Positions 1 to 64,000 of a stretch of 64,000 nucleotides of DNA are shown piece by piece. How positions within the stretch are numbered: position 1 is the stretch's first letter; each line of letters opens with the position of its first letter. This DNA comes from Candidatus Fraserbacteria bacterium. GTDB taxonomy: Bacteria; Bipolaricaulota; Bipolaricaulia; RBG-16-55-9; JANLFV01. Position numbers and translations under genes: made by a program. The DNA lies in assembly GCA_037446135.1 (NCBI GenBank), contig JBBIJD010000001.1:27156-91155 (forward strand). The letters run 5' to 3'. Under the pieces are notes generated by a model that searched no databases, was not told the origin of the DNA, and was given only the letters and a program-made list of their open reading frames with translations.

Positions 1-1553
1 CTGGCTCATCTCGGCGAAGATCCGGTTCATCCGCTCGAGCGAAGCCTCATTGCAGGGCATCACCTGGGTCCGGATGAAGTCGTGCCGCAAGTCGGTCATG
101 AGCATCCCCCAGGCGGAGAATTGCCCCGGGGCGCGAGGGATGACGACCTTCTTCAGGTTCAATTCTCGCGCGAGCAAGGGGGCATGGAGCCCCCCGGCCC
201 CGCCGTAGGCGATCATCGTGAAGTCACGAGGATCGTAACCCCGCTCGATGCTCACCCGCTCGAGTGCCCCGCGCATGTTGGCGTTGGCCACGCGGATGAT
301 CCCGTGGGCCGCCCGGACCGTCTCGATCCCGAAGTAGCGGGCGATCTTCTCCATCGCCTCTTCGGCCCTCTTCACCTCGAGCTTGACCTCCCCGCCGAGG
401 AAGTAGTCCGGATTGAGCCGCCCGGCCAGGAGATTGGCATCGGTGACCGTCGGCTCGGTCCCACCGCGACCGTAGCAGGCCGGGCCGGGATCAGCCCCGG
501 CGCTCTGGGGCCCGACATTCAAGGCCCCGCCCTTATCGATCCAGCCGATCGACCCCCCGCCGGCCCCGACCTCGACGATATCCACGACCGGGATCTTGAC
601 GGGGTAGCCGGCGAAGGTGGCCGTCTTCTCGATGTGATAATCCGTCTTGATCTGGAGCCGTCCATGCTCGATGAGCGAGACCTTGGCCGTCGTCCCCCCC
701 ATGTCGAAGGCGATGATGTTCTCCTCATTGATGGCCCTCCCGATCATGATCGCCCCGATCACTCCCCCGATCGGACCGGACTCGACGAGATGGATCGGGA
801 CCGCCTGGGCCTGGGCGAAGGTAGTTGTCCCCCCATTCGACTGCATCGCATACTTCACTGAGGTCAGCCCCAGCCGTTGGAGATCCTCCTCCAGAGAGCG
901 GAGGTAGCGGACGGTCGCGGGCTTGACATAAGCGTTGAGGACCGCGGTGTTCGTCCGCTCATACTCCCGCCACTCCTGGATGATCTCGTGGGAGAGGGTG
1001 ACCTGGGCCTCGGGATAAAGCTCTTCGATCAATTCTTTGACACGCCGCTCATGGGCCGGGTTAGCGTAGGAGTGGATAAAGCAGACGGCGATCGACTCGA
1101 TCCCCGCCTCCTTGCACTTCTCGATCGCCTCGCGGACCTCCTCCTCGTCCAGCTCTTGGAGGACCTCGCCCTTATAGTTGAGCCGCTCCGTCACCTCGAA
1201 GCGGTAGCGCCGGGGGACGAAGGGCCTCGGCTTCCTGTAGAAGAGGTTATACATATCGGGCCGATTGGCCCGCTGGATCTCCAGGACATCCCGGAAGCCC
1301 TTGGTGGTGATGAGCGCGGTCTTGGCCCCCTTCCGCTCGGTGATCGCGTTGATCACTACCGTAGTCCCATGGACGAATTGGTTGATCTCGCCCGGATCGA
1401 GGCCGCTCTTCTCGATGGTCTTGATCACCCCTCGAGCGAAGTTCTCCGGGGTCGTATGGTCCTTCTCGAGGAGGACCTCGCCGGTCCCCTCATCGAGCAC
1501 GACAAGATCAGTGAATGTACCCCCGATGTCGATCGCCAGCCTCTTGGCCATCG
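1..1553 (-). CDS. hyuA: Hydantoinase/oxoprolinase family protein, HyuA-like N-terminal part (partial; C-terminus runs off the window start)
   Basis: Manual reverse-strand translation from the ATG at 1553 gives MAKRLAIDIGGTFTDLVVLDEG...FIRTQVMPCNEASLERMNRIFAEMSQ, open to nt 1. The DIGGTFTD motif and overall pattern are typical of N-methylhydantoinase A/oxoprolinase. Strong AAGGAGG RBS 7 nt upstream. Not in the ORF track because no stop lies inside the window. Confidence 0.85.
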
Positions 1554-2113
1554 CTCAGCTCGCCTCCTTCTAAGAGCCTTGGTGTCAGGACCCAGATCAC
1601 CTTCGCCGGCTCGGCCCCCTCATTCCTGTAGGTATGCGGGACTTCGGAAGCGAAATGGATGCTGTCCCCCGGCTCGAGCCGGTAGTCCCTCCCTTGGATG
1701 GTGAGGGTGATCGAGCCCTCCAGGACATAGGCGAACTCCTCGCCCCGATGGGCGAACGGCGGAGTCCCATCATAATGGGGCGGGACCTCGACGAGGAGTG
1801 GTTCGAGGGCCTTGTTCCGGAGGGGGCCGCTTAAGGCGCTGTAGGTGATCGCGGAGCCCTCGATCTTGAACTGCCCATGGTTTTGGGAGCGGATGACGAC
1901 CGAGGGATTGTGGGCAATGGTGAAGAAGGTGGAGAGAGGGACGCCGAGGGCTGTGGCTACGGCGCTGAGTGAGGAGATAGAGAGCGAGGAGCGCCCCCGC
2001 TCGACCTGGGAGAGGAAGCTTACCGAGAGGCCGCTCCGCTCGGCCAGCCGCTGGAGGGTCCAGCCCTGCCGCTTGCGCAGTTCGCGAATCTGGCTGCCAA
2101 TATCCTTCACCAC
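1508..2113 (-). CDS. XRE-family HTH transcriptional regulator with C-terminal cupin domain
   Basis: 201 aa. N-terminal HTH_3 pattern (IRELRKRQGWTLQRLAERSGLSVSFLSQVERG). C-terminal cupin-like beta region (FAYVLEGSITLTIQGRDYRLEPGDSIHF). The 3' end overlaps the hydantoinase start by about 46 nt. Confidence 0.8.
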   Translation of the reverse strand: MVKDIGSQIRELRKRQGWTLQRLAERSGLSVSFLSQVERGRSSLSISSLSAVATALGVPLSTFFTIAHNPSVVIRSQNHGQFKIEGSAITYSALSGPLRNKALEPLLVEVPPHYDGTPPFAHRGEEFAYVLEGSITLTIQGRDYRLEPGDSIHFASEVPHTYRNEGAEPAKVIWVLTPRLLEGGELSDGQEAGDRHRGYIH

Positions 2114-2193
2114 GCCCCTCCGCGGCTTTCGAGTATACTGTAAAAATTCCCATATGTCAAGAGAGGGCTCGGCCCTAATCCCAATGGGGCAGG

Positions 2194-2222
2194 TTGACTT
2201 TTGATTTCTACCGGACTAAAAT
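2194..2222 (+). promoter_or_regulatory. Sigma70-like promoter (TTGACT-17 nt-TAAAAT) upstream of the proline dehydrogenase gene
   Basis: TTGACT at 2194-2199, 17-nt spacer, TAAAAT at 2217-2222, about 40 nt before the TTG start at 2262. Lies in the divergent intergenic region with the XRE regulator. Confidence 0.45.
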
Positions 2223-2261
2223 CGCGGGAAGATTTGGGACGCTGAAGGTGGGTGAGACGGA

Positions 2262-3188
2262 TTGATGAGATCTCTTCTCTTATACCTCTCGCGGAACGAG
2301 CGCTTAGAGGGGTTCGTCCTCCGCTCCAAGTTGGCCCGCCGGGCGGCCCGGCGATTCATCGCTGGGGAGACGATGGACGAGGCCTTGAAGGTCGTCCAGG
2401 GGCTGAATGAGCGGGGCTTGCTCGCCACGATCGACCACCTTGGAGAGAATGTCACGAGGGCGGAGGAGGCCCGCGCCGCCGCCGCTGAGTATCTAGAGCT
2501 CCTCCCGAAGATCGCCGCGCTCGGCCTCCAGTCCCACGCCTCTCTCAAGCTGACTCAGATGGGGCTGGATCTCGGGCTGGAGTTCTGTCAGGGGAACCTC
2601 GAGCAGATCGTGGCCCGGGCCAAGGAGTTGGGCAACTTCGTCCGGATCGATATGGAAGGCTCGGCCTATACTGATCGGACCCTCGCCCTCTTCTCCAGGT
2701 TGAGGGAGAAGTATGATAATTTGGGGATCGTCCTCCAGGCCAACCTCCGCCGGACGGAACGGGACCTCGCGAGGCTGATCGAGCTGGGAGCGAATGTCCG
2801 CCTCTGCAAGGGGGCCTATAAGGAGCCGGCGAAGATCGCGTTCCCCAAGAAGCGCGAAGTTGACGCCAACTATATCAAGCTGATGGAGATGCTCCTGAGC
2901 CGGGAGGCTCGGGCCAAGGGGGCCTACGCCGCGATCGCGACCCATGACGAGCGGATGATCGCCAAGGCCAAGGAGTTGGCGGCCCGGGAGGGCTTGGGCC
3001 GGGAGGAGTTCGAGTTCCAGATGCTCCTCGGGATCAGAAGGCGGCTGGCGGAGGAGTTGGCCGATGAAGGCTACCGCGTCCGGATCTATGTCTCCTACGG
3101 GACAGCCTGGTATCCCTTCTACATGCGGCGGCTCGCCGAGCGGCCGGCCAATCTCTTGTTCCTCTTGAGGAATGTCTTCAGGCGCTAA
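2262..3188 (+). CDS. Proline dehydrogenase (monofunctional ProDH)
   Basis: 308 aa. TIM-barrel ProDH family pattern (LATIDHLGENV, RIDMEGSAYTDRTL, YVSYGTAWYPFYMRRLAERPANLLF). Confidence 0.85.
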   Translation: MMRSLLLYLSRNERLEGFVLRSKLARRAARRFIAGETMDEALKVVQGLNERGLLATIDHLGENVTRAEEARAAAAEYLELLPKIAALGLQSHASLKLTQMGLDLGLEFCQGNLEQIVARAKELGNFVRIDMEGSAYTDRTLALFSRLREKYDNLGIVLQANLRRTERDLARLIELGANVRLCKGAYKEPAKIAFPKKREVDANYIKLMEMLLSREARAKGAYAAIATHDERMIAKAKELAAREGLGREEFEFQMLLGIRRRLAEELADEGYRVRIYVSYGTAWYPFYMRRLAERPANLLFLLRNVFRR

Positions 3189-4044
3189 CGCTAATATCTT
3201 CCGGCGCGGGGCGGCCCTCCCCAGGCCGATCCTGAACATCGCCCATCGCGGGGCCGCCTCCCTTGCCCCGGAGAATACCCTCGCCGCGGCCCGAAAGGCC
3301 CATGAACTGGGAGCCGACCTCTGGGAATGCGATGTCCGGTTCACTAAAGATGGGCTCCCGATCCTGATGCACGACGCTACCCTCCGGCGGACGACCGATG
3401 TTTATAGAAGATTCCCGACCCGCGGGCCCTGGTGGGTCCACCTCTTCACGCTCGAGGAGATCGACCGGCTCGATGCCAGCTCCTGGTTCAACGAGGTCGA
3501 CCCCTTCGGGCAGATCCGAGCCGGGGCGGTCTCACCCGAGGAGCGGGAGGGCTATCGCGGCGAGCCGGTCCCGACCCTCAAAGAGGCCCTCCGCTTCACT
3601 AAAGAGCGCGGCTGGCGGGTCAACCTCGAGCTGAAGGCCGCGGTCCACTTGGCTCCCCGAGTGGTTGCACAAAGGGTCCTCGAAATCGTTCAGGAGATGG
3701 GAATGGCAGAGAGAGTGCTCATCTCCTCCTATAATGAGCGGGTCTTGAGGGAGGTCAAGCGGTTGGACCGCGAGATCGCCATCGCCCCCTTGGTCGCTCT
3801 CCGTCCTCAAGATCCCGTCGGGTATCTCGAGCGGCTCGAAGCCGAGGCCTATCATCCCAGCCTCTGGGCCTTCAACGCCGAGGACGCGCGCGAGCTGCGC
3901 CGGTTGGGGTTCGGCGTGAACCTCTGGACCTGCGACGCTCTGGATCGCTTGCGCGAGCTCGCCGCTGGAGGCCTAGTGAGCGGGATCTTCACCAACTTCC
4001 CCCAACGGCTCGGGCCGATCCTGGAGGAGTTCTTTAGGCCCTAG
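3172..4044 (+). CDS. Glycerophosphodiester phosphodiesterase (GDPD family)
   Basis: 290 aa. N-terminal IAHRGAASLAPENTLAAARKAHELGADLWECDVRFTKDGLPILMHD is the canonical GDPD catalytic region. Confidence 0.85.
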   Translation: MSSGANANIFRRGAALPRPILNIAHRGAASLAPENTLAAARKAHELGADLWECDVRFTKDGLPILMHDATLRRTTDVYRRFPTRGPWWVHLFTLEEIDRLDASSWFNEVDPFGQIRAGAVSPEEREGYRGEPVPTLKEALRFTKERGWRVNLELKAAVHLAPRVVAQRVLEIVQEMGMAERVLISSYNERVLREVKRLDREIAIAPLVALRPQDPVGYLERLEAEAYHPSLWAFNAEDARELRRLGFGVNLWTCDALDRLRELAAGGLVSGIFTNFPQRLGPILEEFFRP

Positions 4045-6044
4045 TGAGCGGGCTCGCGGAACTCAAGGAGCCCCATCTTCTCCAGGAGCTCGAAGTGCCG
4101 GACCAGCCACTTCCCTGCACGCTCGCCGGCCTCGAGCTCCACCAGATCGATGATCTCGGCCAGGGTCCGCCTCCCATCGGCCCAGTAGAGCGCGAGTGTC
4201 GGGAGGATCGCGGGCTTCTCCTTGAAGTCCTTGCGGAGGCGATGCCAAGCCTCCCGGTCTTCCCAAGTGAGCCTCCTCAGATAGGGCTGGAGCTGAGCGA
4301 TCGGGCCGCGATAGCGCCTTACGGGGATGAGCTCCTCCGCTCGCTCTGCCCAAGGTTCGGACTCGCGCTTTAGCTCTTCGGGGAGCTTGACCTTGGTCTG
4401 ACGGGCGATCAACTCCCTGGCCCGGGCCAGCTCATGGCCGGAGAATTCCAGGATTTCCCGCCGCTCATCGGAGAGATCGAACTCCGACTTACGCGGGACG
4501 AGCTTCAGGATCGAGTCCAAGGCCTTCGCCCCCCGGTCGGCCAGGTAGTCCCCCTCCCGAGCCAGCCTCGCGGCAAGCCGCCGGACTTCTTCGGCCTTTC
4601 CCGCCGCCAGGGCCTCCGGCAGTCTCTCCTGAATCAGCTTGAGCAGCTCGGCCTTGGCCTGGGCCACCACCTCCGCAGCCAGCCAGCGAGCCTCTCCCTC
4701 CCCAGCATTGGCGACAAGGTAAGCGGAGGAGGCGGCCAAGCTCCCCACAAGATGGAGCATCTTCGGGCTCACCTTGTCCGGGGTGTCTAGGCTGGTATGG
4801 TAGAACCGGTCAGGCCACTGGATGAGCATCACCGTCGGGACACCGACCGTGGGATCGGAGAGGACATAGTGGTCGCTCCCGCCGGAGAAGGGGACATCGG
4901 CGTAGCGGAAGGGGGCATAGCCACCGCGGCTGCTGAAGCCCTTCAGCTCGTGGGTGAACTCCTCCCTTACCCTCCGGACCAAAGGCTCGATGAACCCCGG
5001 AGAGGCCCCGGGGAGCCGGTCGATCAAGAGGCTGCTCCCACATCGATCTTGGTCCTCTCCGACCATGTCCAGGTTGAGCCCCGCGATCATCCTGGGGATG
5101 GCCTCCTCATGGGAGGCGAGGTAGGCGATCGTCCCGGTCATCTCCGGGACGAGGAGGAAGCGGATCCCTCGCTTAGGCTTGCCCAATTTGCCTTGTGTGA
5201 TCAGCGCTTGCAATGCCCGGGCGGCCTCGAGCAGCGCCGCCGCGCCGGAGGCATTATCGTTCGCGCTCGGCTTGGGATGACAGAGGTGGGCTAAGATCAA
5301 AACCTCCTCCGGACCTTCACCAGGGATGAGGGCAGAGACGACCTCCAGTTTCCCGTCCCAGGAGCGGCTCTCGACTTGTGCCCTTATCTTGAGCCGCTTC
5401 CCCTCCTTGAAGAGCCGGCGGAGCCTCTCCCCCTCCCGCGGGGTGAGGACGAACCCGAAGCACTTCCGTTCGTCACCGCTCCACCAGAAGGAGGCATACT
5501 GCCTAGCATCGGGGAGGTCCAGCCTCTGCCGGATGGGGAGCTCGCGCAGCCCATCGAAGGCGATCCCCACGGCCCCGCCCCGTTCGACCGCCAGGTCGTA
5601 GACCCTCTGGAGGTCCCCCTTAGTGAGGATGGCCTTCCCTTGAAGGTCGAGGCCCTCGTATTCTTCTGCTTCCTCGCCGTCCTCGAGGAGGACTAGCTCG
5701 GCCTCTAAGTCCGCCGGTCCGCTCCGCTGGATTAGCGCGAGCGGACATTCCTGGAAGTCCGCCAGCTTCCGCTCCTCCGGCTCGATCAAGAAGAGCCTCG
5801 CCCCTTCGGCCTCCCATTCCTGGAACATCGGCAGCGCCCAGTATCTCTCCCTCGGGTCTGCAGGGAAGGCGAGGAGCTGGACCCCCAGGCCCGCCTCTTC
5901 CAACTCTGCGGCCGCGAGCTCCGCCGCGGCGCGGAAGCCCGGGCTCGCCTGGATCCGGTGGTATCTTGTGATCGTAGCTACCAAGTCCAGGGCCCGCTCG
6001 CCCGAGAGCTCGTCACGGATCGGCTCGATGATCGACTTGAGCAT
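4041..6044 (-). CDS. M28-like peptidase-domain protein (DUF4910/aminopeptidase-like family) with C-terminal helical/winged-helix-like region
   Basis: 667 aa. HLCHPKPSANDNASGAAALLEAARAL and later GGSDHYVLSD resemble the M28 zinc-peptidase fold. Long C-terminal extension. Confidence 0.6.
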   Translation of the reverse strand: MLKSIIEPIRDELSGERALDLVATITRYHRIQASPGFRAAAELAAAELEEAGLGVQLLAFPADPRERYWALPMFQEWEAEGARLFLIEPEERKLADFQECPLALIQRSGPADLEAELVLLEDGEEAEEYEGLDLQGKAILTKGDLQRVYDLAVERGGAVGIAFDGLRELPIRQRLDLPDARQYASFWWSGDERKCFGFVLTPREGERLRRLFKEGKRLKIRAQVESRSWDGKLEVVSALIPGEGPEEVLILAHLCHPKPSANDNASGAAALLEAARALQALITQGKLGKPKRGIRFLLVPEMTGTIAYLASHEEAIPRMIAGLNLDMVGEDQDRCGSSLLIDRLPGASPGFIEPLVRRVREEFTHELKGFSSRGGYAPFRYADVPFSGGSDHYVLSDPTVGVPTVMLIQWPDRFYHTSLDTPDKVSPKMLHLVGSLAASSAYLVANAGEGEARWLAAEVVAQAKAELLKLIQERLPEALAAGKAEEVRRLAARLAREGDYLADRGAKALDSILKLVPRKSEFDLSDERREILEFSGHELARARELIARQTKVKLPEELKRESEPWAERAEELIPVRRYRGPIAQLQPYLRRLTWEDREAWHRLRKDFKEKPAILPTLALYWADGRRTLAEIIDLVELEAGERAGKWLVRHFELLEKMGLLEFREPAH

Positions 6045-6143
6045 GGCCTAAGCATAGACCGGGGAGCTGGCGGAGGCAAACCAATGGATGCTTGCGCTCG
6101 TCGTTCTTGCCCGAGGGCTGCCCCCCTTGTGAAGGAGAGGGCG

Positions 6144-6420
6144 CTACCGCAGTGCCAACTCAGGGAAGAGCGGCTCCATGTCGATGGTCAGGACCCGTTC
6201 GAGGATCAAGGCCCGCTGCTCCTGGTCCCGCAGCTCCCGGATCAGGCGGTCGAGCTCCTCCAAGGGGAGGCTCTCGAGCCGCTCGACCTCCAGCCCGCGC
6301 TCGACTGCCAGGTATTGGAGGAGGCCGCGGCGGGGGATCCTCCCTCGGCGGAGGAGTTGATAAAGGCGGGAGAGGCGGTCTTCCAGCTCCAATTCCCCGA
6401 GCTCGGTGTCAGTGGACACC
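6144..6420 (-). CDS. Possible small helical protein (~91 aa), GTG start overlapping the stop of the zinc-ribbon gene
   Basis: VSTDTELGELELEDRLSRLYQLLRRGRIPRRGLLQYLAVERGLEVERLESLPLEELDRLIRELRDQEQRALILERVL has protein-like composition, unlike the Arg/Pro/Gly-rich opposite-strand ORFs. A GTG start overlaps the upstream stop, suggesting translational coupling. Confidence 0.3.
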
Positions 6421-6648
6421 TTGGGCCTCCCGCTCCAGGAATTGTTCGACCTCCGCTGTCGCCTTCTCCAGGAAGGGGGCGAGGATCGAGCGATGGCCGC
6501 AGTAGGGGCAGCGCCCGCGGTAGAGGAGGGCGTCATACTCCTGGTAGCACTTGACGCAACTCCGGCTCCGGTAGGCCTGGAGGGAATCCCTGCCGTAGAG
6601 GAGCTTGAAGGCCTCTTCCCAATCCCGCGTTCGCCTCAATTCGATCAT
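6409..6648 (-). CDS. Small zinc-ribbon protein (79 aa), function unknown
   Basis: MIELRRTRDW...CVKCYQEY...CPYCGH... has two CxxC pairs. GAGGTGA RBS upstream of the ATG. The long N-terminal extension in the ORF track (to 7299) is low-complexity and antisense to the Crp-family gene. Confidence 0.5.
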   Translation of the reverse strand: MIELRRTRDWEEAFKLLYGRDSLQAYRSRSCVKCYQEYDALLYRGRCPYCGHRSILAPFLEKATAEVEQFLEREAQGVH

Positions 6649-6798
6649 CTGATCACCTCGACCGGTTTTACCCCCCAGGGCGGCGAGAGGAGACCCCGAT
6701 CTTCCCTCAGCGAGGGGAAATTGAGGTCGATCGGAGAGAAAGGCTGCTCCAGGCTCCAGCTTGAACCTCCCGGTTTTGGCCCATAAAATAGCAAGAGC

Positions 6799-7524
6799 AT
6801 GATGCGCGAGCTTATTCCTTTCTTCTCTTTCATCTTCGAGGGCCTCCCCGAGGAGGCCCTGGCGGAGCTCAGCGAGGAGGCTCTCCTCGTCGGGTATAAC
6901 GAGGGCGACCTCGTCGTCCAGGAGGGGAGCCCCTTCTCCGGGGTCTATATCATCTACAGCGGGCTGGTCCTGATCGGGAAATACTCCTCCTCCAGGAAGC
7001 GCCGGATCCTCCGGTTCCTCGCCCCGCGCGAGTTCTTCGGCCTGGAGGCCCTCTTCATGAAGGATCAGGAGACGAATATCCAGTTCGCCCGGGCCCTCCT
7101 CGACTCGGAATTGGTCTTCATCCGCGCTGAGCCGCTTCTGGAATTCCTCCAGCGCTACCCACTGGCGATGCTCACTCTCTGCCGCTGGTTCGCCCGCGAG
7201 GTGGCGATGCTCGAATTCAAGCTCACCAGGGACGCGACCGAGGGGAGCCTCCACAACCTGGCGATGTTGCTCCTCGCCCTCTCCAATAAGTATGGCCATG
7301 AGACCCCCGCAGGGACGATCATCAACCTCGAGCTCCCGCGGGCGCTGATGGCGGAGATGGTGGGGATCTCGGAGGAGACCCTGCTCAAGCTCCTGAAGCG
7401 GCTCAGGGACCAGCAGATCATCTCGGTCCAGGACTCCAAGATCACCATCATCAATAAGGAGAAACTCGATAGCCTCGCCTTGACCGCCGACTTCTACTTG
7501 ACGATCCTAGAAGAGACACTTTAA
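6799..7524 (+). CDS. Crp/Fnr-family transcriptional regulator (cNMP-binding + HTH)
   Basis: 241 aa. N-terminal cNMP-binding beta-roll pattern (GDLVVQEGSPFSGVYIIYSGLV). C-terminal HTH (LPRALMAEMVGISEETLLKLLKRLRDQQII). Confidence 0.85.
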   Translation: MMRELIPFFSFIFEGLPEEALAELSEEALLVGYNEGDLVVQEGSPFSGVYIIYSGLVLIGKYSSSRKRRILRFLAPREFFGLEALFMKDQETNIQFARALLDSELVFIRAEPLLEFLQRYPLAMLTLCRWFAREVAMLEFKLTRDATEGSLHNLAMLLLALSNKYGHETPAGTIINLELPRALMAEMVGISEETLLKLLKRLRDQQIISVQDSKITIINKEKLDSLALTADFYLTILEETL

Positions 7525-7663
7525 CCCCGAACCACCCTGAAAAGTCCACCCAATTCGCTGGCCTTTTCAGTCGCCCGAGCGCGAAAAATAAGGCCGCTTA
7601 TATGATCCCAGTCGCGGCAAGAGCCCTATCCCTTCCTTAACCTGATAGTGAGGTGGTGCAGAG

Positions 7664-8980
7664 ATGATAGAGGTTCAAGAGTCCAAGGCCTCGGAGGCTA
7701 CGATAGTCGAGGCCGTGCCAGCGGCAAGCGTCAACCCCTATGAGATGGTCCTCACCCAGTTGAGGCTGGTGGCCGCGCGGCTCGAGCTGGAGCCGGGGCT
7801 CCTCGCGATCCTCTCCCATCCGGAGCGGGTCCTGGAGGTCTCCCTCCCAGTGAAGATGGATGATGGCCGGATCGAGGTCTTCACCGGCTATCGTGTCCAG
7901 CATAGCAGCGTCCGCGGCCCGTGCAAAGGGGGGATCCGCTACCATCCCGCCGTGACCCTCGATGAGGTGAAGGCCCTCGCCACCTGGATGACCCTGAAGT
8001 GCGCCGTGGTCAACCTCCCCTATGGCGGGGCTAAGGGCGGGATCAGATGCGATCCGACCCGGCTCTCATTGGGCGAGTTGGAGCGATTGACCCGCCGGTA
8101 TGCGGTGATGATCCGGCCGATCATCGGCCCGCAGAAGGACATCCCCGCCCCAGATGTGAATACCAACGCTGTAGTCATGGACTGGATCATGGACACCCTC
8201 TCCGTCTTCAGCGACTACTATACCGATGAGGTCGTCACGGGGAAGTCGATCGAGCTCGGCGGGGCCCAAGGTCGGCGGGAGGCGACCGGCCGAGGGGTGA
8301 TGGTCGTGACCAAGGAGATCCTCAAGCGGCTGAACCGCGACATCACCAAGACCACCGTCGCGGTCCAGGGCTACGGGAATGTCGGCTCCGTCTCGGCTAC
8401 ATTGCTCGCCCGCGAGGGCTGCCGCGTCGTGGGGGTGAGCGATATCTCCACCGGGCTCTATAACCCCAATGGATTGAATATCGCCGAGATCAACGAGTAT
8501 GTGGCCCAATCCCCCGGCCATCTCCTCAAGGGCTACTCCGCCCCGGGGGTCGAGGAGATCACCAACCAGGAGCTCCTGGCCCTCGATGTCGATGTGCTCG
8601 TCCCGGCGGCCCTCGAGGCGCAGATCACCGCTGAGAATGCCGGCTCAGTCCGGGCCAAGATCATCGTCGAAGGGGCCAACGGGCCGACGACCCCGGAGGC
8701 CGATGTGATCCTAGCGGAGAAGGGGGTCTACATCGTGCCGGACATCCTGGCGAACGCCGGCGGAGTGGTCGTCTCCTACTTCGAGTGGGTTCAGGACCTC
8801 CAGTCCTTCTTCTGGGACGAGGAGGAGACGAACCAGAAGCTCGCGAAGATCATGCAGCAGAGCTTCGCCGAGGTCTGGACCCTGGCCCATCTTGAGGGGG
8901 TCTCGCTCCGGATGGCGGCCCTGATGCTCGGCGTCCGGCGGGTGGCCCAGGCGATCAAGAAGCGGGGGATCTTCCCCTAA
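7664..8980 (+). CDS. gdhA: Glutamate dehydrogenase (Glu/Leu/Phe/Val dehydrogenase family), paralog 1
   Basis: 438 aa. Catalytic Lys motif GPCKGGIRYHP, NLPYGGAKGG, and NAD(P) Rossmann GYGNVGS. Confidence 0.95.
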   Translation: MIEVQESKASEATIVEAVPAASVNPYEMVLTQLRLVAARLELEPGLLAILSHPERVLEVSLPVKMDDGRIEVFTGYRVQHSSVRGPCKGGIRYHPAVTLDEVKALATWMTLKCAVVNLPYGGAKGGIRCDPTRLSLGELERLTRRYAVMIRPIIGPQKDIPAPDVNTNAVVMDWIMDTLSVFSDYYTDEVVTGKSIELGGAQGRREATGRGVMVVTKEILKRLNRDITKTTVAVQGYGNVGSVSATLLAREGCRVVGVSDISTGLYNPNGLNIAEINEYVAQSPGHLLKGYSAPGVEEITNQELLALDVDVLVPAALEAQITAENAGSVRAKIIVEGANGPTTPEADVILAEKGVYIVPDILANAGGVVVSYFEWVQDLQSFFWDEEETNQKLAKIMQQSFAEVWTLAHLEGVSLRMAALMLGVRRVAQAIKKRGIFP

Positions 8981-9042
8981 AGGCGGACCCCGCAAACCAA
9001 GCAGGGGGTGGATCGTGAGGAACGATCCTCCAAGGAGGGCGA

Positions 9043-9549
9043 ATGAACAGCTATGTCCCGAGCGGCCTCTTGGGCTTGAGCCTGGATGTGGTCCGGACCT
9101 TCACCTCCGCGCTCGCCTTCTGTGCCAAGAAGCTGCGGAAGCCCCCGGAAGAGGTCCTCGAGCTCCTCGCTCGGGGTGATACCTGGGTCCACAGCACCTT
9201 CCGGTATGCCCTGGTCAATCAGATCTGCCAATACCTGAGCCGGCTGGGGACGGTGGTCCGGAGCGTCTACATCTACGGCAGTTGCATGGAAGACCGGGCT
9301 CGGCCCTGCTCCGATGTCGACATCATCATCTGGGTCAATGAGAAGAGCGATGCGCTCGCACTCCTCTTGGAGCGGCTGAACTCCCTCATCTCCAACTACT
9401 ACCGGGCCCTCATGGGGGATAAGGCCGAAGGGGTAGGCCGGATGCTCGACATCCACCTCGTCGATGACCGTGAGGTCGAGGCCCGCGAGGGTTACGGCGC
9501 CGTCCTCGGCTCGCCCTATACCAGCCCGGTCCGGATCTGGAGCCGCTAA
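9043..9549 (+). CDS. Nucleotidyltransferase-domain protein (minimal NTase fold)
   Basis: 168 aa. YIYGSCMEDRARPCSDVDIIIWV fits the GS...D.D nucleotidyltransferase signature. Confidence 0.55.
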   Translation: MNSYVPSGLLGLSLDVVRTFTSALAFCAKKLRKPPEEVLELLARGDTWVHSTFRYALVNQICQYLSRLGTVVRSVYIYGSCMEDRARPCSDVDIIIWVNEKSDALALLLERLNSLISNYYRALMGDKAEGVGRMLDIHLVDDREVEAREGYGAVLGSPYTSPVRIWSR

Positions 9550-10430
9550 GGGGTCAGTTCGAGGAATTCGATCCTGTCCAGGTCCTCCAGGTCGATGAGG
9601 GCCAGATTCAGGATGTCCCGCTCGAATTGGCTCCCGGGGTTGAGGCAGATCGTCCGGCCGAGCTGGGTCCGCCACTGGCCGGAGAGCTTGTAAGAGAGAT
9701 GGACATGGCCATGGAGGGTGAGTGGCGGCTGCTCGGATTTGATGAACCTCCTGATCGCGGTGCTCCCGACATGGGGGTCGAGCTCCAAGCCCTGGTAGCG
9801 GCTCTTTCCGACCTCGATCAGGTCGAGCTCCGTTCCGTAGGGCGGGGCATGGAAGAGATAGATCGTCTCTTTCGGATCGGAGAGCCGCTTCAGCTCTAAA
9901 AGGTCTTCGGCGATCGTGGTCCTCTCGGTGAAGGGGACCGTCCGGACTCCGGTCTCGGCGATATCGAGGATCGGGTCCTGCCAGAGCGGGGCGAGCCGCC
10001 CACGGTCCTCATACTTCTCCCAGTCCTTGAGGAAGAATGGCGAAGGGGGGATGAAGGGGTAGCCGGCGATCTTGTATGGGCCGAGCCGGTAGACCCGTCC
10101 GTGCAACAGCTTGATCGTCCCTGCTGCCTCCGCCGCTTCGAGCAATTCGAGGTTCACTCGGCGATCGTCGTTGCCCATCATGATGTATAGTTCGACCGCA
10201 GCCTTCTGGCGGAACGCGGTTAAGGCGGAGATCAAGTAGTCCTGGAGGAAGGCCCGCTGCCGCTCGATTCCGGGGATGGGTTCACCGGGCTTCCAATTAT
10301 AAATCCCCTTGGGTGTGATGTCCCCCCCGATGATCACGGCCTGGCAGGCTCGAGCGGCGAGGTCCAGGAGCAGGTCATAGAGCTTCCTGTTGCCATGTAA
10401 GTCTGTGGCGTAGGCCACTATATAAGCCAT
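9546..10430 (-). CDS. Metallophosphoesterase (calcineurin-like phosphoesterase)
   Basis: 294 aa. DLHGN, GGDIT, GNDD, HAPP and GHVH motifs in canonical order. Confidence 0.85.
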   Translation of the reverse strand: MAYIVAYATDLHGNRKLYDLLLDLAARACQAVIIGGDITPKGIYNWKPGEPIPGIERQRAFLQDYLISALTAFRQKAAVELYIMMGNDDRRVNLELLEAAEAAGTIKLLHGRVYRLGPYKIAGYPFIPPSPFFLKDWEKYEDRGRLAPLWQDPILDIAETGVRTVPFTERTTIAEDLLELKRLSDPKETIYLFHAPPYGTELDLIEVGKSRYQGLELDPHVGSTAIRRFIKSEQPPLTLHGHVHLSYKLSGQWRTQLGRTICLNPGSQFERDILNLALIDLEDLDRIEFLELTP

Positions 10431-10539
10431 CGCCTCTGGGTCCCTTCGGCAGGCGGAGTCAGGAGAGGAGGGAGGGGGAGGCCCAAGGCCCGGGGTTGGT
10501 TAGGCCTTGGGCCTCAGTTGAAAGAAAGGGGGTTAGCTT

Positions 10540-11802
10540 TCAGACCCAGCCGCGGAGCTTCATCGCCTCCGCCACCCGCTGGACGGCCACGAGATAGGCC
10601 GCCAGCCGCATGTGGACCCGCTTCTTCTCGAACATCCCGATGACCTCCTGGAAGGCCTTGGTCATCTTCTGGTCGAGACGCTGGTGGACTTCCTCGAGGG
10701 GCCAGTAATCGCCTGTGACATTCTGGACCCACTCGAAGTAGCTGACAGTCACCCCGCCGGCATTACATAAGAAGTCGGGGATCACGAAGACACCCTTCTC
10801 GTGGAGGATCTCATCGGCCTCCGGGGTCGTCGGCCCGTTGGCCGCCTCGGCGATGATCTTGGCCTTGATCCTCCCGGCATTCTCCTTGGTGATCACATTC
10901 TCCAAGGCCGAGGGCCAGAGGACAGTGACATCCAGCTCGAGGAGCTCCTCGTTCGTGATCCTCTCGGAGTTGGGGAAGTCGGCGACCGTCCCCGTCTCCT
11001 TCTTGTGCTCGAGCAGGCGGTAGGGGTCGAGCCCCCGCTCGGAGTAGACCCCACCTTGGGAGTCGCTGACCGCCACGATCTTCGAGCCGAAGATCTTCTT
11101 GGAGAGGATCGCGGCGAAGCTACCCGCGTTCCCGTAGCCTTGGACCGCGACCGTAGCCTTCGCGAGGTCAATTCCCAGGTATTTAGCCGCCTCGCGGACG
11201 CAGTAGATCCCGCCCCGGGCGGTAGCATCATCTCGTCCGAGCGAGCCACCCAGCGGGACCGGCTTCCCGGTGATCACTCCCGGCGCGTTATATCCTCGGA
11301 GCTTGGAGAATTCATCCATCATCCAGGCCATGATCTGAGGGGTGGTGTAGACATCGGGTGCGGGGATATCCTTCTCCGGGCCGATGAACTCCCCCAAGGC
11401 GCGGATATAGCCCCGAGCGAGCTGCTCCAGCTCTCGCTCGGACATCTCCTTGGGGTTGCAGACCACCCCGCCCTTACCCCCCCCATAAGGGAGGTCGACG
11501 ATCGCGGTCTTCCAGGTCATCCAAGCGGCCAAGGCCCGGACCGTATCTATAGTCTCCTGGGGGTGGAACCTGATCCCACCCTTCGTCGGGCCGCGAGCAT
11601 CGTTATATTGGACGCGGAAGCCCTTGAAGACCTCGACCCGCCCATCGTCCATCCGGACGGGGATCAGGACATGGAGCTCGCGCATCGGCTCGCGGAGCAT
11701 CGCGTGGGTCGGCTCATCCAATCCGAGGATCTCTGCCGCCTCATCGAGCTGCTTCTGAGCGATCTTAAACGGATTCAGTTCCTCTACCAATACCTTCGCC
11801 AT
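10540..11802 (-). CDS. gdhA: Glutamate dehydrogenase, paralog 2
   Basis: 420 aa. [28 protein letters not shown]. About half the residues match paralog 1 by eye. Confidence 0.95.
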
Positions 11803-11978
11803 CTAATCCTCCTGAGATCTCACTTGGGCGGCCTTTGGCCCTTGCTCAAGGGTAAGTATACCATGGCTAGGTGGAGGGGTAGAATGCTCCAGCTCAGCCG
11901 GCGGCCTGACTCAGGTCAGGAATCGGTTTGGAGAAAAGTTGGGTATAGGGTTATAATCCAGGTCCGAAGGGTTAGACC

Positions 11979-12746
11979 ATGAGAGTCTGTGTCCTCGGCA
12001 GCGGGAGCGGTGGAAACTCGACCCTCATCGAGTGTGGAGGGACAGCAATCCTCATCGATGCCGGGTTGAGCTGCCTCCGGGTCCGGCAGGAATTGAGGGC
12101 ACTCGGGCTCGCCCCTCATCAGAAGGTCGCGGCCATCTTCATCACTCACGAGCATGCCGACCACTGCTGTGAGGCCGGCTCGCTCGCCCGGCGATTCGGC
12201 TGCCCGATCTACGGGACGCGGGGGACGCTGGAGGCGCTGCGGTGGTGCCTCAGCGGGCAGGAGGAGTTGCGCCACTTCGCCCTAGGGGAAGAGCTGGAGA
12301 TCGGTCCTTTTCGGATCACATCTTTCCCCATCTTCCACGATGCCGCCGAGCCTTGTGGCTATCTGGTCAGCGATGGGAAGAGCTCGGTCGGACTGGCCAC
12401 TGATCTGGGGGTGATGAGCCGGGCCGCGCTGGAGGCCCTCGCCGCCTGTGAGGTCGTGGTCCTCGAAGCGAACCACGACCTGGAGATGCTCCGCAATGGG
12501 CCCTATCCTTGGGATTTGAAGCAGCGGATCCGGAGCGAGGTCGGCCACCTCTCGAATGAGGCCTGTGGGGAGGCCCTGGCCGAGCTGGCCTCCAAAGGGC
12601 GGCTCCGGGCCGCCTTCCTCGCCCACCTCTCCCGGACGAACAACCGCCCGGAATTGGCCCTCCAGACGGTCCAGAGCTACCTGGACGGGCGGGCCGAGCT
12701 CCTCCTCACCTGGCAGGACAAGAGGAGCGAGTTGCTGATACTATGA
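11979..12746 (+). CDS. MBL-fold metallo-hydrolase (metallo-beta-lactamase superfamily)
   Basis: 255 aa. ITHEHADH zinc-binding motif and downstream His/Asp ligands. Confidence 0.85.
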   Translation: MRVCVLGSGSGGNSTLIECGGTAILIDAGLSCLRVRQELRALGLAPHQKVAAIFITHEHADHCCEAGSLARRFGCPIYGTRGTLEALRWCLSGQEELRHFALGEELEIGPFRITSFPIFHDAAEPCGYLVSDGKSSVGLATDLGVMSRAALEALAACEVVVLEANHDLEMLRNGPYPWDLKQRIRSEVGHLSNEACGEALAELASKGRLRAAFLAHLSRTNNRPELALQTVQSYLDGRAELLLTWQDKRSELLIL

Positions 12747-12796
12747 CCCTCGCCCTTAGAGGGGGTGGGGCGAGGGTGATCCTAAAGGAGGGATCG

Positions 12797-13747
12797 ATGA
12801 AGCTGGAGAAGGTGGCCGAACTGATGGAGCGACACGGTATCCCCGGCCGGGATGCCTTTGACCTCCCGACCTCAGAGAAGCGGTTCCCTGACGGGGCCTG
12901 GTATCGGATGGAGATCTCGGGGGTCGAGCGGCCCCAGGTCCTGGAGGCGGTCATCTCTGAGATGGAAAAGAGAAAAGTCCCGATCCATCGGGTGATCTCG
13001 GTCGTGATGGGCGCGACACTCCTCGACAAAGGGGAGCTCCGGGCCTTCGCCCAGATGGCGGCTGAGGCGCAATTGGAGGTAATTCTAACCCCCGGCCCGC
13101 GGGCCGCCTGGGATATCGGAAGGCAGCCGCTCACTCCGGAGGGGATCATTTCCGGCCTGAGGTTCCGCGGCTCGGAGGGCCTAAAACAGGTGATCGCCGA
13201 CATCATGCGGGGGATCGACCTCGGCTTCCGCGGCTTCCTGGTGATCGATGAGGGGCTCCTCTGGCTCTTGAATGAGATGAAGAAGTCCGGCGAGATTCCC
13301 AAGGATGTGACCTTCAAGGTCTCGATCTACGCCGGGCACGCCAACCCTGCGGGGGGGAGGCTCCTCGAATCTTTAGGGGCGGGCTCCTTCAACCCCGTGG
13401 CCGACCTGAGCTTGCCCCAGTTCGCCGCGATCAGGAAGGCCATCTCCATCCCCCTGGATGTGCACATCATGCTCACCGAATCCTTTGGGGGCTATACCCG
13501 GATCTACGACGGCCCGGAGCTCGCAAGGGTGACCGCACCGTGTTACTTCAAGATCGAGCCCGGCCCGGCCTGTGCCGTCGGGCCACAAGCTTTATATAAG
13601 CCCTGGGTGAGCGCCGGGCTGCTCGCTGACTGGGCAAGGGAGAAGGTGAAGTATGCCCAGATCATCCACGAGACGATCCAGGAGAACTTCCCCCAGGCCA
13701 CCCTCTCTAAGCAGGGCCCGGCAGACCTGGCGATCCCCAGGCCATGA
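12797..13747 (+). CDS. Conserved hypothetical protein (function not recognised)
   Basis: Start set at MKLEKVAELM, which has the AAGGAGGG RBS 4 nt upstream. The in-frame ORF-track start at 12743 lacks an RBS. Composition is protein-like throughout. Confidence 0.6.
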   Translation: MKLEKVAELMERHGIPGRDAFDLPTSEKRFPDGAWYRMEISGVERPQVLEAVISEMEKRKVPIHRVISVVMGATLLDKGELRAFAQMAAEAQLEVILTPGPRAAWDIGRQPLTPEGIISGLRFRGSEGLKQVIADIMRGIDLGFRGFLVIDEGLLWLLNEMKKSGEIPKDVTFKVSIYAGHANPAGGRLLESLGAGSFNPVADLSLPQFAAIRKAISIPLDVHIMLTESFGGYTRIYDGPELARVTAPCYFKIEPGPACAVGPQALYKPWVSAGLLADWAREKVKYAQIIHETIQENFPQATLSKQGPADLAIPRP

Positions 13748-13847
13748 CATGAGATTTGCCTCTCAAGCGGGCGGAGCACTTCATGGCATGGAGGCAATGC
13801 CGGCTTGGGTCGAGGACCGAGACTAGTAGGAAGAGGTGGTGAGAGGA

Positions 13848-13925
13848 GGGGTCGAGCAGCCTCTTGATCTGGGGGTGAGAGGTAAAGCGTGTGGATCGAG
13901 AAGCGTGCTCGACCCCCGGTTTTAA
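13848..13925. terminator. Possible bidirectional terminator: long GC-rich inverted repeat (GGGGTCGAGCA...TGCTCGACCCC) followed by GGTTTTAATT
   Basis: Perfect 11-bp arms at 13848-13858 and 13907-13917 between convergent genes, with an A/T-rich flank. The loop is unusually long (~48 nt), so confidence is modest. Confidence 0.35.
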
Positions 13926-13975
13926 TTATACCAAAAAGAGGGGATTCTTGACAGTGGTGCTGATAAACCTCATCA

Positions 13976-14851
13976 CTAGGGACTTTCTCGGAAGGCAAAC
14001 CCCATCTGGGCGGTATTGAAGGCCACGCCGTGGTTCCCGAACCGGTCGAGGGCGATCACCCCGGCGAATGAGCCGGTCTTCCGGGCTAAGAGTGCGATCC
14101 CCCGTTCCGCCGCCTCTTGGGGGTGGGCCCCCTCCTCGATATAGCGGACGACCTCACGGGCCAGACAGACTCGGATGATATCCTCCCCAGCACCGGTGGC
14201 CGAGGCCCCGCCGTATTCGTTGCAGTAGGTCCCGGCCCCGATGAGCGGGGTGTCCCCGACCCTCCCAGGGAACATGGTGTAGCGCCCGCCGGTAGAGGTC
14301 CCGGCCGCGAGCGCCCTGTCGTTTAAGGCCACGGCCCCGACCGTCCCGGTCGGTTGGAGCTTGAACCGCTCCCGGAGCTTGGCGAGCTGCTGGCGGTAGC
14401 TGAGCCCGGAGAGCTCCTCCTGGAGCCGGGCGAGCCGCTCTAAGGCCCCTTTGCTCCGCAGATCCTCCTGCTTGAAGCCGAACTCTTCGGCGAAGCGGAG
14501 GGCCCCCTCCCCGGAGAGGAGGACATGCGGCGATTCCTTCATCACCAGGAGGGCCACGGAGATGGCGTGCCTGATCCCCGGGAGGGAGGCGACCCCGCCG
14601 CATTCCAGGCGAGAGTTCATGATCGAGGCATCCAAGCGGACGACCCCATCGAGCTGGATCGCCCCGCCAAAGCCGGCATTGAACCACTCCGAGTCCTCGA
14701 GGATGTTGATCGCCCGCTCGACGGCCCGCTCTGGCCCCATCTCCAGGGCCGCGAGGCCTTCGCGGGCCGCCTCCTCTAGGATCGGCTTTCGCTTCTCCTG
14801 GACCTCGGGCGGGACCGTCCCCGCCCCGCCGTGGACGATGATCTTCCTCAA
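13976..14851 (-). CDS. Isoaspartyl peptidase / L-asparaginase (Ntn-hydrolase, asparaginase-2 family)
   Basis: 291 aa. GTVGAVALD Thr-nucleophile motif and HGGAG start. Confidence 0.9.
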   Translation of the reverse strand: MRKIIVHGGAGTVPPEVQEKRKPILEEAAREGLAALEMGPERAVERAINILEDSEWFNAGFGGAIQLDGVVRLDASIMNSRLECGGVASLPGIRHAISVALLVMKESPHVLLSGEGALRFAEEFGFKQEDLRSKGALERLARLQEELSGLSYRQQLAKLRERFKLQPTGTVGAVALNDRALAAGTSTGGRYTMFPGRVGDTPLIGAGTYCNEYGGASATGAGEDIIRVCLAREVVRYIEEGAHPQEAAERGIALLARKTGSFAGVIALDRFGNHGVAFNTAQMGFAFRESP

Positions 14852-14945
14852 CTTGGCCTCCTTGAAGGTGATCTTGACTTGGCGGATTATAGCCCTGGAA
14901 GGGGGCTTTGCAAAGGGCCCCGGCCCCTTCTATACTCCTCCCAGG

Positions 14946-15503
14946 ATGGAGATCAATCTGCCGAACCAGCTTACCCTGCTCCGGATCGCCATCATCCCCA
15001 TCTTGATGGTCTTCATCCTCATTCCTCCGGCCTGGGGGAAGATCGTGGCGATCTTCATCTTCGCCATCGCGGCCCTCTCCGATGCCGTCGACGGCTACAT
15101 CGCCCGGAACTGGCGCCAGGTGACGGACTTCGGGAAGTTCGCCGACCCCATCGCGGACAAGCTCTTGATCGCCTCCGCCTTAATCTGCTTCCTCCAGCTC
15201 GGGGAGTTCGGGAGCTGGGGGGCGGCGATCGTCATGACGATCCTCGCCCGGGAGTTCCTCGTCACCGGGTTGAGGATCTTGGCCGTCTCCCAAGACTTAG
15301 TGATCCGGGCCTCCACCTTGGGGAAGCTCAAGACCCTCGCCCAGATCGGGCTGGTCTTCGTCATTTTAGGGAAGAGCTACTTCGACTGGGGCGAGGCCGG
15401 AGAGATCGCAAAAGCGCTGTTTATCGGGCTGGCGCTTTTCTTGGCCCTCGTCTCTGGGGCCGACTATTTCTATCGCAGCCGGAGGCTCTTCCGTCGGCTC
15501 TAG
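14946..15503 (+). CDS. pgsA: CDP-diacylglycerol--glycerol-3-phosphate 3-phosphatidyltransferase
   Basis: Start at MEINLPNQLTLLRIAI. CDP-alcohol phosphotransferase motif DAVDGYIARNW...G...DPIADK. The N-terminal extension in the ORF track is low-complexity and antisense to the asparaginase gene. Confidence 0.9.
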   Translation: MEINLPNQLTLLRIAIIPILMVFILIPPAWGKIVAIFIFAIAALSDAVDGYIARNWRQVTDFGKFADPIADKLLIASALICFLQLGEFGSWGAAIVMTILAREFLVTGLRILAVSQDLVIRASTLGKLKTLAQIGLVFVILGKSYFDWGEAGEIAKALFIGLALFLALVSGADYFYRSRRLFRRL

Positions 15504-18280
15504 CCCCGGACGGAAATGGTCCTAGTCGCTGAGCTGGTATAGCCATCGTTATCGGTGACAGTCAGTGTCACGGGGTAGTCCCCGGCCTTGGGGAAGACCC
15601 ACTTGACGACCTTCCCCTCGGCGTCGGTGGCCTTATCTCCGGTGAAGTCCCATTCATACCTCACGATGTAGCCATCGGGATCGAATGAGGGCGAGCCGTC
15701 GAAGGTCACCTCCTCTCCGGCCTTCGGCTCCGCTGGGGCATAGGTGAAGTCCGCAAAGGGTGGCTGGAAGGTGACGACGATCGGGCGGGGCCGCTCGGCC
15801 GCCCCGAACTCCACTCGGAGGACCTCCCCAGGCTGGAGGAAAAGCTCGAGCCTCGTCGGGGTCGTCGGCTCATAGCGGGCCGGGAGGGTCGCAGGATCGA
15901 GGGAGAGGGAATACCTCCCGGGCAAGAGGGCGGTGAAGACGAACTCGCCCTGCGAGTCAGTGTAGGTGTCCACCAACTCGGCATCGCTCAGGATCAGTCT
16001 TACCCTCGGAAGGCCGGGCTCGCCTTCCTCTCGCCGGCCGTCCCGATTGAGGTCCTTGAAGACCACTCCCAAGATCGCCGCGGCCCTCGCTAGAGGGATG
16101 TCGAGCTTGAGGACCTCTCCCGCCTCCAGTTCGAGCTCGATCGGGAGGGCCACGGCCGGGGCCAGCTCAGCCGGGACCCGGCGGATCGTGAGGAGATACC
16201 TTCCGGGCCAGAGCGGCGGGAAGCGGTAGAACCCGGTCTTCTCCCCGTCGGAGCGGACTGTCACTTCACCGATCTGGAGGAAGACTCCGCTCACACCCGG
16301 CTCGCCGGGATCACGGGCCGAATTGCCGTCCTCATCGATGAAGATGTAGCCCTCGACCCGGGCCTTAGTGAGGATGAACGGGAGGGGGAGGTTGAACCTC
16401 AGGAGGCCTTCCAGGGCCACTCCTAGCTCCGCGGCCCCACTTACTATCGGGAGCGAGGCCCTCGTCTCGATCGCCCCTTCCCAGGCCTGGGACTCGACCG
16501 CCAGCCAGAGGGCGAGCTCGAGTCCCTCCTCGCTCCAGGCCCCGCGCAAGGCCGCGGCCAGGGCCCCCACCCGCAAGGTGAGCCCCGTCTCCAAGCCGAA
16601 GGAGGTGTCAGTGACCATCCCAGAGATGAGGTCATCGGTGAGAGCCTCGCTGAGCCGGAGGGAGAGGAGGGCCCCTCCCCCCGGCCTCAGGCTGAGCAGT
16701 TGCTCATACTGGGAGTATTGATAATCCGTCCCGGTGACGCGATCGCTCTCCCTGGTAGTGCTGGCAGTGAAAGCCAGTGTCGCCTGGCCGATGGGCTGGC
16801 TGAGGCTGGAATAGGCCGTCCTTTCCACCCGATTGACCTCGGGGGAGAGGCCCTCGCTGAACTGCTCCTCGAATTCGGCCCGGAGGCGGAGCGTGGGGAG
16901 CTCCCGCCCGAATGTATGGTAGCCGCTGAAGGAGCTGCGGATGGTGGTGATCCCCGAGACCGTCGGCCTCTGACTCAGGTTCTCCTCGCTTAAGCCAAGT
17001 GAGAGGGTGAGCAAAGGGAGGCTCGGGGAAGAGGTCCGGTAGGCCAGCTCACCGCTGACCCGATCCCCGAGGGTCGGGCCGCGGAGGGCCAGACCGAGCC
17101 GGAGGAGCGAGTCGCCGAAGTAGAACCCCAGGTGGCTGCTGAGAGCCCCGTCAATCCCCTCGGCTGTGCCACTTGCCTCCGCGGTGAGGGTGAGATCCAG
17201 GGCCCCGGCCTGGGCGATGGTGAGCCGGAGGTCATGCCGCTCCGGCGGGCCGGGATAATCCAGAAGATCGAGCTCGAGCCGCTTCAGTCCTGCCTCCGGA
17301 AGGCCGAGGTAGTTGAGCCGCAAGCTGTCGGCGGCCCGCTCGAGGAAGAAGGAGTCCCTAGCGGTGCCCCAGCCGAACAGGAGCCCCGGCTCGAGCCCCG
17401 CGAAGAGGTCGGCGAGATGGAGTTCGAGCCGGAGGGAGCTCTCTTTGCTGATCCGCCCACCGGCGAAGAGGTCGAGTGAGAGGGCCCGCTCTTCAGTGAG
17501 CAGGGGGCTCTCGAGCCGGAACTCGAGCGTCGCCGGTAGCTCGGCGTAGAGTGCCCCGCCGACCGCTTGGGGCGGTGGCGGGAGGAGGCTGATCCAGGCC
17601 GTGGCCTCGGCCTTCACCTCCGGCTTAGTGAGTGAGCTGGCCTTGAGTGTGACCCTGAGCCTCCCTATCGTGGCGGTCGGGAGGACCGTGGCGAGGACCC
17701 CGGCCCTCCGGGCCTCCCCGGGGAGGAGGTCGAGCTGGCCCTCCTCCAGCTCGGCGACGATCTCCGGTGAGCTGGTGACCTCCAGCTTGAAGGAGTCGGG
17801 GAGATTCCCGCGGTTGAGGACCACAAACTCCAGTCGGACCCGCGTGCCGGGATCGGCCTGGACCTCCGGCGGAGGGAAGACCTCGACCGCTGCTTGAGGG
17901 AGGACGATGATGATCGCAGTCGCAGAGGCAGTGATCGAGGGACTGCTCTCGGCTGTGGCCTTAAGCTGGAGGAGGTTCTCGCCCGCCTCGGCCTGAGCGG
18001 TCACGAAGACGGTGATGAAGAGTGCTTGCTCCTCATCGGTTTCCAGCTCGACCGCCGTGGGCGGGGAGACGGGCTCAAGCCCAGGAGAGGGGGAAAGCTC
18101 GAGGAGGAAGCGGTCCGCCGCGCCGCGGTTCCGGATGGAGAAGACATGGGTGACGAATTCCCCTGGTAGGGCCTGCTTCGGCGGGGAGACAGCTTCGAGC
18201 TCCACCTGGGCGAACGCGGCCGCCTGATAGAGCAGGAATAGTGATAAGATGAGGATCAGCCGGCGCATCGCGGGTCGCAC
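15500..18280 (-). CDS. Large secreted/cell-surface multi-domain protein: DUF11/CARDB-like N-terminal repeats, central beta-rich region, two Cna-B/SdrD-B-type Ig-like domains and C-terminal PKD domain
   Basis: 926 aa. Signal peptide MRRLILILSLFLLYQAAAFAQ. C-terminal PKD signature (VTFDGSPSFDPDGYIVRYEWDFGD...YPVTLTVTDNDG). Two carboxypeptidase-regulatory/SdrD-B-like repeats (YIFIDEDGNSARDPGEPGVSGV...; VFKDLNRDGRREEGEPGLPRVRL...). Middle ~350 aa has alternating hydrophobic periodicity compatible with a beta-barrel or beta-sandwich array. Confidence 0.75.
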   Translation of the reverse strand: MRPAMRRLILILSLFLLYQAAAFAQVELEAVSPPKQALPGEFVTHVFSIRNRGAADRFLLELSPSPGLEPVSPPTAVELETDEEQALFITVFVTAQAEAGENLLQLKATAESSPSITASATAIIIVLPQAAVEVFPPPEVQADPGTRVRLEFVVLNRGNLPDSFKLEVTSSPEIVAELEEGQLDLLPGEARRAGVLATVLPTATIGRLRVTLKASSLTKPEVKAEATAWISLLPPPPQAVGGALYAELPATLEFRLESPLLTEERALSLDLFAGGRISKESSLRLELHLADLFAGLEPGLLFGWGTARDSFFLERAADSLRLNYLGLPEAGLKRLELDLLDYPGPPERHDLRLTIAQAGALDLTLTAEASGTAEGIDGALSSHLGFYFGDSLLRLGLALRGPTLGDRVSGELAYRTSSPSLPLLTLSLGLSEENLSQRPTVSGITTIRSSFSGYHTFGRELPTLRLRAEFEEQFSEGLSPEVNRVERTAYSSLSQPIGQATLAFTASTTRESDRVTGTDYQYSQYEQLLSLRPGGGALLSLRLSEALTDDLISGMVTDTSFGLETGLTLRVGALAAALRGAWSEEGLELALWLAVESQAWEGAIETRASLPIVSGAAELGVALEGLLRFNLPLPFILTKARVEGYIFIDEDGNSARDPGEPGVSGVFLQIGEVTVRSDGEKTGFYRFPPLWPGRYLLTIRRVPAELAPAVALPIELELEAGEVLKLDIPLARAAAILGVVFKDLNRDGRREEGEPGLPRVRLILSDAELVDTYTDSQGEFVFTALLPGRYSLSLDPATLPARYEPTTPTRLELFLQPGEVLRVEFGAAERPRPIVVTFQPPFADFTYAPAEPKAGEEVTFDGSPSFDPDGYIVRYEWDFTGDKATDAEGKVVKWVFPKAGDYPVTLTVTDNDGYTSSATRTISVRG

Positions 18281-18357
18281 TCTCCTGGCCGATTCTAGGC
18301 GGACTTAATGGCCGGGAAGAAGGGACTGTAGGATCTGGCTCGGCTTCTTTCGGTCAG

Positions 18358-19371
18358 CTAGCCCCGGGACAGGAGTCCCCGGAGGAGGGCCACATCCTCG
18401 CCGTCGGCATCCCCGTCGTTATCGAAATCGAAGGCCGGCCAATTGTTCTGGACCCCAGCGGTGGTGAGGTTCGCCTCCAGGAGGTCCGGGTCAGCGGCGG
18501 TAAAGGCCCCATCGCCGTCCACATCCTCGTAGAAGCCGTCCCCATCGAGGTCCTGTGGCGGATTCGCCGCTCCTCCGATCGGGATGAGCTTGAGCTCAGG
18601 GACATCGAAAATGAGCTGCCCCGCGGGGAGATAATCGGGACTCCCGAAGTCGAGGACCGCCAGGGCATAGTATCGGCCCGGTGCGGGGCGAGGTGAGGAG
18701 CCCCGAGCTCGGGCCTCCCGGACCGCCCCGGGGAGGATCGGGAACTGGGCCACCTCGATCCGCTCCACTAGTTCGCCCCGAGCATCTAGGACTTGGACCT
18801 CCCCGCTCACCCGGAGGTGGATATCCCCGGTGTTCTCGAAGCCGATGAGGAAAGTGAGCGGGTTGAGCCCGAGCCGCTGGACCCCGGTGATCCGGCCGGC
18901 TCTCGTGCCGGTCCAAGGTGGGGTCTCATAGACCTTGATCCCGAACCGGGGGACCACCATTACCGTCGTCCCGCCCCGCTCTTGCGGCCGGGGCCGCCCC
19001 TCGACCATGATCATCCCCCAATAGGTCCCCTGGACATCGGGCGGGACAGTGATGGTGAACCGGACCTCGCGGGCCTCATCGGGCTTAAGGGAGAAGCTCG
19101 TGGGGGTCACGGTGATCCAGGCGGTATTCGAGCGAGGGAGGCTCCCCGGCTCATAGAAGCGGTGATTCCCCTCGACATCCCGGTCCCAGTCGACGAGGTA
19201 GACCTTGATGTCGTCGGTGATCTGTTCATCGTTGTGGACGAGGAAGGAGAAGGTCCCGCTCCCACCGGCCGGGACCTGGAGGTCGAACTCGATCTGGGAG
19301 ACCTCCAGGGCTGAGGAGGTCAGGAGCACCGCCGCAAGGGTCAAGAGGAGAATAAAGCTCTTCCTCAGCAT
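18358..19371 (-). CDS. Secreted protein with an N-terminal Ig-like domain resembling pilus-chaperone (PapD-like)/DUF916-type domains and a C-terminal dockerin-like Ca-binding repeat pair
   Basis: 337 aa. Signal peptide MLRKSFILLLTLAAVLLTSSA. LEVSQIEFDLQVPAGGSGTFSFLVHNDEQITDDIKVYLVDW parallels the chaperone pattern (RIxY...KSVSLTVxN...PYLVQSW). The C-terminus has two dockerin-type repeats: DLDGDGFYEDVDGDG...DPDLLEANL and DFDNDGDADGEDVALLRGLL. Confidence 0.6.
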   Translation of the reverse strand: MLRKSFILLLTLAAVLLTSSALEVSQIEFDLQVPAGGSGTFSFLVHNDEQITDDIKVYLVDWDRDVEGNHRFYEPGSLPRSNTAWITVTPTSFSLKPDEAREVRFTITVPPDVQGTYWGMIMVEGRPRPQERGGTTVMVVPRFGIKVYETPPWTGTRAGRITGVQRLGLNPLTFLIGFENTGDIHLRVSGEVQVLDARGELVERIEVAQFPILPGAVREARARGSSPRPAPGRYYALAVLDFGSPDYLPAGQLIFDVPELKLIPIGGAANPPQDLDGDGFYEDVDGDGAFTAADPDLLEANLTTAGVQNNWPAFDFDNDGDADGEDVALLRGLLSRG

Positions 19372-19389
19372 CTTCTTAGCTCAGGGGCT

Positions 19390-19418
19390 GGGGAGGGCCT
19401 CTCCCTGCGGCCCTCCCC
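19390..19418 (-). other. Intercistronic stable hairpin (10-bp GC stem GGGGAGGGCC/GGCCCTCCCC) between small-subunit gene A and the downstream chaperone-like gene
   Basis: Perfect inverted repeat seen directly. No T-tract follows on the coding (minus) strand, so it is more likely an mRNA stability or attenuation element than a full terminator. Confidence 0.5.
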
Positions 19419-19436
19419 AGCATTCTACTCCAAGGC

Positions 19437-19958
19437 CTAGGCGCTCGTCAGGGTGTAGACGATCTGGAGGGTATAGCTCCCCGGTGGGTCCTCTTCCCAG
19501 GCGAGGAGGACCCTGAAATGGGTATTCACGAGGATATTATTCCCTCTATTCCCCGCGGCCACCTGGACTTCGTTGATGGTCATCCCGGTATAGTCGGGCT
19601 GGGTCGCGGTCACTCGCGGGTCGGTGGAGGAGGACTTCCACTCCAGATCTTCACAGGGCTTATTCGGGTCCGGCCAAGTCCCAGTGTAAGTCCAAGTCGG
19701 GGCTGTGGCCCAGACATTGACCTGCCAGTTGACATTGCTCCTGACTTTGAGCGTCTGGGCGGGAGAGATCTCCTTATAGCCCCTCTCGTAGTCGTCTGCC
19801 GTCAGGTCCCCGAAGTCGACGAGATTGGGGTCCACCGTCAAGCGGAGAGCCGCTAGCGCGGTCGCTTGAACAGTCGTATTTTGGCTTGTCTGGGCCAAGC
19901 CCGCAAGGCCGAGGAGCAGAACCAAACCTGCTGCCAGAAGCCATCTCAATCTTGCCAT
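19437..19958 (-). CDS. Small secreted beta-rich protein, paralog A of a three-member family (pilin/SCPU-like or WxL-like C-terminal strand)
   Basis: 173 aa. Signal peptide MARLRWLLAAGLVLLLGLAGLAQT. Thr/Ser/Asn-rich. C-terminus PGSYTLQIVYTLTSA matches paralogs B (PGDYSITLEYTATSL) and C (PGDYHVTLTYTITTD). Confidence 0.8.
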   Translation of the reverse strand: MARLRWLLAAGLVLLLGLAGLAQTSQNTTVQATALAALRLTVDPNLVDFGDLTADDYERGYKEISPAQTLKVRSNVNWQVNVWATAPTWTYTGTWPDPNKPCEDLEWKSSSTDPRVTATQPDYTGMTINEVQVAAGNRGNNILVNTHFRVLLAWEEDPPGSYTLQIVYTLTSA

Positions 19959-19984
19959 TCTAGCCTCCTAAATGTGAATCTTTG

Positions 19985-20060
19985 GTGGCTTCGGCAGCCT
20001 GGCAGTCCGTGGAGGACCCACGGCTTTGCGCCCCCATGTCGCCATGGGTTCGCCTTTTCG
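19985..20060 (-). promoter_or_regulatory. GEMM-like (c-di-GMP-I class) riboswitch motif in the 5' UTR of paralog A
   Basis: RNA sense: AAGGCGAACCC-[CCCAUG GCGA CAUGGG]-GGCGCAAAGCC-[CCGUGG guccu CCACGG]...GGCUGCCGAAGCC. Shows the GEMM hallmarks GGCAAACC and GGRCGCAAAGCY around a P1 hairpin with a GNRA tetraloop, then P2. The same architecture occurs twice upstream of paralog C with compensatory changes in the P1 stem. Confidence 0.7.
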
Positions 20061-20075
20061 GTCCACTTAAACAAT

Positions 20076-20110
20076 ATTATACAAAGGCTGAGCCGAAGGT
20101 CGTCTGTAAT
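20076..20110 (-). promoter_or_regulatory. Candidate promoter (-10 TATAAT on minus strand) driving the riboswitch-paralog A transcript
   Basis: Minus-strand TATAAT (plus 20076-20081 ATTATA) lies immediately upstream of the riboswitch. The -35 is weak. Confidence 0.4.
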
Positions 20111-20137
20111 GTGGATCACATTCCCCGGCCGGGGGCT

Positions 20138-20190
20138 TGACACCCATAAAATAAAGAGAGGCCCCGGGCTCGAGTCATGAGCCCGGGGCC
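20138..20190 (-). terminator. Rho-independent terminator after paralog B (perfect 10-bp GC stem plus T-tract on the minus strand)
   Basis: GGCCCCGGGC...GCCCGGGGCC stem at 20160-20190. On the minus strand it is followed by CTCTCTTTATTTTATGGG. Sits 20 nt after the stop of 20212..20754. Confidence 0.75.
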
Positions 20191-20211
20191 CCGAAATGAG
20201 CGACTAACCGG

Positions 20212-20754
20212 TTACAGAGAGGTTGCGGTGTATTCCAGGGTGATGCTGTAATCTCCGGGGATGTCCTGTTCGTCCGAGGTATACTTGTAGGCCATATGGA
20301 AGTAGGCCGCGCCCGGCTTCTCCCCGGTCCCGGCCTTCATCATCTGATTGAATCCCGGGAAGCTGACATAGCTCCCCTGGTAGCCGCTGACATTCCCCTC
20401 GACTTTGGCGACCTTCCAGGCGAAGTCAGCGAGGATGTCCCCTTCAAAGCCCGGAGGGGTGGTAGCCTCGACGGCCTGGACGGCCAGGACATAGCCGTTA
20501 TGGCAGTTGGTCCTGAGGGAGACGATGTTCCCTTCGGTGTCCTCTAGGATCTGATCCGGCCCGGTGATCGTCCCCAGGAAGACATCCTGGTGGACATTGA
20601 GGGTGATCCAACAGTTGGCATTCCAGTAGACCGTGGTCTTCCCGCCGTCCCCGGCCCCGAGGGAGATCGTCCCCCAGAGGGCCGCGATCGCTAATGCCGC
20701 GAGGGTCGCTACCTTCAGGGTCTTTCCTATTCTCTTCATCGGTGTTACCTCCAT
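20212..20754 (-). CDS. Small secreted beta-rich protein, paralog B
   Basis: 180 aa. Signal peptide (MKRIGKTLKVATLAALAIAALWG). C-terminal PGDYSITLEYTATSL. No riboswitch upstream; instead an 11-bp-periodic TGGAAr repeat array. Confidence 0.8.
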   Translation of the reverse strand: MEVTPMKRIGKTLKVATLAALAIAALWGTISLGAGDGGKTTVYWNANCWITLNVHQDVFLGTITGPDQILEDTEGNIVSLRTNCHNGYVLAVQAVEATTPPGFEGDILADFAWKVAKVEGNVSGYQGSYVSFPGFNQMMKAGTGEKPGAAYFHMAYKYTSDEQDIPGDYSITLEYTATSL

Positions 20755-20825
20755 CTTCTCTTCCTAGGTCAGGTTTCTGACCTTTCGTCTCGCCTCGGAG
20801 TTTAAGTCACCCCCGCTGGAGGGTC

Positions 20826-20878
20826 GATGGAAGCGGGCTGAAAAGTCGGAGGAAAGCGGCTGGAAATTCCATGGAAAT
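20826..20878. promoter_or_regulatory. Array of five direct repeats (T/A)G(G/A)AA(A/G) at exact 11-bp spacing; candidate OmpR-family response-regulator binding site upstream of paralog B
   Basis: GATGGAAG cgg GCTGAAAAG tcg GAGGAAAG cgg CTGGAAAT tcc ATGGAAAT. Repeat cores start at 20828, 20839, 20850, 20861 and 20872. A related 4-repeat array lies at 22182-22220. Confidence 0.55.
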
Positions 20879-20895
20879 CCCAGAGACTGGAGCTA

Positions 20896-22158
20896 TTAGG
20901 GCTTCTTAGCAGGGAGGGCCCTGGCCCCTCCGAGCCGCTTTGCCCGGTAGAGGGCCCGGTCGGCCTGCTCGATCAGCTCGTCCGGCGAGGCCCCGTCCTC
21001 GGGGAAGCCGGCCACTCCGGCGCTGAAGCTGGCCCTGAAGGGCTCGGATTGCTCAGGGGCTTGGAACCGCTGCTCATGGAACTCCCCTTGGAGCCTGGTC
21101 AGGGCCGCCACGGCCCGGGGCTTGATGGTCTCGGGGAGGATGAGGGCGAACTCATCCCCGCCGTAGCGGGCGGGTAGGTCGCTCTTCCGTCCCTTGGACT
21201 TGATGAGCTCGGCCAGGGCCTTCAGGACGGAGTCGCCCATCCGATGGCCATAGCGGTCGTTGATCGCCTTGAACCGGTCGAGGTCGAGGAGGGCCAGGGA
21301 GAAGACCCTTCCATACCTTCTGCTCCGCTCGAGGGTGCAGCGGAGCTTCTCCTGGAAGGCCCGGTGGTTGTAGAGCCCGGTCAGGCCATCGAGGTCCGCC
21401 AGCTCGGTGAGCACCCGGTTCCGCTCGAGCCGGGCGGCGATCCGGGCGATCAGCTCCTCAGGGTAGAACGGCTTAGTGATGTAGTCGTCCGCCCCGGCCT
21501 CCAGGCCCCGGACCTTGGTCGCCACATCGCCCCTCCCGGTGAGGAAGAAGATCGGGAGCTTCTGGAACTCCACCTCCCGGCGGAGGGAGGCGCAGAGCTC
21601 CAGTCCGGTCAGCTTCGGCATCTCGATGTCCAGGAGCAAGAGGTCCGGCTTGAACTCCCTCAGGGTTGAGAGCGCCTCCGTCGGGTCTTGCAAGGCCTTG
21701 GTGGCGAACCCCGCTTGGCGGAGATGCCCCCCGACGAGCTCCAAGAGGTGAGGATCATCATCGACGATCGCGATCCTCAAGCGGTCGCCTCCTCCCTTTG
21801 GCTCTTGCTCAAGCTCGAACTTGAGCCCAAGCGCCGCTTCGGCCCGCTGGAGCTCCTCCTCCAGCTCGCGAAGGAGGGCCCGGAGCCTTCCCAGTTCCGG
21901 GGCGGCCAGCGGCCTGTTCTGAAGCTGGAGGGCCTCTTCCATCTCCTGAGCCAGCTCGGAGAGCCGAGGGTAGCCGTAGGAGCCGCCGCTCCCCTTGAGC
22001 CGATGGGCCCGCTCCAAGAGGGCCGCCATGGGGGCTTCAGCCTGAGGATCGGCCTCGAGGTCATTGAGCAACTGTCCGAAGAGGTTGAGGGCCCCGCGGA
22101 CCTCCTCGAGGTAGAGCCTTCGCAAGCCCTCCAATCCTTCTTCCATAGGTTCCACCAT
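20896..22158 (-). CDS. Hpt-REC-GGDEF signalling protein (diguanylate cyclase with receiver and N-terminal histidine phosphotransfer domain)
   Basis: 420 aa. Hpt HxxKG motif (ERAHRLKGSGGSYG). REC (IAIVDDDP...LLLDIEMP...DDYITKPF). GGDEF with intact active site RYGGDEF and a putative I-site (RRYGRV...). Confidence 0.9.
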   Translation of the reverse strand: MVEPMEEGLEGLRRLYLEEVRGALNLFGQLLNDLEADPQAEAPMAALLERAHRLKGSGGSYGYPRLSELAQEMEEALQLQNRPLAAPELGRLRALLRELEEELQRAEAALGLKFELEQEPKGGGDRLRIAIVDDDPHLLELVGGHLRQAGFATKALQDPTEALSTLREFKPDLLLLDIEMPKLTGLELCASLRREVEFQKLPIFFLTGRGDVATKVRGLEAGADDYITKPFYPEELIARIAARLERNRVLTELADLDGLTGLYNHRAFQEKLRCTLERSRRYGRVFSLALLDLDRFKAINDRYGHRMGDSVLKALAELIKSKGRKSDLPARYGGDEFALILPETIKPRAVAALTRLQGEFHEQRFQAPEQSEPFRASFSAGVAGFPEDGASPDELIEQADRALYRAKRLGGARALPAKKP

Positions 22159-22181
22159 TGGGAAGGATAAGGCCCTCAGGC

Positions 22182-22220
22182 TGGAATATCGATGGAAGTG
22201 GGCTGGAAATCTGATGGAAG
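22182..22220. promoter_or_regulatory. Four TGGAA(T/G/A) direct repeats at 11-bp spacing upstream of the Hpt-REC-GGDEF gene
   Basis: cTGGAAT atc gATGGAAG tgg gcTGGAAAT ctg ATGGAAG. TGGAA cores at 22182, 22193, 22204 and 22215, located 25-65 nt upstream of the GGDEF start codon and just after the RR stop. Confidence 0.5.
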
Positions 22221-22227
22221 CGGGGGG

Positions 22228-22905
22228 CTACCCCGCCAACTTATACCCGAACCCGCGGACGGTGAGGATCAGTTCGGGGTTCTGCGGGTCCCGCTCGATC
22301 CGCTTGCGGAGGAGGTAAATGTATTTTTGCACATCGCCGGGGCGGGCGAAGCTGCTCCCCGGCCAGAGATGGTCGATGATCTCCCGATCGGAGAAGACCC
22401 TCCCCCGCTCTGAAGCTAAGAGGAGCAGGAGCTCATACTCCTTGGGGGAGAGGCTCACCACCTCTCCTCGGACCTGGACGGTCTTGCTCTTATCGTCGAT
22501 GGTGAGCGGCCCGACCTCAATGAGCGCCTCTTTCGGGGCCGCCCCGGCCCGCCGGAGGACCGCCTCGATCCGGAGGGCCACCTCCATGAGGTCGAACGGC
22601 TTCCTGATATAGTCGTCGGCCCCGAGGGTGAACCCCTGGATCGTATCTATCGGCGAGTCCCGGGCGGTGAGCATCAGCACTGGGGTGGAGCTGCCTTCCC
22701 GGATCCGCCGGAGCACCTCCCAGCCATCCATCCCCGGGAGCATCACATCGAGGAGGACCAGGTCCGGCCGCTCCTTAGCGAAGGCCTCCAGGGCCTTTGG
22801 GCCGTCCTCGGCGGTGAGGACCTCATACCCGCGGGAGCTGAGGAAGGCTCGGAGGAGCCTCAAGATATCAGGGTCGTCATCGACGAGGAGGATCTTCTTA
22901 GCCAT
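22228..22905 (-). CDS. OmpR-family response regulator (REC + winged-helix)
   Basis: 225 aa. KILLVDDDP...LVLLDVMLPGMDGW...DDYIRKPF, plus trans_reg_C (LSPKEYELLLLLASERGRVFSDREIIDHLW...TVRGFGYKLA). About 60% identity by eye to the second RR at 39014. Confidence 0.95.
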   Translation of the reverse strand: MAKKILLVDDDPDILRLLRAFLSSRGYEVLTAEDGPKALEAFAKERPDLVLLDVMLPGMDGWEVLRRIREGSSTPVLMLTARDSPIDTIQGFTLGADDYIRKPFDLMEVALRIEAVLRRAGAAPKEALIEVGPLTIDDKSKTVQVRGEVVSLSPKEYELLLLLASERGRVFSDREIIDHLWPGSSFARPGDVQKYIYLLRKRIERDPQNPELILTVRGFGYKLAG

Positions 22906-25075
22906 CCTGATCAGTCAGTCCTCCGTCCAGCCCGAGCTTGAGCCAGCTCTTGGAGAGCGGGAGCCTGACGGTGAACTTCGTCCCCGCATTCGGCTTGCTC
23001 TCGACCCTGATCTCCCCGCCGTGACGGTCGATCGTGGCCTTGACGATCGCCAGCCCCAGGCCGGTCCCCGTGGCCTCCCGGACATAGGGGTTGGTGGAGC
23101 GGAAGAACCTGGTGAAGAGCCGGCCGAGCTCCTCCGCGTCCATCCCGATCCCGGTATCCGTGACCTCGACGATCGCCTCCCCGGCCACGGTGTCGGCCCG
23201 GGCCCGGAGGCTCACCTTCCCCTCCTTGGTGTATTTGATGGCATTGGAGAGGAGGTTGGCGAAGGCCCGAGCGAGGTAGTCGGCATCACCTTTGACCTGG
23301 AGCCCTTCCTCCAGCTCGACCTCCAGGGCCAATCCCTTCTCCCGGGCATTGACGGCGAAAGTGGCGGCCACATCCCTCAAGATTTCGTCGAGCGCGAGGT
23401 CCCTTAGCTCGATCTTCCGCTCCCCCGACTCGAGCCGCTCGATGTCCAGGAGGTCGTTGACCAGTTTGGTCAGGCGGTCGGCGTTCCGGGAGATAACCTG
23501 GAGGAACTCCTCCTGGGCCGGATTGAGGGGGCCGGTCTCCCCGGCCAAGAGGAGGTCGGCATACCCTTTGATCGAGGTGAGCGGGGTCCGAAGCTCATGG
23601 GAGACGGTGGCGAGGAACTCGGCCTTCAGTTGCTCCAGTCGCTTCTGAGCGGTGATATCCCGCATCATCCCTTGATAGCCCACCAGCCGCCCCGCGCTGT
23701 CCTTGATGGCCACACTGATCTCGTGGACCGTCCTCATTGAGCCGTCCTTGTGCTTATACGCTAGTTCCATGTCTACATAGCCGTCCCGCGCCAGTCGCCG
23801 GTGGAACTCCTCCCGCTGGGCCGGGTCGGCATAATTCTCGCAGAGGTCCATCCGGATCAGCTCCTCTTCCCTGTAGCCGAGAAGCTTCCTCACCGCCGGG
23901 TTGACATCGACGAGTCGGCCTTGAGAATCGCAGACATAGATCACATCGGCGCTATTCTCGAAGAGGTTGCGGTAGCGCTCCCCTGAGCGGCGGAGTTCCT
24001 CCTCAGCTTGCTCGCGTCTAGCAAGCATCTCATTGATCGAGCGAGCCAGGCTCGCCAGCTCATCGCCCCCTTTGGAGGGGAGGCGGGCCGAGAGGTCGCC
24101 GCTCGCCGTGACCCGGCGGACAGCCCGCTCGAGTCGGGCCAGCTTAGCCAGGACACCCCTCTCGAGCAGGAGGAGGGCGGTGGCCGTGAAGACCAGGCCG
24201 ATGGTAGAGAGGGCCAACATGAAGTAGTTCAAGCTCGCCAGCCCTTGGCTGTAGATGGTCCGCGGGAGGTCCACCCTCAAGATGAGGGCCGGCTGGCCGT
24301 AGATATCTCGGAGCAGGGCATAGCCGGCGACCCGCTCCCGGTCGAGCCGCTGGACAGGGAGCGTCGTCGCCCCTGTCCCCGCTAAGAGGGCCGTGCGGGC
24401 CGCGGCGAAGGCCGGGTCTTCTAGGGCTAGTCCTGGCTCATCAACTCGCCGGAATGCTAGTGAGAGGTCCGTCAACTCCGCCAGTTGAGCGACCTTAGCA
24501 GCATCGAGGTAGCGGCCCATGATGAGCGAGCCCCGGCTCGGGCCGGTCTTCTCGCTGGTGAGGATCGGCCTGGCGGCCAAGAGGAGTGGCCCCTCCGCTA
24601 GAAGGAGGAGCCCAGTCAGCCCCTCTTTGGGAGGCTCCTCGCGGGGCCGGAGGAGCGGGCTCTCAGGGGTGAGACTGTTCAAGAGGCCCTCTGGGACTGG
24701 CACCTCCCTTCTCTCCTGGAGGTCGAAGGCCTTGGCGAAGACGATCCTCCCCGAGGAGTGGACGAAGACCATCAAGTTCAAGCCGAGCTCGCTGAAGGTC
24801 TGATCGACGAGGTTGGAGCGGATATACTCCGGATTGGCGTCCTCGATGAAGGCATAGGTATCGTCCCAACCGGCCCAATCGCCGACGAGGGCGCTCAGCT
24901 TGGCCTGGTCATCGGCTAGCGCGTTCAGGGTTCGCTCGACCTCCCTTCGGGTGGCCTGCTCTTCCAGGGCCAGGAAGCCCCCGAGGAAGAGCGACCGGAG
25001 GACGAGATACATGATGGCTACTGAGCAGAGGAGCACTGAGCCGATAGTGATCAGCGTCTTCTTCCGTAGGGTCAT
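22898..25075 (-). CDS. Sensor histidine kinase with extracytoplasmic sensor domain, HAMP, PAS, HisKA and HATPase_c
   Basis: 725 aa. N-terminal TM segment, ~270-aa periplasmic region, a second TM, HAMP-like linker, PAS (DVIYVCDSQGRLVDVNPAV), H-box (ATVSHELRTPLTSI), and N/G boxes (LSNAIKYT, DTGIGM, GTGLGLAIV). Confidence 0.9.
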   Translation of the reverse strand: MTLRKKTLITIGSVLLCSVAIMYLVLRSLFLGGFLALEEQATRREVERTLNALADDQAKLSALVGDWAGWDDTYAFIEDANPEYIRSNLVDQTFSELGLNLMVFVHSSGRIVFAKAFDLQERREVPVPEGLLNSLTPESPLLRPREEPPKEGLTGLLLLAEGPLLLAARPILTSEKTGPSRGSLIMGRYLDAAKVAQLAELTDLSLAFRRVDEPGLALEDPAFAAARTALLAGTGATTLPVQRLDRERVAGYALLRDIYGQPALILRVDLPRTIYSQGLASLNYFMLALSTIGLVFTATALLLLERGVLAKLARLERAVRRVTASGDLSARLPSKGGDELASLARSINEMLARREQAEEELRRSGERYRNLFENSADVIYVCDSQGRLVDVNPAVRKLLGYREEELIRMDLCENYADPAQREEFHRRLARDGYVDMELAYKHKDGSMRTVHEISVAIKDSAGRLVGYQGMMRDITAQKRLEQLKAEFLATVSHELRTPLTSIKGYADLLLAGETGPLNPAQEEFLQVISRNADRLTKLVNDLLDIERLESGERKIELRDLALDEILRDVAATFAVNAREKGLALEVELEEGLQVKGDADYLARAFANLLSNAIKYTKEGKVSLRARADTVAGEAIVEVTDTGIGMDAEELGRLFTRFFRSTNPYVREATGTGLGLAIVKATIDRHGGEIRVESKPNAGTKFTVRLPLSKSWLKLGLDGGLTDQDG

Positions 25076-25187
25076 CTATCTGCTTCTGGCCTCTCGGCCT
25101 GTATCGAGAAGGAATAATAAACCAATAAAGCCGGCCATTCAAGGCCGGCTATCCAACTCTGCTCTTACTCCTGGGCAAGCAGGGCTC

Positions 25188-25709
25188 TCAATCGGTGGTG
25201 ATGGTGTAGGTCAGGGTCACATGGTAGTCTCCCGGCCTATGATGCTCGCGGTCGAAGAGGATGAGGTAGTCCACCTCCACCTTTTGGCGCCCGCTCGGGC
25301 CATGAGCGATGACCTGATCGGAGTTGCTGACCGGGCGATAGGACTCGCTCCCCACGCGGAGCTGGAAGTCGCTGAGCGGCTTGGTGTAGCGGCCGTCATA
25401 GCTCCTTCCGAGGTCGGGCTCGGCGGCCCGGACCGCCAGCCTCCAGTGGACATTGCTGGCGGCGATGAGGGTGAGCGCCCTAGGGATCTCGCGGTAGCCC
25501 CGCTCCAGGTCCGCTTCGCTCGGCTGAGGGAGCACAAATGTCGTCGTGACGGCCTGGTCGGTCTGGCCCTCGAGTGAGAGGCGGGCGAAAGGGAGGACAG
25601 TCCAAGAGATCGTCGTCCTAGCGGAGTCACCTGTCCCTAGAGCCTGGGCACTGAGGAATAACGAGAGACCGAGAAGAAGCAAGCCGGAGATGACCGCTCT
25701 TCTTGCCAT
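25188..25709 (-). CDS. Small secreted beta-rich protein, paralog C
   Basis: 173 aa. Signal peptide MARRAVISGLLLLGLSLFLSAQA. C-terminal PGDYHVTLTYTITTD. Preceded by tandem GEMM-like riboswitch motifs. Confidence 0.8.
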   Translation of the reverse strand: MARRAVISGLLLLGLSLFLSAQALGTGDSARTTISWTVLPFARLSLEGQTDQAVTTTFVLPQPSEADLERGYREIPRALTLIAASNVHWRLAVRAAEPDLGRSYDGRYTKPLSDFQLRVGSESYRPVSNSDQVIAHGPSGRQKVEVDYLILFDREHHRPGDYHVTLTYTITTD

Positions 25710-25710
25710 C

Positions 25711-25790
25711 CTTCGGCAGCCCGGCGATCCCCGAGGGACCCGTAGCTTTGCGCCCCCACCTTGCGATGGGTTTGCCCTTATCGGGATGCG
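25711..25790 (-). promoter_or_regulatory. GEMM-like (c-di-GMP-I class) riboswitch motif, gene-proximal copy of a tandem pair
   Basis: RNA sense: AAGGGCAAACCC-[AUC GCAA GGU]-GGGGGCGCAAAGCUACGGG...GGGCUGCCGAAGG-AUG. The P1 stem CCCAUC/GGUGGG differs from the other copies (CCCGCC/GGCGGG and CCCAUG/CAUGGG) by compensatory changes, and all three loops are GNRA-type (GCAA, GAGA, GCGA). Confidence 0.7.
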
Positions 25791-25801
25791 TCCCTTCCTC
25801 G

Positions 25802-25905
25802 CCCTTCGGCAGCCCGGCTGCCCTTCACCTCCTTCCCCAATCAGCCAGTGTTAGGGCCCGTGGCTTTGCGCCCCCGCCTCTCGGCGGGTTTGCCCTTATC
25901 GGAGC
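25802..25905 (-). promoter_or_regulatory. GEMM-like (c-di-GMP-I class) riboswitch motif, distal copy of the tandem pair
   Basis: RNA sense: CCGAUAAGGGCAAACCC-[GCC GAGA GGC]-GGGGGCGCAAAGCCACGGGCCC...GGGCAGCCGGGCUGCCGAAGGG. Lies immediately downstream of the promoter at 25916-25945. Confidence 0.7.
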
Positions 25906-25915
25906 TCAGCGAAGG

Positions 25916-25945
25916 TATTATACACCGAGTGAGCGGGCTTGACAA
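25916..25945 (-). promoter_or_regulatory. Near-consensus sigma70 promoter (minus strand TTGTCA-17 nt-TATAAT) for the tandem riboswitch-paralog C transcript
   Basis: Minus-strand reading: ggcTTGTCAagcccgctcactcggtgTATAATacc. Overlaps the 3' end of the HD-GYP gene. Confidence 0.6.
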
Positions 25946-27471
25946 GCCCCTTCGGGCGGGGAAGGTCCTTTCGGGCTCAGATCCAGATTGTATCCCCTCT
26001 CGAAGAGCCGGAGGCAGGCCTCGCCAGCTTGGGGGTCGTAGAGCCGCCCCTTGTGCTTGGCGATCTCTCCCAAGGCCTCCTCGATGGCATGGGCCGGGCG
26101 GTAGGGCCGGTGAGAGGCCACCGCCTCCACCACATCGGCCACCGCTAGAATTCGGGCCTCGAGCATGATCTCTTCCCCCTTGAGCCCCCGGGGGTAGCCC
26201 GAGCCGTCGAGCCGCTCGTGGTGCTGGAGGACGATCTCAGCCACCGGCCAGGGGAAGTCGATCTGCCTCAAGACCTCATAGCCGGCCTGGGGATGGACCC
26301 GCACCAGCCCCAACTCGGCCGGATTGAGCCTCCCCGGCTTGCTCAGGATCTCCGCGGGGATATAGATCTTCCCGATGTCGTGGACCTGAGCGGCCATCCT
26401 GAGCCCGGCGATCCGGTCCTGAGGGAGGCCCATCTCCTGGGCGATCGCGCAGGCCAGCTCCGCCACCCGCCGCTGGTGCCCCGCGGTGTAGGGGTCCCGG
26501 ACCTCGACGGTGGTGGCGAGGACATCGACCATCTGCTCCAGGAGCCGCTCCAGCCGCTCATGACTCTCCCGGAGGGCCTCAAACAGCCGGAGGTTCTCCA
26601 AGGCCACAGCGGTGGCATTGGCCAAAGCCTCGAGGAGCTGGCAGTCCTCGGAGGTGAAGGCATTCAACTCCTGGCTCTCGGCGTTGAGGGCCCCGAGGAC
26701 CCGCTCCCCCGCCTTCAAGGGGACGCAGAGCTCAGAGCGGTTGGCGAACCGCCCCCCGACGAACCGTGGGTCCTTGGTCACATCCGGGAGGAGGATCATC
26801 TCCCCAGAGCGGGCCACGGCGGGGATGATCCCCCGCTCGCTAGCGAGGGGGAACTCCTCCGGGCCGGGGGGCCGTCCAAGAGTGTGGGCGACACAGATGA
26901 GCCGCTCGGCCTTCTCGTCCACTAGGAAGAGGCCGCAGTCCTCGAGCCCGAGGACCTCCCGGGCCGCCTCCACCGCCGCTTGGGCGATCTCCTCCTCGCT
27001 CCGGGAGAGGATCAACCTTCGGCCCAGGGCGTAGATCCCGGCCAGGCCCCGCTCGAGCCGCTTCCGCTCGGTGATGTCCCTCAGGATCGTCTGGAGGCCG
27101 ACGACCTTCCCCGCCTGCCTGATCGGGTTGCTCCGGTAGTCCGCGATCCTCGGCCCCTTGGGGGTGGTGAGCTCGATCTCCCCTTGGATCGGCTCCCCTC
27201 GGCTTATCCGGGCGAGCTCCTCGAGCAGCCGGGGATGGTAGCGCTCGGGGACGAACTCGAGCATATTCTTCCCGACCAGGTCCTCCTTGCGGAAGCCATA
27301 TTCTGCAGCGGCCCGGTTCACGGCCGTCACATTCCCTTCAAGGTCGAAGGTGACAATGACATCCCTAGCGTCCTCGAAGAGCTCGCGATAGGCCCCTTCC
27401 GCCCGCTCAAGCTCAGCCACCCGCAGCCGGAGCTGCTCGAGCTCTAACCCCTCTCGTGCCTCCGGTCTCAA
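25918..27471 (-). CDS. PAS-GAF-HD-GYP protein (c-di-GMP phosphodiesterase, HD-GYP class)
   Basis: 517 aa. HD motif (VHDIGKI) and HHERLDGSGYP (the GYP signature). N-terminal PAS and GAF regions. Confidence 0.9.
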   Translation of the reverse strand: MRPEAREGLELEQLRLRVAELERAEGAYRELFEDARDVIVTFDLEGNVTAVNRAAAEYGFRKEDLVGKNMLEFVPERYHPRLLEELARISRGEPIQGEIELTTPKGPRIADYRSNPIRQAGKVVGLQTILRDITERKRLERGLAGIYALGRRLILSRSEEEIAQAAVEAAREVLGLEDCGLFLVDEKAERLICVAHTLGRPPGPEEFPLASERGIIPAVARSGEMILLPDVTKDPRFVGGRFANRSELCVPLKAGERVLGALNAESQELNAFTSEDCQLLEALANATAVALENLRLFEALRESHERLERLLEQMVDVLATTVEVRDPYTAGHQRRVAELACAIAQEMGLPQDRIAGLRMAAQVHDIGKIYIPAEILSKPGRLNPAELGLVRVHPQAGYEVLRQIDFPWPVAEIVLQHHERLDGSGYPRGLKGEEIMLEARILAVADVVEAVASHRPYRPAHAIEEALGEIAKHKGRLYDPQAGEACLRLFERGYNLDLSPKGPSPPEGACQARSLGV

Positions 27472-27702
27472 ATCTCCCCTCCCTCTATGGTATTTCAGTC
27501 CAGTTTATCAGATCGAGGGTCAAAGGTCAATCGACCAGCCGGAGGGACAAAAGGGAATCAGACGAGGCCCTCAGGCCAGGCCGGGGTGGGGCTCGGGCTC
27601 AGTCAGTTCAGTCAGCCGGCCTCGCCCTTCAATTTATCCACCCCCGGCCCAAGAGCAGCAGTCCCGGCACCCCGCCGGCAGGGGCTACCTCTATCTGCCC
27701 TT

Positions 27703-28371
27703 TTAAGGGCTGGGACTGGGACAAGGGACGAAGCAGGCCGCCCCGCCGAAGCTCACCATCCCGCCGATCGAGATCTCGAGGGCCGAGAGGGCCCCATTCC
27801 CGTCACAGACGCCGTCGTAAGCCCCGTCCCCGTCGACATCGAGCCAGCAGAGCGAGTTCGGCATCACCTCATACTTCAGCTCGGCGAAGATCGAGAACGG
27901 CCCGGTGGTGACCCGGAAGCCCGCCAGCTCATGGAGAGAGAGGAGCATCCCCGGACCGTAGGGGTTCCCCAGAGCGGTGAATGCCTCATAGGGGAAGGTG
28001 CCGATTCCTCCGCCGAGATAGAATCTTGCCATCCCCCGGTTGAGGAAGAGCAAGAGGCTGCTCTCGACGGAGGTGAGGTCGGCCCGGAGTAGGGCCGCGC
28101 TCAAGTAGAAGGCCACTCCCAGCCTAGCGGCCAGATCGAGGGTCAGCGGAGCCTCGGCGTAGAGGTGGATGAAAGTGAGGGCCGTAGTGAGCGTGAGTGG
28201 CGGCATGGTGATCAGCGGGAGAGAGAGGGCCAGCCCGAAGGCCGGAGAGGGGGCCGACGGGGGGGTCGCGGGCTGAGTCTGGGCCAACCCCACAAGGCTG
28301 CCGACCAGTAAAAGGACCAGCACCAGGAGCGCAGTTAAAGCCAGCTTCATCTTCTTGAACCTCCCTTCCAA
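27703..28371 (-). CDS. Secreted hypothetical protein with Ca-binding DxDxDG-type motif
   Basis: 222 aa in the track. The true start may be the internal Met of MKLALTALLVLVLLLVGSLVGLAQT (signal peptide). DVDGDGAYDGVCDGNG near the C-terminus is a thrombospondin-3/dockerin-like calcium loop. Confidence 0.5.
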   Translation of the reverse strand: MEGRFKKMKLALTALLVLVLLLVGSLVGLAQTQPATPPSAPSPAFGLALSLPLITMPPLTLTTALTFIHLYAEAPLTLDLAARLGVAFYLSAALLRADLTSVESSLLLFLNRGMARFYLGGGIGTFPYEAFTALGNPYGPGMLLSLHELAGFRVTTGPFSIFAELKYEVMPNSLCWLDVDGDGAYDGVCDGNGALSALEISIGGMVSFGGAACFVPCPSPSP

Positions 28372-28475
28372 TTCCAGCTCCTTATAGCCCCCCCGCCGGA
28401 GGGCTGGAAGGAAGGTGGTTTCGGATGCAGGTGATCTCTGTCAGTGAGCTAGGTCACTCGAGGCTCTCGAGCAAG

Positions 28476-29783
28476 TCAGAGGAGCCGCTGGAGGGCCTCC
28501 GCTAGGGTCGGGCGGCCGATCTCTTGGAGCTCATAGCGGACGCGGACGGCCGGGGCCTCAAATTCGATGAGCCGGCGGAGGTCGATCGGGGTTCCGATGA
28601 TCACCACCTCCGGTGAGGCCCGGCGGATCGTCTCCTCTAGCTCCTTGATCTGCTCTTTCCCGTAACCCATCGCCGGGAGGACCTGCTCCGCTTGGGGATA
28701 CTTCGTGAGGGTCTCGGCGAGCGAGCCGACCGCGAATGGCCGGGGATCAATCAACTCCCGCGCCCCGAATCGCTCCGCGGCCAGCCGCCCGGCGCCGAAG
28801 CTCATCCCGCCATGAGTGAGCGTCGGCCCATCCTCGATGACCAAGGCCCGCTTCCCTCGGATCAGCTCGGGCGCCTCGACCGAGATCGGCGAGGCCGCCT
28901 CGATGATCATCGCCCCAGGATTGACTTTCCGGACATTCTCCCGGACCCGCTGGACCTGCTCTTCAGCGGCGGTATCGACCTTATTGATCACCACCACATC
29001 CGCCGCGCGGATGTTGACCGAGCCGGGCCAAAAGGTCAGCTCATGGCCAGCACGGAGGGGATCAGCGACGGTGATCCACAGGTCCGGGCTGTAGAAGGGG
29101 AAGTCATTGTTTCCCCCATCCCAGAGGATGATATCCGCCTCGCGCTCCGCTTCGCGGAGGATCCGTTCGTAATCGACCCCGGCGAAGACGACATTCCCAT
29201 GATCGAGGTGGGGCTCATATTCTTCCCGCTCCTCGATCGTGCAGTTATGCCGGTCCAGGTCGGCATAGCTGGCGAACCGCTGGACCGCCTGCTTCGCTAG
29301 GTCCCCGTAGGGCATGGGATGGCGGACGATCGCCAGCCTCTTCCCTTTGGCACGGAGGAGCTCGCTCACCCTCCGGGTGGTCTGGCTCTTCCCGCAGCCG
29401 GTCCGAACGGCCGTGATCGCCACTACCGGCTTTTTGGCCTTGAGCATCGTCGAGTCTGGGCCGAGCAGGAGGAAGTCGGCCCCCGCGGCCTGGGCGATGG
29501 CCGCTCGCTCCATCACATGCTGGTGGGAGACATCGCTGTAGGCGAAGACGACCTGCTGGACCTTCTGCTCTTTGATCAATTCCGGGAGGCGCTCCTCCGG
29601 CTCGATCGGGATCCCCTCAGGGTAGAGCGGGCCCGCCAGCTCCGGAGGATACCTCCTCCCGGAGATGTTGGGGATCTGGGTCGCAGTGAAGGCCACGACC
29701 CTATAATCGGGGTTCTCGCGGAAATAGACATTGAAGTTGTGGAAGTCTCTCCCGGCTGCGCCCATGATGATCGCGCGCTTCAC
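28476..29783 (-). CDS. P-loop NTPase-domain protein resembling the cyclic 2,3-diphosphoglycerate synthetase (cPGS) family
   Basis: 435 aa. Walker A-like TGCGKS. Overall length and pattern recall archaeal cPGS-like proteins. Assignment is from memory and needs an HMM search. Confidence 0.5.
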   Translation of the reverse strand: MKRAIIMGAAGRDFHNFNVYFRENPDYRVVAFTATQIPNISGRRYPPELAGPLYPEGIPIEPEERLPELIKEQKVQQVVFAYSDVSHQHVMERAAIAQAAGADFLLLGPDSTMLKAKKPVVAITAVRTGCGKSQTTRRVSELLRAKGKRLAIVRHPMPYGDLAKQAVQRFASYADLDRHNCTIEEREEYEPHLDHGNVVFAGVDYERILREAEREADIILWDGGNNDFPFYSPDLWITVADPLRAGHELTFWPGSVNIRAADVVVINKVDTAAEEQVQRVRENVRKVNPGAMIIEAASPISVEAPELIRGKRALVIEDGPTLTHGGMSFGAGRLAAERFGARELIDPRPFAVGSLAETLTKYPQAEQVLPAMGYGKEQIKELEETIRRASPEVVIIGTPIDLRRLIEFEAPAVRVRYELQEIGRPTLAEALQRLL

Positions 29784-29972
29784 TTAAGGACCACGCTCCT
29801 TGCTTGGCTTGCCCGGCCTGGCTCGGGCTTGGCTAGCGCCCGAGATGATAGGGGAAGCACAAAGGCCGGTCAAGCCGAGCTGAGCTAAGCTAAGCGAGCC
29901 AGGCAGTCGGTCCGTCCGACCCTTGTGAGGCCCACTGTGGGCCTATATACTTAGGGAGAGCGAGGTGGAGGA

Positions 29973-30527
29973 TTGAACAAGAGCAAGCGCGGCCTCTTTC
30001 TCGGGCGATTCCAGCCCTACCATAACGGCCACCATGCGGTCATAGAGAAGATTGCTAAGGAGGTCGATGAGCTGATCATCGGGATCGGGAGCGCCCAGTG
30101 GAGCCACTCCTTCGATAACCCCTTCACCGCCGGTGAGCGGGTCTTGATGGTCCGCCGGGCGATCAAGCACCTCCCGATCGTCACTTATGTCCTGCCGATC
30201 GAGGACATCCAGCGGAACTCCCTCTATGTGGCCCACATCAAGACGATCTGTCCGCCATTCTCGGTGGTCTATTCCAATAATCCCCTGATCCGGCGGCTCT
30301 TCGAGGAGGAGGGGATCGAGGTTCGCCGGACAGAGATGGTCGAACGGGAGCTCTATTGGGGTGTGGAGATCCGGCGGAGGATGGTCAACGGCGAGCCCTG
30401 GGAGGAGTTAGTCCCCCCCGCGGTCGTGGAGGTCATCTCTGAGATCGACGGGCTGGCGCGGCTCCGGCAGGTGACCTCGACTGACACGACCGTTCCCCAG
30501 GACCTCCGGGATAAGGGGTCGAGCTAG
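29973..30527 (+). CDS. nadM: Nicotinamide-nucleotide adenylyltransferase, archaeal type (NadM family)
   Basis: 184 aa. TTG start with [23 protein letters not shown] is the (H/T)xGH nucleotidyltransferase motif in its archaeal NMNAT context. Confidence 0.85.
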
Positions 30528-30537
30528 CTCAGTCAGG

Positions 30538-31038
30538 ATGGGCTTGGAAGAGAAGGTCGGGGCGCTCCTGCGGGCGAGGGGGCTCACTCTCGCGACGGCC
30601 GAGTCCTGCACCGGCGGACTATTGGGCCACATGATCACGAATGTCCCTGGCAGTTCGGACTATTTCTTAGGAGGTGTAGTGGCCTACTCCAATGCCGCCA
30701 AGGAGCGCCTCCTCGGGGTCCGAGCCGAGACCCTGGCGAAAGAGGGGGCCGTGAGCGCGGCCGTGGCACTGGAGATGGCCCGCGGGGCTCGAAGGCTCTT
30801 CGACTCGGACCTGGCCCTCGCGACCACCGGGATCGCCGGGCCGGGTGGCGGGACGGAGGAGAAGCCGGTCGGCCTGGTCTATATCGCCCTGGTCGCCCCG
30901 ACTCGAGAATTGTGCGAGCGCCATATCTGGCAGGGCGAGCGGGTGGAGAACAAGCGCCGCACAGCGGAGCGGGCCCTGAAGCTCCTCTTAGAGCATTTGA
31001 ATCCTAGCTTGGGTGAGCCTGAGCCAAGGGTAAGATGA
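30538..31038 (+). CDS. pncC: NMN amidohydrolase (CinA C-terminal domain, PncC)
   Basis: 166 aa. [38 protein letters not shown] is the CinA/PncC signature. Confidence 0.9.
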
Positions 31039-31802
31039 TTTTGAACCTGCCTCATAACGGGAATGAGAAGCTGAGTGAGCTTGAGCGGCGGATCTCCCAG
31101 CATGAGCCGCTCAAGACCTACTGGTATTGCTCCAATGTCAATGTGATCGACAGGATGGGGATCAACGACCATGGGCCGGTCCATATCAAGATCGTGGCCA
31201 ACCTCGCCCTGAAGATCCTGAGGCTCCTCGCCACTGCCGGGATCGAGCCGAGCGTAGTGAAGCACCACAAGCTCTCGCCCGCCGACGCTGAGGTGATCGT
31301 GGTCCTCGCGGCGGCCTTGCATGACATCGGGCACATCGTCCACCGGGAGAACCATGAGGAGTTCTCGATCGCCCTCGCACCGGGGCTGATTCATGAGCTC
31401 ATCGAGGGGCTCTATGGGCCTCGGGAGATGGCGATCCTGACCGCCGAGGTCTTGCATGCGATCTATGCCCACAAGACCGAGGTCGAGCCCCTGACAGTCG
31501 AGGCCGGGGTCCTGAAGGTCGCCGATGCACTGGACATGGAGCAAGGGCGGGCGAGGATCCCCTTCCAGATCGGGGGGATCACGATCCACTCCGTCTCGGC
31601 GATGGCCATCGACAAGGTCCGGGTCCGTCGGGGGAAGGAGAAGCCGGTCGAGATCCATATCAAGATGTCCAACTCCGCGGGGATCTTCCAATTGGATAAT
31701 CTCTTGAAGCGGAAGCTGGAGCACTCCGGGATCAAGGATCATTTCGAGATCAATGTCGAGATCGGCGCGGAGCGGAAGATTGTGGAGCAGTATCGGCTAT
31801 GA
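31035..31802 (+). CDS. HD-domain metal-dependent phosphohydrolase
   Basis: 255 aa. H...HDIGH motif ([19 protein letters not shown]). Confidence 0.65.
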
Positions 31803-32107
31803 TCGCGGAATTCAGCATCACCCCCATCGGGAGGGGCGAGAGCCTCTCCGAGGAGATCGCCAGGGTCCTGGATCTGGTGGACAAGAGCGGGCTGGACTAC
31901 CGGCTCACGCCGATGGGGACGATCATCGAGGGGGAGTGGGACGAGGTCTTCGCCCTGATCAAGCGCTGCCATGAGGCAGTGCTCGAGCGGGCGAACCGTG
32001 TCTCCACTTGGGTCCACATCGACGATCGCAAGGGCGTCCCCAAGGACCGGATCCGGCACAAGGTCAAGGCCGTGGAAGAGAGGCTCGGCCGGGAGCTCAA
32101 GAAGTGA
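31799..32107 (+). CDS. MTH1187/YkoF-family protein (DUF77)
   Basis: 102 aa. [50 protein letters not shown] is the typical ferredoxin-like MTH1187 fold signature. Confidence 0.8.
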   Translation: MIAEFSITPIGRGESLSEEIARVLDLVDKSGLDYRLTPMGTIIEGEWDEVFALIKRCHEAVLERANRVSTWVHIDDRKGVPKDRIRHKVKAVEERLGRELKK

Positions 32108-32117
32108 GCCTAGAGCA

Positions 32118-33122
32118 ATGAAGGCGATGGTCCTTCGCCGGCCGAGACCGATCGCGGACCGGCCTTTAGTGCTGGAGGAGGTCCCGCTCCCCGAGCCCGG
32201 GCCGGGGGAGATAAGGCTCCGAGTCCGGGCCTGCGGGGTCTGCCATACCGACCTACATACGGTCGAGGGGGATCTCAAGCTCCCGCGGCTCCCGCTCATC
32301 CCCGGCCACCAGATCGTCGGGGTGGTCGAGAAGCGCGGGGAAGGGGTGGAGCGCTTCAAGTTGGGCCAGCGAGTCGGGGTCCCCTGGCTCAACTGGGCCT
32401 GTGGGGAGTGCGAATTCTGTCGGAAGGGGCTGGAGAACCTCTGTCCCAATGCCAAGTTCACCGGCCTCCATGTGGACGGCGGCTATGCCGAGTATGCCAT
32501 CGTCCCGGAAGCCTTCGCTTATCCCATCCCCGAGGGCTTCTCGGACTCCCAGGCGGCCCCGCTCCTCTGCGCCGGGATCATCGGCTACCGTGCCCTCCGG
32601 TTGAGTGAGGCCAAGGCGAGGGAGCGACTCGGCCTCTTCGGCTTCGGGGCCTCGGCCCATGTGACGATCCAGGTGGCCCGCCACCTAGGGTGTGAGGTCT
32701 ATGTCTTCACTCGGACGAAAGGGCATCAAGAACTGGCACAGAAATTGGGGGCAGCATGGGTCGGCCCGCCCCAGGATGAGCCGCCTCGGCAGCTCGACGG
32801 TGCGATCATCTTCGCCCCAGCAGGTTGGCTCGTCCCGAAGGCATTGCGGGCCCTCCGGCCTGGAGGGACTCTGGCCCTCGCGGGGATCCACATGACCCCG
32901 ATCCCGGAGCTGAGCTATGAGCTCCTTTACGGCGAGCGGACGGTCCGAAGCGTGGCCAACATGACCCGAGAGGATGCGCGAGAACTCCTAGAGCTGGCGG
33001 AGAAGATCCCGATCCAGACCGAGGTCGAGGTCTATCCCCTCGCCGAGGCCAACGAGGTCCTCCTTCGGCTGAAGGAGGGGCGGATTCGCGGCGCGGCGGT
33101 CTTAGATATTGCTCCCCCATAG
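32118..33122 (+). CDS. Zinc-dependent alcohol dehydrogenase (MDR family)
   Basis: Start at MKAMVLRRP. GVCHTDLH, GHQIVGVV, CGECEFCRKGLENLC (structural Zn site), GFGASAHVTIQ. The upstream extension in the ORF track is low-complexity. Confidence 0.9.
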   Translation: MKAMVLRRPRPIADRPLVLEEVPLPEPGPGEIRLRVRACGVCHTDLHTVEGDLKLPRLPLIPGHQIVGVVEKRGEGVERFKLGQRVGVPWLNWACGECEFCRKGLENLCPNAKFTGLHVDGGYAEYAIVPEAFAYPIPEGFSDSQAAPLLCAGIIGYRALRLSEAKARERLGLFGFGASAHVTIQVARHLGCEVYVFTRTKGHQELAQKLGAAWVGPPQDEPPRQLDGAIIFAPAGWLVPKALRALRPGGTLALAGIHMTPIPELSYELLYGERTVRSVANMTREDARELLELAEKIPIQTEVEVYPLAEANEVLLRLKEGRIRGAAVLDIAPP

Positions 33123-33174
33123 GCCTCCGACTATAATGGGGAAGACCCTGCGCGATCGGGAGGTAGAAGAGAAG

Positions 33175-34242
33175 ATGGAAGCCAAGCTTACGCGGAGGTC
33201 CTTCCTCAAATTCGCCGGTCTCGCCGCCCTGGGATTGCTCACCTCACCAAGGCTCCCCCGGGCTAAGACTGAGAAGCCACTCCAGCTCAGCTATCCCCTC
33301 TCGCTCGAGGCCATCCCCCTCAAGTTCGCTGAGAAGGAGGGGCTCTTCCGGGCCGAGGGGTTGGAGGTGGAGATCCTCTCCCTCCCCGAGGATCTGGCCC
33401 GCCGGGATGCCTTCATCTCGGGGAGGCTCGACGGCCTGATCTGCGACCTCTCCACGGTCGTCTTCGGGGTGGCCAACGCCGGGGCTGAGATCGCTATCAC
33501 CTCCACGGCCTTCGAGCAGCTCCCAGGGGGCCGGACCCTGGTCCTTTTAGGGAGTGGGCCATTCGGGATCAGGAGCCTGGAAGACCTCTTCAGTCGCGTC
33601 AGCGGCAGATCATTTGAGTCGATCATGATCCTGATGAGATCGGACATGCACTATGCCACGGATCAACTTTTGGCCGGTCTGGGGAGGAGCTTCGACGATA
33701 AGGTCATCTACACCGAGGGCGGGGACCTAGTGAACATCTACACCCTGCTTATCGGTGGGAGCATCCTAGCGGCCGTCCTCCCTGAGCCGCTGGCCACCCT
33801 CGCCGGCCCGAAGGACACCCTCCTCCAGGAGCGGGACCGTGCGACTTACCTCTCGACCTATGAGGGGATTAAGCTCATGCCTGCTGTGATCGCCTTCCAG
33901 AGGAAGGCCCTATCAGACCGGCCGGAGCAGCTCGAGCGGTTCTATCGGGCCTACAGCCGGGCGGTGGAGGAGATCAACGCCGCGCCGCGGGAGGAGTTCC
34001 TCGACCTTGCGGCCGATATCGGGATCGAGGTCCTCAACCAGGTGCTCCCCGATCGTCAGTATACTAGAGCGGACTTGCCCGAGGGCTTCCTCGAGATCTT
34101 TGATATCCCCCGCTTCCCTCAGCCGCGACTCCTCGCGGAAGAGGAACTCCAGGCGGTGGTGGAGTGGGCTCTGGCCAAGCGGTTCATCTTCCAGAGGATC
34201 TCCTATGCCCAAGCGACGGATAATCGTTTCCTGATAGCATGA
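33175..34242 (+). CDS. ABC transporter substrate-binding protein, NitT/TauT (NMT1-like) family, Tat signal
   Basis: MEAKLTRRSFLKFAGLAALGLL twin-arginine signal. NMT1/SsuA-like periplasmic binding fold pattern. Confidence 0.8.
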   Translation: MEAKLTRRSFLKFAGLAALGLLTSPRLPRAKTEKPLQLSYPLSLEAIPLKFAEKEGLFRAEGLEVEILSLPEDLARRDAFISGRLDGLICDLSTVVFGVANAGAEIAITSTAFEQLPGGRTLVLLGSGPFGIRSLEDLFSRVSGRSFESIMILMRSDMHYATDQLLAGLGRSFDDKVIYTEGGDLVNIYTLLIGGSILAAVLPEPLATLAGPKDTLLQERDRATYLSTYEGIKLMPAVIAFQRKALSDRPEQLERFYRAYSRAVEEINAAPREEFLDLAADIGIEVLNQVLPDRQYTRADLPEGFLEIFDIPRFPQPRLLAEEELQAVVEWALAKRFIFQRISYAQATDNRFLIA

Positions 34243-34988
34243 TCGAGGTCGAGGCCCTCCATCTGGACTATCGGCTCGGGCGGGGGCGGGGGCAGCCCAT
34301 GCCGGCGATCGCCGGCCTCTCCCTCAAGGTCGGGCGGGGAGAGAGCCTGGCGATCATTGGCCCCTCCGGCTGCGGGAAGACTAGCCTCCTTTATGTTTTG
34401 GCCGGGCTTTTGCGCCCGACCTCCGGGGCGGTCCGGATCGCCGGGGAAGAGGTCCGCGGCCCGCGGCGGGATGTGGCCCTCATCCTCCAGGAGATCGGAC
34501 TATTGCCCTGGAAGACCATCTGGAGGAATGTCGTATTAGGGCTGGAGCTGAACGGCGGGCTCGATCGGGCCCATTCGGCCAAGGTAGAGGCGCTCCTTGA
34601 GGAGCTCGGGCTGGCCGAGCTGCGGGACCGCTATCCGGCCCAGCTCTCCGGTGGGCAGAAGAAGCGGGTCGGGCTGGCAAGGGCCCTGGCCGTCGAGCCG
34701 GCGGCCCTCTTGATGGACGAGCCGCTCGCCTTCCTCGATGAGCAGACGAAGGAGGAGATCCAGGACTCGATCCTCCAGCTCTGGCAGGAACGGAAGGAGC
34801 AGTTGACGATGGTCCTCGTGACCCACGACATCGAGGAGGCCGTCTTCCTCGGGCAACGGATCGCGGTCCTCACCCCCCGTCCGGCAAAGGTCAAGGCGGA
34901 ATTGGCGAACCCCGGGCTGGGCGGGCCGGATTACCGCCGGAGCCCGGAGTTCTATGAGCTGGTAAGGCGGCTACGCGAACTCCTCTAG
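34239..34988 (+). CDS. ABC transporter ATP-binding protein (NitT/TauT family)
   Basis: Walker A GPSGCGKTS, signature LSGGQKKRV, Walker B LLMDEP. Confidence 0.95.
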   Translation: MIEVEALHLDYRLGRGRGQPMPAIAGLSLKVGRGESLAIIGPSGCGKTSLLYVLAGLLRPTSGAVRIAGEEVRGPRRDVALILQEIGLLPWKTIWRNVVLGLELNGGLDRAHSAKVEALLEELGLAELRDRYPAQLSGGQKKRVGLARALAVEPAALLMDEPLAFLDEQTKEEIQDSILQLWQERKEQLTMVLVTHDIEEAVFLGQRIAVLTPRPAKVKAELANPGLGGPDYRRSPEFYELVRRLRELL

Positions 34989-35759
34989 ATGAGCCGGCAA
35001 CGGAAGCTCTTTTATTACCTTTTGGGGCTGGTGATCCTCCTAGCAGTGTGGTTCCTCGGGAGCCTGATCATGGAGCTGGTCTTCCTCCATGAGCCGGCCA
35101 AGGCAAGGGCTTTCCCCGACCCGATCCGGGCCTTCAAGGCCCTTTACAACAGTTGGAGCGAGCTGGGGAGGAACCTCCTCGCCAGTGGGCTCAGGGTCCT
35201 GCTCGGCCTCCTCATTGCCGTCCTCGTCGCCGCCCCGATCGGACTGGTCCTCGGCCATGAGGAGTTCCTCGATCGGATCTTTAGCCCCGTCATCTACATC
35301 ACCTTCCCCATCCCCAAGATCGTCTTTCTGCCTCTATTGTTCGTCCTCTTCGGGCTGAGTGAGCTCTCGATCGTCTCGATCATCGCCCTGATCGTGGCCT
35401 TCCAGACACTCCTCGCGGCAAGGGACGCCGCGAGGAATGTCCCCCCAGACTATGTCCTGAGCGTCCGGAGCGCTGGGGCCAATAAGTGGCAGGTCTATCG
35501 CCATGTGGTCATCCCCGCCTCGCTCCCCGAGGTCCTGGCCTCGGTCCGGATCTCCATCGGGATCGCGATCGCCGCCCTTTATCTCGCGGAGACGACCGGG
35601 GTCAACTCCGGGCTGGGCTACTTCCTCCAGAGCGTCCGGCGCCAGTTCAGATATGAGGACCTCTTCGCCGGGATCATGGTCATGGGCCTCCTCGGGCTCA
35701 TCCTCTATGGGCTGCTCGACCTGCTCGAACGGCTCCTCTGCCGCTGGAAGCACCTCTGA
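34989..35759 (+). CDS. ABC transporter permease (NitT/TauT family)
   Basis: 256 aa, six hydrophobic segments, EAA-like loop region. Confidence 0.9.
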   Translation: MSRQRKLFYYLLGLVILLAVWFLGSLIMELVFLHEPAKARAFPDPIRAFKALYNSWSELGRNLLASGLRVLLGLLIAVLVAAPIGLVLGHEEFLDRIFSPVIYITFPIPKIVFLPLLFVLFGLSELSIVSIIALIVAFQTLLAARDAARNVPPDYVLSVRSAGANKWQVYRHVVIPASLPEVLASVRISIGIAIAALYLAETTGVNSGLGYFLQSVRRQFRYEDLFAGIMVMGLLGLILYGLLDLLERLLCRWKHL

Positions 35760-35768
35760 TCTCGTCTT

Positions 35769-36587
35769 ATGAACATCCACTTAAAGAGGCTGCTCCTCTT
35801 GGTGAACTTCGCTAAGCCCGGGGCCGCCCAGTTGGTGGAACGGATCTCGGTCTGGGGGAAGGAGCGGGGGATCGAGGTCGCGGTCCATGGGAGCCTCGAG
35901 GAGGGCCTCGAGGCCGGGCCCGAGCTGGGGACGACGGTGGTCGTGACCCTCGGGGGGGACGGGACCTTCCTCCGCGGGGCCCACCGCTTCGCCACACAAG
36001 CGGCCCCGCTCTTGGGGATCAATCTGGGGAGCCTCGGCTTCCTCACCCAGGTCGGAGCGGAGGAGGCCCTCCAGGCCCTGGAGCGGCTCCGGCGGGGCGA
36101 GTTCCGCCTGGAGGAGAGGATGATGCTCGAGGGCCAGCTCCGCGAGGAGAGGTTCCTCGCGCTCAATGAGCTCTTCCTCGCCCCAAAGGCGGTCGGAGGG
36201 TTCACTGAGCTCGAGCTCTTTGCCAATGGAGAGCGGGTCGGCCTCTACCCCGGAGATGGGCTGATCCTCGCCACTCCGACTGGCTCGACGGCCTACTCCC
36301 TGGCCGCGGGGGGGCCGATCGTCGAGCCCCGCCTGGAGATGATCATCGTCACCCCGGTCGCACCGCATCGGCTCGGGCTCCGGACGGCCATCTTCCCCCC
36401 CGAGGCGGAACTCCGGGTCTTAGCCCACCAACCCGCGACCCTGCTCGTCGATGGTGACTCCTCCGGGGAGCTCCTCCCTGGGGAGGAGCTCTTGGTCCGG
36501 CGCTCCCCCTCTCGGATTAGACTGGTCGTGGCTGACTCCCCGGGCTTCTTCTTCCTATTGGAGCGGAAACTCAACTGGGGCGGCTAG
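35769..36587 (+). CDS. nadK: NAD kinase
   Basis: GGDGT motif (VTLGGDGTFLRGA), NE/DG region and C-terminal beta domain. Confidence 0.9.
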   Translation: MNIHLKRLLLLVNFAKPGAAQLVERISVWGKERGIEVAVHGSLEEGLEAGPELGTTVVVTLGGDGTFLRGAHRFATQAAPLLGINLGSLGFLTQVGAEEALQALERLRRGEFRLEERMMLEGQLREERFLALNELFLAPKAVGGFTELELFANGERVGLYPGDGLILATPTGSTAYSLAAGGPIVEPRLEMIIVTPVAPHRLGLRTAIFPPEAELRVLAHQPATLLVDGDSSGELLPGEELLVRRSPSRIRLVVADSPGFFFLLERKLNWGG

Positions 36588-37495
36588 AACTCCAACCTGA
36601 GCTGGAAGGTCTGGCTCCCTAGGCCGATCGGGGTGAGGACCGAGGCCGCGGAGAGCTCCAAGTCCCCGATGGTCGCGCCGATCCTGAATTCCCCCAGCCC
36701 GGTCGTGAATGAGGCCTCACTCACCAGGCTCAGCTCACCGGTGGAGGCGCTCAGCCGGATGATCTCCCTTGTGACCCCTTGGGGTCCGACCGCGATCCCG
36801 CTGGTGATGGAGATTGGCCCGAGCTCGAATTCGACCCCCAACCGCTCCTCAGTGATGACAAACCCTTCGGGGTTAACCTCCGTCTCGCTCCTGAGAGGCC
36901 CGGTGGTGAGTGTGAGGGTGATCTGATCGACATAGAAGTTGAGGTCTTTGTCCAGGGTGAGCCTGCTCCGGCCTCCGAGGAGGACCCCCGGGGCGAGGCG
37001 GAGATCCTCCAATTTGAGGACCAAATTCAATTCCTGGCCCTCGGGGAGTGGGGGGCCACCGAGCTTCTCCAGCATCAGGCCGATGAGGGCGGCGAAGAAG
37101 TCGAGCCTCGCCTCGAGCGCGGCGATGTTTCCAAATCCCAGGGAGAGCTCCGCTTCGGGTGAGCTCTCGCCCCAGCTCCAGAGGTCGAACGAGAGGCCGA
37201 GGCCCCAGAAGAGGGCATTCAGCTCGGTCGGCGGCCGGGGCTGGCCGAGGTCTGCCGCCCTTGTGAGGAAGGCCTCGATCTCCTTCACGGTCAGCAGCGT
37301 GGCCTGGAGGCTCAGGCCCTCTTTAGTTAGGTCGCTGATGAGCGGCCCGGTCGAGGGGACCTCGCTGCAGAGCGCGAGGTAGTTCAAGGAAGGACAGGGG
37401 AGGCCGAGGCTCAGCTCGCCGCGAGTCGAGCAGAATAAGAGTAGCAATAGGAGAAACAATCCGAACCCTCTCATGACGGAGCCCCCTCTTGCCAC
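36584..37495 (-). CDS. Secreted hypothetical protein
   Basis: 303 aa in the track. The internal Met of MRGFGLFLLLLLLFCST is probably the true start (signal peptide). No recognisable domain. Confidence 0.45.
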   Translation of the reverse strand: MARGGSVMRGFGLFLLLLLLFCSTRGELSLGLPCPSLNYLALCSEVPSTGPLISDLTKEGLSLQATLLTVKEIEAFLTRAADLGQPRPPTELNALFWGLGLSFDLWSWGESSPEAELSLGFGNIAALEARLDFFAALIGLMLEKLGGPPLPEGQELNLVLKLEDLRLAPGVLLGGRSRLTLDKDLNFYVDQITLTLTTGPLRSETEVNPEGFVITEERLGVEFELGPISITSGIAVGPQGVTREIIRLSASTGELSLVSEASFTTGLGEFRIGATIGDLELSAASVLTPIGLGSQTFQLRLEF

Positions 37496-37578
37496 TTTAG
37501 CACAATTGTAAGGGCCACAATTGGGGCTGTCAAGGGGCTTTGCCGGAGGGGCGCTATCTCTGTTAAACTTGAAAGAAG

Positions 37579-39033
37579 ATGAAGCGGCGGGGGTTCAGCC
37601 TGAGGTATAAGTTCGTCCTGACCTTGGTGGCCTTCACTTTCCTCCTCTCCGCCTCCTTCGGGGCCATCTCCCTCAAGCGGCTCTCCAGCGAGCTGGAGAG
37701 CCAGCTCCTCAAGGATGGGAGGGAGCTGGTGAACACCCTGGCTGAGCGGTTCGCCGACACTACGATCCCCTTCCTCACCTGGGCAGAGAACCTCCGCTTC
37801 CTCGCGGAGACCCTCGCGGTCTCGGGCGATGTGCTCTTCATCCAGGTCACGGTCGGCGGGCAGACCTACACCGCCCCAAGGCCGGGGCTGGAGGAGGTCC
37901 CCCCGCTCGAGGTGGGCCTCGCCACTGAGGGGGCGGCCAGGCGGAAGCTGGCCGATGGGGTGAGCTACCTCGATGTCTGGGAGAGCCTCCCTTCGCGGCT
38001 GGTGATGACTGATGAGGGGATCAAACCGGCCCGGGGCTATGTGCGGGTCGGGCTCTCGTTCGCCCGGGTCCGGAGCGAGATCCGCCAAGAGCTGGGGGTC
38101 ATCGCCCTCGTCTCGCTTTGCTATCTCTTGATCGGGATCCTCGTGGCCTTCATCTTCTACGAGATGATCCTCGGGCCGGTCGAGGAGCTATCCGCCTCAG
38201 TGAGGCGGTTCCGGGTCGATCGGCAGGCCCGGGCACCCGTCAAGGGGAGCGATGAGCTGGCCCTCCTCGCGGAGGAGTTCAACAAGATGGCCGAGGCGAT
38301 CGCCGAGCGGGACGCGCGGCTCAGCGAAGCCAACCGGGTGAAGTCCGAATTCCTGGCGATAATGGGGCACGAGCTTTTGACTCCGCTCCACGCGATCCGG
38401 GGGTTCTCCCAGCTCCTCCTTGAGGGGATCGAGGGGCCTCTGACCGCCAAGCAAAGGGAGGACATCGAGGCAATCCTTTCCTCGGGGAATCATCTTCTCG
38501 AGCTGATCGAGAACATCCTGAGGTTCTCCAAGCTCGAGGCGGGTGAGGAGCGGCTCCACCTTGAGGAGGTCGAGTCGACCGGGCTAGTGGCCGAGGTGGT
38601 CCAGAGCTTCGAGCGGTTCGCCCAGGAGCGCGGGCTCCGGCTGGAATCGCGGGTCGAGCCCTTCCTCCTCCAGGCCGATCGGACGAAGCTCCGCCAAGTC
38701 CTGATGAACCTGGTGAATAATGCGTTGAAGTATACCGAGCATGGGAGGATCGAGATCGAGGCCGCGATGGCGGACGGCCAGGCCTGCTTTACCGTCGCGG
38801 ACACGGGCCGGGGGATCCCACCAGAGTATCAGGCGAAGGTCTTCGAGCCCTTCACTCAGGTCGACTCTTCCGATCGGAGGGAAGCGATGGGGATCGGATT
38901 GGGGCTGGCGATCGTCAAGAAGTATGTCGAGCTCCATGGCGGGCGGGTCTGGCTGGAGAGCGAGCTAGGGAAGGGGACGAAGTTCCATTTCACCATCCCT
39001 CAGGGGGTAGGCCATGCGGATCTTGGTCGCTGA
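37579..39033 (+). CDS. Sensor histidine kinase (two TM segments, HAMP, HisKA, HATPase_c)
   Basis: 484 aa. H-box LAIMGHELLTPLHAI, N-box LVNNALKYT, G-boxes DTGRGI and GIGLGLAIV. Confidence 0.95.
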   Translation: MKRRGFSLRYKFVLTLVAFTFLLSASFGAISLKRLSSELESQLLKDGRELVNTLAERFADTTIPFLTWAENLRFLAETLAVSGDVLFIQVTVGGQTYTAPRPGLEEVPPLEVGLATEGAARRKLADGVSYLDVWESLPSRLVMTDEGIKPARGYVRVGLSFARVRSEIRQELGVIALVSLCYLLIGILVAFIFYEMILGPVEELSASVRRFRVDRQARAPVKGSDELALLAEEFNKMAEAIAERDARLSEANRVKSEFLAIMGHELLTPLHAIRGFSQLLLEGIEGPLTAKQREDIEAILSSGNHLLELIENILRFSKLEAGEERLHLEEVESTGLVAEVVQSFERFAQERGLRLESRVEPFLLQADRTKLRQVLMNLVNNALKYTEHGRIEIEAAMADGQACFTVADTGRGIPPEYQAKVFEPFTQVDSSDRREAMGIGLGLAIVKKYVELHGGRVWLESELGKGTKFHFTIPQGVGHADLGR

Positions 39034-39688
39034 GGACGATCCCTCCTCAAGGGAGCTCCTCCGCCGCTTCCTGGAGTCGAAGGGGCATGAGGTCCTCCAA
39101 GCCGCGAACGGCACGGAGGCCCTCGAGCGGTTCACGGCCAGCGGGGCCGACCTCATCCTCCTCGATGTGATGATGCCCAAGCTCGACGGTTGGACGGTCT
39201 TAAGGGAGATCCGGAAGGACTCCTCCGTCCCGGTGATCATGGTTACAGTGAAAGACGCCACAGAGGACAAGGTCCGGGGATTGGAGCTCGGAGCCGACGA
39301 CTATGTGACGAAGCCATTCGACCTCCGGGAACTGGAGGCCCGGATTGCAGCGGTGATGCGTCGGGTCGCCCCAGGCCCACTGATCGAGGTCGGGGAGCTT
39401 TCAATCGACGATGAGAAGAAGGAGGTCCGGCTCCGGGGGGAGCCGATCGAGCTCTCCCCCAAGGAGTATGATCTCCTGAGGCTGCTCGCCTCCAGGCCGG
39501 GGAAGGTCTTCTCCCACCGGGAGATCCTGGAGAAGATCTGGGCAGGGAGCGAGTTCGCCTCCTCTGAGGATGTCAAGAAATACATCTACCTACTGCGGAA
39601 TAAGATCGAGGAGGACCCGGAAGAGCCGAGGCTCATCCTGACTGTCCGCGGCTTCGGCTATAAGCTGGCGGTGGAGGCGAGGCCCTAG
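39014..39688 (+). CDS. OmpR-family response regulator
   Basis: 224 aa. RILVAEDDP...LILLDVMMPKLDGW...DDYVTKPF, plus winged-helix (LSPKEYDLLRLLASRPGKVFSHREILEKIW...TVRGFGYKLA). Paralog of the RR at 22228. Confidence 0.95.
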   Translation: MRILVAEDDPSSRELLRRFLESKGHEVLQAANGTEALERFTASGADLILLDVMMPKLDGWTVLREIRKDSSVPVIMVTVKDATEDKVRGLELGADDYVTKPFDLRELEARIAAVMRRVAPGPLIEVGELSIDDEKKEVRLRGEPIELSPKEYDLLRLLASRPGKVFSHREILEKIWAGSEFASSEDVKKYIYLLRNKIEEDPEEPRLILTVRGFGYKLAVEARP

Positions 39689-39694
39689 AATAGA

Positions 39695-40633
39695 ATGCGC
39701 CCGAATAGGCTTAGGCTGAGACTCTGGCTCAAGGAGGCGCGAGCCCCATTCCTCCTCCTCTCGCTGGTCCTCGCCCCGATCGGGCCGCTCGCCGCGAGGT
39801 GGGAGAGCGGCCGCTTCTCGGGGGGCAGGCTGCTGTGGACCGCCCTGGGGCTCCTCTTGGCCCACATCTCCGTCAATCTCTTCAATGAATACTTCGACTA
39901 TAAGAGTGGGATAGATCTTAAGACCTTGAGGACCCCCTTCAGCGGCGGGAGCGGGGTCCTCTCCAGCGGCCTCCTCCGCCCAGAGGAGGTCTATCGGCTC
40001 GGACTGGCGACACTAGCGGGGGCCTTTGGGATCGGGCTGTATCTCACGATCCTCTCCGGGCCGCTCCTCTTGAGCCTGATCTTCGCTGGGGGGATGATAA
40101 TCTATTTCTACACCACACATCTCGCCCGCTGGGGCCTCGGCGAGCTCGCCGCCGGGCTGGGGCTGGGGAGCCTCCCGGTCCTGGGGGCCTACTTCGTCCA
40201 GACCGGCCAATTCACCCCCGTTGCGGGAGTCGCTTCCCTCGCCCCGGGCTTCCTCACGGCCAACCTCCTCTTGCTGAATGAGTTTCCCGATGCCGAAGCC
40301 GACCGGCAGGGCGGCCGGGCCCATCTGGTGATCCTGCTCGGGAGAAGAAGGGCAGCCTACATCTATGTCACCCTGCTCCTTGCGACCTATCTTGCGATAG
40401 GCGTGAGCGTGGCCTTAAGGGCGATGCCCCGCTGGTGCCTGCTCGCCTTCCTCACCCTCCCGCTGGCCTGGCGGGCTGGAAGGACGGCCCTCAAGTGCTA
40501 TAACGACCTCCCCAAGCTGATCCCCGCCCTGGCGGCTAATGTCCTGACCATCCTTGGGACCGATCTTTTGCTCAGCCTGGGCTACCTCCTGGCTGGGCCG
40601 GCGCTAGCGGACGGGACCCTCATCACTAAGTGA
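39695..40633 (+). CDS. UbiA-family prenyltransferase (MenA-like)
   Basis: 312 aa, multiple TM helices, NEYFDYKSGID (NxxxDxxxD) and a second DAEAD-containing loop. Confidence 0.8.
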   Translation: MRPNRLRLRLWLKEARAPFLLLSLVLAPIGPLAARWESGRFSGGRLLWTALGLLLAHISVNLFNEYFDYKSGIDLKTLRTPFSGGSGVLSSGLLRPEEVYRLGLATLAGAFGIGLYLTILSGPLLLSLIFAGGMIIYFYTTHLARWGLGELAAGLGLGSLPVLGAYFVQTGQFTPVAGVASLAPGFLTANLLLLNEFPDAEADRQGGRAHLVILLGRRRAAYIYVTLLLATYLAIGVSVALRAMPRWCLLAFLTLPLAWRAGRTALKCYNDLPKLIPALAANVLTILGTDLLLSLGYLLAGPALADGTLITK

Positions 40634-40735
40634 TCTATGTCACCTCGTCCGCCGACGGAGTGAAGCTCGGTGACGGCCTCCGTTCCTTCCCCACCTCACC
40701 GCCTCCCGGTATAAGAGGGGTGAGGTGAGGCGAAG

Positions 40736-40846
40736 ATGGAGAGATTAGCGAGAAAGGCCCTGCTGAAGCTTCTCCTGGCCCTGTTCCTTGCCCTCCCGCT
40801 CTACGCCCTCTTCACCATCTGCCTATGGGCCATGCTCACGCCCTAG
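40736..40846 (+). CDS. Possible 36-aa hydrophobic membrane peptide
   Basis: MERLARKALLKLLLALFLALPLYALFTICLWAMLTP, preceded by a GAGGTGAGG RBS. Below the ORF-track size cutoff. Sits between the UbiA-like and GTPase genes. Confidence 0.35.
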   Translation: MERLARKALLKLLLALFLALPLYALFTICLWAMLTP

Positions 40847-40902
40847 CCTAGCTCGGCTTGACGATCGTCCTCATCGCTAGCTAGAATCCGGGCGGGTCGA
40901 AA

Positions 40903-41880
40903 ATGCCCGCGAATCTCACCCCGGAGTATCTAGCGGCCGAGGCCCGCTACCGCGCGGCCAAGACGGATCAGGAGCGCCTGGCAGCCCTCCAGGAGATGCT
41001 CTCCACCATCCCCAAGCACAAGGGGACGGAGAAGCTCCAGGCCGAGATCAAGCGGAAGATCGCTCAGCTCCGCACCGCCCCGAGGAAGCGTGGCCCGAGC
41101 CGCTCTACCCTGGACTTCATTGAGCGCGAGGGCGCCGGCCAAGTGGCCCTCGCCGGGCTCCCCAACTCCGGGAAGTCCAGCCTCCTCGCTAGGCTCACCA
41201 ACGCCCGTCCGGAGATCGCCGATTACCCCTTCTCGACGAGCAAGCCCCTCCCGGGGATGATGGAGTTCGAGGACATCCAGATCCAGTTGATCGATCTCCC
41301 CCCGCTCGCCCGGGGATACACTGAGGGCTGGGTCTATTCTCATATCCGGAATGCCGACCTGGTCTTAGCCGTCATCGATCTCGCCGCTGAGGACCCCCAA
41401 AGGGATCTCTTGGAACTGCTCGCCCTCCTGGAGGAGGAGCGGATCCGCCTGGCAGCGGAGGCGAGCCCCGGGCTCGATCAGGGGATGCTCGTGAAGGCCG
41501 GACTGCTCTGCGGGACGAAGCTCGACCTCCCAGGGGCCGAGGAGGGCCTAGCGCGCCTTAGGGCCGAAAGCCGCGGCCTCCCGCTCGTGGCTGTCTCCGC
41601 CGGGAGGGGGGAGGGGCTGGAGGAGCTGAAGCGGGCGATCTTCACTTCCTTGAGGATCATCCGCGTCTACACCAAGGAGCCAGGGAAGAAGCCAGACATG
41701 GAGCGGCCTTACACCCTCCCGCGCGGGAGCACCGTCTTGGATCTCGCGCGAGCGATCCATCAGGAGTTCGCCCAGCGACTCCGCTATGCCCTGCTTTGGG
41801 GCTCCGGGAAGTTCGAGGGCCAGCGGGTCCCACGGGACCACCCCCTCCAAGATCGGGATATCGTCGAGCTTCACATCTGA
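40903..41880 (+). CDS. GTP-binding protein with C-terminal TGS domain (Obg/DRG-related)
   Basis: 325 aa. G1 GLPNSGKSSLL, G3/G4 regions (CGTKLD), C-terminal TGS-like RVYTKEPGK...GSTVLDLARAIHQEFA. Confidence 0.75.
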   Translation: MPANLTPEYLAAEARYRAAKTDQERLAALQEMLSTIPKHKGTEKLQAEIKRKIAQLRTAPRKRGPSRSTLDFIEREGAGQVALAGLPNSGKSSLLARLTNARPEIADYPFSTSKPLPGMMEFEDIQIQLIDLPPLARGYTEGWVYSHIRNADLVLAVIDLAAEDPQRDLLELLALLEEERIRLAAEASPGLDQGMLVKAGLLCGTKLDLPGAEEGLARLRAESRGLPLVAVSAGRGEGLEELKRAIFTSLRIIRVYTKEPGKKPDMERPYTLPRGSTVLDLARAIHQEFAQRLRYALLWGSGKFEGQRVPRDHPLQDRDIVELHI

Positions 41881-41969
41881 ATCGCCAGTTGAACCCCTGT
41901 CGGGGTGGCATTATAATCCCCTCGGCCCGAGGGGCCGGTTGCAAAGCCCTCTAGAGTAAGGCAAGTGAG

Positions 41970-43691
41970 ATGGGCGAAATCTTAAGATACCTCTGGAGAT
42001 ACCGCTTCCGGATCCTTTTGGGGATCGGGGCACTCTTTATTGTCGATGGGGCCCAGCTCGTGGTCCCCTTGATCACCAGGAAGGTGGTCGACGAGCTGAC
42101 GGCCGGGCGGGGCACGGACCTCTGGCGCTATGCCCTCTATATCGTCGGGCTCGCGGTGGTGATCCTCCTCTTCCGGTTCTACTGGAGGTATTTCATCTTC
42201 GGGAGCGCGAGGAAGATCGAGTTGGACCTCCGCGAGCGGCTCTATGCCCATCTTCTGACCCTCTCGCCCCAGTTCTATAACCGGACGCGGACCGGGGACC
42301 TCATGGCCCATGCGAACAACGATGTCGATGCCGTGAGGATGGCCTGCGGGATGGGCCTTTTGGCCCTGGCCGATGCTTTAGTGATGGTCTCCTTCTCGCT
42401 CGCGGCGCTCTTGGCGATCAATACCCGGCTGACCTTATATGCCTTTATCCCGCTCCCGTTCATCACGGCGATCGCCCTCGGCTTCGGGAGGGTGATCCAT
42501 CGCCGATTCCAAGCGGTCCAGGCGGCCTTCTCGACCCTCACGGAGAGGGTCCGGGAGAATATCGCCGGGATCAAGGTCCTGAAGTCCTTCGCTCAGGAGG
42601 AGGGAGTGGCACGGGACTTCCGCCGGACCAATCAGGAGTTCGTGGAGAAGAATATGAAACTCGTCCGGGTCTGGGGCTTCTTCGACCCGGCGATCGCCTT
42701 CCTCGCTGGCCTCTCGACCGCGATCGTCCTCTGGCTCGGGGGGAGGGGTGTGATCCTGGAGGAGCTCAGTTTGGGGGACTTCGTGGCCTTCACATCTTAT
42801 TTGGGGATGCTCACCTGGCCGATGATGGCCCTCGGCTGGGTCGTCAATCTCCTTCAGAGGGGGACGGCCTCGATGGATCGGCTCATGCGGGTCCTGGCGG
42901 AGAAGCCGGAGATCACAAGCCCGGCACGCCCTAGGCCCCTCCCGGGGAGAGGGGAGATGGAATTCCGTGCCCTGACCTTCGCTTATGACGACGGCCCACC
43001 GGCCCTCCGTGGGATCGACCTCCGCATCGAACCGGGGATGGTCCTCGGGGTAGTTGGGCTCACCGGCTCGGGGAAGTCGACCCTGGTAGACCTCTTAACG
43101 CGGCGGTTCGATCCCCCGCCCGGGACGGTCTTCATCGACGGGGTCGACATCCGCGAGGCCGATCTCCGCGAGCTGCGGGGGATGATCGGGATGGTCCCCC
43201 AAGAGGTCTTCCTCTTCTCTGCTACGATCCGGGAGAACATCGCCTTCGGCCGACCGGAGGCCACTGAAGAGGAGATCATCAAGGCGGCCAAGCTGGCCGG
43301 GCTCTGGGAGGAGATAGAGGAGTTCCCCCAGGGGCTCGACACCGTCGTCGGGGAGAGAGGGCTGGCCCTCTCGGGTGGCCAGCGCCAGCGGGTGGGGATC
43401 GCAAGGGCGCTGCTGCGCGACCCGAAGATCCTGATCTTGGACGATGCCCTCTCCTCAGTCGACGCTCGGGTCGAGGAGCTGATCTTGGAGAACCTTCGGG
43501 AGGTCCTCCGGGCGCGGACCTCGATCATCATCTCCCATCGGATCTCCGCGGTCCGCTGGGCCGATAAGATCGTGGTCCTCGAGCGAGGGAGGATCATCGA
43601 GGAGGGGAGGCATGAGGAGCTGCTGGCCCTCGGCGGGCTCTACTCCCGGCTCCACCAGTTGCAACAGTTGGAGGAGGCCCAGGTGAAGTGA
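41970..43691 (+). CDS. ABC exporter, fused permease/ATPase subunit 1 (type I exporter, MsbA/YheI-like)
   Basis: 573 aa. Six-TM N-terminal domain. GLTGSGKST, LSGGQRQRV, ILILDDALS. Confidence 0.95.
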   Translation: MGEILRYLWRYRFRILLGIGALFIVDGAQLVVPLITRKVVDELTAGRGTDLWRYALYIVGLAVVILLFRFYWRYFIFGSARKIELDLRERLYAHLLTLSPQFYNRTRTGDLMAHANNDVDAVRMACGMGLLALADALVMVSFSLAALLAINTRLTLYAFIPLPFITAIALGFGRVIHRRFQAVQAAFSTLTERVRENIAGIKVLKSFAQEEGVARDFRRTNQEFVEKNMKLVRVWGFFDPAIAFLAGLSTAIVLWLGGRGVILEELSLGDFVAFTSYLGMLTWPMMALGWVVNLLQRGTASMDRLMRVLAEKPEITSPARPRPLPGRGEMEFRALTFAYDDGPPALRGIDLRIEPGMVLGVVGLTGSGKSTLVDLLTRRFDPPPGTVFIDGVDIREADLRELRGMIGMVPQEVFLFSATIRENIAFGRPEATEEEIIKAAKLAGLWEEIEEFPQGLDTVVGERGLALSGGQRQRVGIARALLRDPKILILDDALSSVDARVEELILENLREVLRARTSIIISHRISAVRWADKIVVLERGRIIEEGRHEELLALGGLYSRLHQLQQLEEAQVK

Positions 43692-43692
43692 G

Positions 43693-45528
43693 ATGAGACG
43701 CGACTACTTCTATGAGGATGAGCGGCTCGGGAAGGCCTACGATGCCCGGCTGACCCGCCGGCTCCTCCGGTATTTGAGGCCCTACCGCGGGGTGTTCTTG
43801 GCCACACTAGCCCTGGGGCTCCTCCTGATGGCCCTGGAATTGGCCATGCCCTATGTCACTAAGGTCGCGATCGATCGCTACATGGAACCCGGGGCCGCGG
43901 CAAAGTTGCCCACCGCGGCCGCCCTCCGCGGGGTCAGCTTACTGGCCTTGGTCCTCGGCGGGCTCCTCCTCTTCCGGCTCATCTTCTCCTTCGTTCAGGC
44001 CTACCTCGCGCAATACACCGGCCAGAGGGTGATGTTCGACCTCCGCCAGGAGATCCTCCAGCACCTCTTGCGGCTCCCGGCGAGCTTCTTTGACCGGAAC
44101 CCCGTCGGGCGGCTGGTGACCCGTGCCACGAACGATGTCGCCGCGATCAACGAGATGTATACCTCCGTCTTGGTCAACCTCCTCCGAGACGGGTTCCTCC
44201 TCTTCGGGACCCTCTTCGTCATGTTCCGGCTCAACGCCCGCTTGACGATGTTCATCCTGATCCTCGCCCCGGCGATCGCCCTGACGGCCTTCCTCTTCCG
44301 GATCAAGGCCCGCGCGGCCTACCGGGCCGTCCGGAGGAGACTGGCCCAGCTCAATGCCTTCCTCCAGGAGGCGATCTCCGGGATGTGGGTCATCCAGCTC
44401 TTCGGCCAGGAGGAGCGGAGCCGCCGCCAATTCGCCGAGATCAACCGGGCCAAATACGATGCGGACATGCAGCAACTCTTCGTCTACGCTATCTTCAACC
44501 CCCTGATCAGCCTGATGCAGTCCCTGGCATTGGCCCTCCTCCTCTGGTATGGCGGGGGCGGGGTGATCCGCGGGAGCTTCACCTTGGGGGCGCTGGTGGC
44601 ATTCATCTCTTATGTCCGGATGCTCTTCCAGCCACTGGTCGATCTCTCGGAGAAATATAACATCATGCAGGGGGCGATGGCCGCGGCCGAAAAGATCTTT
44701 ACGCTCCTGGACGAGCCGGAGGAGGTGAGGGCCTCGCTCCCAGCCCCGGGCGGCCCCGAGGCCGAGACCGAGGCGGGCCTCTTCCGCGGGGAGGTAGAGT
44801 TCCAGGATGTCTGGTTCGCCTACAAGGACGAAGAATGGGTCCTCAAGGGGGTCTCCTTCAAGGTCAAGCCTGGAGAGCGGGTGGCCCTCGTCGGCCCGAC
44901 CGGCTCGGGGAAGACGACGATCATCAACCTCCTCCTCCGGCTCTATGATGCTCAGCGGGGCCGGATCCTCATCGATGGCCGAGACATCCGCGAGCTCGAC
45001 CCGCGCTGGCTCCGGGCGAAGATGGCCGTGGTCCTCCAGGATGTCTTCATCTTCTCCGGGGATGTCCTGGGGAATATCCGCCTCTTCGAGGAGGGCCTCC
45101 CGGCGGAGCGGGCGATCGAGGCCGCGAAGTTCGTCCAGGCCCACCAATTCATCAACGAGCTCCCCGCCGGATACGAGACGGAGCTGGGTGAGCGGGGTGC
45201 GACCCTCTCGGTCGGCCAGCGGCAGCTTCTGGCCTTCGCGAGGGCCGTGGCCTTCAATCCGAAGATCCTGATCCTGGACGAGGCGACGGCGAATATCGAC
45301 TCCCAGACGGAGCGGCTGATCCAAGAGGCCTTAGCGAAGGTAATGGATGGGCGGACCAGCATCGCCATCGCCCACCGGCTCTCCACGATCAGGGACGCTG
45401 ATCGGATCATCGTCTTGAGCCACGGGCGGATCGTGGAGGAGGGGCGGCACGAGGAGCTGCTGGCCCGACGAGGGCTCTATGCGGCCCTCTACGAGCTCCA
45501 GGCCCGCGCGGCGCATGTGGGAGCTTGA
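43693..45528 (+). CDS. ABC exporter, fused permease/ATPase subunit 2 (heterodimer partner)
   Basis: 611 aa. GPTGSGKTT, LSVGQRQLL, ILILDEATA. The 1-nt gap to the previous gene indicates an operon. Confidence 0.95.
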   Translation: MRRDYFYEDERLGKAYDARLTRRLLRYLRPYRGVFLATLALGLLLMALELAMPYVTKVAIDRYMEPGAAAKLPTAAALRGVSLLALVLGGLLLFRLIFSFVQAYLAQYTGQRVMFDLRQEILQHLLRLPASFFDRNPVGRLVTRATNDVAAINEMYTSVLVNLLRDGFLLFGTLFVMFRLNARLTMFILILAPAIALTAFLFRIKARAAYRAVRRRLAQLNAFLQEAISGMWVIQLFGQEERSRRQFAEINRAKYDADMQQLFVYAIFNPLISLMQSLALALLLWYGGGGVIRGSFTLGALVAFISYVRMLFQPLVDLSEKYNIMQGAMAAAEKIFTLLDEPEEVRASLPAPGGPEAETEAGLFRGEVEFQDVWFAYKDEEWVLKGVSFKVKPGERVALVGPTGSGKTTIINLLLRLYDAQRGRILIDGRDIRELDPRWLRAKMAVVLQDVFIFSGDVLGNIRLFEEGLPAERAIEAAKFVQAHQFINELPAGYETELGERGATLSVGQRQLLAFARAVAFNPKILILDEATANIDSQTERLIQEALAKVMDGRTSIAIAHRLSTIRDADRIIVLSHGRIVEEGRHEELLARRGLYAALYELQARAAHVGA

Positions 45529-45565
45529 GCCTTCGAGCCCGCAGAGCTTGTGCGCTCAGCTCAGA

Positions 45566-46387
45566 TCAGGCACGATGGGCCTCCTCTAAGCGGAGCTTTC
45601 GTCGGGGCGAAAGGAAGGAAAAGAGGAGGAAGAGCCCGCAGGCGGTGAGGGCGATGCTCGTCCCCACTGGGAGATCGGCCCAAAATGAGAGCCCAAAGCC
45701 CGTGAGCCCTGAGAGGGCCCCCAAGGCCGGGGCCAAAAAGAATTGCTGCCGAAGCTCCAAAGTAAGTTGCGAAGCCGCGGAGGCGGGGAGGAAAAGAAGG
45801 GCATAGATCAGGAGCCCGCCCACGAGGCGGAGAGAGCCCACCACCGTCGCGCCGATCAAGAAGAGGAGGGCCCAGAGGATGGGTTTGGCCGGGATCCCGG
45901 CCTCCTCGGCCAGCCTCCGCTCCACGAGCGTGGCCCAGACCTCTCGCCGGAAGAGGATGAGGAAGCCTGCGGAAGCGGCCAGCACCGCTCCTAAGACGAG
46001 GACATCACTCCAGCCCACCCCGAGGAGGCTCCCCCAGAAGAGGGTCAAAGCCGGGGAGGTCAGGGCCTGGCTCGGGCTTAAGGCGATGAAGAGGAAGCCC
46101 AGAGCCATGGTGAGCGGGAAGAGGATGGCCAAGACCGCATCCGCGGGAAGACCGGTGTAGTCCGCGACCGGGCCCAAGAGCGCGGCTACAGCCAGGGCAA
46201 AGAGGAAGGAGAGCACAAGCGGCGGGAGGCCGAGCCAGAAGGCTAAAGCCGCTCCGGCGAAGGCGGCATGGGCCATGGCATAGCCCAAGGCGGAGAGCCG
46301 CAGCCGAAGGGCACAAGAGCCGAGGAGCCCCGAGGTGGCCCCGGAGAGCAGGGCGGAGAGGAGGCTCGGGAGGATCAGCGCCCACAC
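45566..46387 (-). CDS. Metal ABC transporter permease (ABC-3 family, ZnuB/MntB/TroC-like)
   Basis: 273 aa, highly hydrophobic, ABC-3 pattern. Confidence 0.85.
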   Translation of the reverse strand: MWALILPSLLSALLSGATSGLLGSCALRLRLSALGYAMAHAAFAGAALAFWLGLPPLVLSFLFALAVAALLGPVADYTGLPADAVLAILFPLTMALGFLFIALSPSQALTSPALTLFWGSLLGVGWSDVLVLGAVLAASAGFLILFRREVWATLVERRLAEEAGIPAKPILWALLFLIGATVVGSLRLVGGLLIYALLFLPASAASQLTLELRQQFFLAPALGALSGLTGFGLSFWADLPVGTSIALTACGLFLLFSFLSPRRKLRLEEAHRA

Positions 46388-47097
46388 GGCTGGACCTCCG
46401 CCCAGATCTCGGCCAAGCGGACCTTTTGGGGAAGGGGCTGAGTCTTCCCTTCTCGGACGAGGAAGGCCCGGTCGGCCCGGGCGAGGAGCTCCTCCTCGTG
46501 GACCACCGCGAGGATGGTCAGTCCTTCATCCTTCAAGTCGAGGATGGCCTGGGCCAGGTCCAGCCGGGCTTGAGGGTCCAAAGAGGCGAAGGGCTCATCG
46601 AGGAGGAGGATCTCCGCCCCTTTGGCCATGGCCCGGGCGAGGAGGGCCTTCCGTTGCTGCCCCCCGGAGAGATGGCCGATGGGCCAATCCGCCCGCTCAG
46701 CGAGGCCGAACCGCTCCAGGGCGGAAAGGGCCCTCTTGCGCTCCTCTCGGGGGAGCCTCTGCCAAGGCCGGAGCTGGCCGAATCGGCCCATGAGGACGAG
46801 GTCGAGGGTCCGGCAGGGCGCATCCGGCGGGAAGAAGAGCTCCTGGGGGAGGTAGCCGATCCTTTTGCGGACCTCGGCCCGGTGGGCCCGAACCTCGAGC
46901 CCGAAGGTCCGAGCCCGGCCACGATAGGGGACGAAGCCGAGGAGCACCTCGAGGATCGTGGTCTTCCCGGCGCCATTCGGGCCTACAAGGAGCCCAAGCT
47001 CCTGAGGGGAGAGGGAGAGCGAGGCACCCTTCAGGGCCGCTCCTCTCCCCCCAGGATAAGCCGCCCAGACCTCCTCTAGCTCGAGGATAGGCTCCAT
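46375..47097 (-). CDS. Metal ABC transporter ATP-binding protein (ZnuC/TroB-like)
   Basis: 240 aa. GPNGAGKTT, LSGGQQRKALLARA, LLLDEP. Confidence 0.9.
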   Translation of the reverse strand: MEPILELEEVWAAYPGGRGAALKGASLSLSPQELGLLVGPNGAGKTTILEVLLGFVPYRGRARTFGLEVRAHRAEVRKRIGYLPQELFFPPDAPCRTLDLVLMGRFGQLRPWQRLPREERKRALSALERFGLAERADWPIGHLSGGQQRKALLARAMAKGAEILLLDEPFASLDPQARLDLAQAILDLKDEGLTILAVVHEEELLARADRAFLVREGKTQPLPQKVRLAEIWAEVQPCGR

Positions 47098-47510
47098 GTG
47101 AAGAGCTCCTCTTCTGGCGCGGTTAAGACCTCGTCCGTAAGGCTATCCTTAGCCCCGGAAGCGAGGAGCCGCTTCAGCCACTCCTCCTGCAAGGCCACCC
47201 GCAGGGTTTGGCCATTGGCAGAGAAGACGGCCTCCGGCCTTCCGCTCGGGAGGACCCGGAGGTTCCCCTTCCCCGCGGTGCAGCCCGTGGCCACTTGGAT
47301 CCCATCGACGAGACAAGAGATCGGCGGCTCCGTCCCGGTATGGGCCTCAGCAGCGATTCCGGTGAACCCCGAAGAGCCGAGGAGCCGCAGGGCGAGGAGC
47401 CCCATTCGGAGCCCAATCGCCAGAAATGGCCCCTTGTGGCCGTGGAGCCTCACTGCTAGAGGCATAAGCCCGGCGGGGTCGATATCTGGATCGATCCGTT
47501 CCCAGCTCAT
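47076..47510 (-). CDS. FmdE-like domain protein (formylmethanofuran dehydrogenase subunit E-like)
   Basis: 144 aa. HGHKGPFLAIGLRMG...C...C pattern typical of the FmdE-like family, which commonly sits in metal-uptake operons. Confidence 0.6.
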   Translation of the reverse strand: MSWERIDPDIDPAGLMPLAVRLHGHKGPFLAIGLRMGLLALRLLGSSGFTGIAAEAHTGTEPPISCLVDGIQVATGCTAGKGNLRVLPSGRPEAVFSANGQTLRVALQEEWLKRLLASGAKDSLTDEVLTAPEEELFTWSLSSS

Positions 47511-48406
47511 GGGGCACCTACCGGCATGAGGGCCTCGACGGCGGCGAAGATGAGCTCGGCGTTCACCCGGAGCATCGAGAGCATGTCCACTGCGCCCGGG
47601 ATGGGGCCGGGGAAGTTGGTGAGGACGATGTGGACAGCACCGATGGCCTGGGCCAGGCGGCCACCGAAGGAGACGCCGGACTGGAGGTTATCGATCACCA
47701 GCTTCACCCCGGCCTCACGGCCCTTGGCCGCAAGCTCAGTGAGGTCCTTCACGGTCAGCCGCTCCTCCGGAGGATAGGTGGCGACGATCTTCAGGCCGAG
47801 CCAGCGGGCGAACCCCTCCTGCCAGGCCATCACGATGGCCGGGACCTCCTCAAGCCTGAGCCCCCTGGCCCGGCCTTGGATCTCTTGGGCTAGGGCCTCA
47901 AGGTCCGCGAGGAACTGGTCAAGCCGGGCCTGGAAGAGCTCGGCCTTCTCCGGCCAGAGCTCCTTCATCGCTCCGGCGATGGCCTTGGCCTTTTCAGAGA
48001 GGGGCTCAGGCGAATTCCACTCGCCCCCGAGCTTGATCACCTTGGCTTGGGGGTTGATGTTGGCCAAGAGCCGCTCGATCCAGGGCTCGATCCCGTGGTA
48101 GATCACGAGCTCGGCCTTGGCGAGGTAAAGGAAGTCCGAGGGCCGAAGGTCATAGTGGGCTGGGCAGAAGCCGGCGGGGATGATGGTGATCACCAGGACA
48201 TCCTCCGCGCCGATCGTCCGGGCAAGGCTCCCGAAGACCTCGGAGGTGGCGACCACCACCGGCTTCTCCTGGCCTTGGCCCTGACCGCGGCCGAGCGGAC
48301 CGCGCACGACCGCCAGTGCTAGCAGCGCGAGAATTAAGATCCTAAGCTTGAAACCCATCTCAGCCTCCTCATCTCCTAGATAGCACCATTTTAACAAAAG
48401 TGACAC
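47507..48406 (-). CDS. Metal ABC transporter substrate-binding protein (cluster A-I, ZnuA/TroA-like)
   Basis: 299 aa in the track. The internal Met of MGFKLRILILALLALAVV is the probable start (signal peptide). TroA fold pattern (VVATSEVFGSLAR, HYDLRPSD). Confidence 0.8.
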   Translation of the reverse strand: MSLLLKWCYLGDEEAEMGFKLRILILALLALAVVRGPLGRGQGQGQEKPVVVATSEVFGSLARTIGAEDVLVITIIPAGFCPAHYDLRPSDFLYLAKAELVIYHGIEPWIERLLANINPQAKVIKLGGEWNSPEPLSEKAKAIAGAMKELWPEKAELFQARLDQFLADLEALAQEIQGRARGLRLEEVPAIVMAWQEGFARWLGLKIVATYPPEERLTVKDLTELAAKGREAGVKLVIDNLQSGVSFGGRLAQAIGAVHIVLTNFPGPIPGAVDMLSMLRVNAELIFAAVEALMPVGAP

Positions 48407-48438
48407 AAAGGGTCAAGGCTGCCGAGGGGCTTGATGAC

Positions 48439-48867
48439 CTAGCGGAGCCGCTCACCCGTCGAGGTGGCTGCCAGCTTCCCGTGCTTGACTCCCTTAAGGC
48501 CGATGAGCCGGTCGGCCAGCCCCTGGACCTCGGGCCCCGGGCCGCGGACGGTCAGGACCTCTAAGCAGTTGGCCTCGTCGAGGTGGATGTGCATCGTGGA
48601 GAGAATCAAGTCGTGGTGCTCATGCTGGAGGTCGGTCAGCCGGTCAGAAAGCTCCCGCTTGTGGTGGTCGTAGAGCAAGATTATGACCCCCACGACCTCC
48701 TCGCCCGCCTCCCACTCCCGCTGGACCAGCCTGTCCCGGACCAGATCCCTTAAAGCTTCGGAGCGGTTGGCATAGCCCATCTGGGCGATCAGCTCATCGA
48801 ATCGGGCGAGGAGCTCCTCATCCATCGAGACGCCGAAACGCACTAACTCACCCATCTTTTTCATCAT
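48439..48867 (-). CDS. nikR: Nickel-responsive regulator NikR (ribbon-helix-helix + ACT-like metal-binding domain)
   Basis: [39 protein letters not shown] (RHH). [41 protein letters not shown] (high-affinity Ni site His/Cys ligands), closely matching E. coli NikR. Confidence 0.9.
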
Positions 48868-48978
48868 ACCCGAAGGGGATGCCCCCGGCGAAGGGCCGGC
48901 CAGGCCGGGCTGAGTTGGACAACCCTTCCCCTTCTCGTTAGAGTAGTTCTGTCAGTCAGTCCAGACTCCAAGATCGAG

Positions 48979-49704
48979 GTGGTAGCGATGGCTCGAGCGG
49001 GTCCGGACCAGAAGGGGCTACGTGCGCTCCTTGGGGCGATCTATCGGAAGCCGCGGAACGAGGAACTCTTCGACCGGCTCGACGAGCTGGCCGGCTATAG
49101 CCAGGAGGCGACCCGGCTCTTCCGGCAGTTCGCCTTCGGCGACCTCCCCTTCCTGGAGGCCAAGAGCCAGATCGAGGCCGTCGAGAACAGGGCCGATGAA
49201 GCCCTCCGCCGGATCAATCAGGCCCTCTCCGCAGTCTTCCGCCCCCCGCCGGAGACGAAGGCCGGGCTGAGTGAGATCGCGGAGATGATCGATAACATCG
49301 TCGATCTCGTCCAGACGGCGGTCCGGAATATCGACTCCAGCCGGCTGATGGAGGATACCGAGGGCTTCGGGGAGTTCGCGATCATCCTTCAGAAGGCCAC
49401 GGTGGAGCTGGGGAATGCCATCCGCTGCCTCCGGCGGCACCAGGCCCAGGAGGAGGAGATGCGCCGGGCCGCCCGCGCGATGATCAGCCTAGAGCACGAG
49501 TGCGATGAGCTCCTCGCCGCGGAGATGAAGGAGCTGAGCCGACGAGAGGACGAGGCCCGGGCGAGAGGGGACGCCCTGGAGTTGGCCTGGCTCAGTGTCC
49601 TCAAAGAGCGCCGGAAGAGCGTCTATACCCCCCTGGAGGACGCGCTCGATGCGGCCAAAGATATCGGGAAGGCCCTGAGGCGCTATGTCCTGATCAACCC
49701 TTAA
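48979..49704 (+). CDS. DUF47-family protein (PhoU-like, Pit accessory)
   Basis: 241 aa, helical. Conserved pairing with the downstream PiT transporter. Confidence 0.8.
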   Translation: MVAMARAGPDQKGLRALLGAIYRKPRNEELFDRLDELAGYSQEATRLFRQFAFGDLPFLEAKSQIEAVENRADEALRRINQALSAVFRPPPETKAGLSEIAEMIDNIVDLVQTAVRNIDSSRLMEDTEGFGEFAIILQKATVELGNAIRCLRRHQAQEEEMRRAARAMISLEHECDELLAAEMKELSRREDEARARGDALELAWLSVLKERRKSVYTPLEDALDAAKDIGKALRRYVLINP

Positions 49705-49714
49705 AGGGAGGGGC

Positions 49715-50704
49715 ATGCCCGAACTGGGGTTCCTCGTTGTCGTCGTCGGCCTGGCCTGGGTGTTTGACTTCTACAACGGGATGAACGACGCGGCGAACGC
49801 GATCGCCACGACCGTGGCCACGGGTGCGCTCCCGCCGCGTCTGGCCGCATTCCTTGCGGCAGCATTGAACATGGCCGGGGCCCTCTTGACGACCGAGGTG
49901 GCCAAGACCGTGGGCGAGGGGATCATCCCCCCTGGCCTGATGAGCCAAGAGCTTCTCATCGCCGCGCTCATCGGCGGGATCGCCTGGGTCGCACTGGCCA
50001 CGCACAAGGGGATCCCAGTGAGCATCACTCATGCCCTGATCGGGGGGCTCCTCGGGGCCGGGGCCCTGAGCGTCGGCCCCTCCCAGATCAAGCTGGCCGG
50101 CTTGGCCAAGGTCGGCCTGGCAATGGTCCTCTCCCCCCTTCTGGGCTTCGTCACCGCATTCATCGTCCTCCTCGGGTTCTACTGGGCCCTGGCGGACTTC
50201 AGGCCCAGGGCCGTCAATCGAGCCCTCCGGGCCGGCCAACTCCTCTCCGCCTCCTTTGTCTCCTTCAGCCACGGCTCGAACGACAGCCAGAATGCGATGG
50301 GGATCATCACTGCCGCGCTGGTCCTGACCGGGCGGCTCGAGGCCTTCTCGGTCCCGCTGTGGGTGATCCTCGGCTCGGGGTTCTTCATGGGCTTGGGAAC
50401 CCAGCTCGGGGGCTGGAAGGTGGTCGAGACCGTAGGGATGAAGATGGCCCGGCTCGAGCCGATCCACGGGTTCAGCGCCGAGGCGAGCGGCGGATTGGTC
50501 ATCCTCCTCTCGACCCTCTTCGGGGCCCCGATCAGCACGACCCATGTGATGACCTCGGCGATCGTGGGGGCCGCCGCGGGGGAGAACCTCGGGCGAGTCC
50601 GGTTCAATTGGGTGAGACGGGTCGTGGCCGCCTGGCTCTTCACCTTCTTCGGGGCCGGGGCCTGCGCTTTGGTAGCCTATCTGATCCTCAAGCTCTTCAT
50701 GTGA
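49715..50704 (+). CDS. pit: Inorganic phosphate transporter, PiT family
   Basis: 329 aa. GMNDAANAIAT and GSNDSQNAMGII duplicated PiT signature motifs. Confidence 0.95.
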   Translation: MPELGFLVVVVGLAWVFDFYNGMNDAANAIATTVATGALPPRLAAFLAAALNMAGALLTTEVAKTVGEGIIPPGLMSQELLIAALIGGIAWVALATHKGIPVSITHALIGGLLGAGALSVGPSQIKLAGLAKVGLAMVLSPLLGFVTAFIVLLGFYWALADFRPRAVNRALRAGQLLSASFVSFSHGSNDSQNAMGIITAALVLTGRLEAFSVPLWVILGSGFFMGLGTQLGGWKVVETVGMKMARLEPIHGFSAEASGGLVILLSTLFGAPISTTHVMTSAIVGAAAGENLGRVRFNWVRRVVAAWLFTFFGAGACALVAYLILKLFM

Positions 50705-50725
50705 CCGGCCGCTTCAGTCGTTCAG

Positions 50726-52189
50726 TCAGTCGGTGAGCTGCTCGGCCAGCTCGCCCTCCTGGGGGATTGGGGCCTTCTCCTCGATGACCTTCCTCTTCCA
50801 GATCCCAGTGGAGAGCAGCGCGACCGCGAGGAGGGCCGAAGCGAAGTTGCTGATCGCCATCCCGATCCAGACCCCGGTCGAGCCCAGCCCCAAGGGGAAG
50901 GCGAAGATGTAGCTCAAGGGGAGGCGGAGGGCCCAGAGCCGGACGAGCTCCATGATCATCGTCGGGACATTGTGGCCCGAGCCGCGGAAGATGGCGTTCA
51001 CCGCGGCGAAGAGCCCGAAGAAGGGCATCCCCGGGGCGAAGAGGGCGAGGAATCTCTCCCCCTCAGCGATGATGTCCTCTCTTCCGGGGATGAAGAAGGC
51101 GATCAACGGCCTTCGAGCTAACCAGATGACCACCGCCTCCGCCACGAGCAGGAGGAACATCACGGTCGTCCCCTTCTTGGCCGCCTCGCCGGCCCGTTTG
51201 GGAAGGTCCGCCCCCAGGCTCTGGCCGAGGATCGTCGTCAGGCCCACGCCGAGCCCGTCGAGGGCGATGAAGAGCAGCCCGAGGATCCGGTCCCCGATCC
51301 CGTAGGCGGCGAGGGCCACGGTGGGATTCGGAACCCGCCCGATGACCGCCATGAGGAAGACGAACCCCAGGGCCGTCCCCGACTGGCCCACCGCGGCGGG
51401 GACCCCGATCCGGAGGATCTTCCCCACCCAGGTCCACCTCGGCCGGAGCTCAGGAAGACTAAGCTTCAGCCCCCTCCGCCCGCGAAAGAGGATCGTTAGG
51501 GCCAGGATCGAGACGAGCCCCTCGGCGATCACCGTCGCCAGGGCCGCCCCGAAGATCCCCAGCTTCGGGAATGGCCCCAGGCCGAAGATCAACAGGGGAT
51601 CGAGCCCGATGTTGAGGAGGACACCTGCGCCGTTCACGAGCATCGGTGTGACGGTATCCCCGTAAGCCGCCAAGGAGAAGTAAAAGAGGAACGGGGCGAA
51701 CATGAAGGGGAGCCCGAGGAAGATCACACGGATGTAGAGCGTCGCGACATCGGAGACCTCGCCCGCCCCGACCAGGAGCGGGAGGATATGAGGCGAGAAG
51801 AAGAAGCCCGCGACCCCGACAGCGATCCCGGAGATGAAGGAGAGGGCGAAGATCTGGCTGCAGGCCAGATTGGCCTCCGCTGGGCGCTTTGCCCCGGTGT
51901 ATTGGGAGATGAGCGCGCTCCCCGCCGCCCCGCCGAACCCCCCGATGAAGGAGATCAAGAGCCAGACGACCGGCCAGGAGATCTGGATCCCCGCGACCGC
52001 TGGACCAGATTCAGCAGGGGGGAGGTGGCCGATCCAGAAGGCGTCCGCCAGGTTGTAGAGCGTCTGGAGGACCCCGGTGACCATCCCGGGCCAGCCTAAG
52101 CGGACCATCGTCCAGATGATCGGCCCATTGAGGATCTCCTCCCGCGAGAGTCTGGCCATAATGCTTGAGCCTCCTTCCAACCAAAGCAA
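50726..52189 (-). CDS. MATE-family efflux transporter
   Basis: 487 aa in the track. The internal Met of MARLSREEIL is the probable start. Twelve TM segments with a MatE duplication. Confidence 0.85.
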   Translation of the reverse strand: MLWLEGGSSIMARLSREEILNGPIIWTMVRLGWPGMVTGVLQTLYNLADAFWIGHLPPAESGPAVAGIQISWPVVWLLISFIGGFGGAAGSALISQYTGAKRPAEANLACSQIFALSFISGIAVGVAGFFFSPHILPLLVGAGEVSDVATLYIRVIFLGLPFMFAPFLFYFSLAAYGDTVTPMLVNGAGVLLNIGLDPLLIFGLGPFPKLGIFGAALATVIAEGLVSILALTILFRGRRGLKLSLPELRPRWTWVGKILRIGVPAAVGQSGTALGFVFLMAVIGRVPNPTVALAAYGIGDRILGLLFIALDGLGVGLTTILGQSLGADLPKRAGEAAKKGTTVMFLLLVAEAVVIWLARRPLIAFFIPGREDIIAEGERFLALFAPGMPFFGLFAAVNAIFRGSGHNVPTMIMELVRLWALRLPLSYIFAFPLGLGSTGVWIGMAISNFASALLAVALLSTGIWKRKVIEEKAPIPQEGELAEQLTD

Positions 52190-52438
52190 GGGGCAAAGGC
52201 AGTCCAGTCAGTGAGCCTGCCCGAGCCTGCTGAGCTGGAACCAAAAGCTTACCCCAGGGTCATGCCAGGGGCAAGTGCCTAGCCTCACTGATCTGTCGGG
52301 GCGACCCTGCCCCGGGTTCATCATGCCAAGGGCGAGAAGGAGGCCCGCTTGACAAAAGGCTTCGCACGCTCTACGAGTAGGGCTGAGATGGCCTTACCTA
52401 GGTAGTGTGAGCGAGATCGGAGGTGAAGGGAGCGGCCT

Positions 52439-52963
52439 ATGGCTATCTATCAGTTTGAGGATCGAGTCCCCCACATCGGCGCAGGGACATATATCCATCC
52501 CTCGGCGGAGGTGATCGGGGCAGTCAAGATCGGAGAGCGGTGCTGGATCGGCCCAGGGGCGCGCTTGCGGGGAGACTACGGTGAGATCCAGATCGGAGAT
52601 GAGACGGCGATCGAGGACAATTGCGTCTTGCATGCCCGTCCCGGGGAGGCCTGTCGGGTCGGGAATCATGTCACGATCGGCCACGGCGCGATCATCCATA
52701 CCGCGACGATCAAAGATTATGCGATCATCGGGATGGGCGCGGTCGTGAGCGATTGGGCCAAGGTGGGTGAGTGGGCCGTGGTCGGCGAGGGGGCGGTGGT
52801 GAAGAACTCCCAAGAGATCCCGCCGGAGCAGATCGCCGTCGGGGTCCCGGCCAAACTCTTAGAGCGGCGAATCACTCCGGAATACAAGGAGCAATGGACC
52901 CACTTCAAGGCCACCTATGTCGAGCTGGCCCGCCGATATGCTGAGGGGCTTGAGGCGCTTTAG
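52439..52963 (+). CDS. Gamma-class carbonic anhydrase family protein (left-handed beta-helix, hexapeptide repeats; PaaY/CaiE-like)
   Basis: 174 aa with hexapeptide repeats and metal-binding His residues (HARPGEACRVGNHVTIGHGAIIH). Confidence 0.9.
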   Translation: MAIYQFEDRVPHIGAGTYIHPSAEVIGAVKIGERCWIGPGARLRGDYGEIQIGDETAIEDNCVLHARPGEACRVGNHVTIGHGAIIHTATIKDYAIIGMGAVVSDWAKVGEWAVVGEGAVVKNSQEIPPEQIAVGVPAKLLERRITPEYKEQWTHFKATYVELARRYAEGLEAL

Positions 52964-54138
52964 ATGGCTCTTACGGCCATTGAGGCAGCCGTCCCACCGC
53001 CCATGCAGATCGTGGTCAGGCCGTGCTCGAGCCCCCGCCGGCGGAGCTCATAGATCAAAGTTGTTAAAATCCTTGTCCCCGATGAGCCGATCGCATGGCC
53101 TAGCGCGAGCGCCCCGCCATTGACATTGACCCGCTCCCAATCCCAGCCCAGCTCCTTCCCATCGGCCAGGGTCTGGGCGGCGAAGGCCTCATTGACCTCG
53201 ATGAGGTCGAAGAAGTCGAGCTTGACCCCTAACTTCTTCAACAACATCCTCGTGGCGAAGACCGGGCCATAGAAGAGCTCGATGGGCTCCACCCCGGCCA
53301 CGGCGTAGCCGATGATCTCCGCCAGCGGCCGCAAGCCCCGTCGCTTGGCCTCGTCTTTCGACATCACCAGGACCGCTGAGGCCCCGTCGCAGAGCCCGGG
53401 CGAGTTCCCCGCCGTGACCGTCCCGCCCTCCTGGAAGACCGGCTTGAGCTTGGCCAGCTTCTCTAGAGCCGTATCGGGCCGGATCGTCTCGTCCCGCTCA
53501 AGGAGGCCGTCCTTGAAGGGGATCGGGATGATCTCCTCCTTGAACTTCCCTTCCTCGGTGGCCCGCGCGGCCTTCATGTGCGATTCGTAGGCGAACCGGT
53601 CCTGCTCCTCCCGAGTGATCCCCGACTTCTTGGCGGTATATTCCGCCGCTACGCCCATGTGCTTGTCCTCGAAGTTGCACCACAGGCCGTCATAGACCAG
53701 CAAATCCTTCACCTGCTGGTCCCAGAGGCGGTAGCCGGCTCGCGCGCCGGGGAGGGCGTAAGGGGCGTTGGTCATCGACTCCATCCCGCCGGCGATGATC
53801 GCCTTCGCATCCCCGGCCTTGATCGCCTGGGTCGCGAGGATCACGGCCTTGGTGGCCGAGCCGCAGACCTTATTGACCGTGAAGGCCGGGACCTCCGGTG
53901 AGAGCCCCCCGCGAATTGAAGCCTGTCTGGCCGGGGCCTGGCCTGCACCGGCCTGGACCACCTGGCCGAGGATCACCTCATCCACGCCCTTGGGGTCTAG
54001 CCCATTCCGCTCGCGCAGTGCCGCGATCACCTTCGCGCCCAAATCGGTGGCCTTATACTGAGCCAGTGAGCCCTGGAATCGCCCCGTCGGGGTCCGCACC
54101 GCATCGACGATCACTACCTCAGTCATGGGGCAACTCAT
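52960..54138 (-). CDS. Acetyl-CoA C-acetyltransferase (thiolase II)
   Basis: 392 aa. Active-site Cys (VNKVCGSATKAV), NVNGGALALGHAIGSSG and GCMGGG thiolase signatures. Confidence 0.95.
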   Translation of the reverse strand: MSCPMTEVVIVDAVRTPTGRFQGSLAQYKATDLGAKVIAALRERNGLDPKGVDEVILGQVVQAGAGQAPARQASIRGGLSPEVPAFTVNKVCGSATKAVILATQAIKAGDAKAIIAGGMESMTNAPYALPGARAGYRLWDQQVKDLLVYDGLWCNFEDKHMGVAAEYTAKKSGITREEQDRFAYESHMKAARATEEGKFKEEIIPIPFKDGLLERDETIRPDTALEKLAKLKPVFQEGGTVTAGNSPGLCDGASAVLVMSKDEAKRRGLRPLAEIIGYAVAGVEPIELFYGPVFATRMLLKKLGVKLDFFDLIEVNEAFAAQTLADGKELGWDWERVNVNGGALALGHAIGSSGTRILTTLIYELRRRGLEHGLTTICMGGGTAASMAVRAI

Positions 54139-54399
54139 CCTCCCTCTCTGTTAGCTTTCCACTAGCAATAGCCTCAAAACCGCGTCAGCCAAGAAGATCG
54201 GCCCGCTCAACTGTCGCTCTGATAGCCGGCTCTCGACTACCCTAAGCGGCGCGGGCTTGCCATGGCGAGATGATAGCATAGCAGTAGCTAAAAAGGCAAG
54301 AGCTGGACTCATGGCTCTCTCGGGCTCTCGTGGCAGTTAATCTGGGCCATCGGGAACTGCCGACCAATGAGCGTGGACGATTCTAAGCATCACACAAGT

Positions 54400-54960
54400 T
54401 TCCGGCTTCTTGGGGCTTTTCCACCGCCGCCACCACAGCTTCCTCAGGTGGGACCATCCGGGTTATCTCGCCTGTGAAGCTTATTAGTCTGGGGTAACCG
54501 TCCTATCTAATGGCTTGCACATAGCCACACGCGGAGCAAGCGAAGCCGCTGAAGGCTGGCTAGAGCCACAAGACCTCTCTTCTCCTTGACCTCGTCCGCT
54601 ACGGTTGCAAACGGCAAGGCCGTTACATATTCCGGCTGCATAATCATCGCCGTCCACTTCCATAGTCCCTTGTTGTTCATACTGAACTGCCGCGGATCAT
54701 CTGTCCACCACAGCCCTTCCACCAAAGGCATTACCGCGTAATCTACGCCAACGATCTTCTTGACCCTGAATTTGAGGGCGTAGGACAGGGGAAAGAGCGC
54801 TTCCATTGCCTGTTGATACTCCAGAGAAACATTTGGGTCGAAGGTGCCATCAACCATCAGAAAGTTCATCGGTGGAACATCTACCACGGAGACTCCCCTG
54901 GCCGATGGATTGTAGAGATGCTTGAGATCAACTCTGGCCGTTTATGCTCCTCCTTAGCGA
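54400..54960 (-). pseudogene. GyrI-like small-molecule-binding domain gene, degraded: no start codon and an in-frame TAG within the conserved GLCxxxxHIGPY region
   Basis: Track ORF 54507..54887 (VDVPPMNFLMVDGTFDPNVSLEYQQAMEALFPLSYALKF...EGLWWTDD...WKWTAMIMQPEYVT) matches only the middle of ~205-aa GyrI-like proteins. The upstream in-frame sequence (...TARVDLKHLYNPSARGVS) continues the homology but hits a TAA with no start. Downstream, ...RVWLCASH*IGRLPQ shows a nonsense codon. The segment is lower in GC than its surroundings. Confidence 0.55.
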
Positions 54961-55023
54961 GTTTTGCCGCCCAACGGCTGTCAGCTCCAGCCGCAGGTTG
55001 GGCGGCCCAACGGAATGACACCT

Positions 55024-55704
55024 CTACTCACCTAATCTTCTCTGCACCGCCTCGCTCTTAAGCTCCTTTATCACATCTGCGGCTATCCAGCGGGCTGCCT
55101 TCGAATCCATTCGCCCGATCTCCTCCGCCACCGCGAGCACCGCTCTGTTCAGATCACTGCCCCTTTTCCCAATGTTCCGCAACGCCCAACTCACCGCTTT
55201 CTTCACATAGTTCCGCTCGTCTGTTGCCCCTCGCTTTATCACCGGGAATAGCCTAATGAACTCCGCGTCCGCCGCGCCTTTGTCGTGCCATGCCAGACAG
55301 GCAATCAGCGCATACGCCGCCCGCCTCACGAACTCCTCCTCCCGTTCAGACCAGTCAACAACCTTTTTCCACGCCAACGGGCTCTTCTTGAACAGGTTCA
55401 TACACACCTGGTCACAGACATCCCATGAGTTTATCCCTGCAACCCACTCCTCCATTTGCTCCTCGGTCAATTCCTCTGGCCGATCCACCATTGCGGCCAC
55501 GATCCTCGCCTCGGGTATCCCCGTTGCCCATAACCCCAGTGCAAGTTTGTGGTCTTTCCCCGCTTCTCTTGCTATCTTCCGCATATCCGGCACAGATACT
55601 CCCAACCGCTGCTCGGCTGTCATCCCATACCTGGCCATGCCTTCCACATGATCGGGTCTGGCTTTGGCCTTTAGCTTCTTGATGACTTCCTCCACAGATG
55701 CCAT
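55024..55704 (-). CDS. DNA alkylation repair protein (AlkD-like HEAT-repeat DNA glycosylase family)
   Basis: 226 aa with the PF08713-type pattern (WDVCDQVCMNLFKKSPLAWKKVVDWSEREEEFVRRAAYALIA). Third-position A/T-rich codon usage unlike the flanking genes. Confidence 0.8.
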   Translation of the reverse strand: MASVEEVIKKLKAKARPDHVEGMARYGMTAEQRLGVSVPDMRKIAREAGKDHKLALGLWATGIPEARIVAAMVDRPEELTEEQMEEWVAGINSWDVCDQVCMNLFKKSPLAWKKVVDWSEREEEFVRRAAYALIACLAWHDKGAADAEFIRLFPVIKRGATDERNYVKKAVSWALRNIGKRGSDLNRAVLAVAEEIGRMDSKAARWIAADVIKELKSEAVQRRLGE

Positions 55705-56321
55705 GTCTCGCCTCCAAGCACTCTATAGGCCGCCCAACAGTGGTTATATCGATCCGCGTAACACACTAGACATAACTTCGATTACCGTATAAGACTCCTG
55801 CGAGTGAAGCATCGCTTTGGGCCTAGCCGGCCGGTGAGCGATCAGGCGGTTGCGTCGAGGCACTGTCCTTCTCACAACGCCTTAGCAGGGCCGGTCCTAG
55901 TGCTCCACCCCCTTGCGGGGTCCACCTCTACGGATCGGCATAACACCCCTCATGACCGCCTCCGAGCGCATCGACGGGGCTTACGAACCCCCGGCCGGGC
56001 CACAGTCAAGGGCACTAAGTGAAAACCATGGTGCTCTTCACATCCTTGATGGCCATACTGAGAACTGAGAATAGCATGCCCCCCTCATGGAGGTCAAGGT
56101 GGATCGCTCAAGACCAGAAACGAAGGCCACTGGTGCTCTGTCAGCCATGCCTTGATAGGGAGCTTCCTCCCCCTGGAGGGAGGCGGGCCTATGAGGAGGT
56201 GAGAGGGATTAGAATCATCAGCACCCCCATCCCAACTTTCTCACCCCAAGAGGAACGGCCGGCCAATCTATCAAAGAAACTGTGATAGAGCACTAGTGAA
56301 GGAACTGTAATTGCGGGGAGC

Positions 56322-57620
56322 CTAAGGGGTGAGCCGGTAGAGCATCCTGGGGAAGGGGATGGCCTCACGGATGTGCTTCAGCCCACAGATCCAGGAGACG
56401 GCCCGCTCGATCCCGAGCCCGAAGCCGGAGTGGGGGACCGATCCATATCTTCGGAGGTCGAGATACCACTCATAGGGTTCGCGCGGGAGGCCGAACTTCT
56501 TCAACCGCCTCTCCAAGAGCTTCAGATCGGCGATCCGCTGGCTCCCGCCGATCAGCTCCCCATAGCCCTCGGGGACGATCAAGTCCGCGGCCAGGACAAG
56601 CTCAGGGTTCTCGGGCATCGGCTCCATGTAGAAGGCCTTCATCTCCGCCGGGAGGGCCTCGACGAAGACCGGCTTACCAAAATGCCTGCCCAGGGCCTCC
56701 TCTTCCGGGGCCCCGAAGTCCTTCCCCCAGGGGAGTTCTAACCCCTCGCTCTTCAGGATCTCCAGGGACTCGGCATAGGTGATCCGGGCGAACGGCCCCT
56801 CGACCTCAGACCGGAGGAGCTCGCGATCCCTTCCGAGCTGCTCCAGCTCCTTCCGCCGGCGGTCGAGCGCCCTCAGGACGATGTAGCGGACCAGCTCCTC
56901 CTGGAGCCACAGGTTATCGTTGTGGTCGAAGTAGGCCATCTCGGCCTCGGCCATCCAGAACTCAGTCAGGTGTTTTCTGGTCTTAGACCGCTCAGCCCGG
57001 AAGGTCGGCCCGATCCAGTAGACCCTTCCCAAGGCCATCGCTGTCGCCTCCAGATAGAGCTGGCCGCTCTGGGTGAGATAGGCCTTATCGTCGAAGTAGT
57101 TGACCTCGAAGAGGGTGGTCGTCCCCTCGACGGCCGCAGGGGTGAGGATCGGGGCCTCAGTGGCGATGAACCCGTGCTCATTGAAGAAGTCCCGAATCGC
57201 CTGGAGGACCTCGTGTCGGACGCGGAGGATCGGGACTTGAAGGGCCGAGCGGAGCCAGAGGTGGCGATGGTCCATTAAGAAGCCTACCCCATGCTCCTTC
57301 TTCCCGATGGGGTATTCTTCGGCCAGATGGACCAGCTCCAGCCCGGTGAGGGCCAGCTCATAGCCTCCGGGGGCTCGGGGCTCGGCGCGGACCACGCCGC
57401 GGACCTTGAGTGAGGACTCCTGGGTCAATCGCTCCGCGAGCTCGAAGGCCGCGTCGGGGACCTCGCCCTTGACCAGGACGCACTGGATGATCCCTGTCCC
57501 GTCCCGGACGAGGAGGAACTGGATCTTCCCGCTCGAGCGGCGATTATAGAGCCAGCCGCAGATCAGGACCTCCTGGCCGACCTTATCGGCGATCTCTTCA
57601 ATGTAAGTCTGGCCTTCCAT
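56322..57620 (-). CDS. asnS: Asparagine--tRNA ligase (short archaeal/Thermus-type AsnRS)
   Basis: 432 aa. Class II motifs: [24 protein letters not shown] (motif 2) and [27 protein letters not shown] (motif 3). N-terminal OB fold. Confidence 0.85.
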
Positions 57621-57632
57621 CGGGTTAGGAGT

Positions 57633-58436
57633 CTATTCCCCCGCGAGGGTAGAGTCAAGCGCAGCTCGCCCGGCCAGGACGGCGACCATCTCGGGATGGA
57701 GTCGTCCGTTCGAGGCGAGGACCTCGTTCCCATAGAGTGAGAAGCCCCGCCCGCGGAAGTCCGTGACTTTCCCACCGGCCTCGCGGACGATCAGCGCCCC
57801 CGCGGCGATGTCCCAGGGCTTGAGGTCCAGCTCCCAGAAGCCGTCGAACCGCCCGCAGGCGACATAGCACAAGTTAAGGGCTGCGGAGCCATCGCGGCGG
57901 ATCGCCTGGGCCCTGTAGATGAACCGCTCGAAGAGCCTCAGGTTCAAGCCGATCCTCCCCGGGTCATAAGGGAAGCCGGTGGCGAGCAGGGCTCGGGAAA
58001 GGCTATCGATCTCGGAGACCCGGATCGGGCTCCCATTGAGGCTCGCCCCTCTTCCCCTCTCAGCGAAGAAGAGCTCTTCGAGGACCGGATTATAGACCAC
58101 ACCGAGGAGCAGCTCTTCCCCTCGCGCCAGCGCGATGGAGACGGCGAAGACCGGATAGCCATGGGCGAAGTTCGTGGTCCCATCCAAGGGATCGATGAGC
58201 CAGCGATACTCCGAATCGGCTCGGTAGGAGGAGCCCTCCTCCCCGAGGAGGCCATGCTGGGGGAACTCTGAGCGGATGGCCTTAATAATTAACTCCTCCG
58301 CGGCCCGGTCGTATTCAGTCACAAGGTCGAGCCGGCTGGTCTTTAGCGAGAATCGGTGATTCGAGCCGAACCCCTCTCGCAGGAGCTGACCCGCCCGCCG
58401 CGCGACCTCGAGCGCTACCTCAGCCTCAGTTCCCAT
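57633..58436 (-). CDS. Inositol monophosphatase family protein (IMPase/FBPase-like)
   Basis: 267 aa. WLIDPLDGTTNFAHGYPVFAVSIAL (DPxDGT motif) and WDIAAG. Confidence 0.9.
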   Translation of the reverse strand: MGTEAEVALEVARRAGQLLREGFGSNHRFSLKTSRLDLVTEYDRAAEELIIKAIRSEFPQHGLLGEEGSSYRADSEYRWLIDPLDGTTNFAHGYPVFAVSIALARGEELLLGVVYNPVLEELFFAERGRGASLNGSPIRVSEIDSLSRALLATGFPYDPGRIGLNLRLFERFIYRAQAIRRDGSAALNLCYVACGRFDGFWELDLKPWDIAAGALIVREAGGKVTDFRGRGFSLYGNEVLASNGRLHPEMVAVLAGRAALDSTLAGE

Positions 58437-59188
58437 TGCCGTATCTCCTTTAGAAGCTCATGGTCGGTGAGATCGATCCGGAGCGGGGTCAGTGTGATCC
58501 AGCCCTCCTTGCTCGCCACCAGGTCCGAATCCTCACGGTGGTCCTCATCGACTATGGCCCCGGTGAGCCAATAATAAGGCTCGCCGAAGGGGTCCTCCCC
58601 GCGGAGGAAGCGGTCATCATACCGCTGGAGGCCTTGAGCGGCGAGCTTGATCCCCTTGATCCTCTCCCACGGGAGGTCGGGGATATTCACATTCAGGCAG
58701 ACCCGGGCCAGGGCAGGCCCATGCTCGAGCAGGCCCTCGAGGAGCTTGCTCGCGATCCTCGCCGCTTCGGGAAATTGAGCCTGGGCTTGGGCCTGGGCCC
58801 GGGTCGCCAAGGAGAAAGCAATCGCGGGGAACCCATCGATTGCCCCCTCGAGCGCACCTGAGACGGTCCCGGAGTAGAAGAGGTCGATCCCCAGGTTCGG
58901 GCCATTATTGATCCCTGAGACCACCCAATCGACTTCTCGCTCTACTAGAAAGAGGCCGAGCTTGACCGAGTCCGCGGGCGTCCCGCTCGTGGCGTAGCCG
59001 AAGGCTCGACCATCCTTGTAGACCCGGCGGAGCCGGAGGGGAAAGCGCTTGGTGAAGGCATGGCCGGAGCCGCTCATCTCCTTCTCTGGGGCGACGACCA
59101 AGACCTCGCCCAGCTTCGCTAGCTCCTCCGCTAGGGCCGCAAGCCCGGGGGCATCGATCCCATCATCATTCGTCAGGAGGAATCTCAT
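58415..59188 (-). CDS. surE: 5'/3'-nucleotidase SurE
   Basis: 257 aa. MRFLLTNDDGIDAPGLAALAE N-terminal DDG motif. Confidence 0.9.
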   Translation of the reverse strand: MRFLLTNDDGIDAPGLAALAEELAKLGEVLVVAPEKEMSGSGHAFTKRFPLRLRRVYKDGRAFGYATSGTPADSVKLGLFLVEREVDWVVSGINNGPNLGIDLFYSGTVSGALEGAIDGFPAIAFSLATRAQAQAQAQFPEAARIASKLLEGLLEHGPALARVCLNVNIPDLPWERIKGIKLAAQGLQRYDDRFLRGEDPFGEPYYWLTGAIVDEDHREDSDLVASKEGWITLTPLRIDLTDHELLKEIRQWELRLR

Positions 59189-59832
59189 CTGGTGATGGGC
59201 CTCCCGTGGGCTGCGGCTAAGGCCTCGGCCTTCAACATCGCCCCCGCCGCGACCAGCTCATTGGCACGCTCACAGCAGCCTCGCACGAACTCTTGATCTC
59301 GCATCGCCTGGAGATTGATCTCCACATTGAGCAAGGCCACCTCCAAGCCCGCCGCAGCCAGCGTCGCCGCAGCCCCGGCATCGCTCGAGGCGCTCTTATT
59401 CCCCTTCTCCGCCACGAGCCGGCTCAGCTCTAGGGCCCGCAGGCAGTGCTCGGCCGTCTCTAAGGGGACCGCGCAGGCCCGCTTTAAGGCCGCTTCGATC
59501 TCGTCCGGGCGGGTTGGCTCCCCCTTGGGGAGCCGATAGGCGGCCATCACCCCATCGAAGGCCGCGGCATCTTCCTCGATGAGCTGGGCCAAGCGGTCGC
59601 GCAGCTCTCTTGCCGCGGAAAGGGCCCTTTTCATCTCCTCCTCGGACTCCTCATACCCTCGCTTGCCTAAAGTGAGGCCGGCTACCATGGAGACGAGTGC
59701 AGCGGCGAGCGCACCCGCCAAGGCCGCGGCGGCCCCTCCACCGGGGGTTGGCGAGCCGGAGGAGAGCCTCTCTAGGAACTGTGCGAGCGGCTCCTGGAGC
59801 AAGCCCATCTCTCTTATCTCTCCCGCTCCCAA
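59185..59832 (-). CDS. Cyclodeaminase/cyclohydrolase family protein (FTCD C-terminal-like, formimino-THF cyclodeaminase)
   Basis: 215 aa, all-helical. GGGAAAALAGALAAALVSMVAGLT pattern typical of FTCD_C. Confidence 0.7.
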   Translation of the reverse strand: MGAGEIREMGLLQEPLAQFLERLSSGSPTPGGGAAAALAGALAAALVSMVAGLTLGKRGYEESEEEMKRALSAARELRDRLAQLIEEDAAAFDGVMAAYRLPKGEPTRPDEIEAALKRACAVPLETAEHCLRALELSRLVAEKGNKSASSDAGAAATLAAAGLEVALLNVEINLQAMRDQEFVRGCCERANELVAAGAMLKAEALAAAHGRPITR

Positions 59833-60293
59833 TAGACCCGGACGAAGTTCTCGCCCGCCTTCTGCTTGATCACGAGATTCCCGGCATGGGCGCTATTGAC
59901 GGCCCTTCCGATCCTTCGTGCGAGGTGCTGGTTGGTCGTGGCGATCTCGAGCCCCTCATCTCGCCGCTCGACCCACATGATCCGCTGGAGCGGGCGCTTA
60001 GCCCGGGCCTGCTCCTCCTGGTTCCGGACGATGTTCATGATCTCCTCCTCTTTCTCGAGGAGGTAGCTCCCGGAGAGGTAGACGAGCCCGCCGGGGGCGC
60101 GATCGACCTCCCGGCGGCAGGCCGGACAGAGCTCCCGATTCGCGCCTCTAGGCACCTCGCCTGTCGCAAGATGCCAGGCCCCGCCGCTATAGACGAGGCC
60201 GCAGCGGGTGCAGATCGTCGGCTCGGGGAACTTCCGCTCCTCACGATAGGGGCTCTTCCGCTCCGCCCCGATATCCGACCTTCGCTCCTTCAT
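59814..60293 (-). CDS. Zinc-ribbon hypothetical protein (possible NMD3-like N-terminal fold)
   Basis: 159 aa. CTRCG...CPACRRE four-Cys motif near the N-terminus. Confidence 0.4.
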   Translation of the reverse strand: MKERRSDIGAERKSPYREERKFPEPTICTRCGLVYSGGAWHLATGEVPRGANRELCPACRREVDRAPGGLVYLSGSYLLEKEEEIMNIVRNQEEQARAKRPLQRIMWVERRDEGLEIATTNQHLARRIGRAVNSAHAGNLVIKQKAGENFVRVYWERER

Positions 60294-60367
60294 AACCGAT
60301 CACCTCGCATAGTTCCAATATAGCTTCCCAGTGCCATCCGTGCAACCCTGTCGGGCCTTTTATATCC

Positions 60368-60958
60368 TTGAAAGGCATGAGGGCTCATCTCGCGGGTGGA
60401 TTAGCTTGGCTCCTCCAGCGCGGGCCGAGTGGGCGGCGGAGCCTGGCCCGCTCTACCGGCTTAGGCGAGATCGTGGTCCGCCAAGAGCTGGAGCGGCTCG
60501 GGCGGCTCGGGCTCGTGGAGTTCGCTCGGCAGGGGACAAGGCTCACCCCTCGCGGGTGGCAGGAGTTCTCACCCATCTTGGCGCGAGTGAGGGAGGTGAG
60601 AGAGCTCCAACTCCACGAGTTGGCCCTCGACCGGTTCACTTTAGGGGCACTAGTAGCCGGGGCGGCCCGGAGCCAGAGCGGCCCGAGTCAGAGGCGCGCC
60701 TCCTGGCGGCTCCGGGACCTAGCGATCCGCGAGGGCGCGAGCGGGGCGATCCTGATCGCCTACACCGCTTCCGCACTCCGGTTCAGCGATAGTGACGAGC
60801 CGGTCGAGGCTCGGAATCCCGAGGATGCCGCCCTCCTCCGTGAGAGCTTCCCCGGATTAGAGGAGGGGGACCTCCTCATCCTCGTCTCCGCCGCGGAGAA
60901 GGGGAAGGCCTACCTCGGCCTCTGGAGGATCATCCTCGAGCTGGCCGGATGGCCCTAG
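60368..60958 (+). CDS. Hypothetical protein with putative winged-helix region
   Basis: 196 aa. LARSTGLGEIVVRQELERLGRLGLVEF resembles a wHTH recognition helix plus wing. No firm family assignment. Confidence 0.35.
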   Translation: MKGMRAHLAGGLAWLLQRGPSGRRSLARSTGLGEIVVRQELERLGRLGLVEFARQGTRLTPRGWQEFSPILARVREVRELQLHELALDRFTLGALVAGAARSQSGPSQRRASWRLRDLAIREGASGAILIAYTASALRFSDSDEPVEARNPEDAALLRESFPGLEEGDLLILVSAAEKGKAYLGLWRIILELAGWP

Positions 60959-61018
60959 GCTAGGGGCCGATCATAGGCCATTGATCTCTCCGGCCGCTTC
61001 GGTTATCATACCTCTGGG

Positions 61019-62269
61019 ATGCTGCCCTTCCAGTTTGAGGAGGAGTCTCCCACGCCAGCGGCGGGAGTCCTGACTGTCTCGGAATTGAACCGCGCGGTCC
61101 GGGAGCTGCTCGATTCGGCCTTCTCCTACCTCTGGGTCGAGGGAGAGGTCTCCAACCTCAGGCGCCACTCCTCAGGCCATATCTATTTCACCCTAAAGGA
61201 CGAGGGGGCCGAAATCGATGCGGCCATCTTCGCCGCGGAGAACCGGCCGCTCGCCTCGCTCCCCGAGGCCGGCCAGAAAGTCCTGGCCTTCGGGAAGGTC
61301 ACGCTCTTCGAGCGGCGCGGGCGGTATCAATTCGTGATCTACGAGCTCCGGCCTGCTGGGATCGGGCGGCTCCAGCTCGAGTTCGACCGGCTCAAGGCCC
61401 GCTTAGAGGCCGAAGGGCTCTTCTCTCCGGAGCGGAAGCGGCCTCTTCCCCATTTCCCTCAGAGGATCGGGATCGTCACCTCCCCGGAAGGGGCGGCGAT
61501 CCGGGATATCTGCTCTATAATCTCCCAGCGCTATCCCCTCGTCGAGCTCTTCCTCTTCCCCACGAGGGTTCAGGGCGAAGGTGCAGCGGAGGAGATCGCT
61601 CTGGCGATCGAGGCGGCCAATCGGTATCGCCATAATGGGAAGGGGCTGGACCTCCTGATCGTCGGGCGGGGCGGGGGCTCACTCGAGGACCTCTGGGCCT
61701 TCAACGAAGAGGTCGTGGCAAGGGCCATCTTCAACTCAGCTATTCCGGTCATCTCCGCCGTCGGGCATGAGATCGATTTCACGATAGCCGATTTTGTGGC
61801 CGACCTCCGGGCTCCCACTCCCACCGCCGCGGCCCAATTGGCCGTCCCCGATCGGGCCGAGCTCCTGACCAGGATTAAGGAATGCTTGAGAGGGCTGCTT
61901 GCTCACCAGGAGGCCCATCTGGAGAGGAGGGAGGCCCGTCTTCGGGCCGCCTTGCGCAGTTATGCCTTCCGCTCGGTCGGGAGGCGGATCGAGGAGGGCC
62001 TCCAGGCCCTTGATGAGCTGATGGAGCGGCTCGAGCGGGCCATCGTCCGCCTCCTCCAAGGGAGGGAGGAGCGCCTCGAGGGCCTCTGCCGACGGCTCGA
62101 AGGGGCCGATCCAAGGGGGATCCTCGCCCGAGGCTATGCGATCGTCGCTCGCGCTGCGACAGGCGAGGTGGTCAAGGCCGCAGCAGAGGTAGCTCAGGGC
62201 GAGCGGCTCCGGGTCAAGCTCCATCGGGGCGAGCTCCTCTGCGAGGTCCAGCAAGTGCTAGGAGAGTAG
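61019..62269 (+). CDS. xseA: Exodeoxyribonuclease VII large subunit
   Basis: 416 aa. N-terminal OB fold (LWVEGEVSNLRRHSSGHIYFTLKD), catalytic core (IGIVTSPEGAAIRDI...GRGGGSLEDLWAFNEE) and C-terminal coiled coil. Confidence 0.9.
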   Translation: MLPFQFEEESPTPAAGVLTVSELNRAVRELLDSAFSYLWVEGEVSNLRRHSSGHIYFTLKDEGAEIDAAIFAAENRPLASLPEAGQKVLAFGKVTLFERRGRYQFVIYELRPAGIGRLQLEFDRLKARLEAEGLFSPERKRPLPHFPQRIGIVTSPEGAAIRDICSIISQRYPLVELFLFPTRVQGEGAAEEIALAIEAANRYRHNGKGLDLLIVGRGGGSLEDLWAFNEEVVARAIFNSAIPVISAVGHEIDFTIADFVADLRAPTPTAAAQLAVPDRAELLTRIKECLRGLLAHQEAHLERREARLRAALRSYAFRSVGRRIEEGLQALDELMERLERAIVRLLQGREERLEGLCRRLEGADPRGILARGYAIVARAATGEVVKAAAEVAQGERLRVKLHRGELLCEVQQVLGE

Positions 62270-62276
62270 GTAAGAG

Positions 62277-62504
62277 ATGGCCGAGCTTGAGCCGATGAGC
62301 CTCGAGGAGAAGCTGGCCCGTCTGGAGGAGATCGTCCAGGCCCTGGAGCGGGAGGAGGTCTCTTTAGAGAGGTCCTTAGCCCTCTTTGAGGAGGGGGTTG
62401 CGCTAGCCCGCGCCCTCCGCCGTGAGCTAGAAGAGGGCCGATTGAAGGTCAAGCAGATCCTCGAAGGGGCTGAATTCCCCTTCGATTGGGAGGGTGGGCC
62501 TTGA
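62277..62504 (+). CDS. xseB: Exodeoxyribonuclease VII small subunit
   Basis: 75 aa. LEEKLARLEEIVQALEREEVSLERSLALFEEGVAL is the canonical XseB pattern. An 8-nt gap after xseA. Confidence 0.9.
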   Translation: MAELEPMSLEEKLARLEEIVQALEREEVSLERSLALFEEGVALARALRRELEEGRLKVKQILEGAEFPFDWEGGP

Positions 62505-62578
62505 ACGAAGCTCGCTCTCACAATTCTTGCTCGAAGAGCGTGCGCAGCCTAGGGGTAGAGAGAAGGCAGGTGAGACTG

Positions 62579-64000
62579 ATGGATGAGGTGCGACCTACGC
62601 GGACGATCCCCCAATTCTTCAGTGAGACGGCCGCTCGTTACCCGGAGCGGACGGCCATCAAGCTCCCCCGCGATGAGAGGTATGAGGAGATCTCCTACCG
62701 CGAGCTGGACCGGCGCTCGAGCCTTCTGGCCGGGGCCCTTATCCATCGTGGGCTAGTCAGGGGCGAGAAGGTGGCCATCTTCTCCAAGCCTCGGATCGAT
62801 TGGGCCGTCGCCCTCCTGGGGGCCCTCAAGGCCGGGGCGGTCGTGGTCCCACTCGATGCCCAGCTCGGGGCCAAAGAGGCGGAGCGGATCCTCGCCCAGG
62901 CCGAGGTCCGAGCCGTCTTCGCCTCGGGTGAGTGCCTCCGGGCCGTCCGGGGGCTCCCGTTCCAAACGATCAGCTTCGATCGCGGTCCAAGCCCGAACCA
63001 TAGGCTCCTCTACCTCGAGGAGTTCCTCCAAGGAGAGGGAGGGGAGGCTCAGGGCGAGCTCGGCCCGGACGACCTAGCGGTGATCGCCTTCACTTCGGGG
63101 ACGACCGGCGATGCTAAGGGGGTGATGCTGACCCACCGGAACTTCAATGCCGACATTTCGGCTTGCCTGGAGAGGATGCCGATCGGCCCGGAGGATGTCT
63201 TCCTCTCCATCGCCCCCTGGTATCACAGCTATGGGCTGACCGTGGGATTGTTGGTCCCCTTCTGGACCGGGGCGATGACCGTCTACACCGACAACTATAA
63301 GGAGCTGCCGCGGATCATGAAGGAGACGGGGATGACGATCCTCATTGGCGTCCCAAAGCTCTACCACCTGATGTATGACCATGTTCGAGAGGGCCTCGAG
63401 AAGAGCCTCCTTGGGCGGCTGGCCTTCCGGTTCGTCCCGAGGCTGGCCGGCCGGCGAGTGAAGCGGGCGCTCGCCTCTCCCCAGCTTAGATTCTTCATCT
63501 CCGGGAGTGCGCCCCTGATGCCTGAGGTCGCCCGGGACTTCCGGAGGCTAGGGATCGGGATCATCGAGGGCTACGGCCTCACTGAGGCCGCGCCGGTCCT
63601 GGCCTTCAGCTTCCCCTTCGACAAGAAGGTCGGGACTGTCGGCCCGATCCTCTCGGGGATGGAGGTGAAGCTCCTCGACCCGAACGAGGAGGGAGTAGGA
63701 GAGATCCTCGTCCGCGGCCCGAATGTGATGCTCGGCTATTACAAGAATCCGACCCGGACTGCTGAGGTCCTCGATAAAGACGGCTGGCTCCACACCGGCG
63801 ACCTCGGGCTGATCGACCAGGATGGCTATATCTACATCAAGGGGCGACGGAAGAATGTGATCGTCCTGGAGAGCGGGAAGAATGTCTACCCCGAGGAGCT
63901 CGAATGGGAGCTCTCTCATATCCCCTACATCGAGGAGGTCCTGGTGAAGCGCGGCTACCGCCAGGGGAAGGAGGTGGTCCAGGCCTACATCTACCCTAAC
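62579..64000 (+). CDS. Long-chain-fatty-acid--CoA ligase / AMP-dependent synthetase (partial; continues past the window end)
   Basis: Manual translation from the ATG at 62579: MDEVRPTRTIPQFFSETAARYPERTAIK...IAFTSGTTGDAKGVMLTHRN (AMP-binding box I)...GYGLTEAAP...LHTGDLGLIDQDGYIYIKGRRKNVIVLESGKNVYPEELE. No stop before nt 64000. Confidence 0.9.
   Translation, partial: MDEVRPTRTIPQFFSETAARYPERTAIKLPRDERYEEISYRELDRRSSLLAGALIHRGLVRGEKVAIFSKPRIDWAVALLGALKAGAVVVPLDAQLGAKEAERILAQAEVRAVFASGECLRAVRGLPFQTISFDRGPSPNHRLLYLEEFLQGEGGEAQGELGPDDLAVIAFTSGTTGDAKGVMLTHRNFNADISACLERMPIGPEDVFLSIAPWYHSYGLTVGLLVPFWTGAMTVYTDNYKELPRIMKETGMTILIGVPKLYHLMYDHVREGLEKSLLGRLAFRFVPRLAGRRVKRALASPQLRFFISGSAPLMPEVARDFRRLGIGIIEGYGLTEAAPVLAFSFPFDKKVGTVGPILSGMEVKLLDPNEEGVGEILVRGPNVMLGYYKNPTRTAEVLDKDGWLHTGDLGLIDQDGYIYIKGRRKNVIVLESGKNVYPEELEWELSHIPYIEEVLVKRGYRQGKEVVQAYIYPN

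What the first reader, a model, noticed from the sequence alone, without database searches (positions are those of the whole stretch)
19437..25709. Three-member family of small secreted beta-rich proteins with a shared pilin-like C-terminal strand
19437..19958, 20212..20754 and 25188..25709 each encode ~150-aa mature, Thr/Ser/Asn-rich proteins with cleavable signal peptides and nearly identical C-termini (PGSYTLQIVYTLTSA, PGDYSITLEYTATSL, PGDYHVTLTYTITTD). A G-x-Y-x-x-T-L-x-Y-T-x-T terminal beta-strand recalls the donor-strand/terminal-strand signatures of SCPU/Csu-type pilins and the WxL surface-protein C-terminus (W replaced by Y). Two of them sit behind c-di-GMP-type riboswitch motifs and the third behind a candidate response-regulator site, so they look like differentially regulated subunits of one surface structure. 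I cannot assign them to a named family from sequence alone.
Basis: partly seen in the sequence, partly recalled or inferred. Interest (0 to 1): 0.8.

Follow-up and report, generated by a model that had tools for sequence, protein, structure and literature searches.

The report
Riboswitch-controlled pilus subunits, TLP-1 type
The three small secreted proteins are most likely subunits of a surface fibre of the same type as the orphan "TLP-1" fibrils imaged from pond water; this locus supplies candidate assembly genes and a c-di-GMP control circuit, none of it tested experimentally.

The parts
25918..27471 (-). PAS-GAF-HD-GYP protein, a predicted c-di-GMP phosphodiesterase, immediately upstream of the pilin C promoter
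   Evidence: Pfam HD_5 3.5e-42, GAF 4.7e-21, PAS_4 4.4e-18. The HHERLDGSGYP motif is visible in the translation. The gene is absent from the sister genome L069.
25917..25945 (-). Sigma-70-like promoter (TTGTCA-17-TATAAT) for the pilin C transcript
   Evidence: 11 of 12 consensus matches. 6 such sites in the region against 1.0 expected from shuffles. Sequence read.
25804..25903 (-). c-di-GMP-I-GGC riboswitch aptamer, first of a tandem pair
   Evidence: Rfam RF03167, 76.2 bits (gathering 59), E 2.7e-16.
25711..25785 (-). c-di-GMP-I-GGC riboswitch aptamer, second of the pair; its 3' end abuts the pilin C start codon
   Evidence: Rfam RF03167, 74.4 bits, E 8.5e-16. The ATG at 25709 follows 1 nt after the aptamer.
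25188..25709 (-). Pilin-like protein C (173 aa), TLP-1-type family member
   Evidence: ORF. Family HMM E 2e-53. Orthologs 44-92% identical.
25129..25150 (-). Terminator-like hairpin plus T-run after pilin C, making C a monocistronic unit
   Evidence: 8-bp stem with 7 GC pairs and a T-rich tail.
22898..25075 (-). Sensor histidine kinase (CHASE4-HAMP-PAS-HisKA-HATPase)
   Evidence: Pfam CHASE4 5.6e-45, HisKA 2.5e-23, HATPase_c 7.4e-31. Same position in sister genome L069.
22228..22905 (-). OmpR-family response regulator, candidate regulator of pilin B
   Evidence: Pfam Response_reg 9.2e-32, Trans_reg_C 7.4e-21.
20896..22158 (-). Hpt-REC-GGDEF protein, a predicted phosphorylation-controlled diguanylate cyclase
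   Evidence: Pfam GGDEF 1.1e-44, Response_reg 2.7e-29, Hpt 5.5e-13.
20815..20876 (.). Three 18-nt direct repeats at 22-nt spacing in the pilin B leader; candidate response-regulator binding sites, untested
   Evidence: the repeat finder family D1. Retained in sister genomes L069 and L070, which are too close to be informative. No riboswitch here.
20212..20754 (-). Pilin-like protein B (180 aa), TLP-1-type family member
   Evidence: ORF. Family HMM E 6e-39. Orthologs 53-91% identical.
20158..20192 (-). Strong intrinsic terminator after pilin B
   Evidence: 14-bp stem with 12 GC pairs and a T-run. Sequence.
19989..20063 (-). c-di-GMP-I-GGC riboswitch aptamer before pilin A
   Evidence: Rfam RF03167, 61.0 bits (gathering 59), E 6.1e-12. 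An AGGAGG Shine-Dalgarno lies 6 nt before the ATG.
19437..19958 (-). Pilin-like protein A (173 aa), the member that was modelled; first gene of the A-337-926 operon
18358..19371 (-). 337-aa secreted protein with two Ig-like domains plus a C-terminal dockerin; a WxLIP (DUF916+DUF3324) homolog and candidate donor-strand chaperone or anchor
   Evidence: hhalign against six Firmicute WxLIPs: probability 97%, E 8.7e-11, 212 columns; HMM E 7e-16 to 1e-4. The only PDB sequence hit for the body is EfmWxLIP1, E 0.003. Dockerin_1 in 20 of 22 members. Syntenic with pilins in about 20 genomes.
15500..18280 (-). 926-aa secreted protein: N-terminal Ig-like domains, an unassigned 400-aa beta-rich middle region, then two SdrD_B domains and a PKD domain; candidate usher-like pore
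   Evidence: Pfam domains. No Pfam or PDB match for residues about 240-640. Always follows the 337-aa homolog. Homologs in TLP-1 clusters at E about 1e-20. The barrel is inferred only; the AF2 single-sequence model failed with pLDDT 35.

Best explanation
A, B and C are alternative or complementary subunits (pilins) of a donor-strand-exchange surface fibre of the type solved as TLP-1. Each is exported by Sec. The mature protein is an incomplete Ig-like sandwich. Its conserved C-terminal strand (GDYxxTLxYTxT) lines an open groove. Its conserved N-terminal extension (TTVxWTA...) is donated into the groove of another subunit to build the polymer. The 337-aa WxLIP homolog encoded next to A is proposed to cap that groove before assembly, as PapD does and as AlphaFold2 predicts for WxLIP with WxL, or to anchor the fibre through its dockerin. 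The 926-aa protein is proposed to be the outer-layer assembly pore: N-terminal Ig domains, a beta-barrel-like middle, C-terminal Ig domains. Expression is tied to c-di-GMP. A (with 337 and 926) and C are each translated from leaders carrying c-di-GMP-I-GGC aptamers. B lies downstream of a CHASE4 kinase, an OmpR regulator and an Hpt-REC-GGDEF cyclase. An HD-GYP phosphodiesterase flanks the locus. Shown here: the fold match, the family, the synteny, the WxLIP homology and the riboswitches. Inferred: polymerisation, the chaperone and usher roles, and the direction of the switch.
Against: There is no experimental evidence of a fibre in this phylum, and an earlier genome study of Acetothermia found no pilus genes (PMC6092417). 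The envelope type of Bipolaricaulota is unsettled (same paper), so an outer-membrane usher may not apply. The middle of the 926-aa protein has no detectable relative, and its single-sequence model was useless (pLDDT 35). The 337-aa protein carries a dockerin, which is unusual for a transient chaperone and fits a stable surface anchor better. Sequence similarity to TLP-1 is weak outside the N-terminal half, and TLP-1 subunits are about 100 residues longer. I could not inspect the model coordinates for an open groove. The ligand of the GGC aptamer variant could not be checked in the held literature.
Confidence: 0.68

Rival explanations
1. WxL-like, non-polymerising cell-wall platform. A, B and C would be the functional equivalents of Firmicute small WxL proteins. 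They would bind the wall non-covalently as monomers or heterodimers, each permanently completed by a strand from the WxLIP-like 337-aa protein, and would display the two-domain proteins. There would be no fibre.
For: The 337-aa protein is a clear WxLIP homolog. The cluster logic matches WxL clusters: small protein, large protein with the same domain at its C-terminus, and WxLIP (PMC10599100). Motifs are collinear: SNxxWxLxV against GWxLxV, and GDYxxTLxYTxT against YxxTLTWxL. The trimmed pilin HMM gives a marginal hit to a B. thuringiensis small WxL protein, E 1e-3 in 7217 ORFs.
Confidence: 0.17
2. Self-assembling biofilm-matrix fibre of the TasA or archaeal bundling-pilus kind. Subunits would polymerise by donor-strand exchange outside the cell without a dedicated chaperone or pore, and the 337-aa and 926-aa proteins would be unrelated surface adhesins that merely co-occur.
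Against: The pilin-337-926 linkage is conserved across Bipolaricaulota, Fraserbacteria and low-GC freshwater contigs carrying TLP-1 relatives, which argues for a functional unit. No TasA/camelysin Pfam match and no SipW-like peptidase were seen. The 337-aa protein belongs to a family predicted by AlphaFold2 to complement a partner's sandwich.
Confidence: 0.1
3. Ordinary secreted Ig-like proteins, such as binding proteins or S-layer accessories, whose resemblance to pilins reflects only the common beta-sandwich fold.
Against: The TLP-1 match is an outlier with 24% identity. It is backed by shared N- and C-terminal sequence motifs and by a shared gene neighbourhood.
Confidence: 0.05

Closest known systems
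TLP-1a/TLP-1b fibrils (PDB 9ikj, 9ikk; CryoSeek, PMC11494351)
   Different: TLP-1 subunits are about 235 aa mature, against about 150 aa here, with large insertions. The sequence relation is weak (hhalign 75%). The TLP-1-type contigs are low-GC (about 0.32), have no dockerin on the chaperone-like protein, and were not scanned for riboswitches; no aptamer was found in the related Emticicia locus. The TLP-1 donor is protomer n+4, and the geometry here is unknown.
Firmicute WxL clusters (small WxL, large WxL, WxLIP = DUF916+DUF3324; PMC10599100; PDB 9i25)
   Same: The 337-aa protein is homologous to WxLIP across both Ig-like domains. The cluster grammar is the same: a small single-domain protein, a large protein with that domain at its C-terminus, and the WxLIP-like partner. 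AlphaFold2 predicts that WxLIP donates a strand to complete the WxL sandwich.
   Different: The small proteins do not match the WxL family by Pfam, HMM or hhalign. The second motif has Y where WxL has W. The partner ends in a dockerin rather than a transmembrane helix. There is an extra conserved 926-aa protein and no LPXTG protein. WxL proteins are described as peptidoglycan-bound, not as fibres.
Classical and archaic chaperone-usher pili (Fim, Pap, Caf1, CFA/I, Csu, CupE/SCPU)
   Different: No Pfam Fimbrial, SCPU or Usher match was found. PapD_N matched only below threshold, in 3 of 22 members scanned. The putative pore has no detectable similarity to ushers. The host phylum lacks LPS genes and has an unsettled envelope.
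c-di-GMP-I (GEMM-I) riboswitch-controlled adhesin and pilus genes
   Same: Aptamers score above the Rfam gathering threshold directly upstream of surface-structure genes, some in tandem. Tandem c-di-GMP riboswitches are a known arrangement (PMC12452182).
   Different: Nearly all are the GGC variant model (RF03167). Every single-domain pilin gene has a private aptamer. One aptamer abuts the start codon with no Shine-Dalgarno spacing.

Membership tests
TLP-1-type donor-strand-exchange pilin (no database family yet) | Fold of the TLP-1 protomer | tested here: met
TLP-1-type donor-strand-exchange pilin (no database family yet) | Cleavable signal peptide followed by a conserved N-terminal strand that serves as donor | tested here: inconclusive
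   The signal peptide and the conserved TTVxW/ATA segment are present. The segment aligns with the TLP-1 N-terminal strand and is unstructured in the monomer model. Actual donation was not modelled.
TLP-1-type donor-strand-exchange pilin (no database family yet) | Gene neighbourhood shared with genes of TLP-1 relatives | tested here: met
   Contigs with 70-76% identical TLP-1 relatives carry 337 homologs (E 1e-20 to 1e-25) and 926 homologs (E about 1e-20).
TLP-1-type donor-strand-exchange pilin (no database family yet) | Polymerises into a fibril | not testable with these tools
   This needs multimer modelling or experiment.
WxL domain (PF13731) | Match to the WxL family profile, including the dual W-x-L motifs | tested here: not met
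   No Pfam hit in 54 members. hhalign probability 2-23%. The WxL HMM's best E against the family is 3.7. The first motif is present as W-x-L/V; the second is Y-T-L.
WxL domain (PF13731) | Structural similarity to the solved WxL chain 9i25_A | tested here: not met
WxLIP (DUF916/PF06030 + DUF3324/PF11797), for the 337-aa neighbour | Homology over both Ig-like domains | tested here: met
   hhalign probability 97%, E 8.7e-11, 212 columns. The HMM hits all six Firmicute WxLIPs. The only PDB hit for the body is EfmWxLIP1. Single-sequence Pfam hits stay below the curated cut-off.
WxLIP (DUF916/PF06030 + DUF3324/PF11797), for the 337-aa neighbour | C-terminal transmembrane helix | tested here: not met
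   The C-terminus is a type I dockerin in 20 of 22 members. The Emticicia homolog (254 aa) has no dockerin, and the TLP-1-cluster homologs scanned (L093, L101) have none either.
Classical chaperone-usher pathway | Fimbrial (PF00419) or SCPU (PF05229) subunit, PapD_N/PapD_C chaperone, Usher (PF00577) | tested here: not met
   The subunits have no hits. PapD_N appears only below threshold, in 3 of 22 337-family members. No Usher hit in 16 members of the 926 family or in PDB profile searches.
TasA / camelysin fibres (PF12389) | Match to the family profile | tested here: not met
c-di-GMP-I riboswitch clan (CL00126) | Covariance-model score above the gathering threshold, correct strand, 5' of a gene | tested here: met
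   Three aptamers at 61-76 bits against a gathering score of 59. The arrangement is conserved in related loci.
c-di-GMP-I riboswitch clan (CL00126) | Binds c-di-GMP (ligand of the GGC variant) | not testable with these tools
   The paper that defines the variant is not in the held library.

The most novel reading that the evidence does not exclude
The locus may exemplify an undescribed, phylogenetically wide pilus-assembly pathway, seen here in Bipolaricaulota, Fraserbacteria, an Emticicia (Bacteroidota) MAG and low-GC freshwater contigs. Its fibre would be the orphan TLP-1 fibril. Its chaperone would be the ancestor or relative of the Firmicute WxL-interacting protein. Its roughly 1000-aa partner would be a new kind of usher with no sequence similarity to classical ushers. 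On this reading the Firmicute WxL clusters are the monoderm, pore-less derivative of a donor-strand-exchange pilus system, and in Bipolaricaulota each subunit is individually gated by a c-di-GMP riboswitch.
Probability: 0.4. Interest if true: 0.85.

Novelty: new variant of a known kind. Interest (0 to 1): 0.78.

Why it matters
First, it gives a genetic home to a solved structure without a known origin. The authors of TLP-1 could not find its gene, organism or assembly machinery (PMC11494351). Here close relatives and their conserved neighbours are identified. Second, it points to a candidate chaperone-usher-like pathway that standard annotation misses completely: no Pfam or NCBIfam family covers the subunit or the putative pore. 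It occurs in a candidate phylum previously reported to lack pilus genes (PMC6092417). Third, the partner protein links this pathway to the Firmicute WxL/WxLIP surface-protein clusters, which are implicated in virulence and whose mechanism is still debated. Fourth, giving each subunit its own c-di-GMP aptamer is a clean natural example of second-messenger control of fibre composition. It also offers many GGC-variant aptamers with an obvious physiological read-out.

Tried and rejected
- Pfam and NCBIfam on the three proteins and on 54 family members found nothing.
- The word-based homolog search found only 4-8 close relatives per paralog. The exhaustive profile search was needed to see the family.
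- The afdb50 fold library was unavailable.
- The single-sequence AF2 model of the 926-aa middle region was useless, with pLDDT 35. The barrel or usher idea therefore rests only on sequence pattern and position.
- A hydrophobic-moment scan of the 926-aa protein did not discriminate between regions.
- PDB profile searches with the 926-family and with the middle region of the homologs from the low-GC contigs and Emticicia gave no hit for the middle region.
- WxL membership of the pilins was tested four ways and rejected on statistics, despite collinear motifs and one marginal hit.
- The Emticicia 210-aa pilin-like protein shows no sequence link to TLP-1 in the PDB.
- The listing of cluster members gave little taxonomy.
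- The paper that defines the GGC aptamer variant could not be read.
- Folding of the leaders gave no clear ON or OFF platform.
- No degenerate riboswitch lies before B.
Full report
**Observation.** The three ORFs are present on the minus strand exactly as described, with the quoted C-termini.
- I call them A (19437-19958, 173 aa), B (20212-20754, 180 aa) and C (25188-25709, 173 aa).
- They are distant paralogs, 23-34% identical with 22 invariant columns.
- Each begins with a Sec-type signal peptide, read from the sequence. Mature sizes are about 147-151 aa. S+T+N content is 20-26%, so 'Thr/Ser/Asn-rich' holds only for A.
- Rfam places c-di-GMP-I-GGC aptamers (RF03167) above gathering score at 25804-25903 and 25711-25785 in front of C, and at 19989-20063 in front of A.
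- B has no aptamer even at E<=10. Its leader holds three 18-nt direct repeats spaced 22 nt apart.
- No other family member lies in the window.

**What the proteins are.**
- Pfam and NCBIfam find nothing for A, B or C, and Pfam finds nothing for 54 diverse relatives.
- Word-based searches return only a handful of orthologs, named as Candidatus Bipolaricaulia hypothetical proteins.
- A 20-sequence profile (A2) read against 1.84 billion representatives finds 1370 clusters at E<=1e-3 and 397 at E<=1e-10. Most are 150-200 aa. Some have the domain at the C-terminus of 300-330-aa proteins, or two to three copies in tandem.
- AlphaFold2 with A2 gives a confident all-beta model for A (pLDDT 87.7, pTM 0.76). 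Residues 1-21 are disordered and residues 22-37 have no secondary structure.
- Foldseek against the PDB ranks TLP-1a and TLP-1b first (E 1.6e-6 and 3.9e-6). Archaeal bundling pili and a long run of chaperone-usher pilins follow.
- TLP-1a/b are 8-nm fibrils reconstructed from filtered pond water. [quoted passage not shown] The authors found no gene, organism or machinery for them (PMC11494351).
- The family profile aligns its first 64 positions with the TLP-1 N-terminus, including the donated strand, at a borderline E of 0.079 against the PDB.

**Neighbourhood.** On the minus strand the order is as follows:
1. HD-GYP phosphodiesterase
2. promoter and two aptamers
3. C, then a terminator
4. CHASE4 histidine kinase
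5. OmpR-type regulator
6. Hpt-REC-GGDEF cyclase
7. B, then a terminator
8. aptamer
9. A
10. a 337-aa secreted protein
11. a 926-aa secreted protein

Promoter-like and terminator-like signals fit three transcription units for the pilins.

With the 337-aa protein as query, 22 full-length homologs were fetched. Nearly all come from Bipolaricaulota/Acetothermia MAGs, one comes from Candidatus Fraserbacteria, and a weaker one comes from an Emticicia MAG. An HMM survey of those loci shows a recurring operon:
- one or two small pilin genes
- a 310-350-aa two-domain protein with the pilin domain at its C-terminus
- the 337 homolog
- sometimes a PKD-dockerin protein
- the 926 homolog

In locus L001 the 337 and 926 homologs are 47% and 40% identical to the window proteins. 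The two-domain protein there has no free N-terminal extension before its pilin domain. That is the architecture of FimH- or PapG-type tip adhesins.

**Link to TLP-1 genes.**
- I used the 64 N-terminal residues of TLP-1b printed to scan metagenome contigs. This returned 31 loci, 49-76% identical, from freshwater samples with GC about 0.32.
- The contigs that extend upstream of the pilin show a 337 homolog (E 1e-20 to 1e-25 over the whole two-domain body). Those that extend downstream show a second pilin-like gene and a 1180-1210-aa homolog of the 926-aa protein (E about 1e-20).
- On each of these contigs the TLP-1-like pilin is also found by the Bipolaricaulota pilin HMM at both its N- and C-terminal ends.
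- A profile of these TLP-1 relatives aligns with the window family at hhalign probability 75%, E 2.6e-5.
- The solved fibril and the window proteins therefore belong to the same kind of gene cluster.
- The Emticicia locus has the same layout with four pilin-like genes, one of which the trimmed pilin HMM detects (E 6e-6).

**The 337-aa protein.**
- Its body, without the dockerin, hits only EfmWxLIP1 in the PDB (E 0.003, both domains in register).
- Against six Firmicute WxLIP proteins fetched from plasmids, its family HMM scores E 7e-16 to 1e-4. hhalign gives probability 97%, E 8.7e-11 over 212 columns. The reverse WxLIP profile finds the Emticicia, TLP-1-cluster, Bipolaricaulota and Fraserbacteria proteins.
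- AlphaFold2 predicts that WxLIP inserts a strand into a gap of the WxL sandwich (PMC10599100). This is the same principle as PapD-type chaperones.
- Unlike WxLIP, the Bipolaricaulota proteins end in a type I dockerin rather than a transmembrane helix (20 of 22 members).

**The 926-aa protein.**
- It has N-terminal Ig-like domains, two SdrD_B-like domains and a PKD domain at the C-terminus. A roughly 400-residue middle region has no Pfam or PDB relative.
- In the homologs from the low-GC contigs and Emticicia, this middle region is rich in N, Y, F and G with alternating hydrophobic positions, as in outer-membrane barrels. This is my reading of the sequence, not a test. A profile of the region finds nothing in the PDB.
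- A single-sequence AlphaFold2 run failed with pLDDT 35.
- The usher-like role is therefore inferred from position, domain order and conservation only.
- The envelope of this phylum is unsettled, possibly a simple diderm (PMC6092417).

**Regulation.**
- In related Bipolaricaulota loci, every single-domain pilin gene (31 of 31, after correcting three envelope artefacts) has its own c-di-GMP-I or c-di-GMP-I-GGC aptamer, several in tandem. None of the 10 two-domain genes has one.
- The Fraserbacteria and Emticicia loci have none.
- In the window the aptamer of A is followed 30 nt later by a canonical AGGAGG-6 nt-ATG.
- The second aptamer of C ends 1 nt before the ATG, and an ortholog shows the same arrangement.
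- Folding suggests that part of the A aptamer can pair with the start region when unliganded. This does not settle ON against OFF.
- The locus also encodes a predicted phosphorylation-controlled cyclase and an HD-GYP phosphodiesterase. The signal, its sensors and its targets are thus side by side.
- A sister genome has the same order but lacks the HD-GYP gene.

**Most likely mechanism.** A, B and C are exported. They are held or anchored by the WxLIP-like protein through strand complementation. They are then polymerised by N-terminal donor-strand exchange into a TLP-1-type fibre at or through the 926-aa protein. Subunit supply is set by c-di-GMP through private riboswitches for A and C, and by a two-component system for B. 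I put 0.68 on the pilin-subunit reading. My confidence is lower in the specific chaperone role and lower still in the usher role.

**Comparison and membership.**
- The proteins work like chaperone-usher pilins, but no defining profile of that pathway is met.
- They are not WxL-domain proteins by any statistical test. The solved WxL chain 9i25_A is not among the top structural matches. Even so, motif order is collinear and one marginal hit exists.
- They meet the tested criteria for the still unnamed TLP-1 type.

**Novelty.** Donor-strand-exchange pili are well known, so this is a new variant rather than a new category. However, the subunit family, the putative pore, the link to WxLIP, the genetic identification of TLP-1-type clusters and the per-subunit riboswitch control are not described in the literature I could search.

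Noticed in passing
window 18358-18570 (C-terminus of the 337-aa protein): The WxLIP-like protein ends in a type I dockerin/EF-hand module (Dockerin_1 in 20 of 22 family members). The dockerin alone matches many haloarchaeal and methanogen genomes (L035-L062). No cohesin partner was looked for. A dockerin on a supposed chaperone is unexplained.
   Followed up: partly
window 25709-25711; L008 4985-4987: The second aptamer before pilin C ends 1 nt before the ATG, so there is no normally spaced Shine-Dalgarno. An ortholog's leader shows the same abutting arrangement. This suggests that the P1 stem itself gates initiation.
   Followed up: partly
window 25918-27471 versus L069 4528-4955: The PAS-GAF-HD-GYP gene upstream of pilin C is missing from an otherwise collinear sister genome, so it is a recent gain or loss of the c-di-GMP-degrading arm.
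   Followed up: partly
L064 1953-3059 (B. thuringiensis plasmid): A Firmicute WxL/WxLIP cluster has an HD-GYP gene immediately upstream, hinting that c-di-GMP control may also apply to WxL clusters. I did not scan it for riboswitches.
   Followed up: no
L013 5994-7517; L014 11041-12207; L015 11086-12477; L020 10974-12266: Some Bipolaricaulota clusters insert an extra 390-510-aa gene between the 337 and 926 homologs. Its product ends in a segment matching the 337-aa protein's dockerin-bearing C-terminus. The L013 copy, the only one scanned, has PKD and dockerin domains.
   Followed up: partly
L017 5083-5157; L013 14648-14790; L015 4101-4190; L024 7719-7793: Seven of 38 c-di-GMP aptamers in the related loci sit in front of genes the pilin HMM did not detect. 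They may mark further divergent subunits or other c-di-GMP targets.
   Followed up: no
L043 3840-11426 (Emticicia MAG): A Bacteroidota locus has the same grammar: two 209/210-aa pilin-like genes, a 254-aa WxLIP-like gene without a dockerin, a 968-aa gene with an outer-membrane-barrel-like middle region, and two more small pilin-like genes. A PAS histidine kinase lies upstream. No riboswitch was found.
   Followed up: partly
window 27703-28371; L069 3845-4528: A 222-aa protein with an N-terminal hydrophobic segment and no family assignment is conserved next to the locus in the sister genome. Its function is unknown.
   Followed up: no
P0020, P0031, P0032: Family members of 450-480 aa contain three tandem copies of the pilin-like domain, possibly pre-linked subunits or self-complemented variants.
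   Followed up: no

What the first reader, a model, noticed from the sequence alone, without database searches (positions are those of the whole stretch)
19985..20060. GEMM-like (c-di-GMP-I class) riboswitch motif in the 5' UTR of a small secreted-protein gene
In the gene-sense (minus) strand, the leader of 19437..19958 reads ...AAGGCGAACCC[CCCAUG-GCGA-CAUGGG]GGCGCAAAGCCGUGGGUCCUCCACGG...GGCUGCCGAAGCC. It has the two hallmark GEMM blocks: GGCAAACC before a P1 hairpin capped by a GNRA tetraloop, and GGRCGCAAAGCY leading into P2. GEMM elements classically control pilus, adhesin and matrix genes, which fits the downstream secreted beta-rich protein and the GGDEF and HD-GYP genes nearby. All local copies carry G where the V. 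cholerae Vc2 aptamer has A (GGGCGCAAAGC versus GGACGCAAAGC), so ligand specificity (c-di-GMP versus another cyclic dinucleotide) is open.
Basis: partly seen in the sequence, partly recalled or inferred. Interest (0 to 1): 0.85.

Follow-up and report, generated by a model that had tools for sequence, protein, structure and literature searches.

The report
c-di-GMP riboswitch before a pilin gene
This is a genuine but ordinary class-I c-di-GMP riboswitch in an uncultured Bipolaricaulota bacterium; it most likely turns on translation of a pilus-subunit operon when the biofilm signal c-di-GMP rises.

Summary
Window 19989-20063 (minus strand) matches the Rfam c-di-GMP-I clan above threshold (RF03167, 61.0 bits against a gathering score of 59, E 6e-12). 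Two further copies sit in tandem at 25711-25903. Orthologous leaders in related Bipolaricaulota assemblies match classic RF01051 at 52-54 bits (gathering score 35). Covariation across 12 copies supports the fold.

Although Rfam labels it "GGC variant", all copies keep the classic ligand triad G20/A47/C92.

There is no terminator between aptamer and ORF. The aptamer's 3' strand can pair instead with codons 5-10, enclosing the ribosome-binding site. Related leaders use the same strand as an explicit anti-Shine-Dalgarno arm. I infer a translational ON switch, untested.

It is a new member of a known kind. The pilin link is the most interesting by-product.

The parts
20158..20192 (-). Intrinsic terminator of the upstream gene (180-aa pilin paralogue 20212-20754). 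It isolates the riboswitch transcription unit.
   Evidence: 14-bp GC-rich stem followed by TCTTTATTTT.
20076..20083 (-). Putative extended -10 promoter element TGTATAAT. The predicted transcription start is about 20067-20069, just 5' of P1.
   Evidence: Read from the sequence. TATAAT is conserved in L002, L003, L005 and L006. The same TGTATAAT with a TTGTCA -35 precedes the tandem copy. The promoter scan did not list it because no -35 passes its rule, so this is an inference.
19985..20066 (-). c-di-GMP-I (GEMM-I) aptamer. The Rfam core is 19989-20063; the outer P1 is GUGG 20066-20063 / CCAC 19988-19985 plus C20060-G19992 and G20059-C19993. P1a is 20048-20033 with GNRA loop GCGA 20042-20039. 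P1b is 20025-19996. Vc2-equivalent positions: G20 = 20054, G43 = 20031, C44 = 20030, A47 = 20027, bulged G83-equivalent = 20003, C92 = 19994.
   Evidence: cmscan 61.0 bits, E 6e-12. Orthologues reach RF01051 52.5-54.1 bits. 98.6% of cells pair, 5 pairs show compensatory change, and slid controls give 31-49%. Key nucleotides are invariant in 12 of 12 copies.
19985..19998 (-). Switching segment GCUGCCGAAGCCAC: the 3' strands of P1b-base and P1, including C92. It is shared between the aptamer fold and the alternative helix.
   Evidence: MFE folds of the leader; duplex -28.0 kcal/mol.
19964..19969 (-). Shine-Dalgarno AGGAGG, 5 nt upstream of the ATG.
   Evidence: Sequence; conserved in the orthologous leaders.
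19930..19943 (-). Anti-aptamer partner UGGCUUCUGGCAGC (codons 6-10, W-L-L-A-A of the signal peptide). It pairs with 19998-19985 (13 bp with a 1-nt bulge) and so closes a hairpin around the SD and AUG.
   Evidence: It is as good as or better than 99.1% of random 50-nt windows (p 0.009; orthologues 0.0005 and 0.0045).
19437..19958 (-). Regulated gene 1: a 173-aa secreted protein, a predicted donor-strand-exchange pilin with the TLP-1 fibril protomer fold.
19388..19420 (-). Strong intergenic hairpin between the pilin and chaperone genes, with no U-tract. It may set the pilin:chaperone ratio (inference).
   Evidence: -38.7 kcal/mol, z -3.6. Conserved in L002 and L003, absent in L007.
18358..19371 (-). 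Regulated gene 2: a 337-aa two-domain PapD-like chaperone candidate with a dockerin-like C-terminus.
15500..18280 (-). Regulated gene 3 (probably the same operon): a 926-aa secreted protein with SdrD_B, PKD and Ig-like domains, a candidate adhesin or anchor.
   Evidence: Pfam and NCBIfam. The pilin-chaperone-PKD protein trio is syntenic in L002-L005 and recurs in rearranged form in L007.
25711..25903 (-). Tandem pair of the same aptamer type (25804-25903 and 25711-25785) in front of pilin paralogue 25188-25709. The ATG at 25709 abuts the second aptamer, and its AUG pairs with CAU in P1.
   Evidence: Conserved in L002-L005.
20896..22158 (-). Hpt-REC-GGDEF diguanylate cyclase (RYGGDEF), a local source of the ligand.
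   Evidence: Pfam GGDEF 1e-44; sequence.
25918..27471 (-). PAS-GAF-HD-GYP phosphodiesterase (HHERLDGSGYP), a local sink for the ligand.
   Evidence: Pfam HD_5 3.5e-42; sequence.
22228..25075 (-). CHASE4-HAMP-PAS histidine kinase (22898-25075) and OmpR-type response regulator (22228-22905), lying between the pilin paralogues.
   Evidence: Pfam.

Best explanation
Window 19985-20066 (minus strand) is a class-I c-di-GMP riboswitch aptamer (GEMM-I) with the canonical ligand pocket. It sits at the very 5' end of an mRNA that starts at an extended -10 promoter and encodes a pilus operon: a TLP-1-fold donor-strand-exchange pilin, a PapD-like chaperone and a large PKD/SdrD-type surface protein. It most likely works at the level of translation and as an ON switch. 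Without ligand, the aptamer's 3' strand (GCUGCCGAAGCCAC, 19998-19985) pairs with codons 6-10 (19943-19930). This locks the Shine-Dalgarno sequence and the AUG inside a stable hairpin. When c-di-GMP binds the nascent aptamer, that strand is held in P1/P1b, the downstream helix cannot form, and the ribosome-binding site is accessible. High c-di-GMP, made by the adjacent GGDEF protein and removed by the adjacent HD-GYP protein, would therefore induce pilus production. Shown here: the aptamer's identity, fold and pocket nucleotides, conservation of the RNA-gene linkage, absence of a terminator, and existence of the competing helix. Inferred: the ligand, the direction of the switch, co-transcription of the three genes, and the pilus function.
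Against: No binding or expression experiment exists. The direction of the switch rests on thermodynamic folding alone. The predicted gain in RBS accessibility when the aptamer is closed is modest (mean P(unpaired) 0.41 to 0.60 for the window, and about no change for L002 and L007). The anti-aptamer pairing is not significant in L007 (p 0.24). The partner lies in coding sequence, so its conservation among close orthologues is uninformative, and the two substitutions seen (A to G, giving G-C and G-U) are synonymous, not compensatory. The alternative fold is about 20 kcal/mol more stable than the aptamer fold, so the switch would have to be kinetically (co-transcriptionally) controlled. The sister tandem unit has its AUG inside P1, which suggests the opposite polarity there. 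The RF01051 score for this exact copy is hidden by the clan filter.
Confidence: 0.6

Rival explanations
1. Same aptamer and ligand, but an OFF switch or a different output. Ligand-stabilised P1 and the compact aptamer lying close to the RBS would reduce initiation. Alternatively, the switch would act through Rho-dependent termination or mRNA stability rather than ribosome access.
For: In the tandem sister unit and in L059_500 and L014_1510 the AUG is part of P1 (CAUCC/GGAUG; compensatory CAUUUC/GAAUG), which favours sequestration on ligand binding. Closing the aptamer gives only small changes in RBS accessibility. In L007 a linker anti-SD (CCUUCC) still pairs with GGAGG when the aptamer is closed.
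Against: In the finding's own leader the SD lies 20 nt beyond P1 and is not complementary to any aptamer strand that the ligand would stabilise. Three related single-aptamer pilin leaders have the ON-type layout, with the P1 3' strand acting as anti-SD. In biology generally, high c-di-GMP induces adhesins and pili (general knowledge; PMC6366702 listed).
Confidence: 0.25
2. A specificity variant: the aptamer senses a ligand other than c-di-GMP. This could follow from its Rfam assignment to the c-di-GMP-I-GGC variant class, or from the G at position 43.
For: The best-scoring Rfam model is RF03167, the 'GGC' variant. Position 43 is an upper-case (conserved) A in both Rfam consensus sequences and is G in all copies here. 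It lies next to C44 of the interhelical pair.
Against: The one systematic difference between the RF03167 and RF01051 consensus sequences is G against A at position 47, and all copies here have A47. Close orthologues are assigned to RF01051. G20 excludes the known c-AMP-GMP signature, which is A20. G43 aptamers are abundant, 93% of them carry G20, and they precede a typical GEMM regulon that includes a GGDEF gene. The local genes make and degrade c-di-GMP.
Confidence: 0.07
3. A decayed or non-functional aptamer relic whose score only just passes threshold (61.0 against 59).
For: It has the lowest score of the three local copies. P1 has a non-standard register, with a 5-nt rather than 6-nt J1/1a and one G-G flagged pair. 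Some orthologues have a U-U mismatch in P1b.
Against: It is conserved at the same place in at least 8 assemblies and metagenomes, down to 50% protein identity. All pocket nucleotides are invariant and there are compensatory changes. The mismatch is resolved by a one-nucleotide shift of the bulge. A promoter lies directly upstream.
Confidence: 0.03

Closest known systems
Vibrio cholerae Vc2 and Vc1 c-di-GMP-I riboswitches (Rfam RF01051, GEMM-I)
   Same: The three-helix architecture is the same, with a GNRA loop on P1a. G20, A47, C92 and the C44 - bulged-G interhelical pair are all present. It sits in a 5' UTR. Vc1 is an ON switch for the adhesin GbpA (PMC4744006), the logic proposed here.
   Different: G instead of A at position 43, and G at position 23 in this copy. 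P1b is short (7-nt loop). J1/1a has 5 nt. The proposed expression platform uses early coding sequence as the competitor strand. The host is an uncultured Bipolaricaulota bacterium.
c-di-GMP-I-GGC variant (Rfam RF03167; defined in Weinberg et al. 2017 PNAS, not held in the library, so the meaning of the name is from my own knowledge plus comparison of the two Rfam consensus sequences)
   Same: It is the best-scoring covariance model for the three window copies (61-76 bits). It shares the GC-rich stems, the short P1b and the modelled P1.
   Different: The consensus G at position 47, which distinguishes the variant model, is A in every copy here. These sequences are therefore classic 'GAC' aptamers that a narrow model happens to fit well.
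Tandem c-di-GMP-I riboswitches, for example the Bacillus thuringiensis triplet before a collagen-adhesion protein gene (347 doublets surveyed in PMC9481103)
   Same: The neighbouring copy at 25711-25903 is a doublet before a surface-fibre gene. Such arrays are thought to sharpen the response.
   Different: The finding itself is a singlet. The local doublet has no terminators. Its second P1 contains the AUG, and its first aptamer carries an SD-like insertion.
c-di-GMP-II riboswitch upstream of Clostridioides difficile pilA1 and other riboswitch-controlled adhesins (PMC6200980, PMC6366702)
   Same: In both cases c-di-GMP acts through an RNA to induce a pilus or adhesin gene.
   Different: The aptamer class differs (II against I), the mechanism there is transcription antitermination, and the product there is a type IV pilin rather than a donor-strand-exchange pilin.
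TLP-1a/b fibrils (PDB 9IKJ/9IKK; CryoSeek, PMC11494351) and chaperone-usher, TasA and archaeal bundling pili
   Different: There is no sequence-level match to any PDB chain. The protomer is shorter (173 against 237 residues). No usher was found. Fibre formation is not shown.

Membership tests
c-di-GMP-I riboswitch (GEMM-I, RF01051 / clan CL00126) | Covariance-model score at or above the curated gathering score | tested here: met
   RF03167 (same clan) scores 61.0 against 59 for this copy. RF01051 scores 52.5-54.1 against 35 for orthologues that differ by a few bases. Three lower-scoring clan hits at gathering level were suppressed in the window. They are presumably RF01051, but the score was not displayed.
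c-di-GMP-I riboswitch (GEMM-I, RF01051 / clan CL00126) | P1a hairpin capped by a GNRA tetraloop and P1b hairpin joined at a three-way junction, supported by covariation | tested here: met
   GCGA, GCAA and GAGA loops. 98.6% paired, 5 compensatory pairs, slid controls 31-49%.
c-di-GMP-I riboswitch (GEMM-I, RF01051 / clan CL00126) | Ligand-contact nucleotides G20, A47 and C92 (Vc2 numbering) | tested here: met
   G 20054, A 20027 and C 19994; invariant in 12 of 12 copies. Contacts as given in PMC4744006 and PMC5888326.
c-di-GMP-I riboswitch (GEMM-I, RF01051 / clan CL00126) | Universally conserved interhelical Watson-Crick pair (Vc2 C44-G83) | tested here: inconclusive
   Both nucleotides are present and invariant (C 20030; bulged G 20003). 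The tertiary pair itself cannot be tested from sequence.
c-di-GMP-I riboswitch (GEMM-I, RF01051 / clan CL00126) | Sense orientation in the 5' UTR of the regulated gene, with an expression platform | tested here: met
   The aptamer ends 30 nt before the ATG, a promoter-like element lies directly upstream, and a competing helix overlaps the aptamer's 3' strand.
c-di-GMP-I riboswitch (GEMM-I, RF01051 / clan CL00126) | Selective binding of c-di-GMP and ligand-dependent gene control | not testable with these tools
   Needs in-line probing or ITC and reporter assays.
c-di-GMP-I-GGC variant (RF03167) | Covariance-model score at or above the gathering score | tested here: met
   61.0, 74.4 and 76.2 bits against 59.
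c-di-GMP-I-GGC variant (RF03167) | G at the position equivalent to Vc2 A47 (model position 37; the only systematic difference from the RF01051 consensus) | tested here: not met
   Model ...ACGC-G-AAgCc against sequence ...GCGC-A-AAGCC in all three window copies and all relatives.
c-AMP-GMP riboswitch (GEMM-Ib) | A at position 20 in place of G | tested here: not met
   G in 12 of 12 copies. The role of this position in c-AMP-GMP selectivity is described in PMC9481103.
Chaperone-assisted donor-strand-exchange pilus (regulated operon) | Subunit with an incomplete Ig-like fold and an N-terminal donor strand | tested here: inconclusive
   [not shown]
Chaperone-assisted donor-strand-exchange pilus (regulated operon) | Two-domain PapD-like periplasmic chaperone | tested here: met
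   [not shown]
Chaperone-assisted donor-strand-exchange pilus (regulated operon) | Outer-membrane usher | tested here: not met
   None of the nine proteins scanned from this locus, including the three operon proteins, has an Usher-family Pfam hit. The 926-aa protein has PKD, SdrD_B and Ig-like domains only.

The most novel reading that the evidence does not exclude
The riboswitch marks a previously unrecognised, c-di-GMP-induced pilus system that is chaperone-assisted but lacks an usher. Its subunit belongs to the TLP-1 fibril class. These fibrils were seen by cryo-EM in pond water in 2024, and neither the producing organism, the genes, the assembly factors nor the function is known. If so, this locus gives TLP-1-type fibrils their first genetic and regulatory context: a biofilm or adhesion pilus, a PapD-like chaperone partner, and three riboswitch-gated paralogous subunits, in the uncultured phylum Bipolaricaulota.
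Probability: 0.45. Interest if true: 0.55.

Novelty: new member of a known kind. Interest (0 to 1): 0.3.

Why it matters
The riboswitch itself adds little. c-di-GMP-I is one of the most abundant and best-studied riboswitch classes, and control of adhesins and pili by it is established. Three by-products have some value.

1. It shows that Rfam's RF03167 "GGC variant" model captures aptamers with the classic A47 pocket. Automated annotation of "variant" c-di-GMP riboswitches should therefore be checked at position 47.

2. It shows that c-di-GMP signalling through riboswitches operates in Bipolaricaulota (formerly Acetothermia/OP1), a phylum known almost only from metagenomes, and it predicts a surface-attached lifestyle switch there.

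3. It ties a large unannotated family of about 170-aa secreted proteins (about 1,300 clusters at 50% identity, no Pfam model) to the TLP-1 fibril fold, to a PapD-like chaperone and to c-di-GMP control. That makes the function of those orphan fibrils experimentally approachable.

Tried and rejected
1. GGC-variant membership. Rejected: the defining G47 is A in all copies.

2. c-AMP-GMP specificity. Rejected: G20 is invariant.

3. G43 as a rare, lineage-specific specificity change.

4. Transcription-termination platform. Rejected: no terminator-like site between the aptamer and the ATG.

5. P1b loop CCUCC as an anti-SD pairing with GGAGG. Considered from the sequence and dropped: the loop is CUCUG or UUCAC in orthologues, so the complement is not conserved.

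6. A universal riboswitch-pilin linkage. Not supported: a Gemmatimonadaceae homologue (35% identity, L013) has no GEMM hit upstream, and only 5-7 of 119 ORFs downstream of G43-type aptamers are pilin-family.

7. Sequence-level link of the pilin family to any solved structure. None found at E<=1.

8. Reading the paper that defined the variants (Weinberg et al. 2017 PNAS). Not held in the library.

9. An afdb50 fold search. The library was unavailable.

10. The search for related loci with the diverse 16-sequence alignment. It failed for lack of conserved stretches and was repeated with 4 sequences.

11. Analogous anti-aptamer pairing in the tandem leader. Not found (duplex p 0.77); that unit seems to work differently.

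12. The SNORD75 hit at 54688-54730 (21 bits against 50, E 0.49) is chance.

Full report
OBSERVATION. A full Rfam scan of the 64-kb window gave three hits above gathering score, all to clan CL00126 (c-di-GMP-I and variants). They are 19989-20063 (61.0 bits, gathering score 59, E 6.1e-12), 25711-25785 (74.4 bits) and 25804-25903 (76.2 bits). A permissive scan (E<=1) added only a chance snoRNA match. The three copies share an invariant core.

WHICH FAMILY. The best-scoring model is RF03167, "c-di-GMP-I-GGC", not RF01051. Comparing the two Rfam consensus lines (RF03167, RF01051) shows one systematic difference...ACGC-G-AAgCc against ...ACGC-A-AAgCc. This is the position equivalent to Vc2 A47. Published work names G20, A47 and C92 as the ligand contacts of Vc2. 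It also describes a universally conserved interhelical pair that uses the C three nucleotides 5' of A47 (PMC4744006; PMC5888326). In every copy here (three in the window, nine in related loci) these positions read G20, A47 and C92.

The defining feature of the GGC variant is thus tested and not met. These are classic aptamers that a narrow GC-rich model happens to fit. Consistent with this, the orthologues of the finding's aptamer in L002-L006 and L010 differ by only a few bases and are assigned to RF01051 at 52.5-54.1 bits (gathering score 35). It is a real deviation from both consensus sequences but is not one of the three ligand-contact positions. Among 123 such aptamers, position 20 is G in 114 and the P1a loop is GNRA in 117. 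The genes downstream include sigma factors, Big-domain adhesins, flagellar and type IV pilin-like proteins, multihaem cytochromes and a GGDEF protein, which is a typical GEMM regulon. I therefore expect c-di-GMP as the ligand.

STRUCTURE. I tested a hand-built GEMM-I structure on an alignment of 12 distinct aptamers. It gave 98.6% standard pairs, five pairs with changes on both sides, and a covariation score of 0.283 against a shuffled mean of 0.171 (0 of 500 shuffles reached it). The same structure slid by 1-3 columns paired only 31-49%. The P1 of this copy is best drawn as GUGG/CCAC plus CG/CG around a small internal loop, with a 5-nt J1/1a. cmscan forces a slightly different register, which explains the lower score.

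ORGANISM AND CONSERVATION. The regulated protein is 86-88% identical to proteins from Candidatus Bipolaricaulia/Acetothermia MAGs and 50% identical to others from Bipolaricaulota. The whole locus is syntenic in L002-L006. The order is HD-GYP, tandem aptamers, pilin paralogue, CHASE4 kinase, OmpR regulator, Hpt-REC-GGDEF, pilin paralogue, terminator, aptamer, pilin, chaperone, PKD protein. In the distant L007, L011 and L012 loci the aptamer still precedes the pilin-chaperone pair although the neighbourhood differs. A Gemmatimonadaceae homologue (35% identity) has no aptamer, so the linkage is not universal.

EXPRESSION PLATFORM. A terminator (20192-20158) ends the upstream gene, and a TGTATAAT element (20083-20076) lies about 10 nt before P1. 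The TATAAT is conserved in relatives. There is no terminator-like site between the aptamer and the ATG at 19958, and an AGGAGG sits 5 nt before the ATG.

The minimum-free-energy fold of the leader does not form the complete aptamer. Instead GCUGCCGAAGCCAC (19998-19985: the P1b-base 3' strand, C92 and the P1 3' strand) pairs with UGGCUUCUGGCAGC (19943-19930, codons 6-10). This encloses the SD and AUG in a long hairpin. That duplex (-28 kcal/mol) is matched by 0.9% of random windows of this GC-rich sequence. The figures are 0.05% and 0.45% for the L002 and L003 orthologues, 4% for the independent L011 leader, and 24% (not significant) for L007.

More persuasive are three further pilin leaders recovered from metagenomes (L059_1197, L059_2269, L014_2078). 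In these the P1 3' strand (CUCC or CACCCC) continues into a 10-14-bp anti-SD arm that pairs with the downstream GGAGG. P1 formation and SD sequestration are mutually exclusive there, which is the standard translational ON layout. I infer the same logic for the window's leader, with early coding sequence as the competitor.

There are caveats. Simple accessibility calculations give only a modest effect. The competing fold is about 20 kcal/mol more stable than the aptamer fold, so control would have to be kinetic. No compensatory change in the anti-aptamer helix was seen.

THE TANDEM COPY. The doublet at 25711-25903 is conserved and belongs to a well-known phenomenon: 347 c-di-GMP-I doublets are reported in PMC9481103. 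Its details are unusual. The ATG abuts the second aptamer, and the AUG pairs with CAU in the 5' strand of P1, with a compensatory CAUUUC/GAAUG version in L014. The first aptamer carries a conserved SD-like AAGGAGGUGA insertion in its P1b loop. I could not resolve its logic. It may have the opposite polarity to the single aptamer.

VERDICT. It is a new member, not a new variant. The ligand-specificity question it raised is answered in favour of c-di-GMP on sequence grounds. The mechanism (translational ON) is inferred with moderate confidence. The link to TLP-1-type pilins and a PapD-like chaperone in Bipolaricaulota is the part most worth following up.

Noticed in passing
window 25711-25903 (minus strand): Tandem c-di-GMP-I aptamers sit before pilin paralogue 25188-25709. 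The ATG (25709) abuts the second aptamer, and its AUG pairs with CAU in the P1 5' strand (CAUCC/GGAUG). The same design occurs with a compensatory change in L014:1510 and in L059:500. It suggests a polarity opposite to that of the single-aptamer leaders.
   Followed up: partly
window 25825-25834 (minus strand), inside the P1b loop of the first tandem aptamer: There is a conserved SD-like insertion AAGGAGGUGA (also in L002, L003 and L059:386) with no start codon at SD distance. Its role is unknown; it could be a ribosome standby site or a decoy.
   Followed up: no
[not shown]
   Followed up: partly
window 18358-19371 (minus strand): A two-domain PapD-like chaperone candidate carries a C-terminal dockerin-like (Ca-binding) module. 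Its best full-length structural match is the Enterococcus WxL-interacting protein. No usher gene is present in the operon.
   Followed up: partly
window 19388-19420 (minus strand): A strong GC hairpin without a U-tract lies between the pilin and chaperone genes (-38.7 kcal/mol, z -3.6). It is conserved in L002 and L003 and absent in L007. It may act as an mRNA-stability or attenuation element that sets subunit:chaperone stoichiometry.
   Followed up: partly
L059:1-2355 (metagenome contig Ga0190286_1014887): Four G43-type c-di-GMP-I aptamers lie within 2.3 kb: a doublet plus two singlets. Two of the downstream ORFs are TLP-like pilin paralogues; the contig ends before the ORF after the last singlet. 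This is a denser version of the window's arrangement.
   Followed up: partly
Rfam models RF03167 and RF01051, on window 19989-20063, 25711-25785 and 25804-25903: The 'GGC variant' model outscores the parent model on aptamers that have the parental A47. Clan competition therefore labels classic aptamers as variants, which is a trap for automated annotation.
   Followed up: yes
L014-L133 (G43-type aptamers from metagenomes): 12 of 105 downstream ORFs are sigma-70-family proteins (regions 2, 3 and 4), the most frequent Pfam association in this sample. Four are doubled-CXXCH multihaem cytochromes.
   Followed up: no
L003:15205-15972 and the syntenic genes in L002, L004, L005: A Lactamase_B protein with a hit to the Anti-Pycsar Apyc1 family lies a few genes beyond the pilus operon in the relatives. 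It was not checked in the window itself.
   Followed up: no

What the first reader, a model, noticed from the sequence alone, without database searches (positions are those of the whole stretch)
20826..20878. Five direct repeats of (T/A)G(G/A)AA(A/G) at exactly 11-bp spacing upstream of the riboswitch-less paralog
GATGGAAGcggGCTGAAAAGtcgGAGGAAAGcggCTGGAAATtccATGGAAAT has repeat cores beginning at 20828, 20839, 20850, 20861 and 20872. One helical turn between identical half-sites on the same DNA face is the classic binding mode of OmpR/PhoB-type winged-helix response regulators. An OmpR-type RR and its kinase are encoded ~1.4 kb away on the same strand. This paralog therefore appears to be under two-component transcriptional control, while its two siblings use riboswitches.
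Basis: seen in the sequence. Interest (0 to 1): 0.7.

Follow-up and report, generated by a model that had tools for sequence, protein, structure and literature searches.

The report
Response-regulator binding-site array in a promoter
The 11-bp repeats are real and conserved. They look like the docking sites of a neighbouring two-component regulator that switches on a c-di-GMP synthase gene and one fibre-like surface-protein gene; this is an ordinary kind of bacterial switch, newly seen in an uncultured phylum.

Summary
All genes here are on the minus strand, where the repeat reads nnT-TTCCA(T/G)C-n. There are six 11-bp units (20814-20879), not five. They are followed at a fixed distance by a -10-like hexamer (TAAACT, 20799-20804) and there is no -35 hexamer.

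A second array of four perfect units (22179-22222) sits between the stop codon of the OmpR-type regulator gene and the Hpt-REC-GGDEF gene, with the same geometry (TATCCT, 22164-22169). These are the only two such arrays in the 64 kb. The six-unit score is 54.7 bits, against -1.6 for the best of 200 shuffles.

In related Bipolaricaulota contigs the TTCCA cores stay in phase while the spacers drift (Fisher p = 0.0008). The array plus TAnnnT layout recurs upstream of Hpt-REC-GGDEF genes only 43-44% identical in protein.

In a distant relative, the homologue of the riboswitch-less paralog carries tandem c-di-GMP riboswitches instead of an array.

Best reading: a PHO-box-like operator for an OmpR/PhoB-family regulator, most likely the adjacent one, forming activator-dependent promoters. 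Binding itself is untested. This is a new member of a known kind, of moderate interest.

The parts
20814..20879 (-). Array 1: six 11-bp direct-repeat units (GATTTCCATGG AATTTCCAGCC GCTTTCCTCCG ACTTTTCAGCC CGCTTCCATCG ACCCTCCAGCG). This is three 22-bp boxes. Units 1, 2 and 5 have perfect TTCCA cores; units 3, 4 and 6 each have one core mismatch.
   Evidence: 54.7 bits vs shuffle maximum -1.6. Conserved in L082-L091. Same register as the other arrays.
20799..20804 (-). -10-like hexamer TAAACT of the inferred activator-dependent promoter of paralog 2. It starts 11 nt after the CCAG of the last unit. There is no -35 hexamer.
   Evidence: Invariant in three lineages. TAnnnT sits at the identical register in all ten arrays examined. 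No canonical sigma-70 promoter is found here.
20767..20782 (-). Hairpin GGTCAGAAACCTGACC in the inferred 5' UTR of paralog 2. Probably not essential.
   Evidence: Seen in the sequence. Partly deleted in the L085-L091 lineage. The whole region shows no significant folding (z = -0.74).
20212..20739 (-). Paralog 2: a secreted 175-aa beta-sandwich protein with no riboswitch. The start at ATG 20739 is preceded by GGAGG at 20748-20752. The ORF list's ATG 20754 overlaps that Shine-Dalgarno sequence.
   Evidence: no Pfam match; weak TasA/pilin-like fold matches.
20158..20192 (-). Intrinsic terminator after paralog 2 (14-pair stem followed by a T run).
22179..22222 (-). Array 2: four perfect units (CGCTTCCATCA GATTTCCAGCC CACTTCCATCG ATATTCCAGCC), i.e. 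two 22-bp boxes. It lies between the stop codon of the regulator gene (22228) and the GGDEF gene.
   Evidence: 55.2 bits. Conserved in five lineages with core columns variable 1/20 vs other columns 13/24, p = 0.0008.
22164..22169 (-). -10-like hexamer TATCCT of the inferred promoter of the Hpt-REC-GGDEF gene. The inferred transcription start is near 22157, giving a very short leader.
   Evidence: Same register as TATACT (L093), TATATT (L094), TATTAT (L092) and TAAAAT (L218, L219).
20896..22146 (-). Hpt-REC-GGDEF diguanylate cyclase gene. The conserved start is ATG 22146 (GGTGGA upstream), not 22158.
   Evidence: Pfam. The start codon is conserved. A 416-aa NCBI protein is 100% identical (P0129).
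22228..22905 (-). OmpR/PhoB-family response regulator (REC + winged-helix Trans_reg_C): the candidate binder of both arrays.
   Evidence: It is below every NCBIfam equivalog cut-off, so it is not an orthologue of any named regulator.
22898..25075 (-). Cognate sensor kinase (CHASE4-HAMP-PAS-HisKA-HATPase). It overlaps the regulator gene by 8 nt.
25114..25142 (-). Canonical sigma-70-type promoter (TTGAAT-17-TATTAT) in front of the kinase-regulator genes. The terminator of paralog 3 lies just upstream, at 25129-25150.
19989..20063 (-). Context: c-di-GMP-I-GGC riboswitch in front of paralog 1 (19437-19958).
25711..25903 (-). Context: two tandem c-di-GMP-I-GGC riboswitches in front of paralog 3 (25188-25709).

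Best explanation
The repeats are a protein operator built of 11-bp direct-repeat units. The consensus on the coding (minus) strand is nnT-TTCCATC-g: seven conserved and four variable positions. Units are paired into 22-bp boxes.

The phosphorylated OmpR/PhoB-family regulator encoded at 22228-22905 most likely binds each box as a head-to-tail dimer. That would be three dimers on array 1 and two on array 2, nucleating on the perfect units and spreading cooperatively over the weaker ones.

The promoter-proximal dimer sits where a -35 hexamer would be. It would recruit RNA polymerase to a weak -10 element (TAAACT or TATCCT), as PhoB and PhoP do at PHO boxes.

The CHASE4-HAMP-PAS kinase would thereby switch on two genes:
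(i) the Hpt-REC-GGDEF diguanylate cyclase gene;
(ii) the riboswitch-less secreted paralog.
The two sibling genes respond to c-di-GMP through riboswitches.

Shown here: the repeats, their statistics, their phase-conserved cores, the fixed -10 register, the absence of a -35 hexamer and of any RNA motif, and the genomic linkage to the regulator.

Inferred: binding, the identity of the binder, activation rather than repression, and the transcription start sites.
For: 1. Only two arrays exist in 64 kb. Both lie at the 5' ends of genes in the kinase-regulator neighbourhood and both are far beyond chance.

2. Across five lineages of array 2 (regulator 76-100% identical), TTCCA core columns vary in 1 of 20 positions and other columns in 13 of 24 (p = 0.0008). 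The 11-bp phase never shifts.

3. In all six lineages holding an orthologue at least 76% identical, the array begins within about 15 bp of the regulator gene's stop codon. This holds even where the upstream kinase architecture differs (L092, L093, L094).

4. In ten arrays, the last unit is followed by one 11-mer ending in TA, then NNNT. This places a TAnnnT hexamer at an identical register: TATCCT, TATACT, TATATT, TATTAT, TAAAAT (twice), TAAACT, TAGGCT. The arrays include those upstream of Hpt-REC-GGDEF genes only 43-44% identical in protein (L218, L219) and one upstream of a FIST-domain gene (L217).

5. The organism has canonical TTGnnn-17-TATAAT promoters elsewhere: before the kinase gene and before the riboswitches. 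The two array promoters lack a -35 hexamer.

6. Pooling 40 units gives T34 T35 C33 C33 A39 T27 C24 at positions 4-10 and mixed bases elsewhere. This is the 7+4 layout of PHO-box units (PMC4415409).

7. The regulator is a bona fide OmpR/PhoB member. Its closest solved relatives are RegX3, M. tuberculosis PhoP and MtrA. Only two OmpR-type DNA-binding domains are encoded in the window.

8. Precedents exist. Streptomyces PhoP operators have up to six 11-nt units, some degenerate, bound cooperatively (PMC2275107). Cryo-EM structures show 2, 4 or 6 PhoP protomers on one, two or three boxes, with the proximal box overlapping -35 (PMC11825685).

9. In L215 the 59%-identical homologue of paralog 2 is preceded by tandem c-di-GMP riboswitches. 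That contig shows neither an array nor the kinase-regulator-cyclase cassette.
Against: - No binding or expression data exist; the organism is an uncultured Bipolaricaulota MAG.
- The recognition helix DVxKYIYLLR is shared by this regulator, the window's second OmpR-type regulator (39014-39688, 59% identical) and a large group of 63%-identical homologues. Sequence alone cannot assign the binder.
- In L219 and L217 an array is present with no OmpR-type regulator on the stretch of contig held. In L218 the nearest such regulator is only 53% identical and is followed by a different array (TTTTCAC).
- The closest lineages (win, L082, L085) share 85-90% intergenic identity, so part of the conservation of array 1 is simply recent common ancestry (p = 0.05 for array 1 alone).
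- No terminator separates the regulator, GGDEF and paralog 2 genes, so the arrays also lie inside a possible read-through transcript.
- The -10 hexamers in the window are weak, and the inferred leader of the GGDEF gene is only about 11 nt.
Confidence: 0.68

Rival explanations
1. Same mechanism, different binder. The arrays are operators for another OmpR-type regulator, either the second one in the window (39014-39688) or one encoded elsewhere in the genome. The adjacent regulator would then act on other targets.
For: The recognition helices are nearly identical among the paralogous regulators. Arrays occur in L217 and L219 without an adjacent OmpR-type regulator, and in L218 the nearby regulator is followed by a different repeat, TTTTCAC.
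Against: In all six lineages, an orthologue at least 76% identical to the 22228-22905 regulator is immediately followed by a TTCCA array. No TTCCA array lies near the second regulator's operon. L217 and L219 are short or partial contigs, so absence of the regulator there is not informative.
Confidence: 0.15
2. The arrays are repressor operators. The regulator, or another protein, coats the -35 to -90 region and blocks transcription or read-through, rather than activating.
For: OmpR-family proteins can repress from similar sites (PhoP repression complex, PMC11825685). Read-through from the kinase promoter is possible because no terminator intervenes.
Against: Both promoters lack a -35 hexamer and have weak -10 hexamers, which is the signature of activator dependence. 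The proximal unit keeps a fixed register to the -10 element in ten arrays, which a roadblock would not need.
Confidence: 0.08
3. The repeats act in RNA. Either they are protein-binding UUCCA repeats in a polycistronic mRNA, or they form a GGA-rich CsrA-type sponge or antisense RNA on the plus strand.
For: There is no terminator between the genes, so the repeats are probably transcribed at some level. GGA motifs on the plus strand superficially resemble CsrA sites.
Against: No Rfam family matches at E <= 10. Neither strand shows significant folding (z = -0.74 and -0.21). All genes are on the minus strand. The strict 11-nt phase and the fixed distance to a TAnnnT hexamer are properties of double-stranded DNA and promoters. 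In the alignments made, substitutions and indels fall outside the cores and are not compensatory.
Confidence: 0.03
4. The repeats are a non-functional tandem repeat (replication slippage) or intrinsically curved DNA, with no specific binding protein.
For: An 11-bp period of T-rich tracts can bend DNA. Unrelated TTCCA-containing 11-bp minisatellites are common in metagenomes.
Against: The units are not identical copies: cores are conserved while spacers differ within and between arrays. The same core and register persist in lineages whose flanking proteins are only 43-44% identical. The T runs are only 2-3 bases long.
Confidence: 0.03

Closest known systems
Streptomyces coelicolor PhoP operators (PHO boxes made of 11-nt direct repeat units; Sola-Landa et al. 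2008, PMC2275107)
   Same: Both have 11-nt direct repeat units with 7 conserved + 4 variable positions and need at least two units. Complex operators have up to six units, some poorly conserved, filled cooperatively from well-conserved core units. Array 1 is exactly such a six-unit operator with strong and weak units.
   Different: The core sequence differs (TTCCATC here, GTTCACC there). The kinase is CHASE4-HAMP-PAS, not PhoR. The targets are a diguanylate cyclase and a secreted fibre-like protein, not phosphate-scavenging genes. Binding is not demonstrated here.
E. coli PhoB pho box and M. tuberculosis PhoP transcription activation complexes (PMC4415409, PMC4447250, PMC11825685)
   Same: A 22-bp box made of two 11-bp tandem repeats is bound head-to-tail. 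The promoter-proximal box replaces the -35 element. One, two or three boxes carry 2, 4 or 6 protomers. If the repeat is read as TTCCAGC, it ends 10 bp upstream of the -10 hexamer. From my own knowledge of the pstS promoter, not checked here, this is the classical pho-box distance.
   Different: The motif and the regulon differ. The regulator falls below the NCBIfam PhoB and MtrA equivalog cut-offs. Its recognition helix (KYIYLLR) is unlike PhoB's (VHIRRLR; my own alignment from memory).
SARP-family activators (heptameric direct repeats at 11-bp spacing abutting the -10 element) and the TorR tor boxes (four direct repeats). Both are cited from my own knowledge, not checked here.
   Same: OmpR-type winged-helix domains bind phased direct repeats next to a -10 element.
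   Different: No SARP (BTA domain) protein is detectable in the window. Only two OmpR-type DNA-binding domains are found, and both belong to classical receiver-domain regulators.

Membership tests
OmpR/PhoB-family response-regulator operator (tandem direct-repeat units) | Direct (not inverted) repeats with about 11-bp centre-to-centre spacing | tested here: met
   Six units in array 1 and four in array 2 are exactly 11 bp apart. The TTCCATGGAA palindrome at the distal end is not conserved (TTCCATAAAA in L082).
OmpR/PhoB-family response-regulator operator (tandem direct-repeat units) | Unit made of about 7 conserved + 4 less-conserved positions; units paired into 22-bp boxes | tested here: met
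   Across 40 units, positions 4-10 read T34 T35 C33 C33 A39 T27 C24 and the rest are mixed. TRF finds a 22-bp period in both arrays.
OmpR/PhoB-family response-regulator operator (tandem direct-repeat units) | Proximal box occupies the -35 region at a fixed distance from a -10 element; no canonical -35 hexamer | tested here: met
   TAnnnT lies at an identical register in ten arrays. The sigma-70 consensus scan finds promoters before the kinase gene and the riboswitches, but none at the arrays. Transcription start sites are not measured.
OmpR/PhoB-family response-regulator operator (tandem direct-repeat units) | A regulator with receiver + winged-helix (Trans_reg_C) domains is available, genomically linked to the sites | tested here: met
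   Pfam, PDB and NCBIfam matches. The array starts within about 15 bp of the stop codon of the orthologous regulator gene in six lineages.
OmpR/PhoB-family response-regulator operator (tandem direct-repeat units) | Sequence-specific binding by the phosphorylated regulator, and regulator-dependent transcription | not testable with these tools
   This needs mobility-shift or footprinting assays and in vitro transcription or reporter assays.
Pho regulon PHO box proper (PhoB/PhoP-PhoR) | CTGTCAT- or GTTCACC-type core, PhoR partner kinase, phosphate-acquisition target genes | tested here: not met
   The core is TTCCATC. The kinase has a CHASE4 sensor. The regulator scores 183.7 bits against the 296.2 cut-off for PhoB. 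The targets are a GGDEF protein and a secreted protein.
c-di-GMP-I (GEMM-I) riboswitch upstream of paralog 2 | Match to the Rfam covariance models RF01051 / RF03167 | tested here: not met
   No hit in 20650-21000 even at E <= 10. The siblings and the L215 homologue score 36-78 bits.
CsrA/RsmA-binding GGA-repeat RNA | GGA motifs presented in hairpin loops of a transcribed, structured RNA | tested here: not met
   The GGA motifs are on the strand antisense to all the genes. The plus-strand fold gives z = -0.21. No Rfam CsrB/RsmY/RsmZ-type hit.

The most novel reading that the evidence does not exclude
The arrays and the riboswitches form one two-tier circuit. The kinase-regulator pair directly turns on both a c-di-GMP synthase gene and one fibre-subunit-like gene through DNA operators. 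The c-di-GMP that is made then turns on the two sibling genes through riboswitches, giving a coherent feed-forward design.

In this lineage, an ancestral tandem riboswitch in front of paralog 2 was replaced by the protein-operated promoter when the kinase-regulator-cyclase cassette was inserted between paralog 3 and paralog 2.
Probability: 0.35. Interest if true: 0.55.

Novelty: new member of a known kind. Interest (0 to 1): 0.4.

Why it matters
No transcription factor or operator has, to my knowledge, been characterised in Bipolaricaulota (Acetothermia/OP1), an uncultured phylum.

This locus offers a ready-made, testable pairing of regulator and operator. It comes with a defined motif, a defined promoter geometry and two targets.

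It also connects a two-component system to c-di-GMP synthesis and to a family of secreted, possibly fibre-forming proteins. Those proteins are otherwise riboswitch-controlled.

The locus also gives a natural example of a riboswitch being swapped for a protein-dependent promoter on orthologous genes.

The mechanism itself is textbook, so the value is as an annotation and as an entry point for experiments, not as a new principle.

Tried and rejected
- **Genome scan.** The genome-contig scan with the GGDEF protein found no relative above 38% identity.
- **Metagenome scan.** None of the 80 loci encodes a homologue of the regulator, the cyclase or the paralog. It therefore says nothing about the regulon.
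- **Degenerate riboswitch or other RNA family in the gap.** Rejected.
- **RNA structure on either strand.** Rejected.
- **The TTCCATGGAA palindrome as an inverted-repeat site.** Rejected because it is not conserved.
- **A distinct repeat motif near the second regulator (37380-37600, 40600-40920).** Nothing convincing was found.
- **Look-up of the source contig through the 100%-identical protein P0129.** It returned nothing.
- **Autoregulation.** No box scoring above background lies upstream of the kinase gene.

Full report
**Setting**

From 15.5 kb to 27.5 kb every gene lies on the minus strand. In the direction of transcription the order is:

| Coordinates | Feature |
|---|---|
| 25918-27471 | PAS-GAF-HD-type gene |
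| 25711-25903 | two tandem c-di-GMP-I-GGC riboswitches |
| 25188-25709 | paralog 3 |
| 25129-25150 | terminator |
| 25114-25142 | canonical promoter |
| 22898-25075 | CHASE4-HAMP-PAS histidine kinase |
| 22228-22905 | OmpR-type response regulator |
| 20896-22146 | Hpt-REC-GGDEF diguanylate cyclase |
| 20212-20739 | paralog 2 |
| 20158-20192 | terminator |
| 19989-20063 | riboswitch |
| 19437-19958 | paralog 1 |
| further downstream | dockerin- and PKD/SdrD-domain surface proteins |

Source names on close homologues place the organism in Candidatus Bipolaricaulota/Bipolaricaulia.

**The observation**

Read on the coding strand, the region consists of six 11-bp units:

GATTTCCATGG AATTTCCAGCC GCTTTCCTCCG ACTTTTCAGCC CGCTTCCATCG ACCCTCCAGCG (20879 down to 20814)

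Tandem Repeats Finder also reports a 22-bp period, because TTCCAT and TTCCAG units alternate.

It has four perfect units:

CGCTTCCATCA GATTTCCAGCC CACTTCCATCG ATATTCCAGCC

This array lies in the gap between the stop codon of the regulator gene and the start of the cyclase gene.

All eight matches to TGGAA-N6-TGGAA (at most 1 mismatch) in the window fall in these two places. Only 2.3 matches are expected, and no shuffle reached 8.

A weight matrix built only from array 2 and its orthologues scores array 1 at 54.7 bits over six units. The next unrelated place in the window scores -30.7, and the best of 200 shuffles scores -1.6. Over four units the scores are 55.2 (array 2), 37.4 (array 1) and -9.8 (next best). 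In 829 kb of unrelated control loci the best four-unit score is 11.3 bits.

**Comparative evidence**

Orthologues of the regulator at 96, 93, 92, 85, 78 and 76% identity were found. After that there is a drop to about 63%, a group of paralogues.

Their contigs show the same gene order in the three closest lineages (L082-L091). In L092, L093 and L094 the upstream kinase architecture is different. L093 and L094 still have regulator gene, then array, then Hpt-REC-GGDEF gene; in L092 the array follows the regulator gene but the downstream gene is not identified (an about 800-bp gap with a run of Ns).

In five lineages of array 2:
- the four TTCCA cores keep their phase;
- core columns vary in 1 of 20 positions, against 13 of 24 for the other columns (Fisher p = 0.0008).

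For array 1 only three close lineages are available (2 of 30 against 10 of 36, p = 0.05). Units 1, 2 and 6 are invariant. Units 3 and 5 carry core changes in one lineage.

The decisive pattern is the register. In every array the last unit is followed by one further 11-mer ending in TA, and then NNNT. This places a -10-type hexamer at the same position each time:

| Locus | Hexamer |
|---|---|
| window, L082, L085 (array 2) | TATCCT |
| L093 | TATACT |
| L094 | TATATT |
| L092 | TATTAT |
| window array 1 | TAAACT |

The same layout, with six units, the core TTCCAT and the hexamer TAAAAT, stands upstream of Hpt-REC-GGDEF genes in L218 and L219. The proteins there are only 43-44% identical to the window's. 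Their distal unit pair (GATTKCCATGA AATTTCCATC) is almost identical to that of window array 1.

A further array (three perfect units, one weak unit, hexamer TAGGCT) precedes a FIST-domain gene in L217.

Pooling 40 units gives the consensus nnT-TTCCATC-g, with seven conserved and four variable positions.

**Promoter logic**

The simple sigma-70 scan finds good TTGnnn-17-TATAAT promoters before the tandem riboswitches (11 of 12 positions) and before the kinase gene (9 of 12). An extended -10 element (TGTATAAT) precedes the riboswitch of paralog 1. So this organism uses canonical promoters.

The two array promoters have no -35 hexamer and only weak -10 hexamers. This is what an activator-dependent promoter looks like when the activator occupies the -35 region.

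There is no terminator between the regulator, cyclase and paralog 2 genes. Low-level read-through from the kinase promoter is therefore possible, with the arrays acting as inducible internal promoters (inference).

The conserved start codon of the cyclase is ATG 22146. This implies a leader of only about 11 nt. In L094 the ATG lies 7 nt after the -10 hexamer, which suggests a leaderless message (inference).

**Who binds**

The adjacent regulator has receiver and Trans_reg_C domains. It resembles RegX3, M. tuberculosis PhoP and MtrA most closely among solved structures. It stays below every NCBIfam equivalog cut-off, so it is an unnamed OmpR/PhoB-family member.

Only two OmpR-type DNA-binding domains are encoded in the window. 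Linkage argues for the adjacent one. However, the recognition helix DVxKYIYLLR is shared by both and by the 63% group. The second regulator therefore cannot be excluded and should not be treated as a negative control.

**Alternatives**

- No Rfam family matches the gap even at E <= 10.
- Neither strand folds better than shuffled sequence.
- The GGA motifs lie antisense to all the genes.
- The distal palindrome is not conserved.
- Unrelated 11-bp minisatellites containing TTCCA exist in many metagenomes. They are perfect tandem copies in unrelated organisms and say nothing about this locus.

**What is known**

The layout is that of PHO-box-type operators:
- Two 11-nt units of 7+4 positions are bound head-to-tail (PMC4415409, PMC4447250).
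- Streptomyces PhoP operators have up to six units, some degenerate, filled cooperatively (PMC2275107).
- Cryo-EM structures show 2, 4 or 6 PhoP protomers on one to three boxes, with the proximal box displacing the -35/sigma region 4 contact (PMC11825685).

Arrays 2 and 1 correspond to the four- and six-protomer cases. This is not a PHO box proper: the motif, the kinase and the targets all differ.

**The regulated genes and the rewiring**

Paralog 2 belongs to a very small family, with only 8 clusters among 5.8 billion proteins. It is only 26-27% identical to paralogs 1 and 3, sharing mainly the C-terminal PGDY..TL.YT motif.

Its AlphaFold model is a confident beta-sandwich (pLDDT 83.5). It gives weak matches to the TasA fibre, an archaeal bundling pilin and chaperone-usher pilins. 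This hints at a donor-strand-type fibre subunit, but it is only a hint.

In L215 the 59%-identical homologue of paralog 2 is preceded by two tandem c-di-GMP riboswitches. That contig shows neither the kinase-regulator-cyclase cassette nor any array. So the array promoter in the window's lineage stands where a riboswitch stands elsewhere.

**Verdict**

The feature is a new member of a well-known kind of operator, found in a phylum with no characterised regulators. Interest is moderate.

Noticed in passing
window 22179-22222 (minus strand): A second, cleaner array of four perfect TTCCA units lies between the regulator gene's stop codon and the Hpt-REC-GGDEF gene.
   Followed up: yes
window 22146 vs 22158; 20739 vs 20754: The first ATG of each ORF is probably not the true start. 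ATG 22146 (GGTGGA upstream) is the one conserved in orthologues and matches a 416-aa NCBI protein. ATG 20739 is preceded by GGAGG, while ATG 20754 overlaps that Shine-Dalgarno sequence.
   Followed up: partly
L215 4899-4985, 5590-5733, 6818-6892: In a more distant relative, three consecutive small secreted-protein genes each carry c-di-GMP riboswitches (tandem ones before the paralog 2 homologue). A sigma-70-family factor gene lies just upstream. No kinase-regulator-cyclase cassette is present.
   Followed up: partly
L218 7990-8063 (minus strand): Another OmpR-type regulator (53% identical to the window's) is followed by six 11-bp units with the core TTTTCAC, and then a 183-aa secreted protein ending PGVYTGTIVVSVTDTTP. 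This is the same 'regulator, array, small secreted protein' design with a different motif.
   Followed up: partly
window 20212-20739; model m386f5d2cc0f9: Paralog 2 folds as a confident beta-sandwich. It weakly matches the TasA fibre (E = 5.6e-4, TM 0.41), an archaeal bundling pilin and chaperone-usher pilins, so it may be a donor-strand-type fibre subunit under c-di-GMP-related control.
   Followed up: partly
L094 1003-1027: The start codon of the Hpt-REC gene lies only 7 nt after the TATATT hexamer, suggesting a leaderless mRNA in that lineage.
   Followed up: no
L082/L084 about 7680-7694: A 7-bp insertion (GCTTCCA) just upstream of array 2 adds an out-of-phase partial unit in the lineage whose regulator is 96% identical.
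   Followed up: no
L093 1-1528; L092 2081-4065; L094 1-309: In the orthologues at 76-85% identity, the regulator is preceded by a single-domain receiver protein and a different kinase (hybrid, or MEDS-PAS). Together with the Hpt domain of the cyclase protein, this hints at a multi-step phosphorelay.
   Followed up: no
L095, L150, L162 (metagenome hits): GC-rich bacterial-looking contigs carry four 11-bp units of TTTTCCACAGS. These may be operators of unrelated OmpR-type regulators.
   Followed up: no
window 37500-37530: CACAATTG occurs twice, 15 bp apart, upstream of the second kinase-regulator operon. This could be an operator for that system.
   Followed up: no
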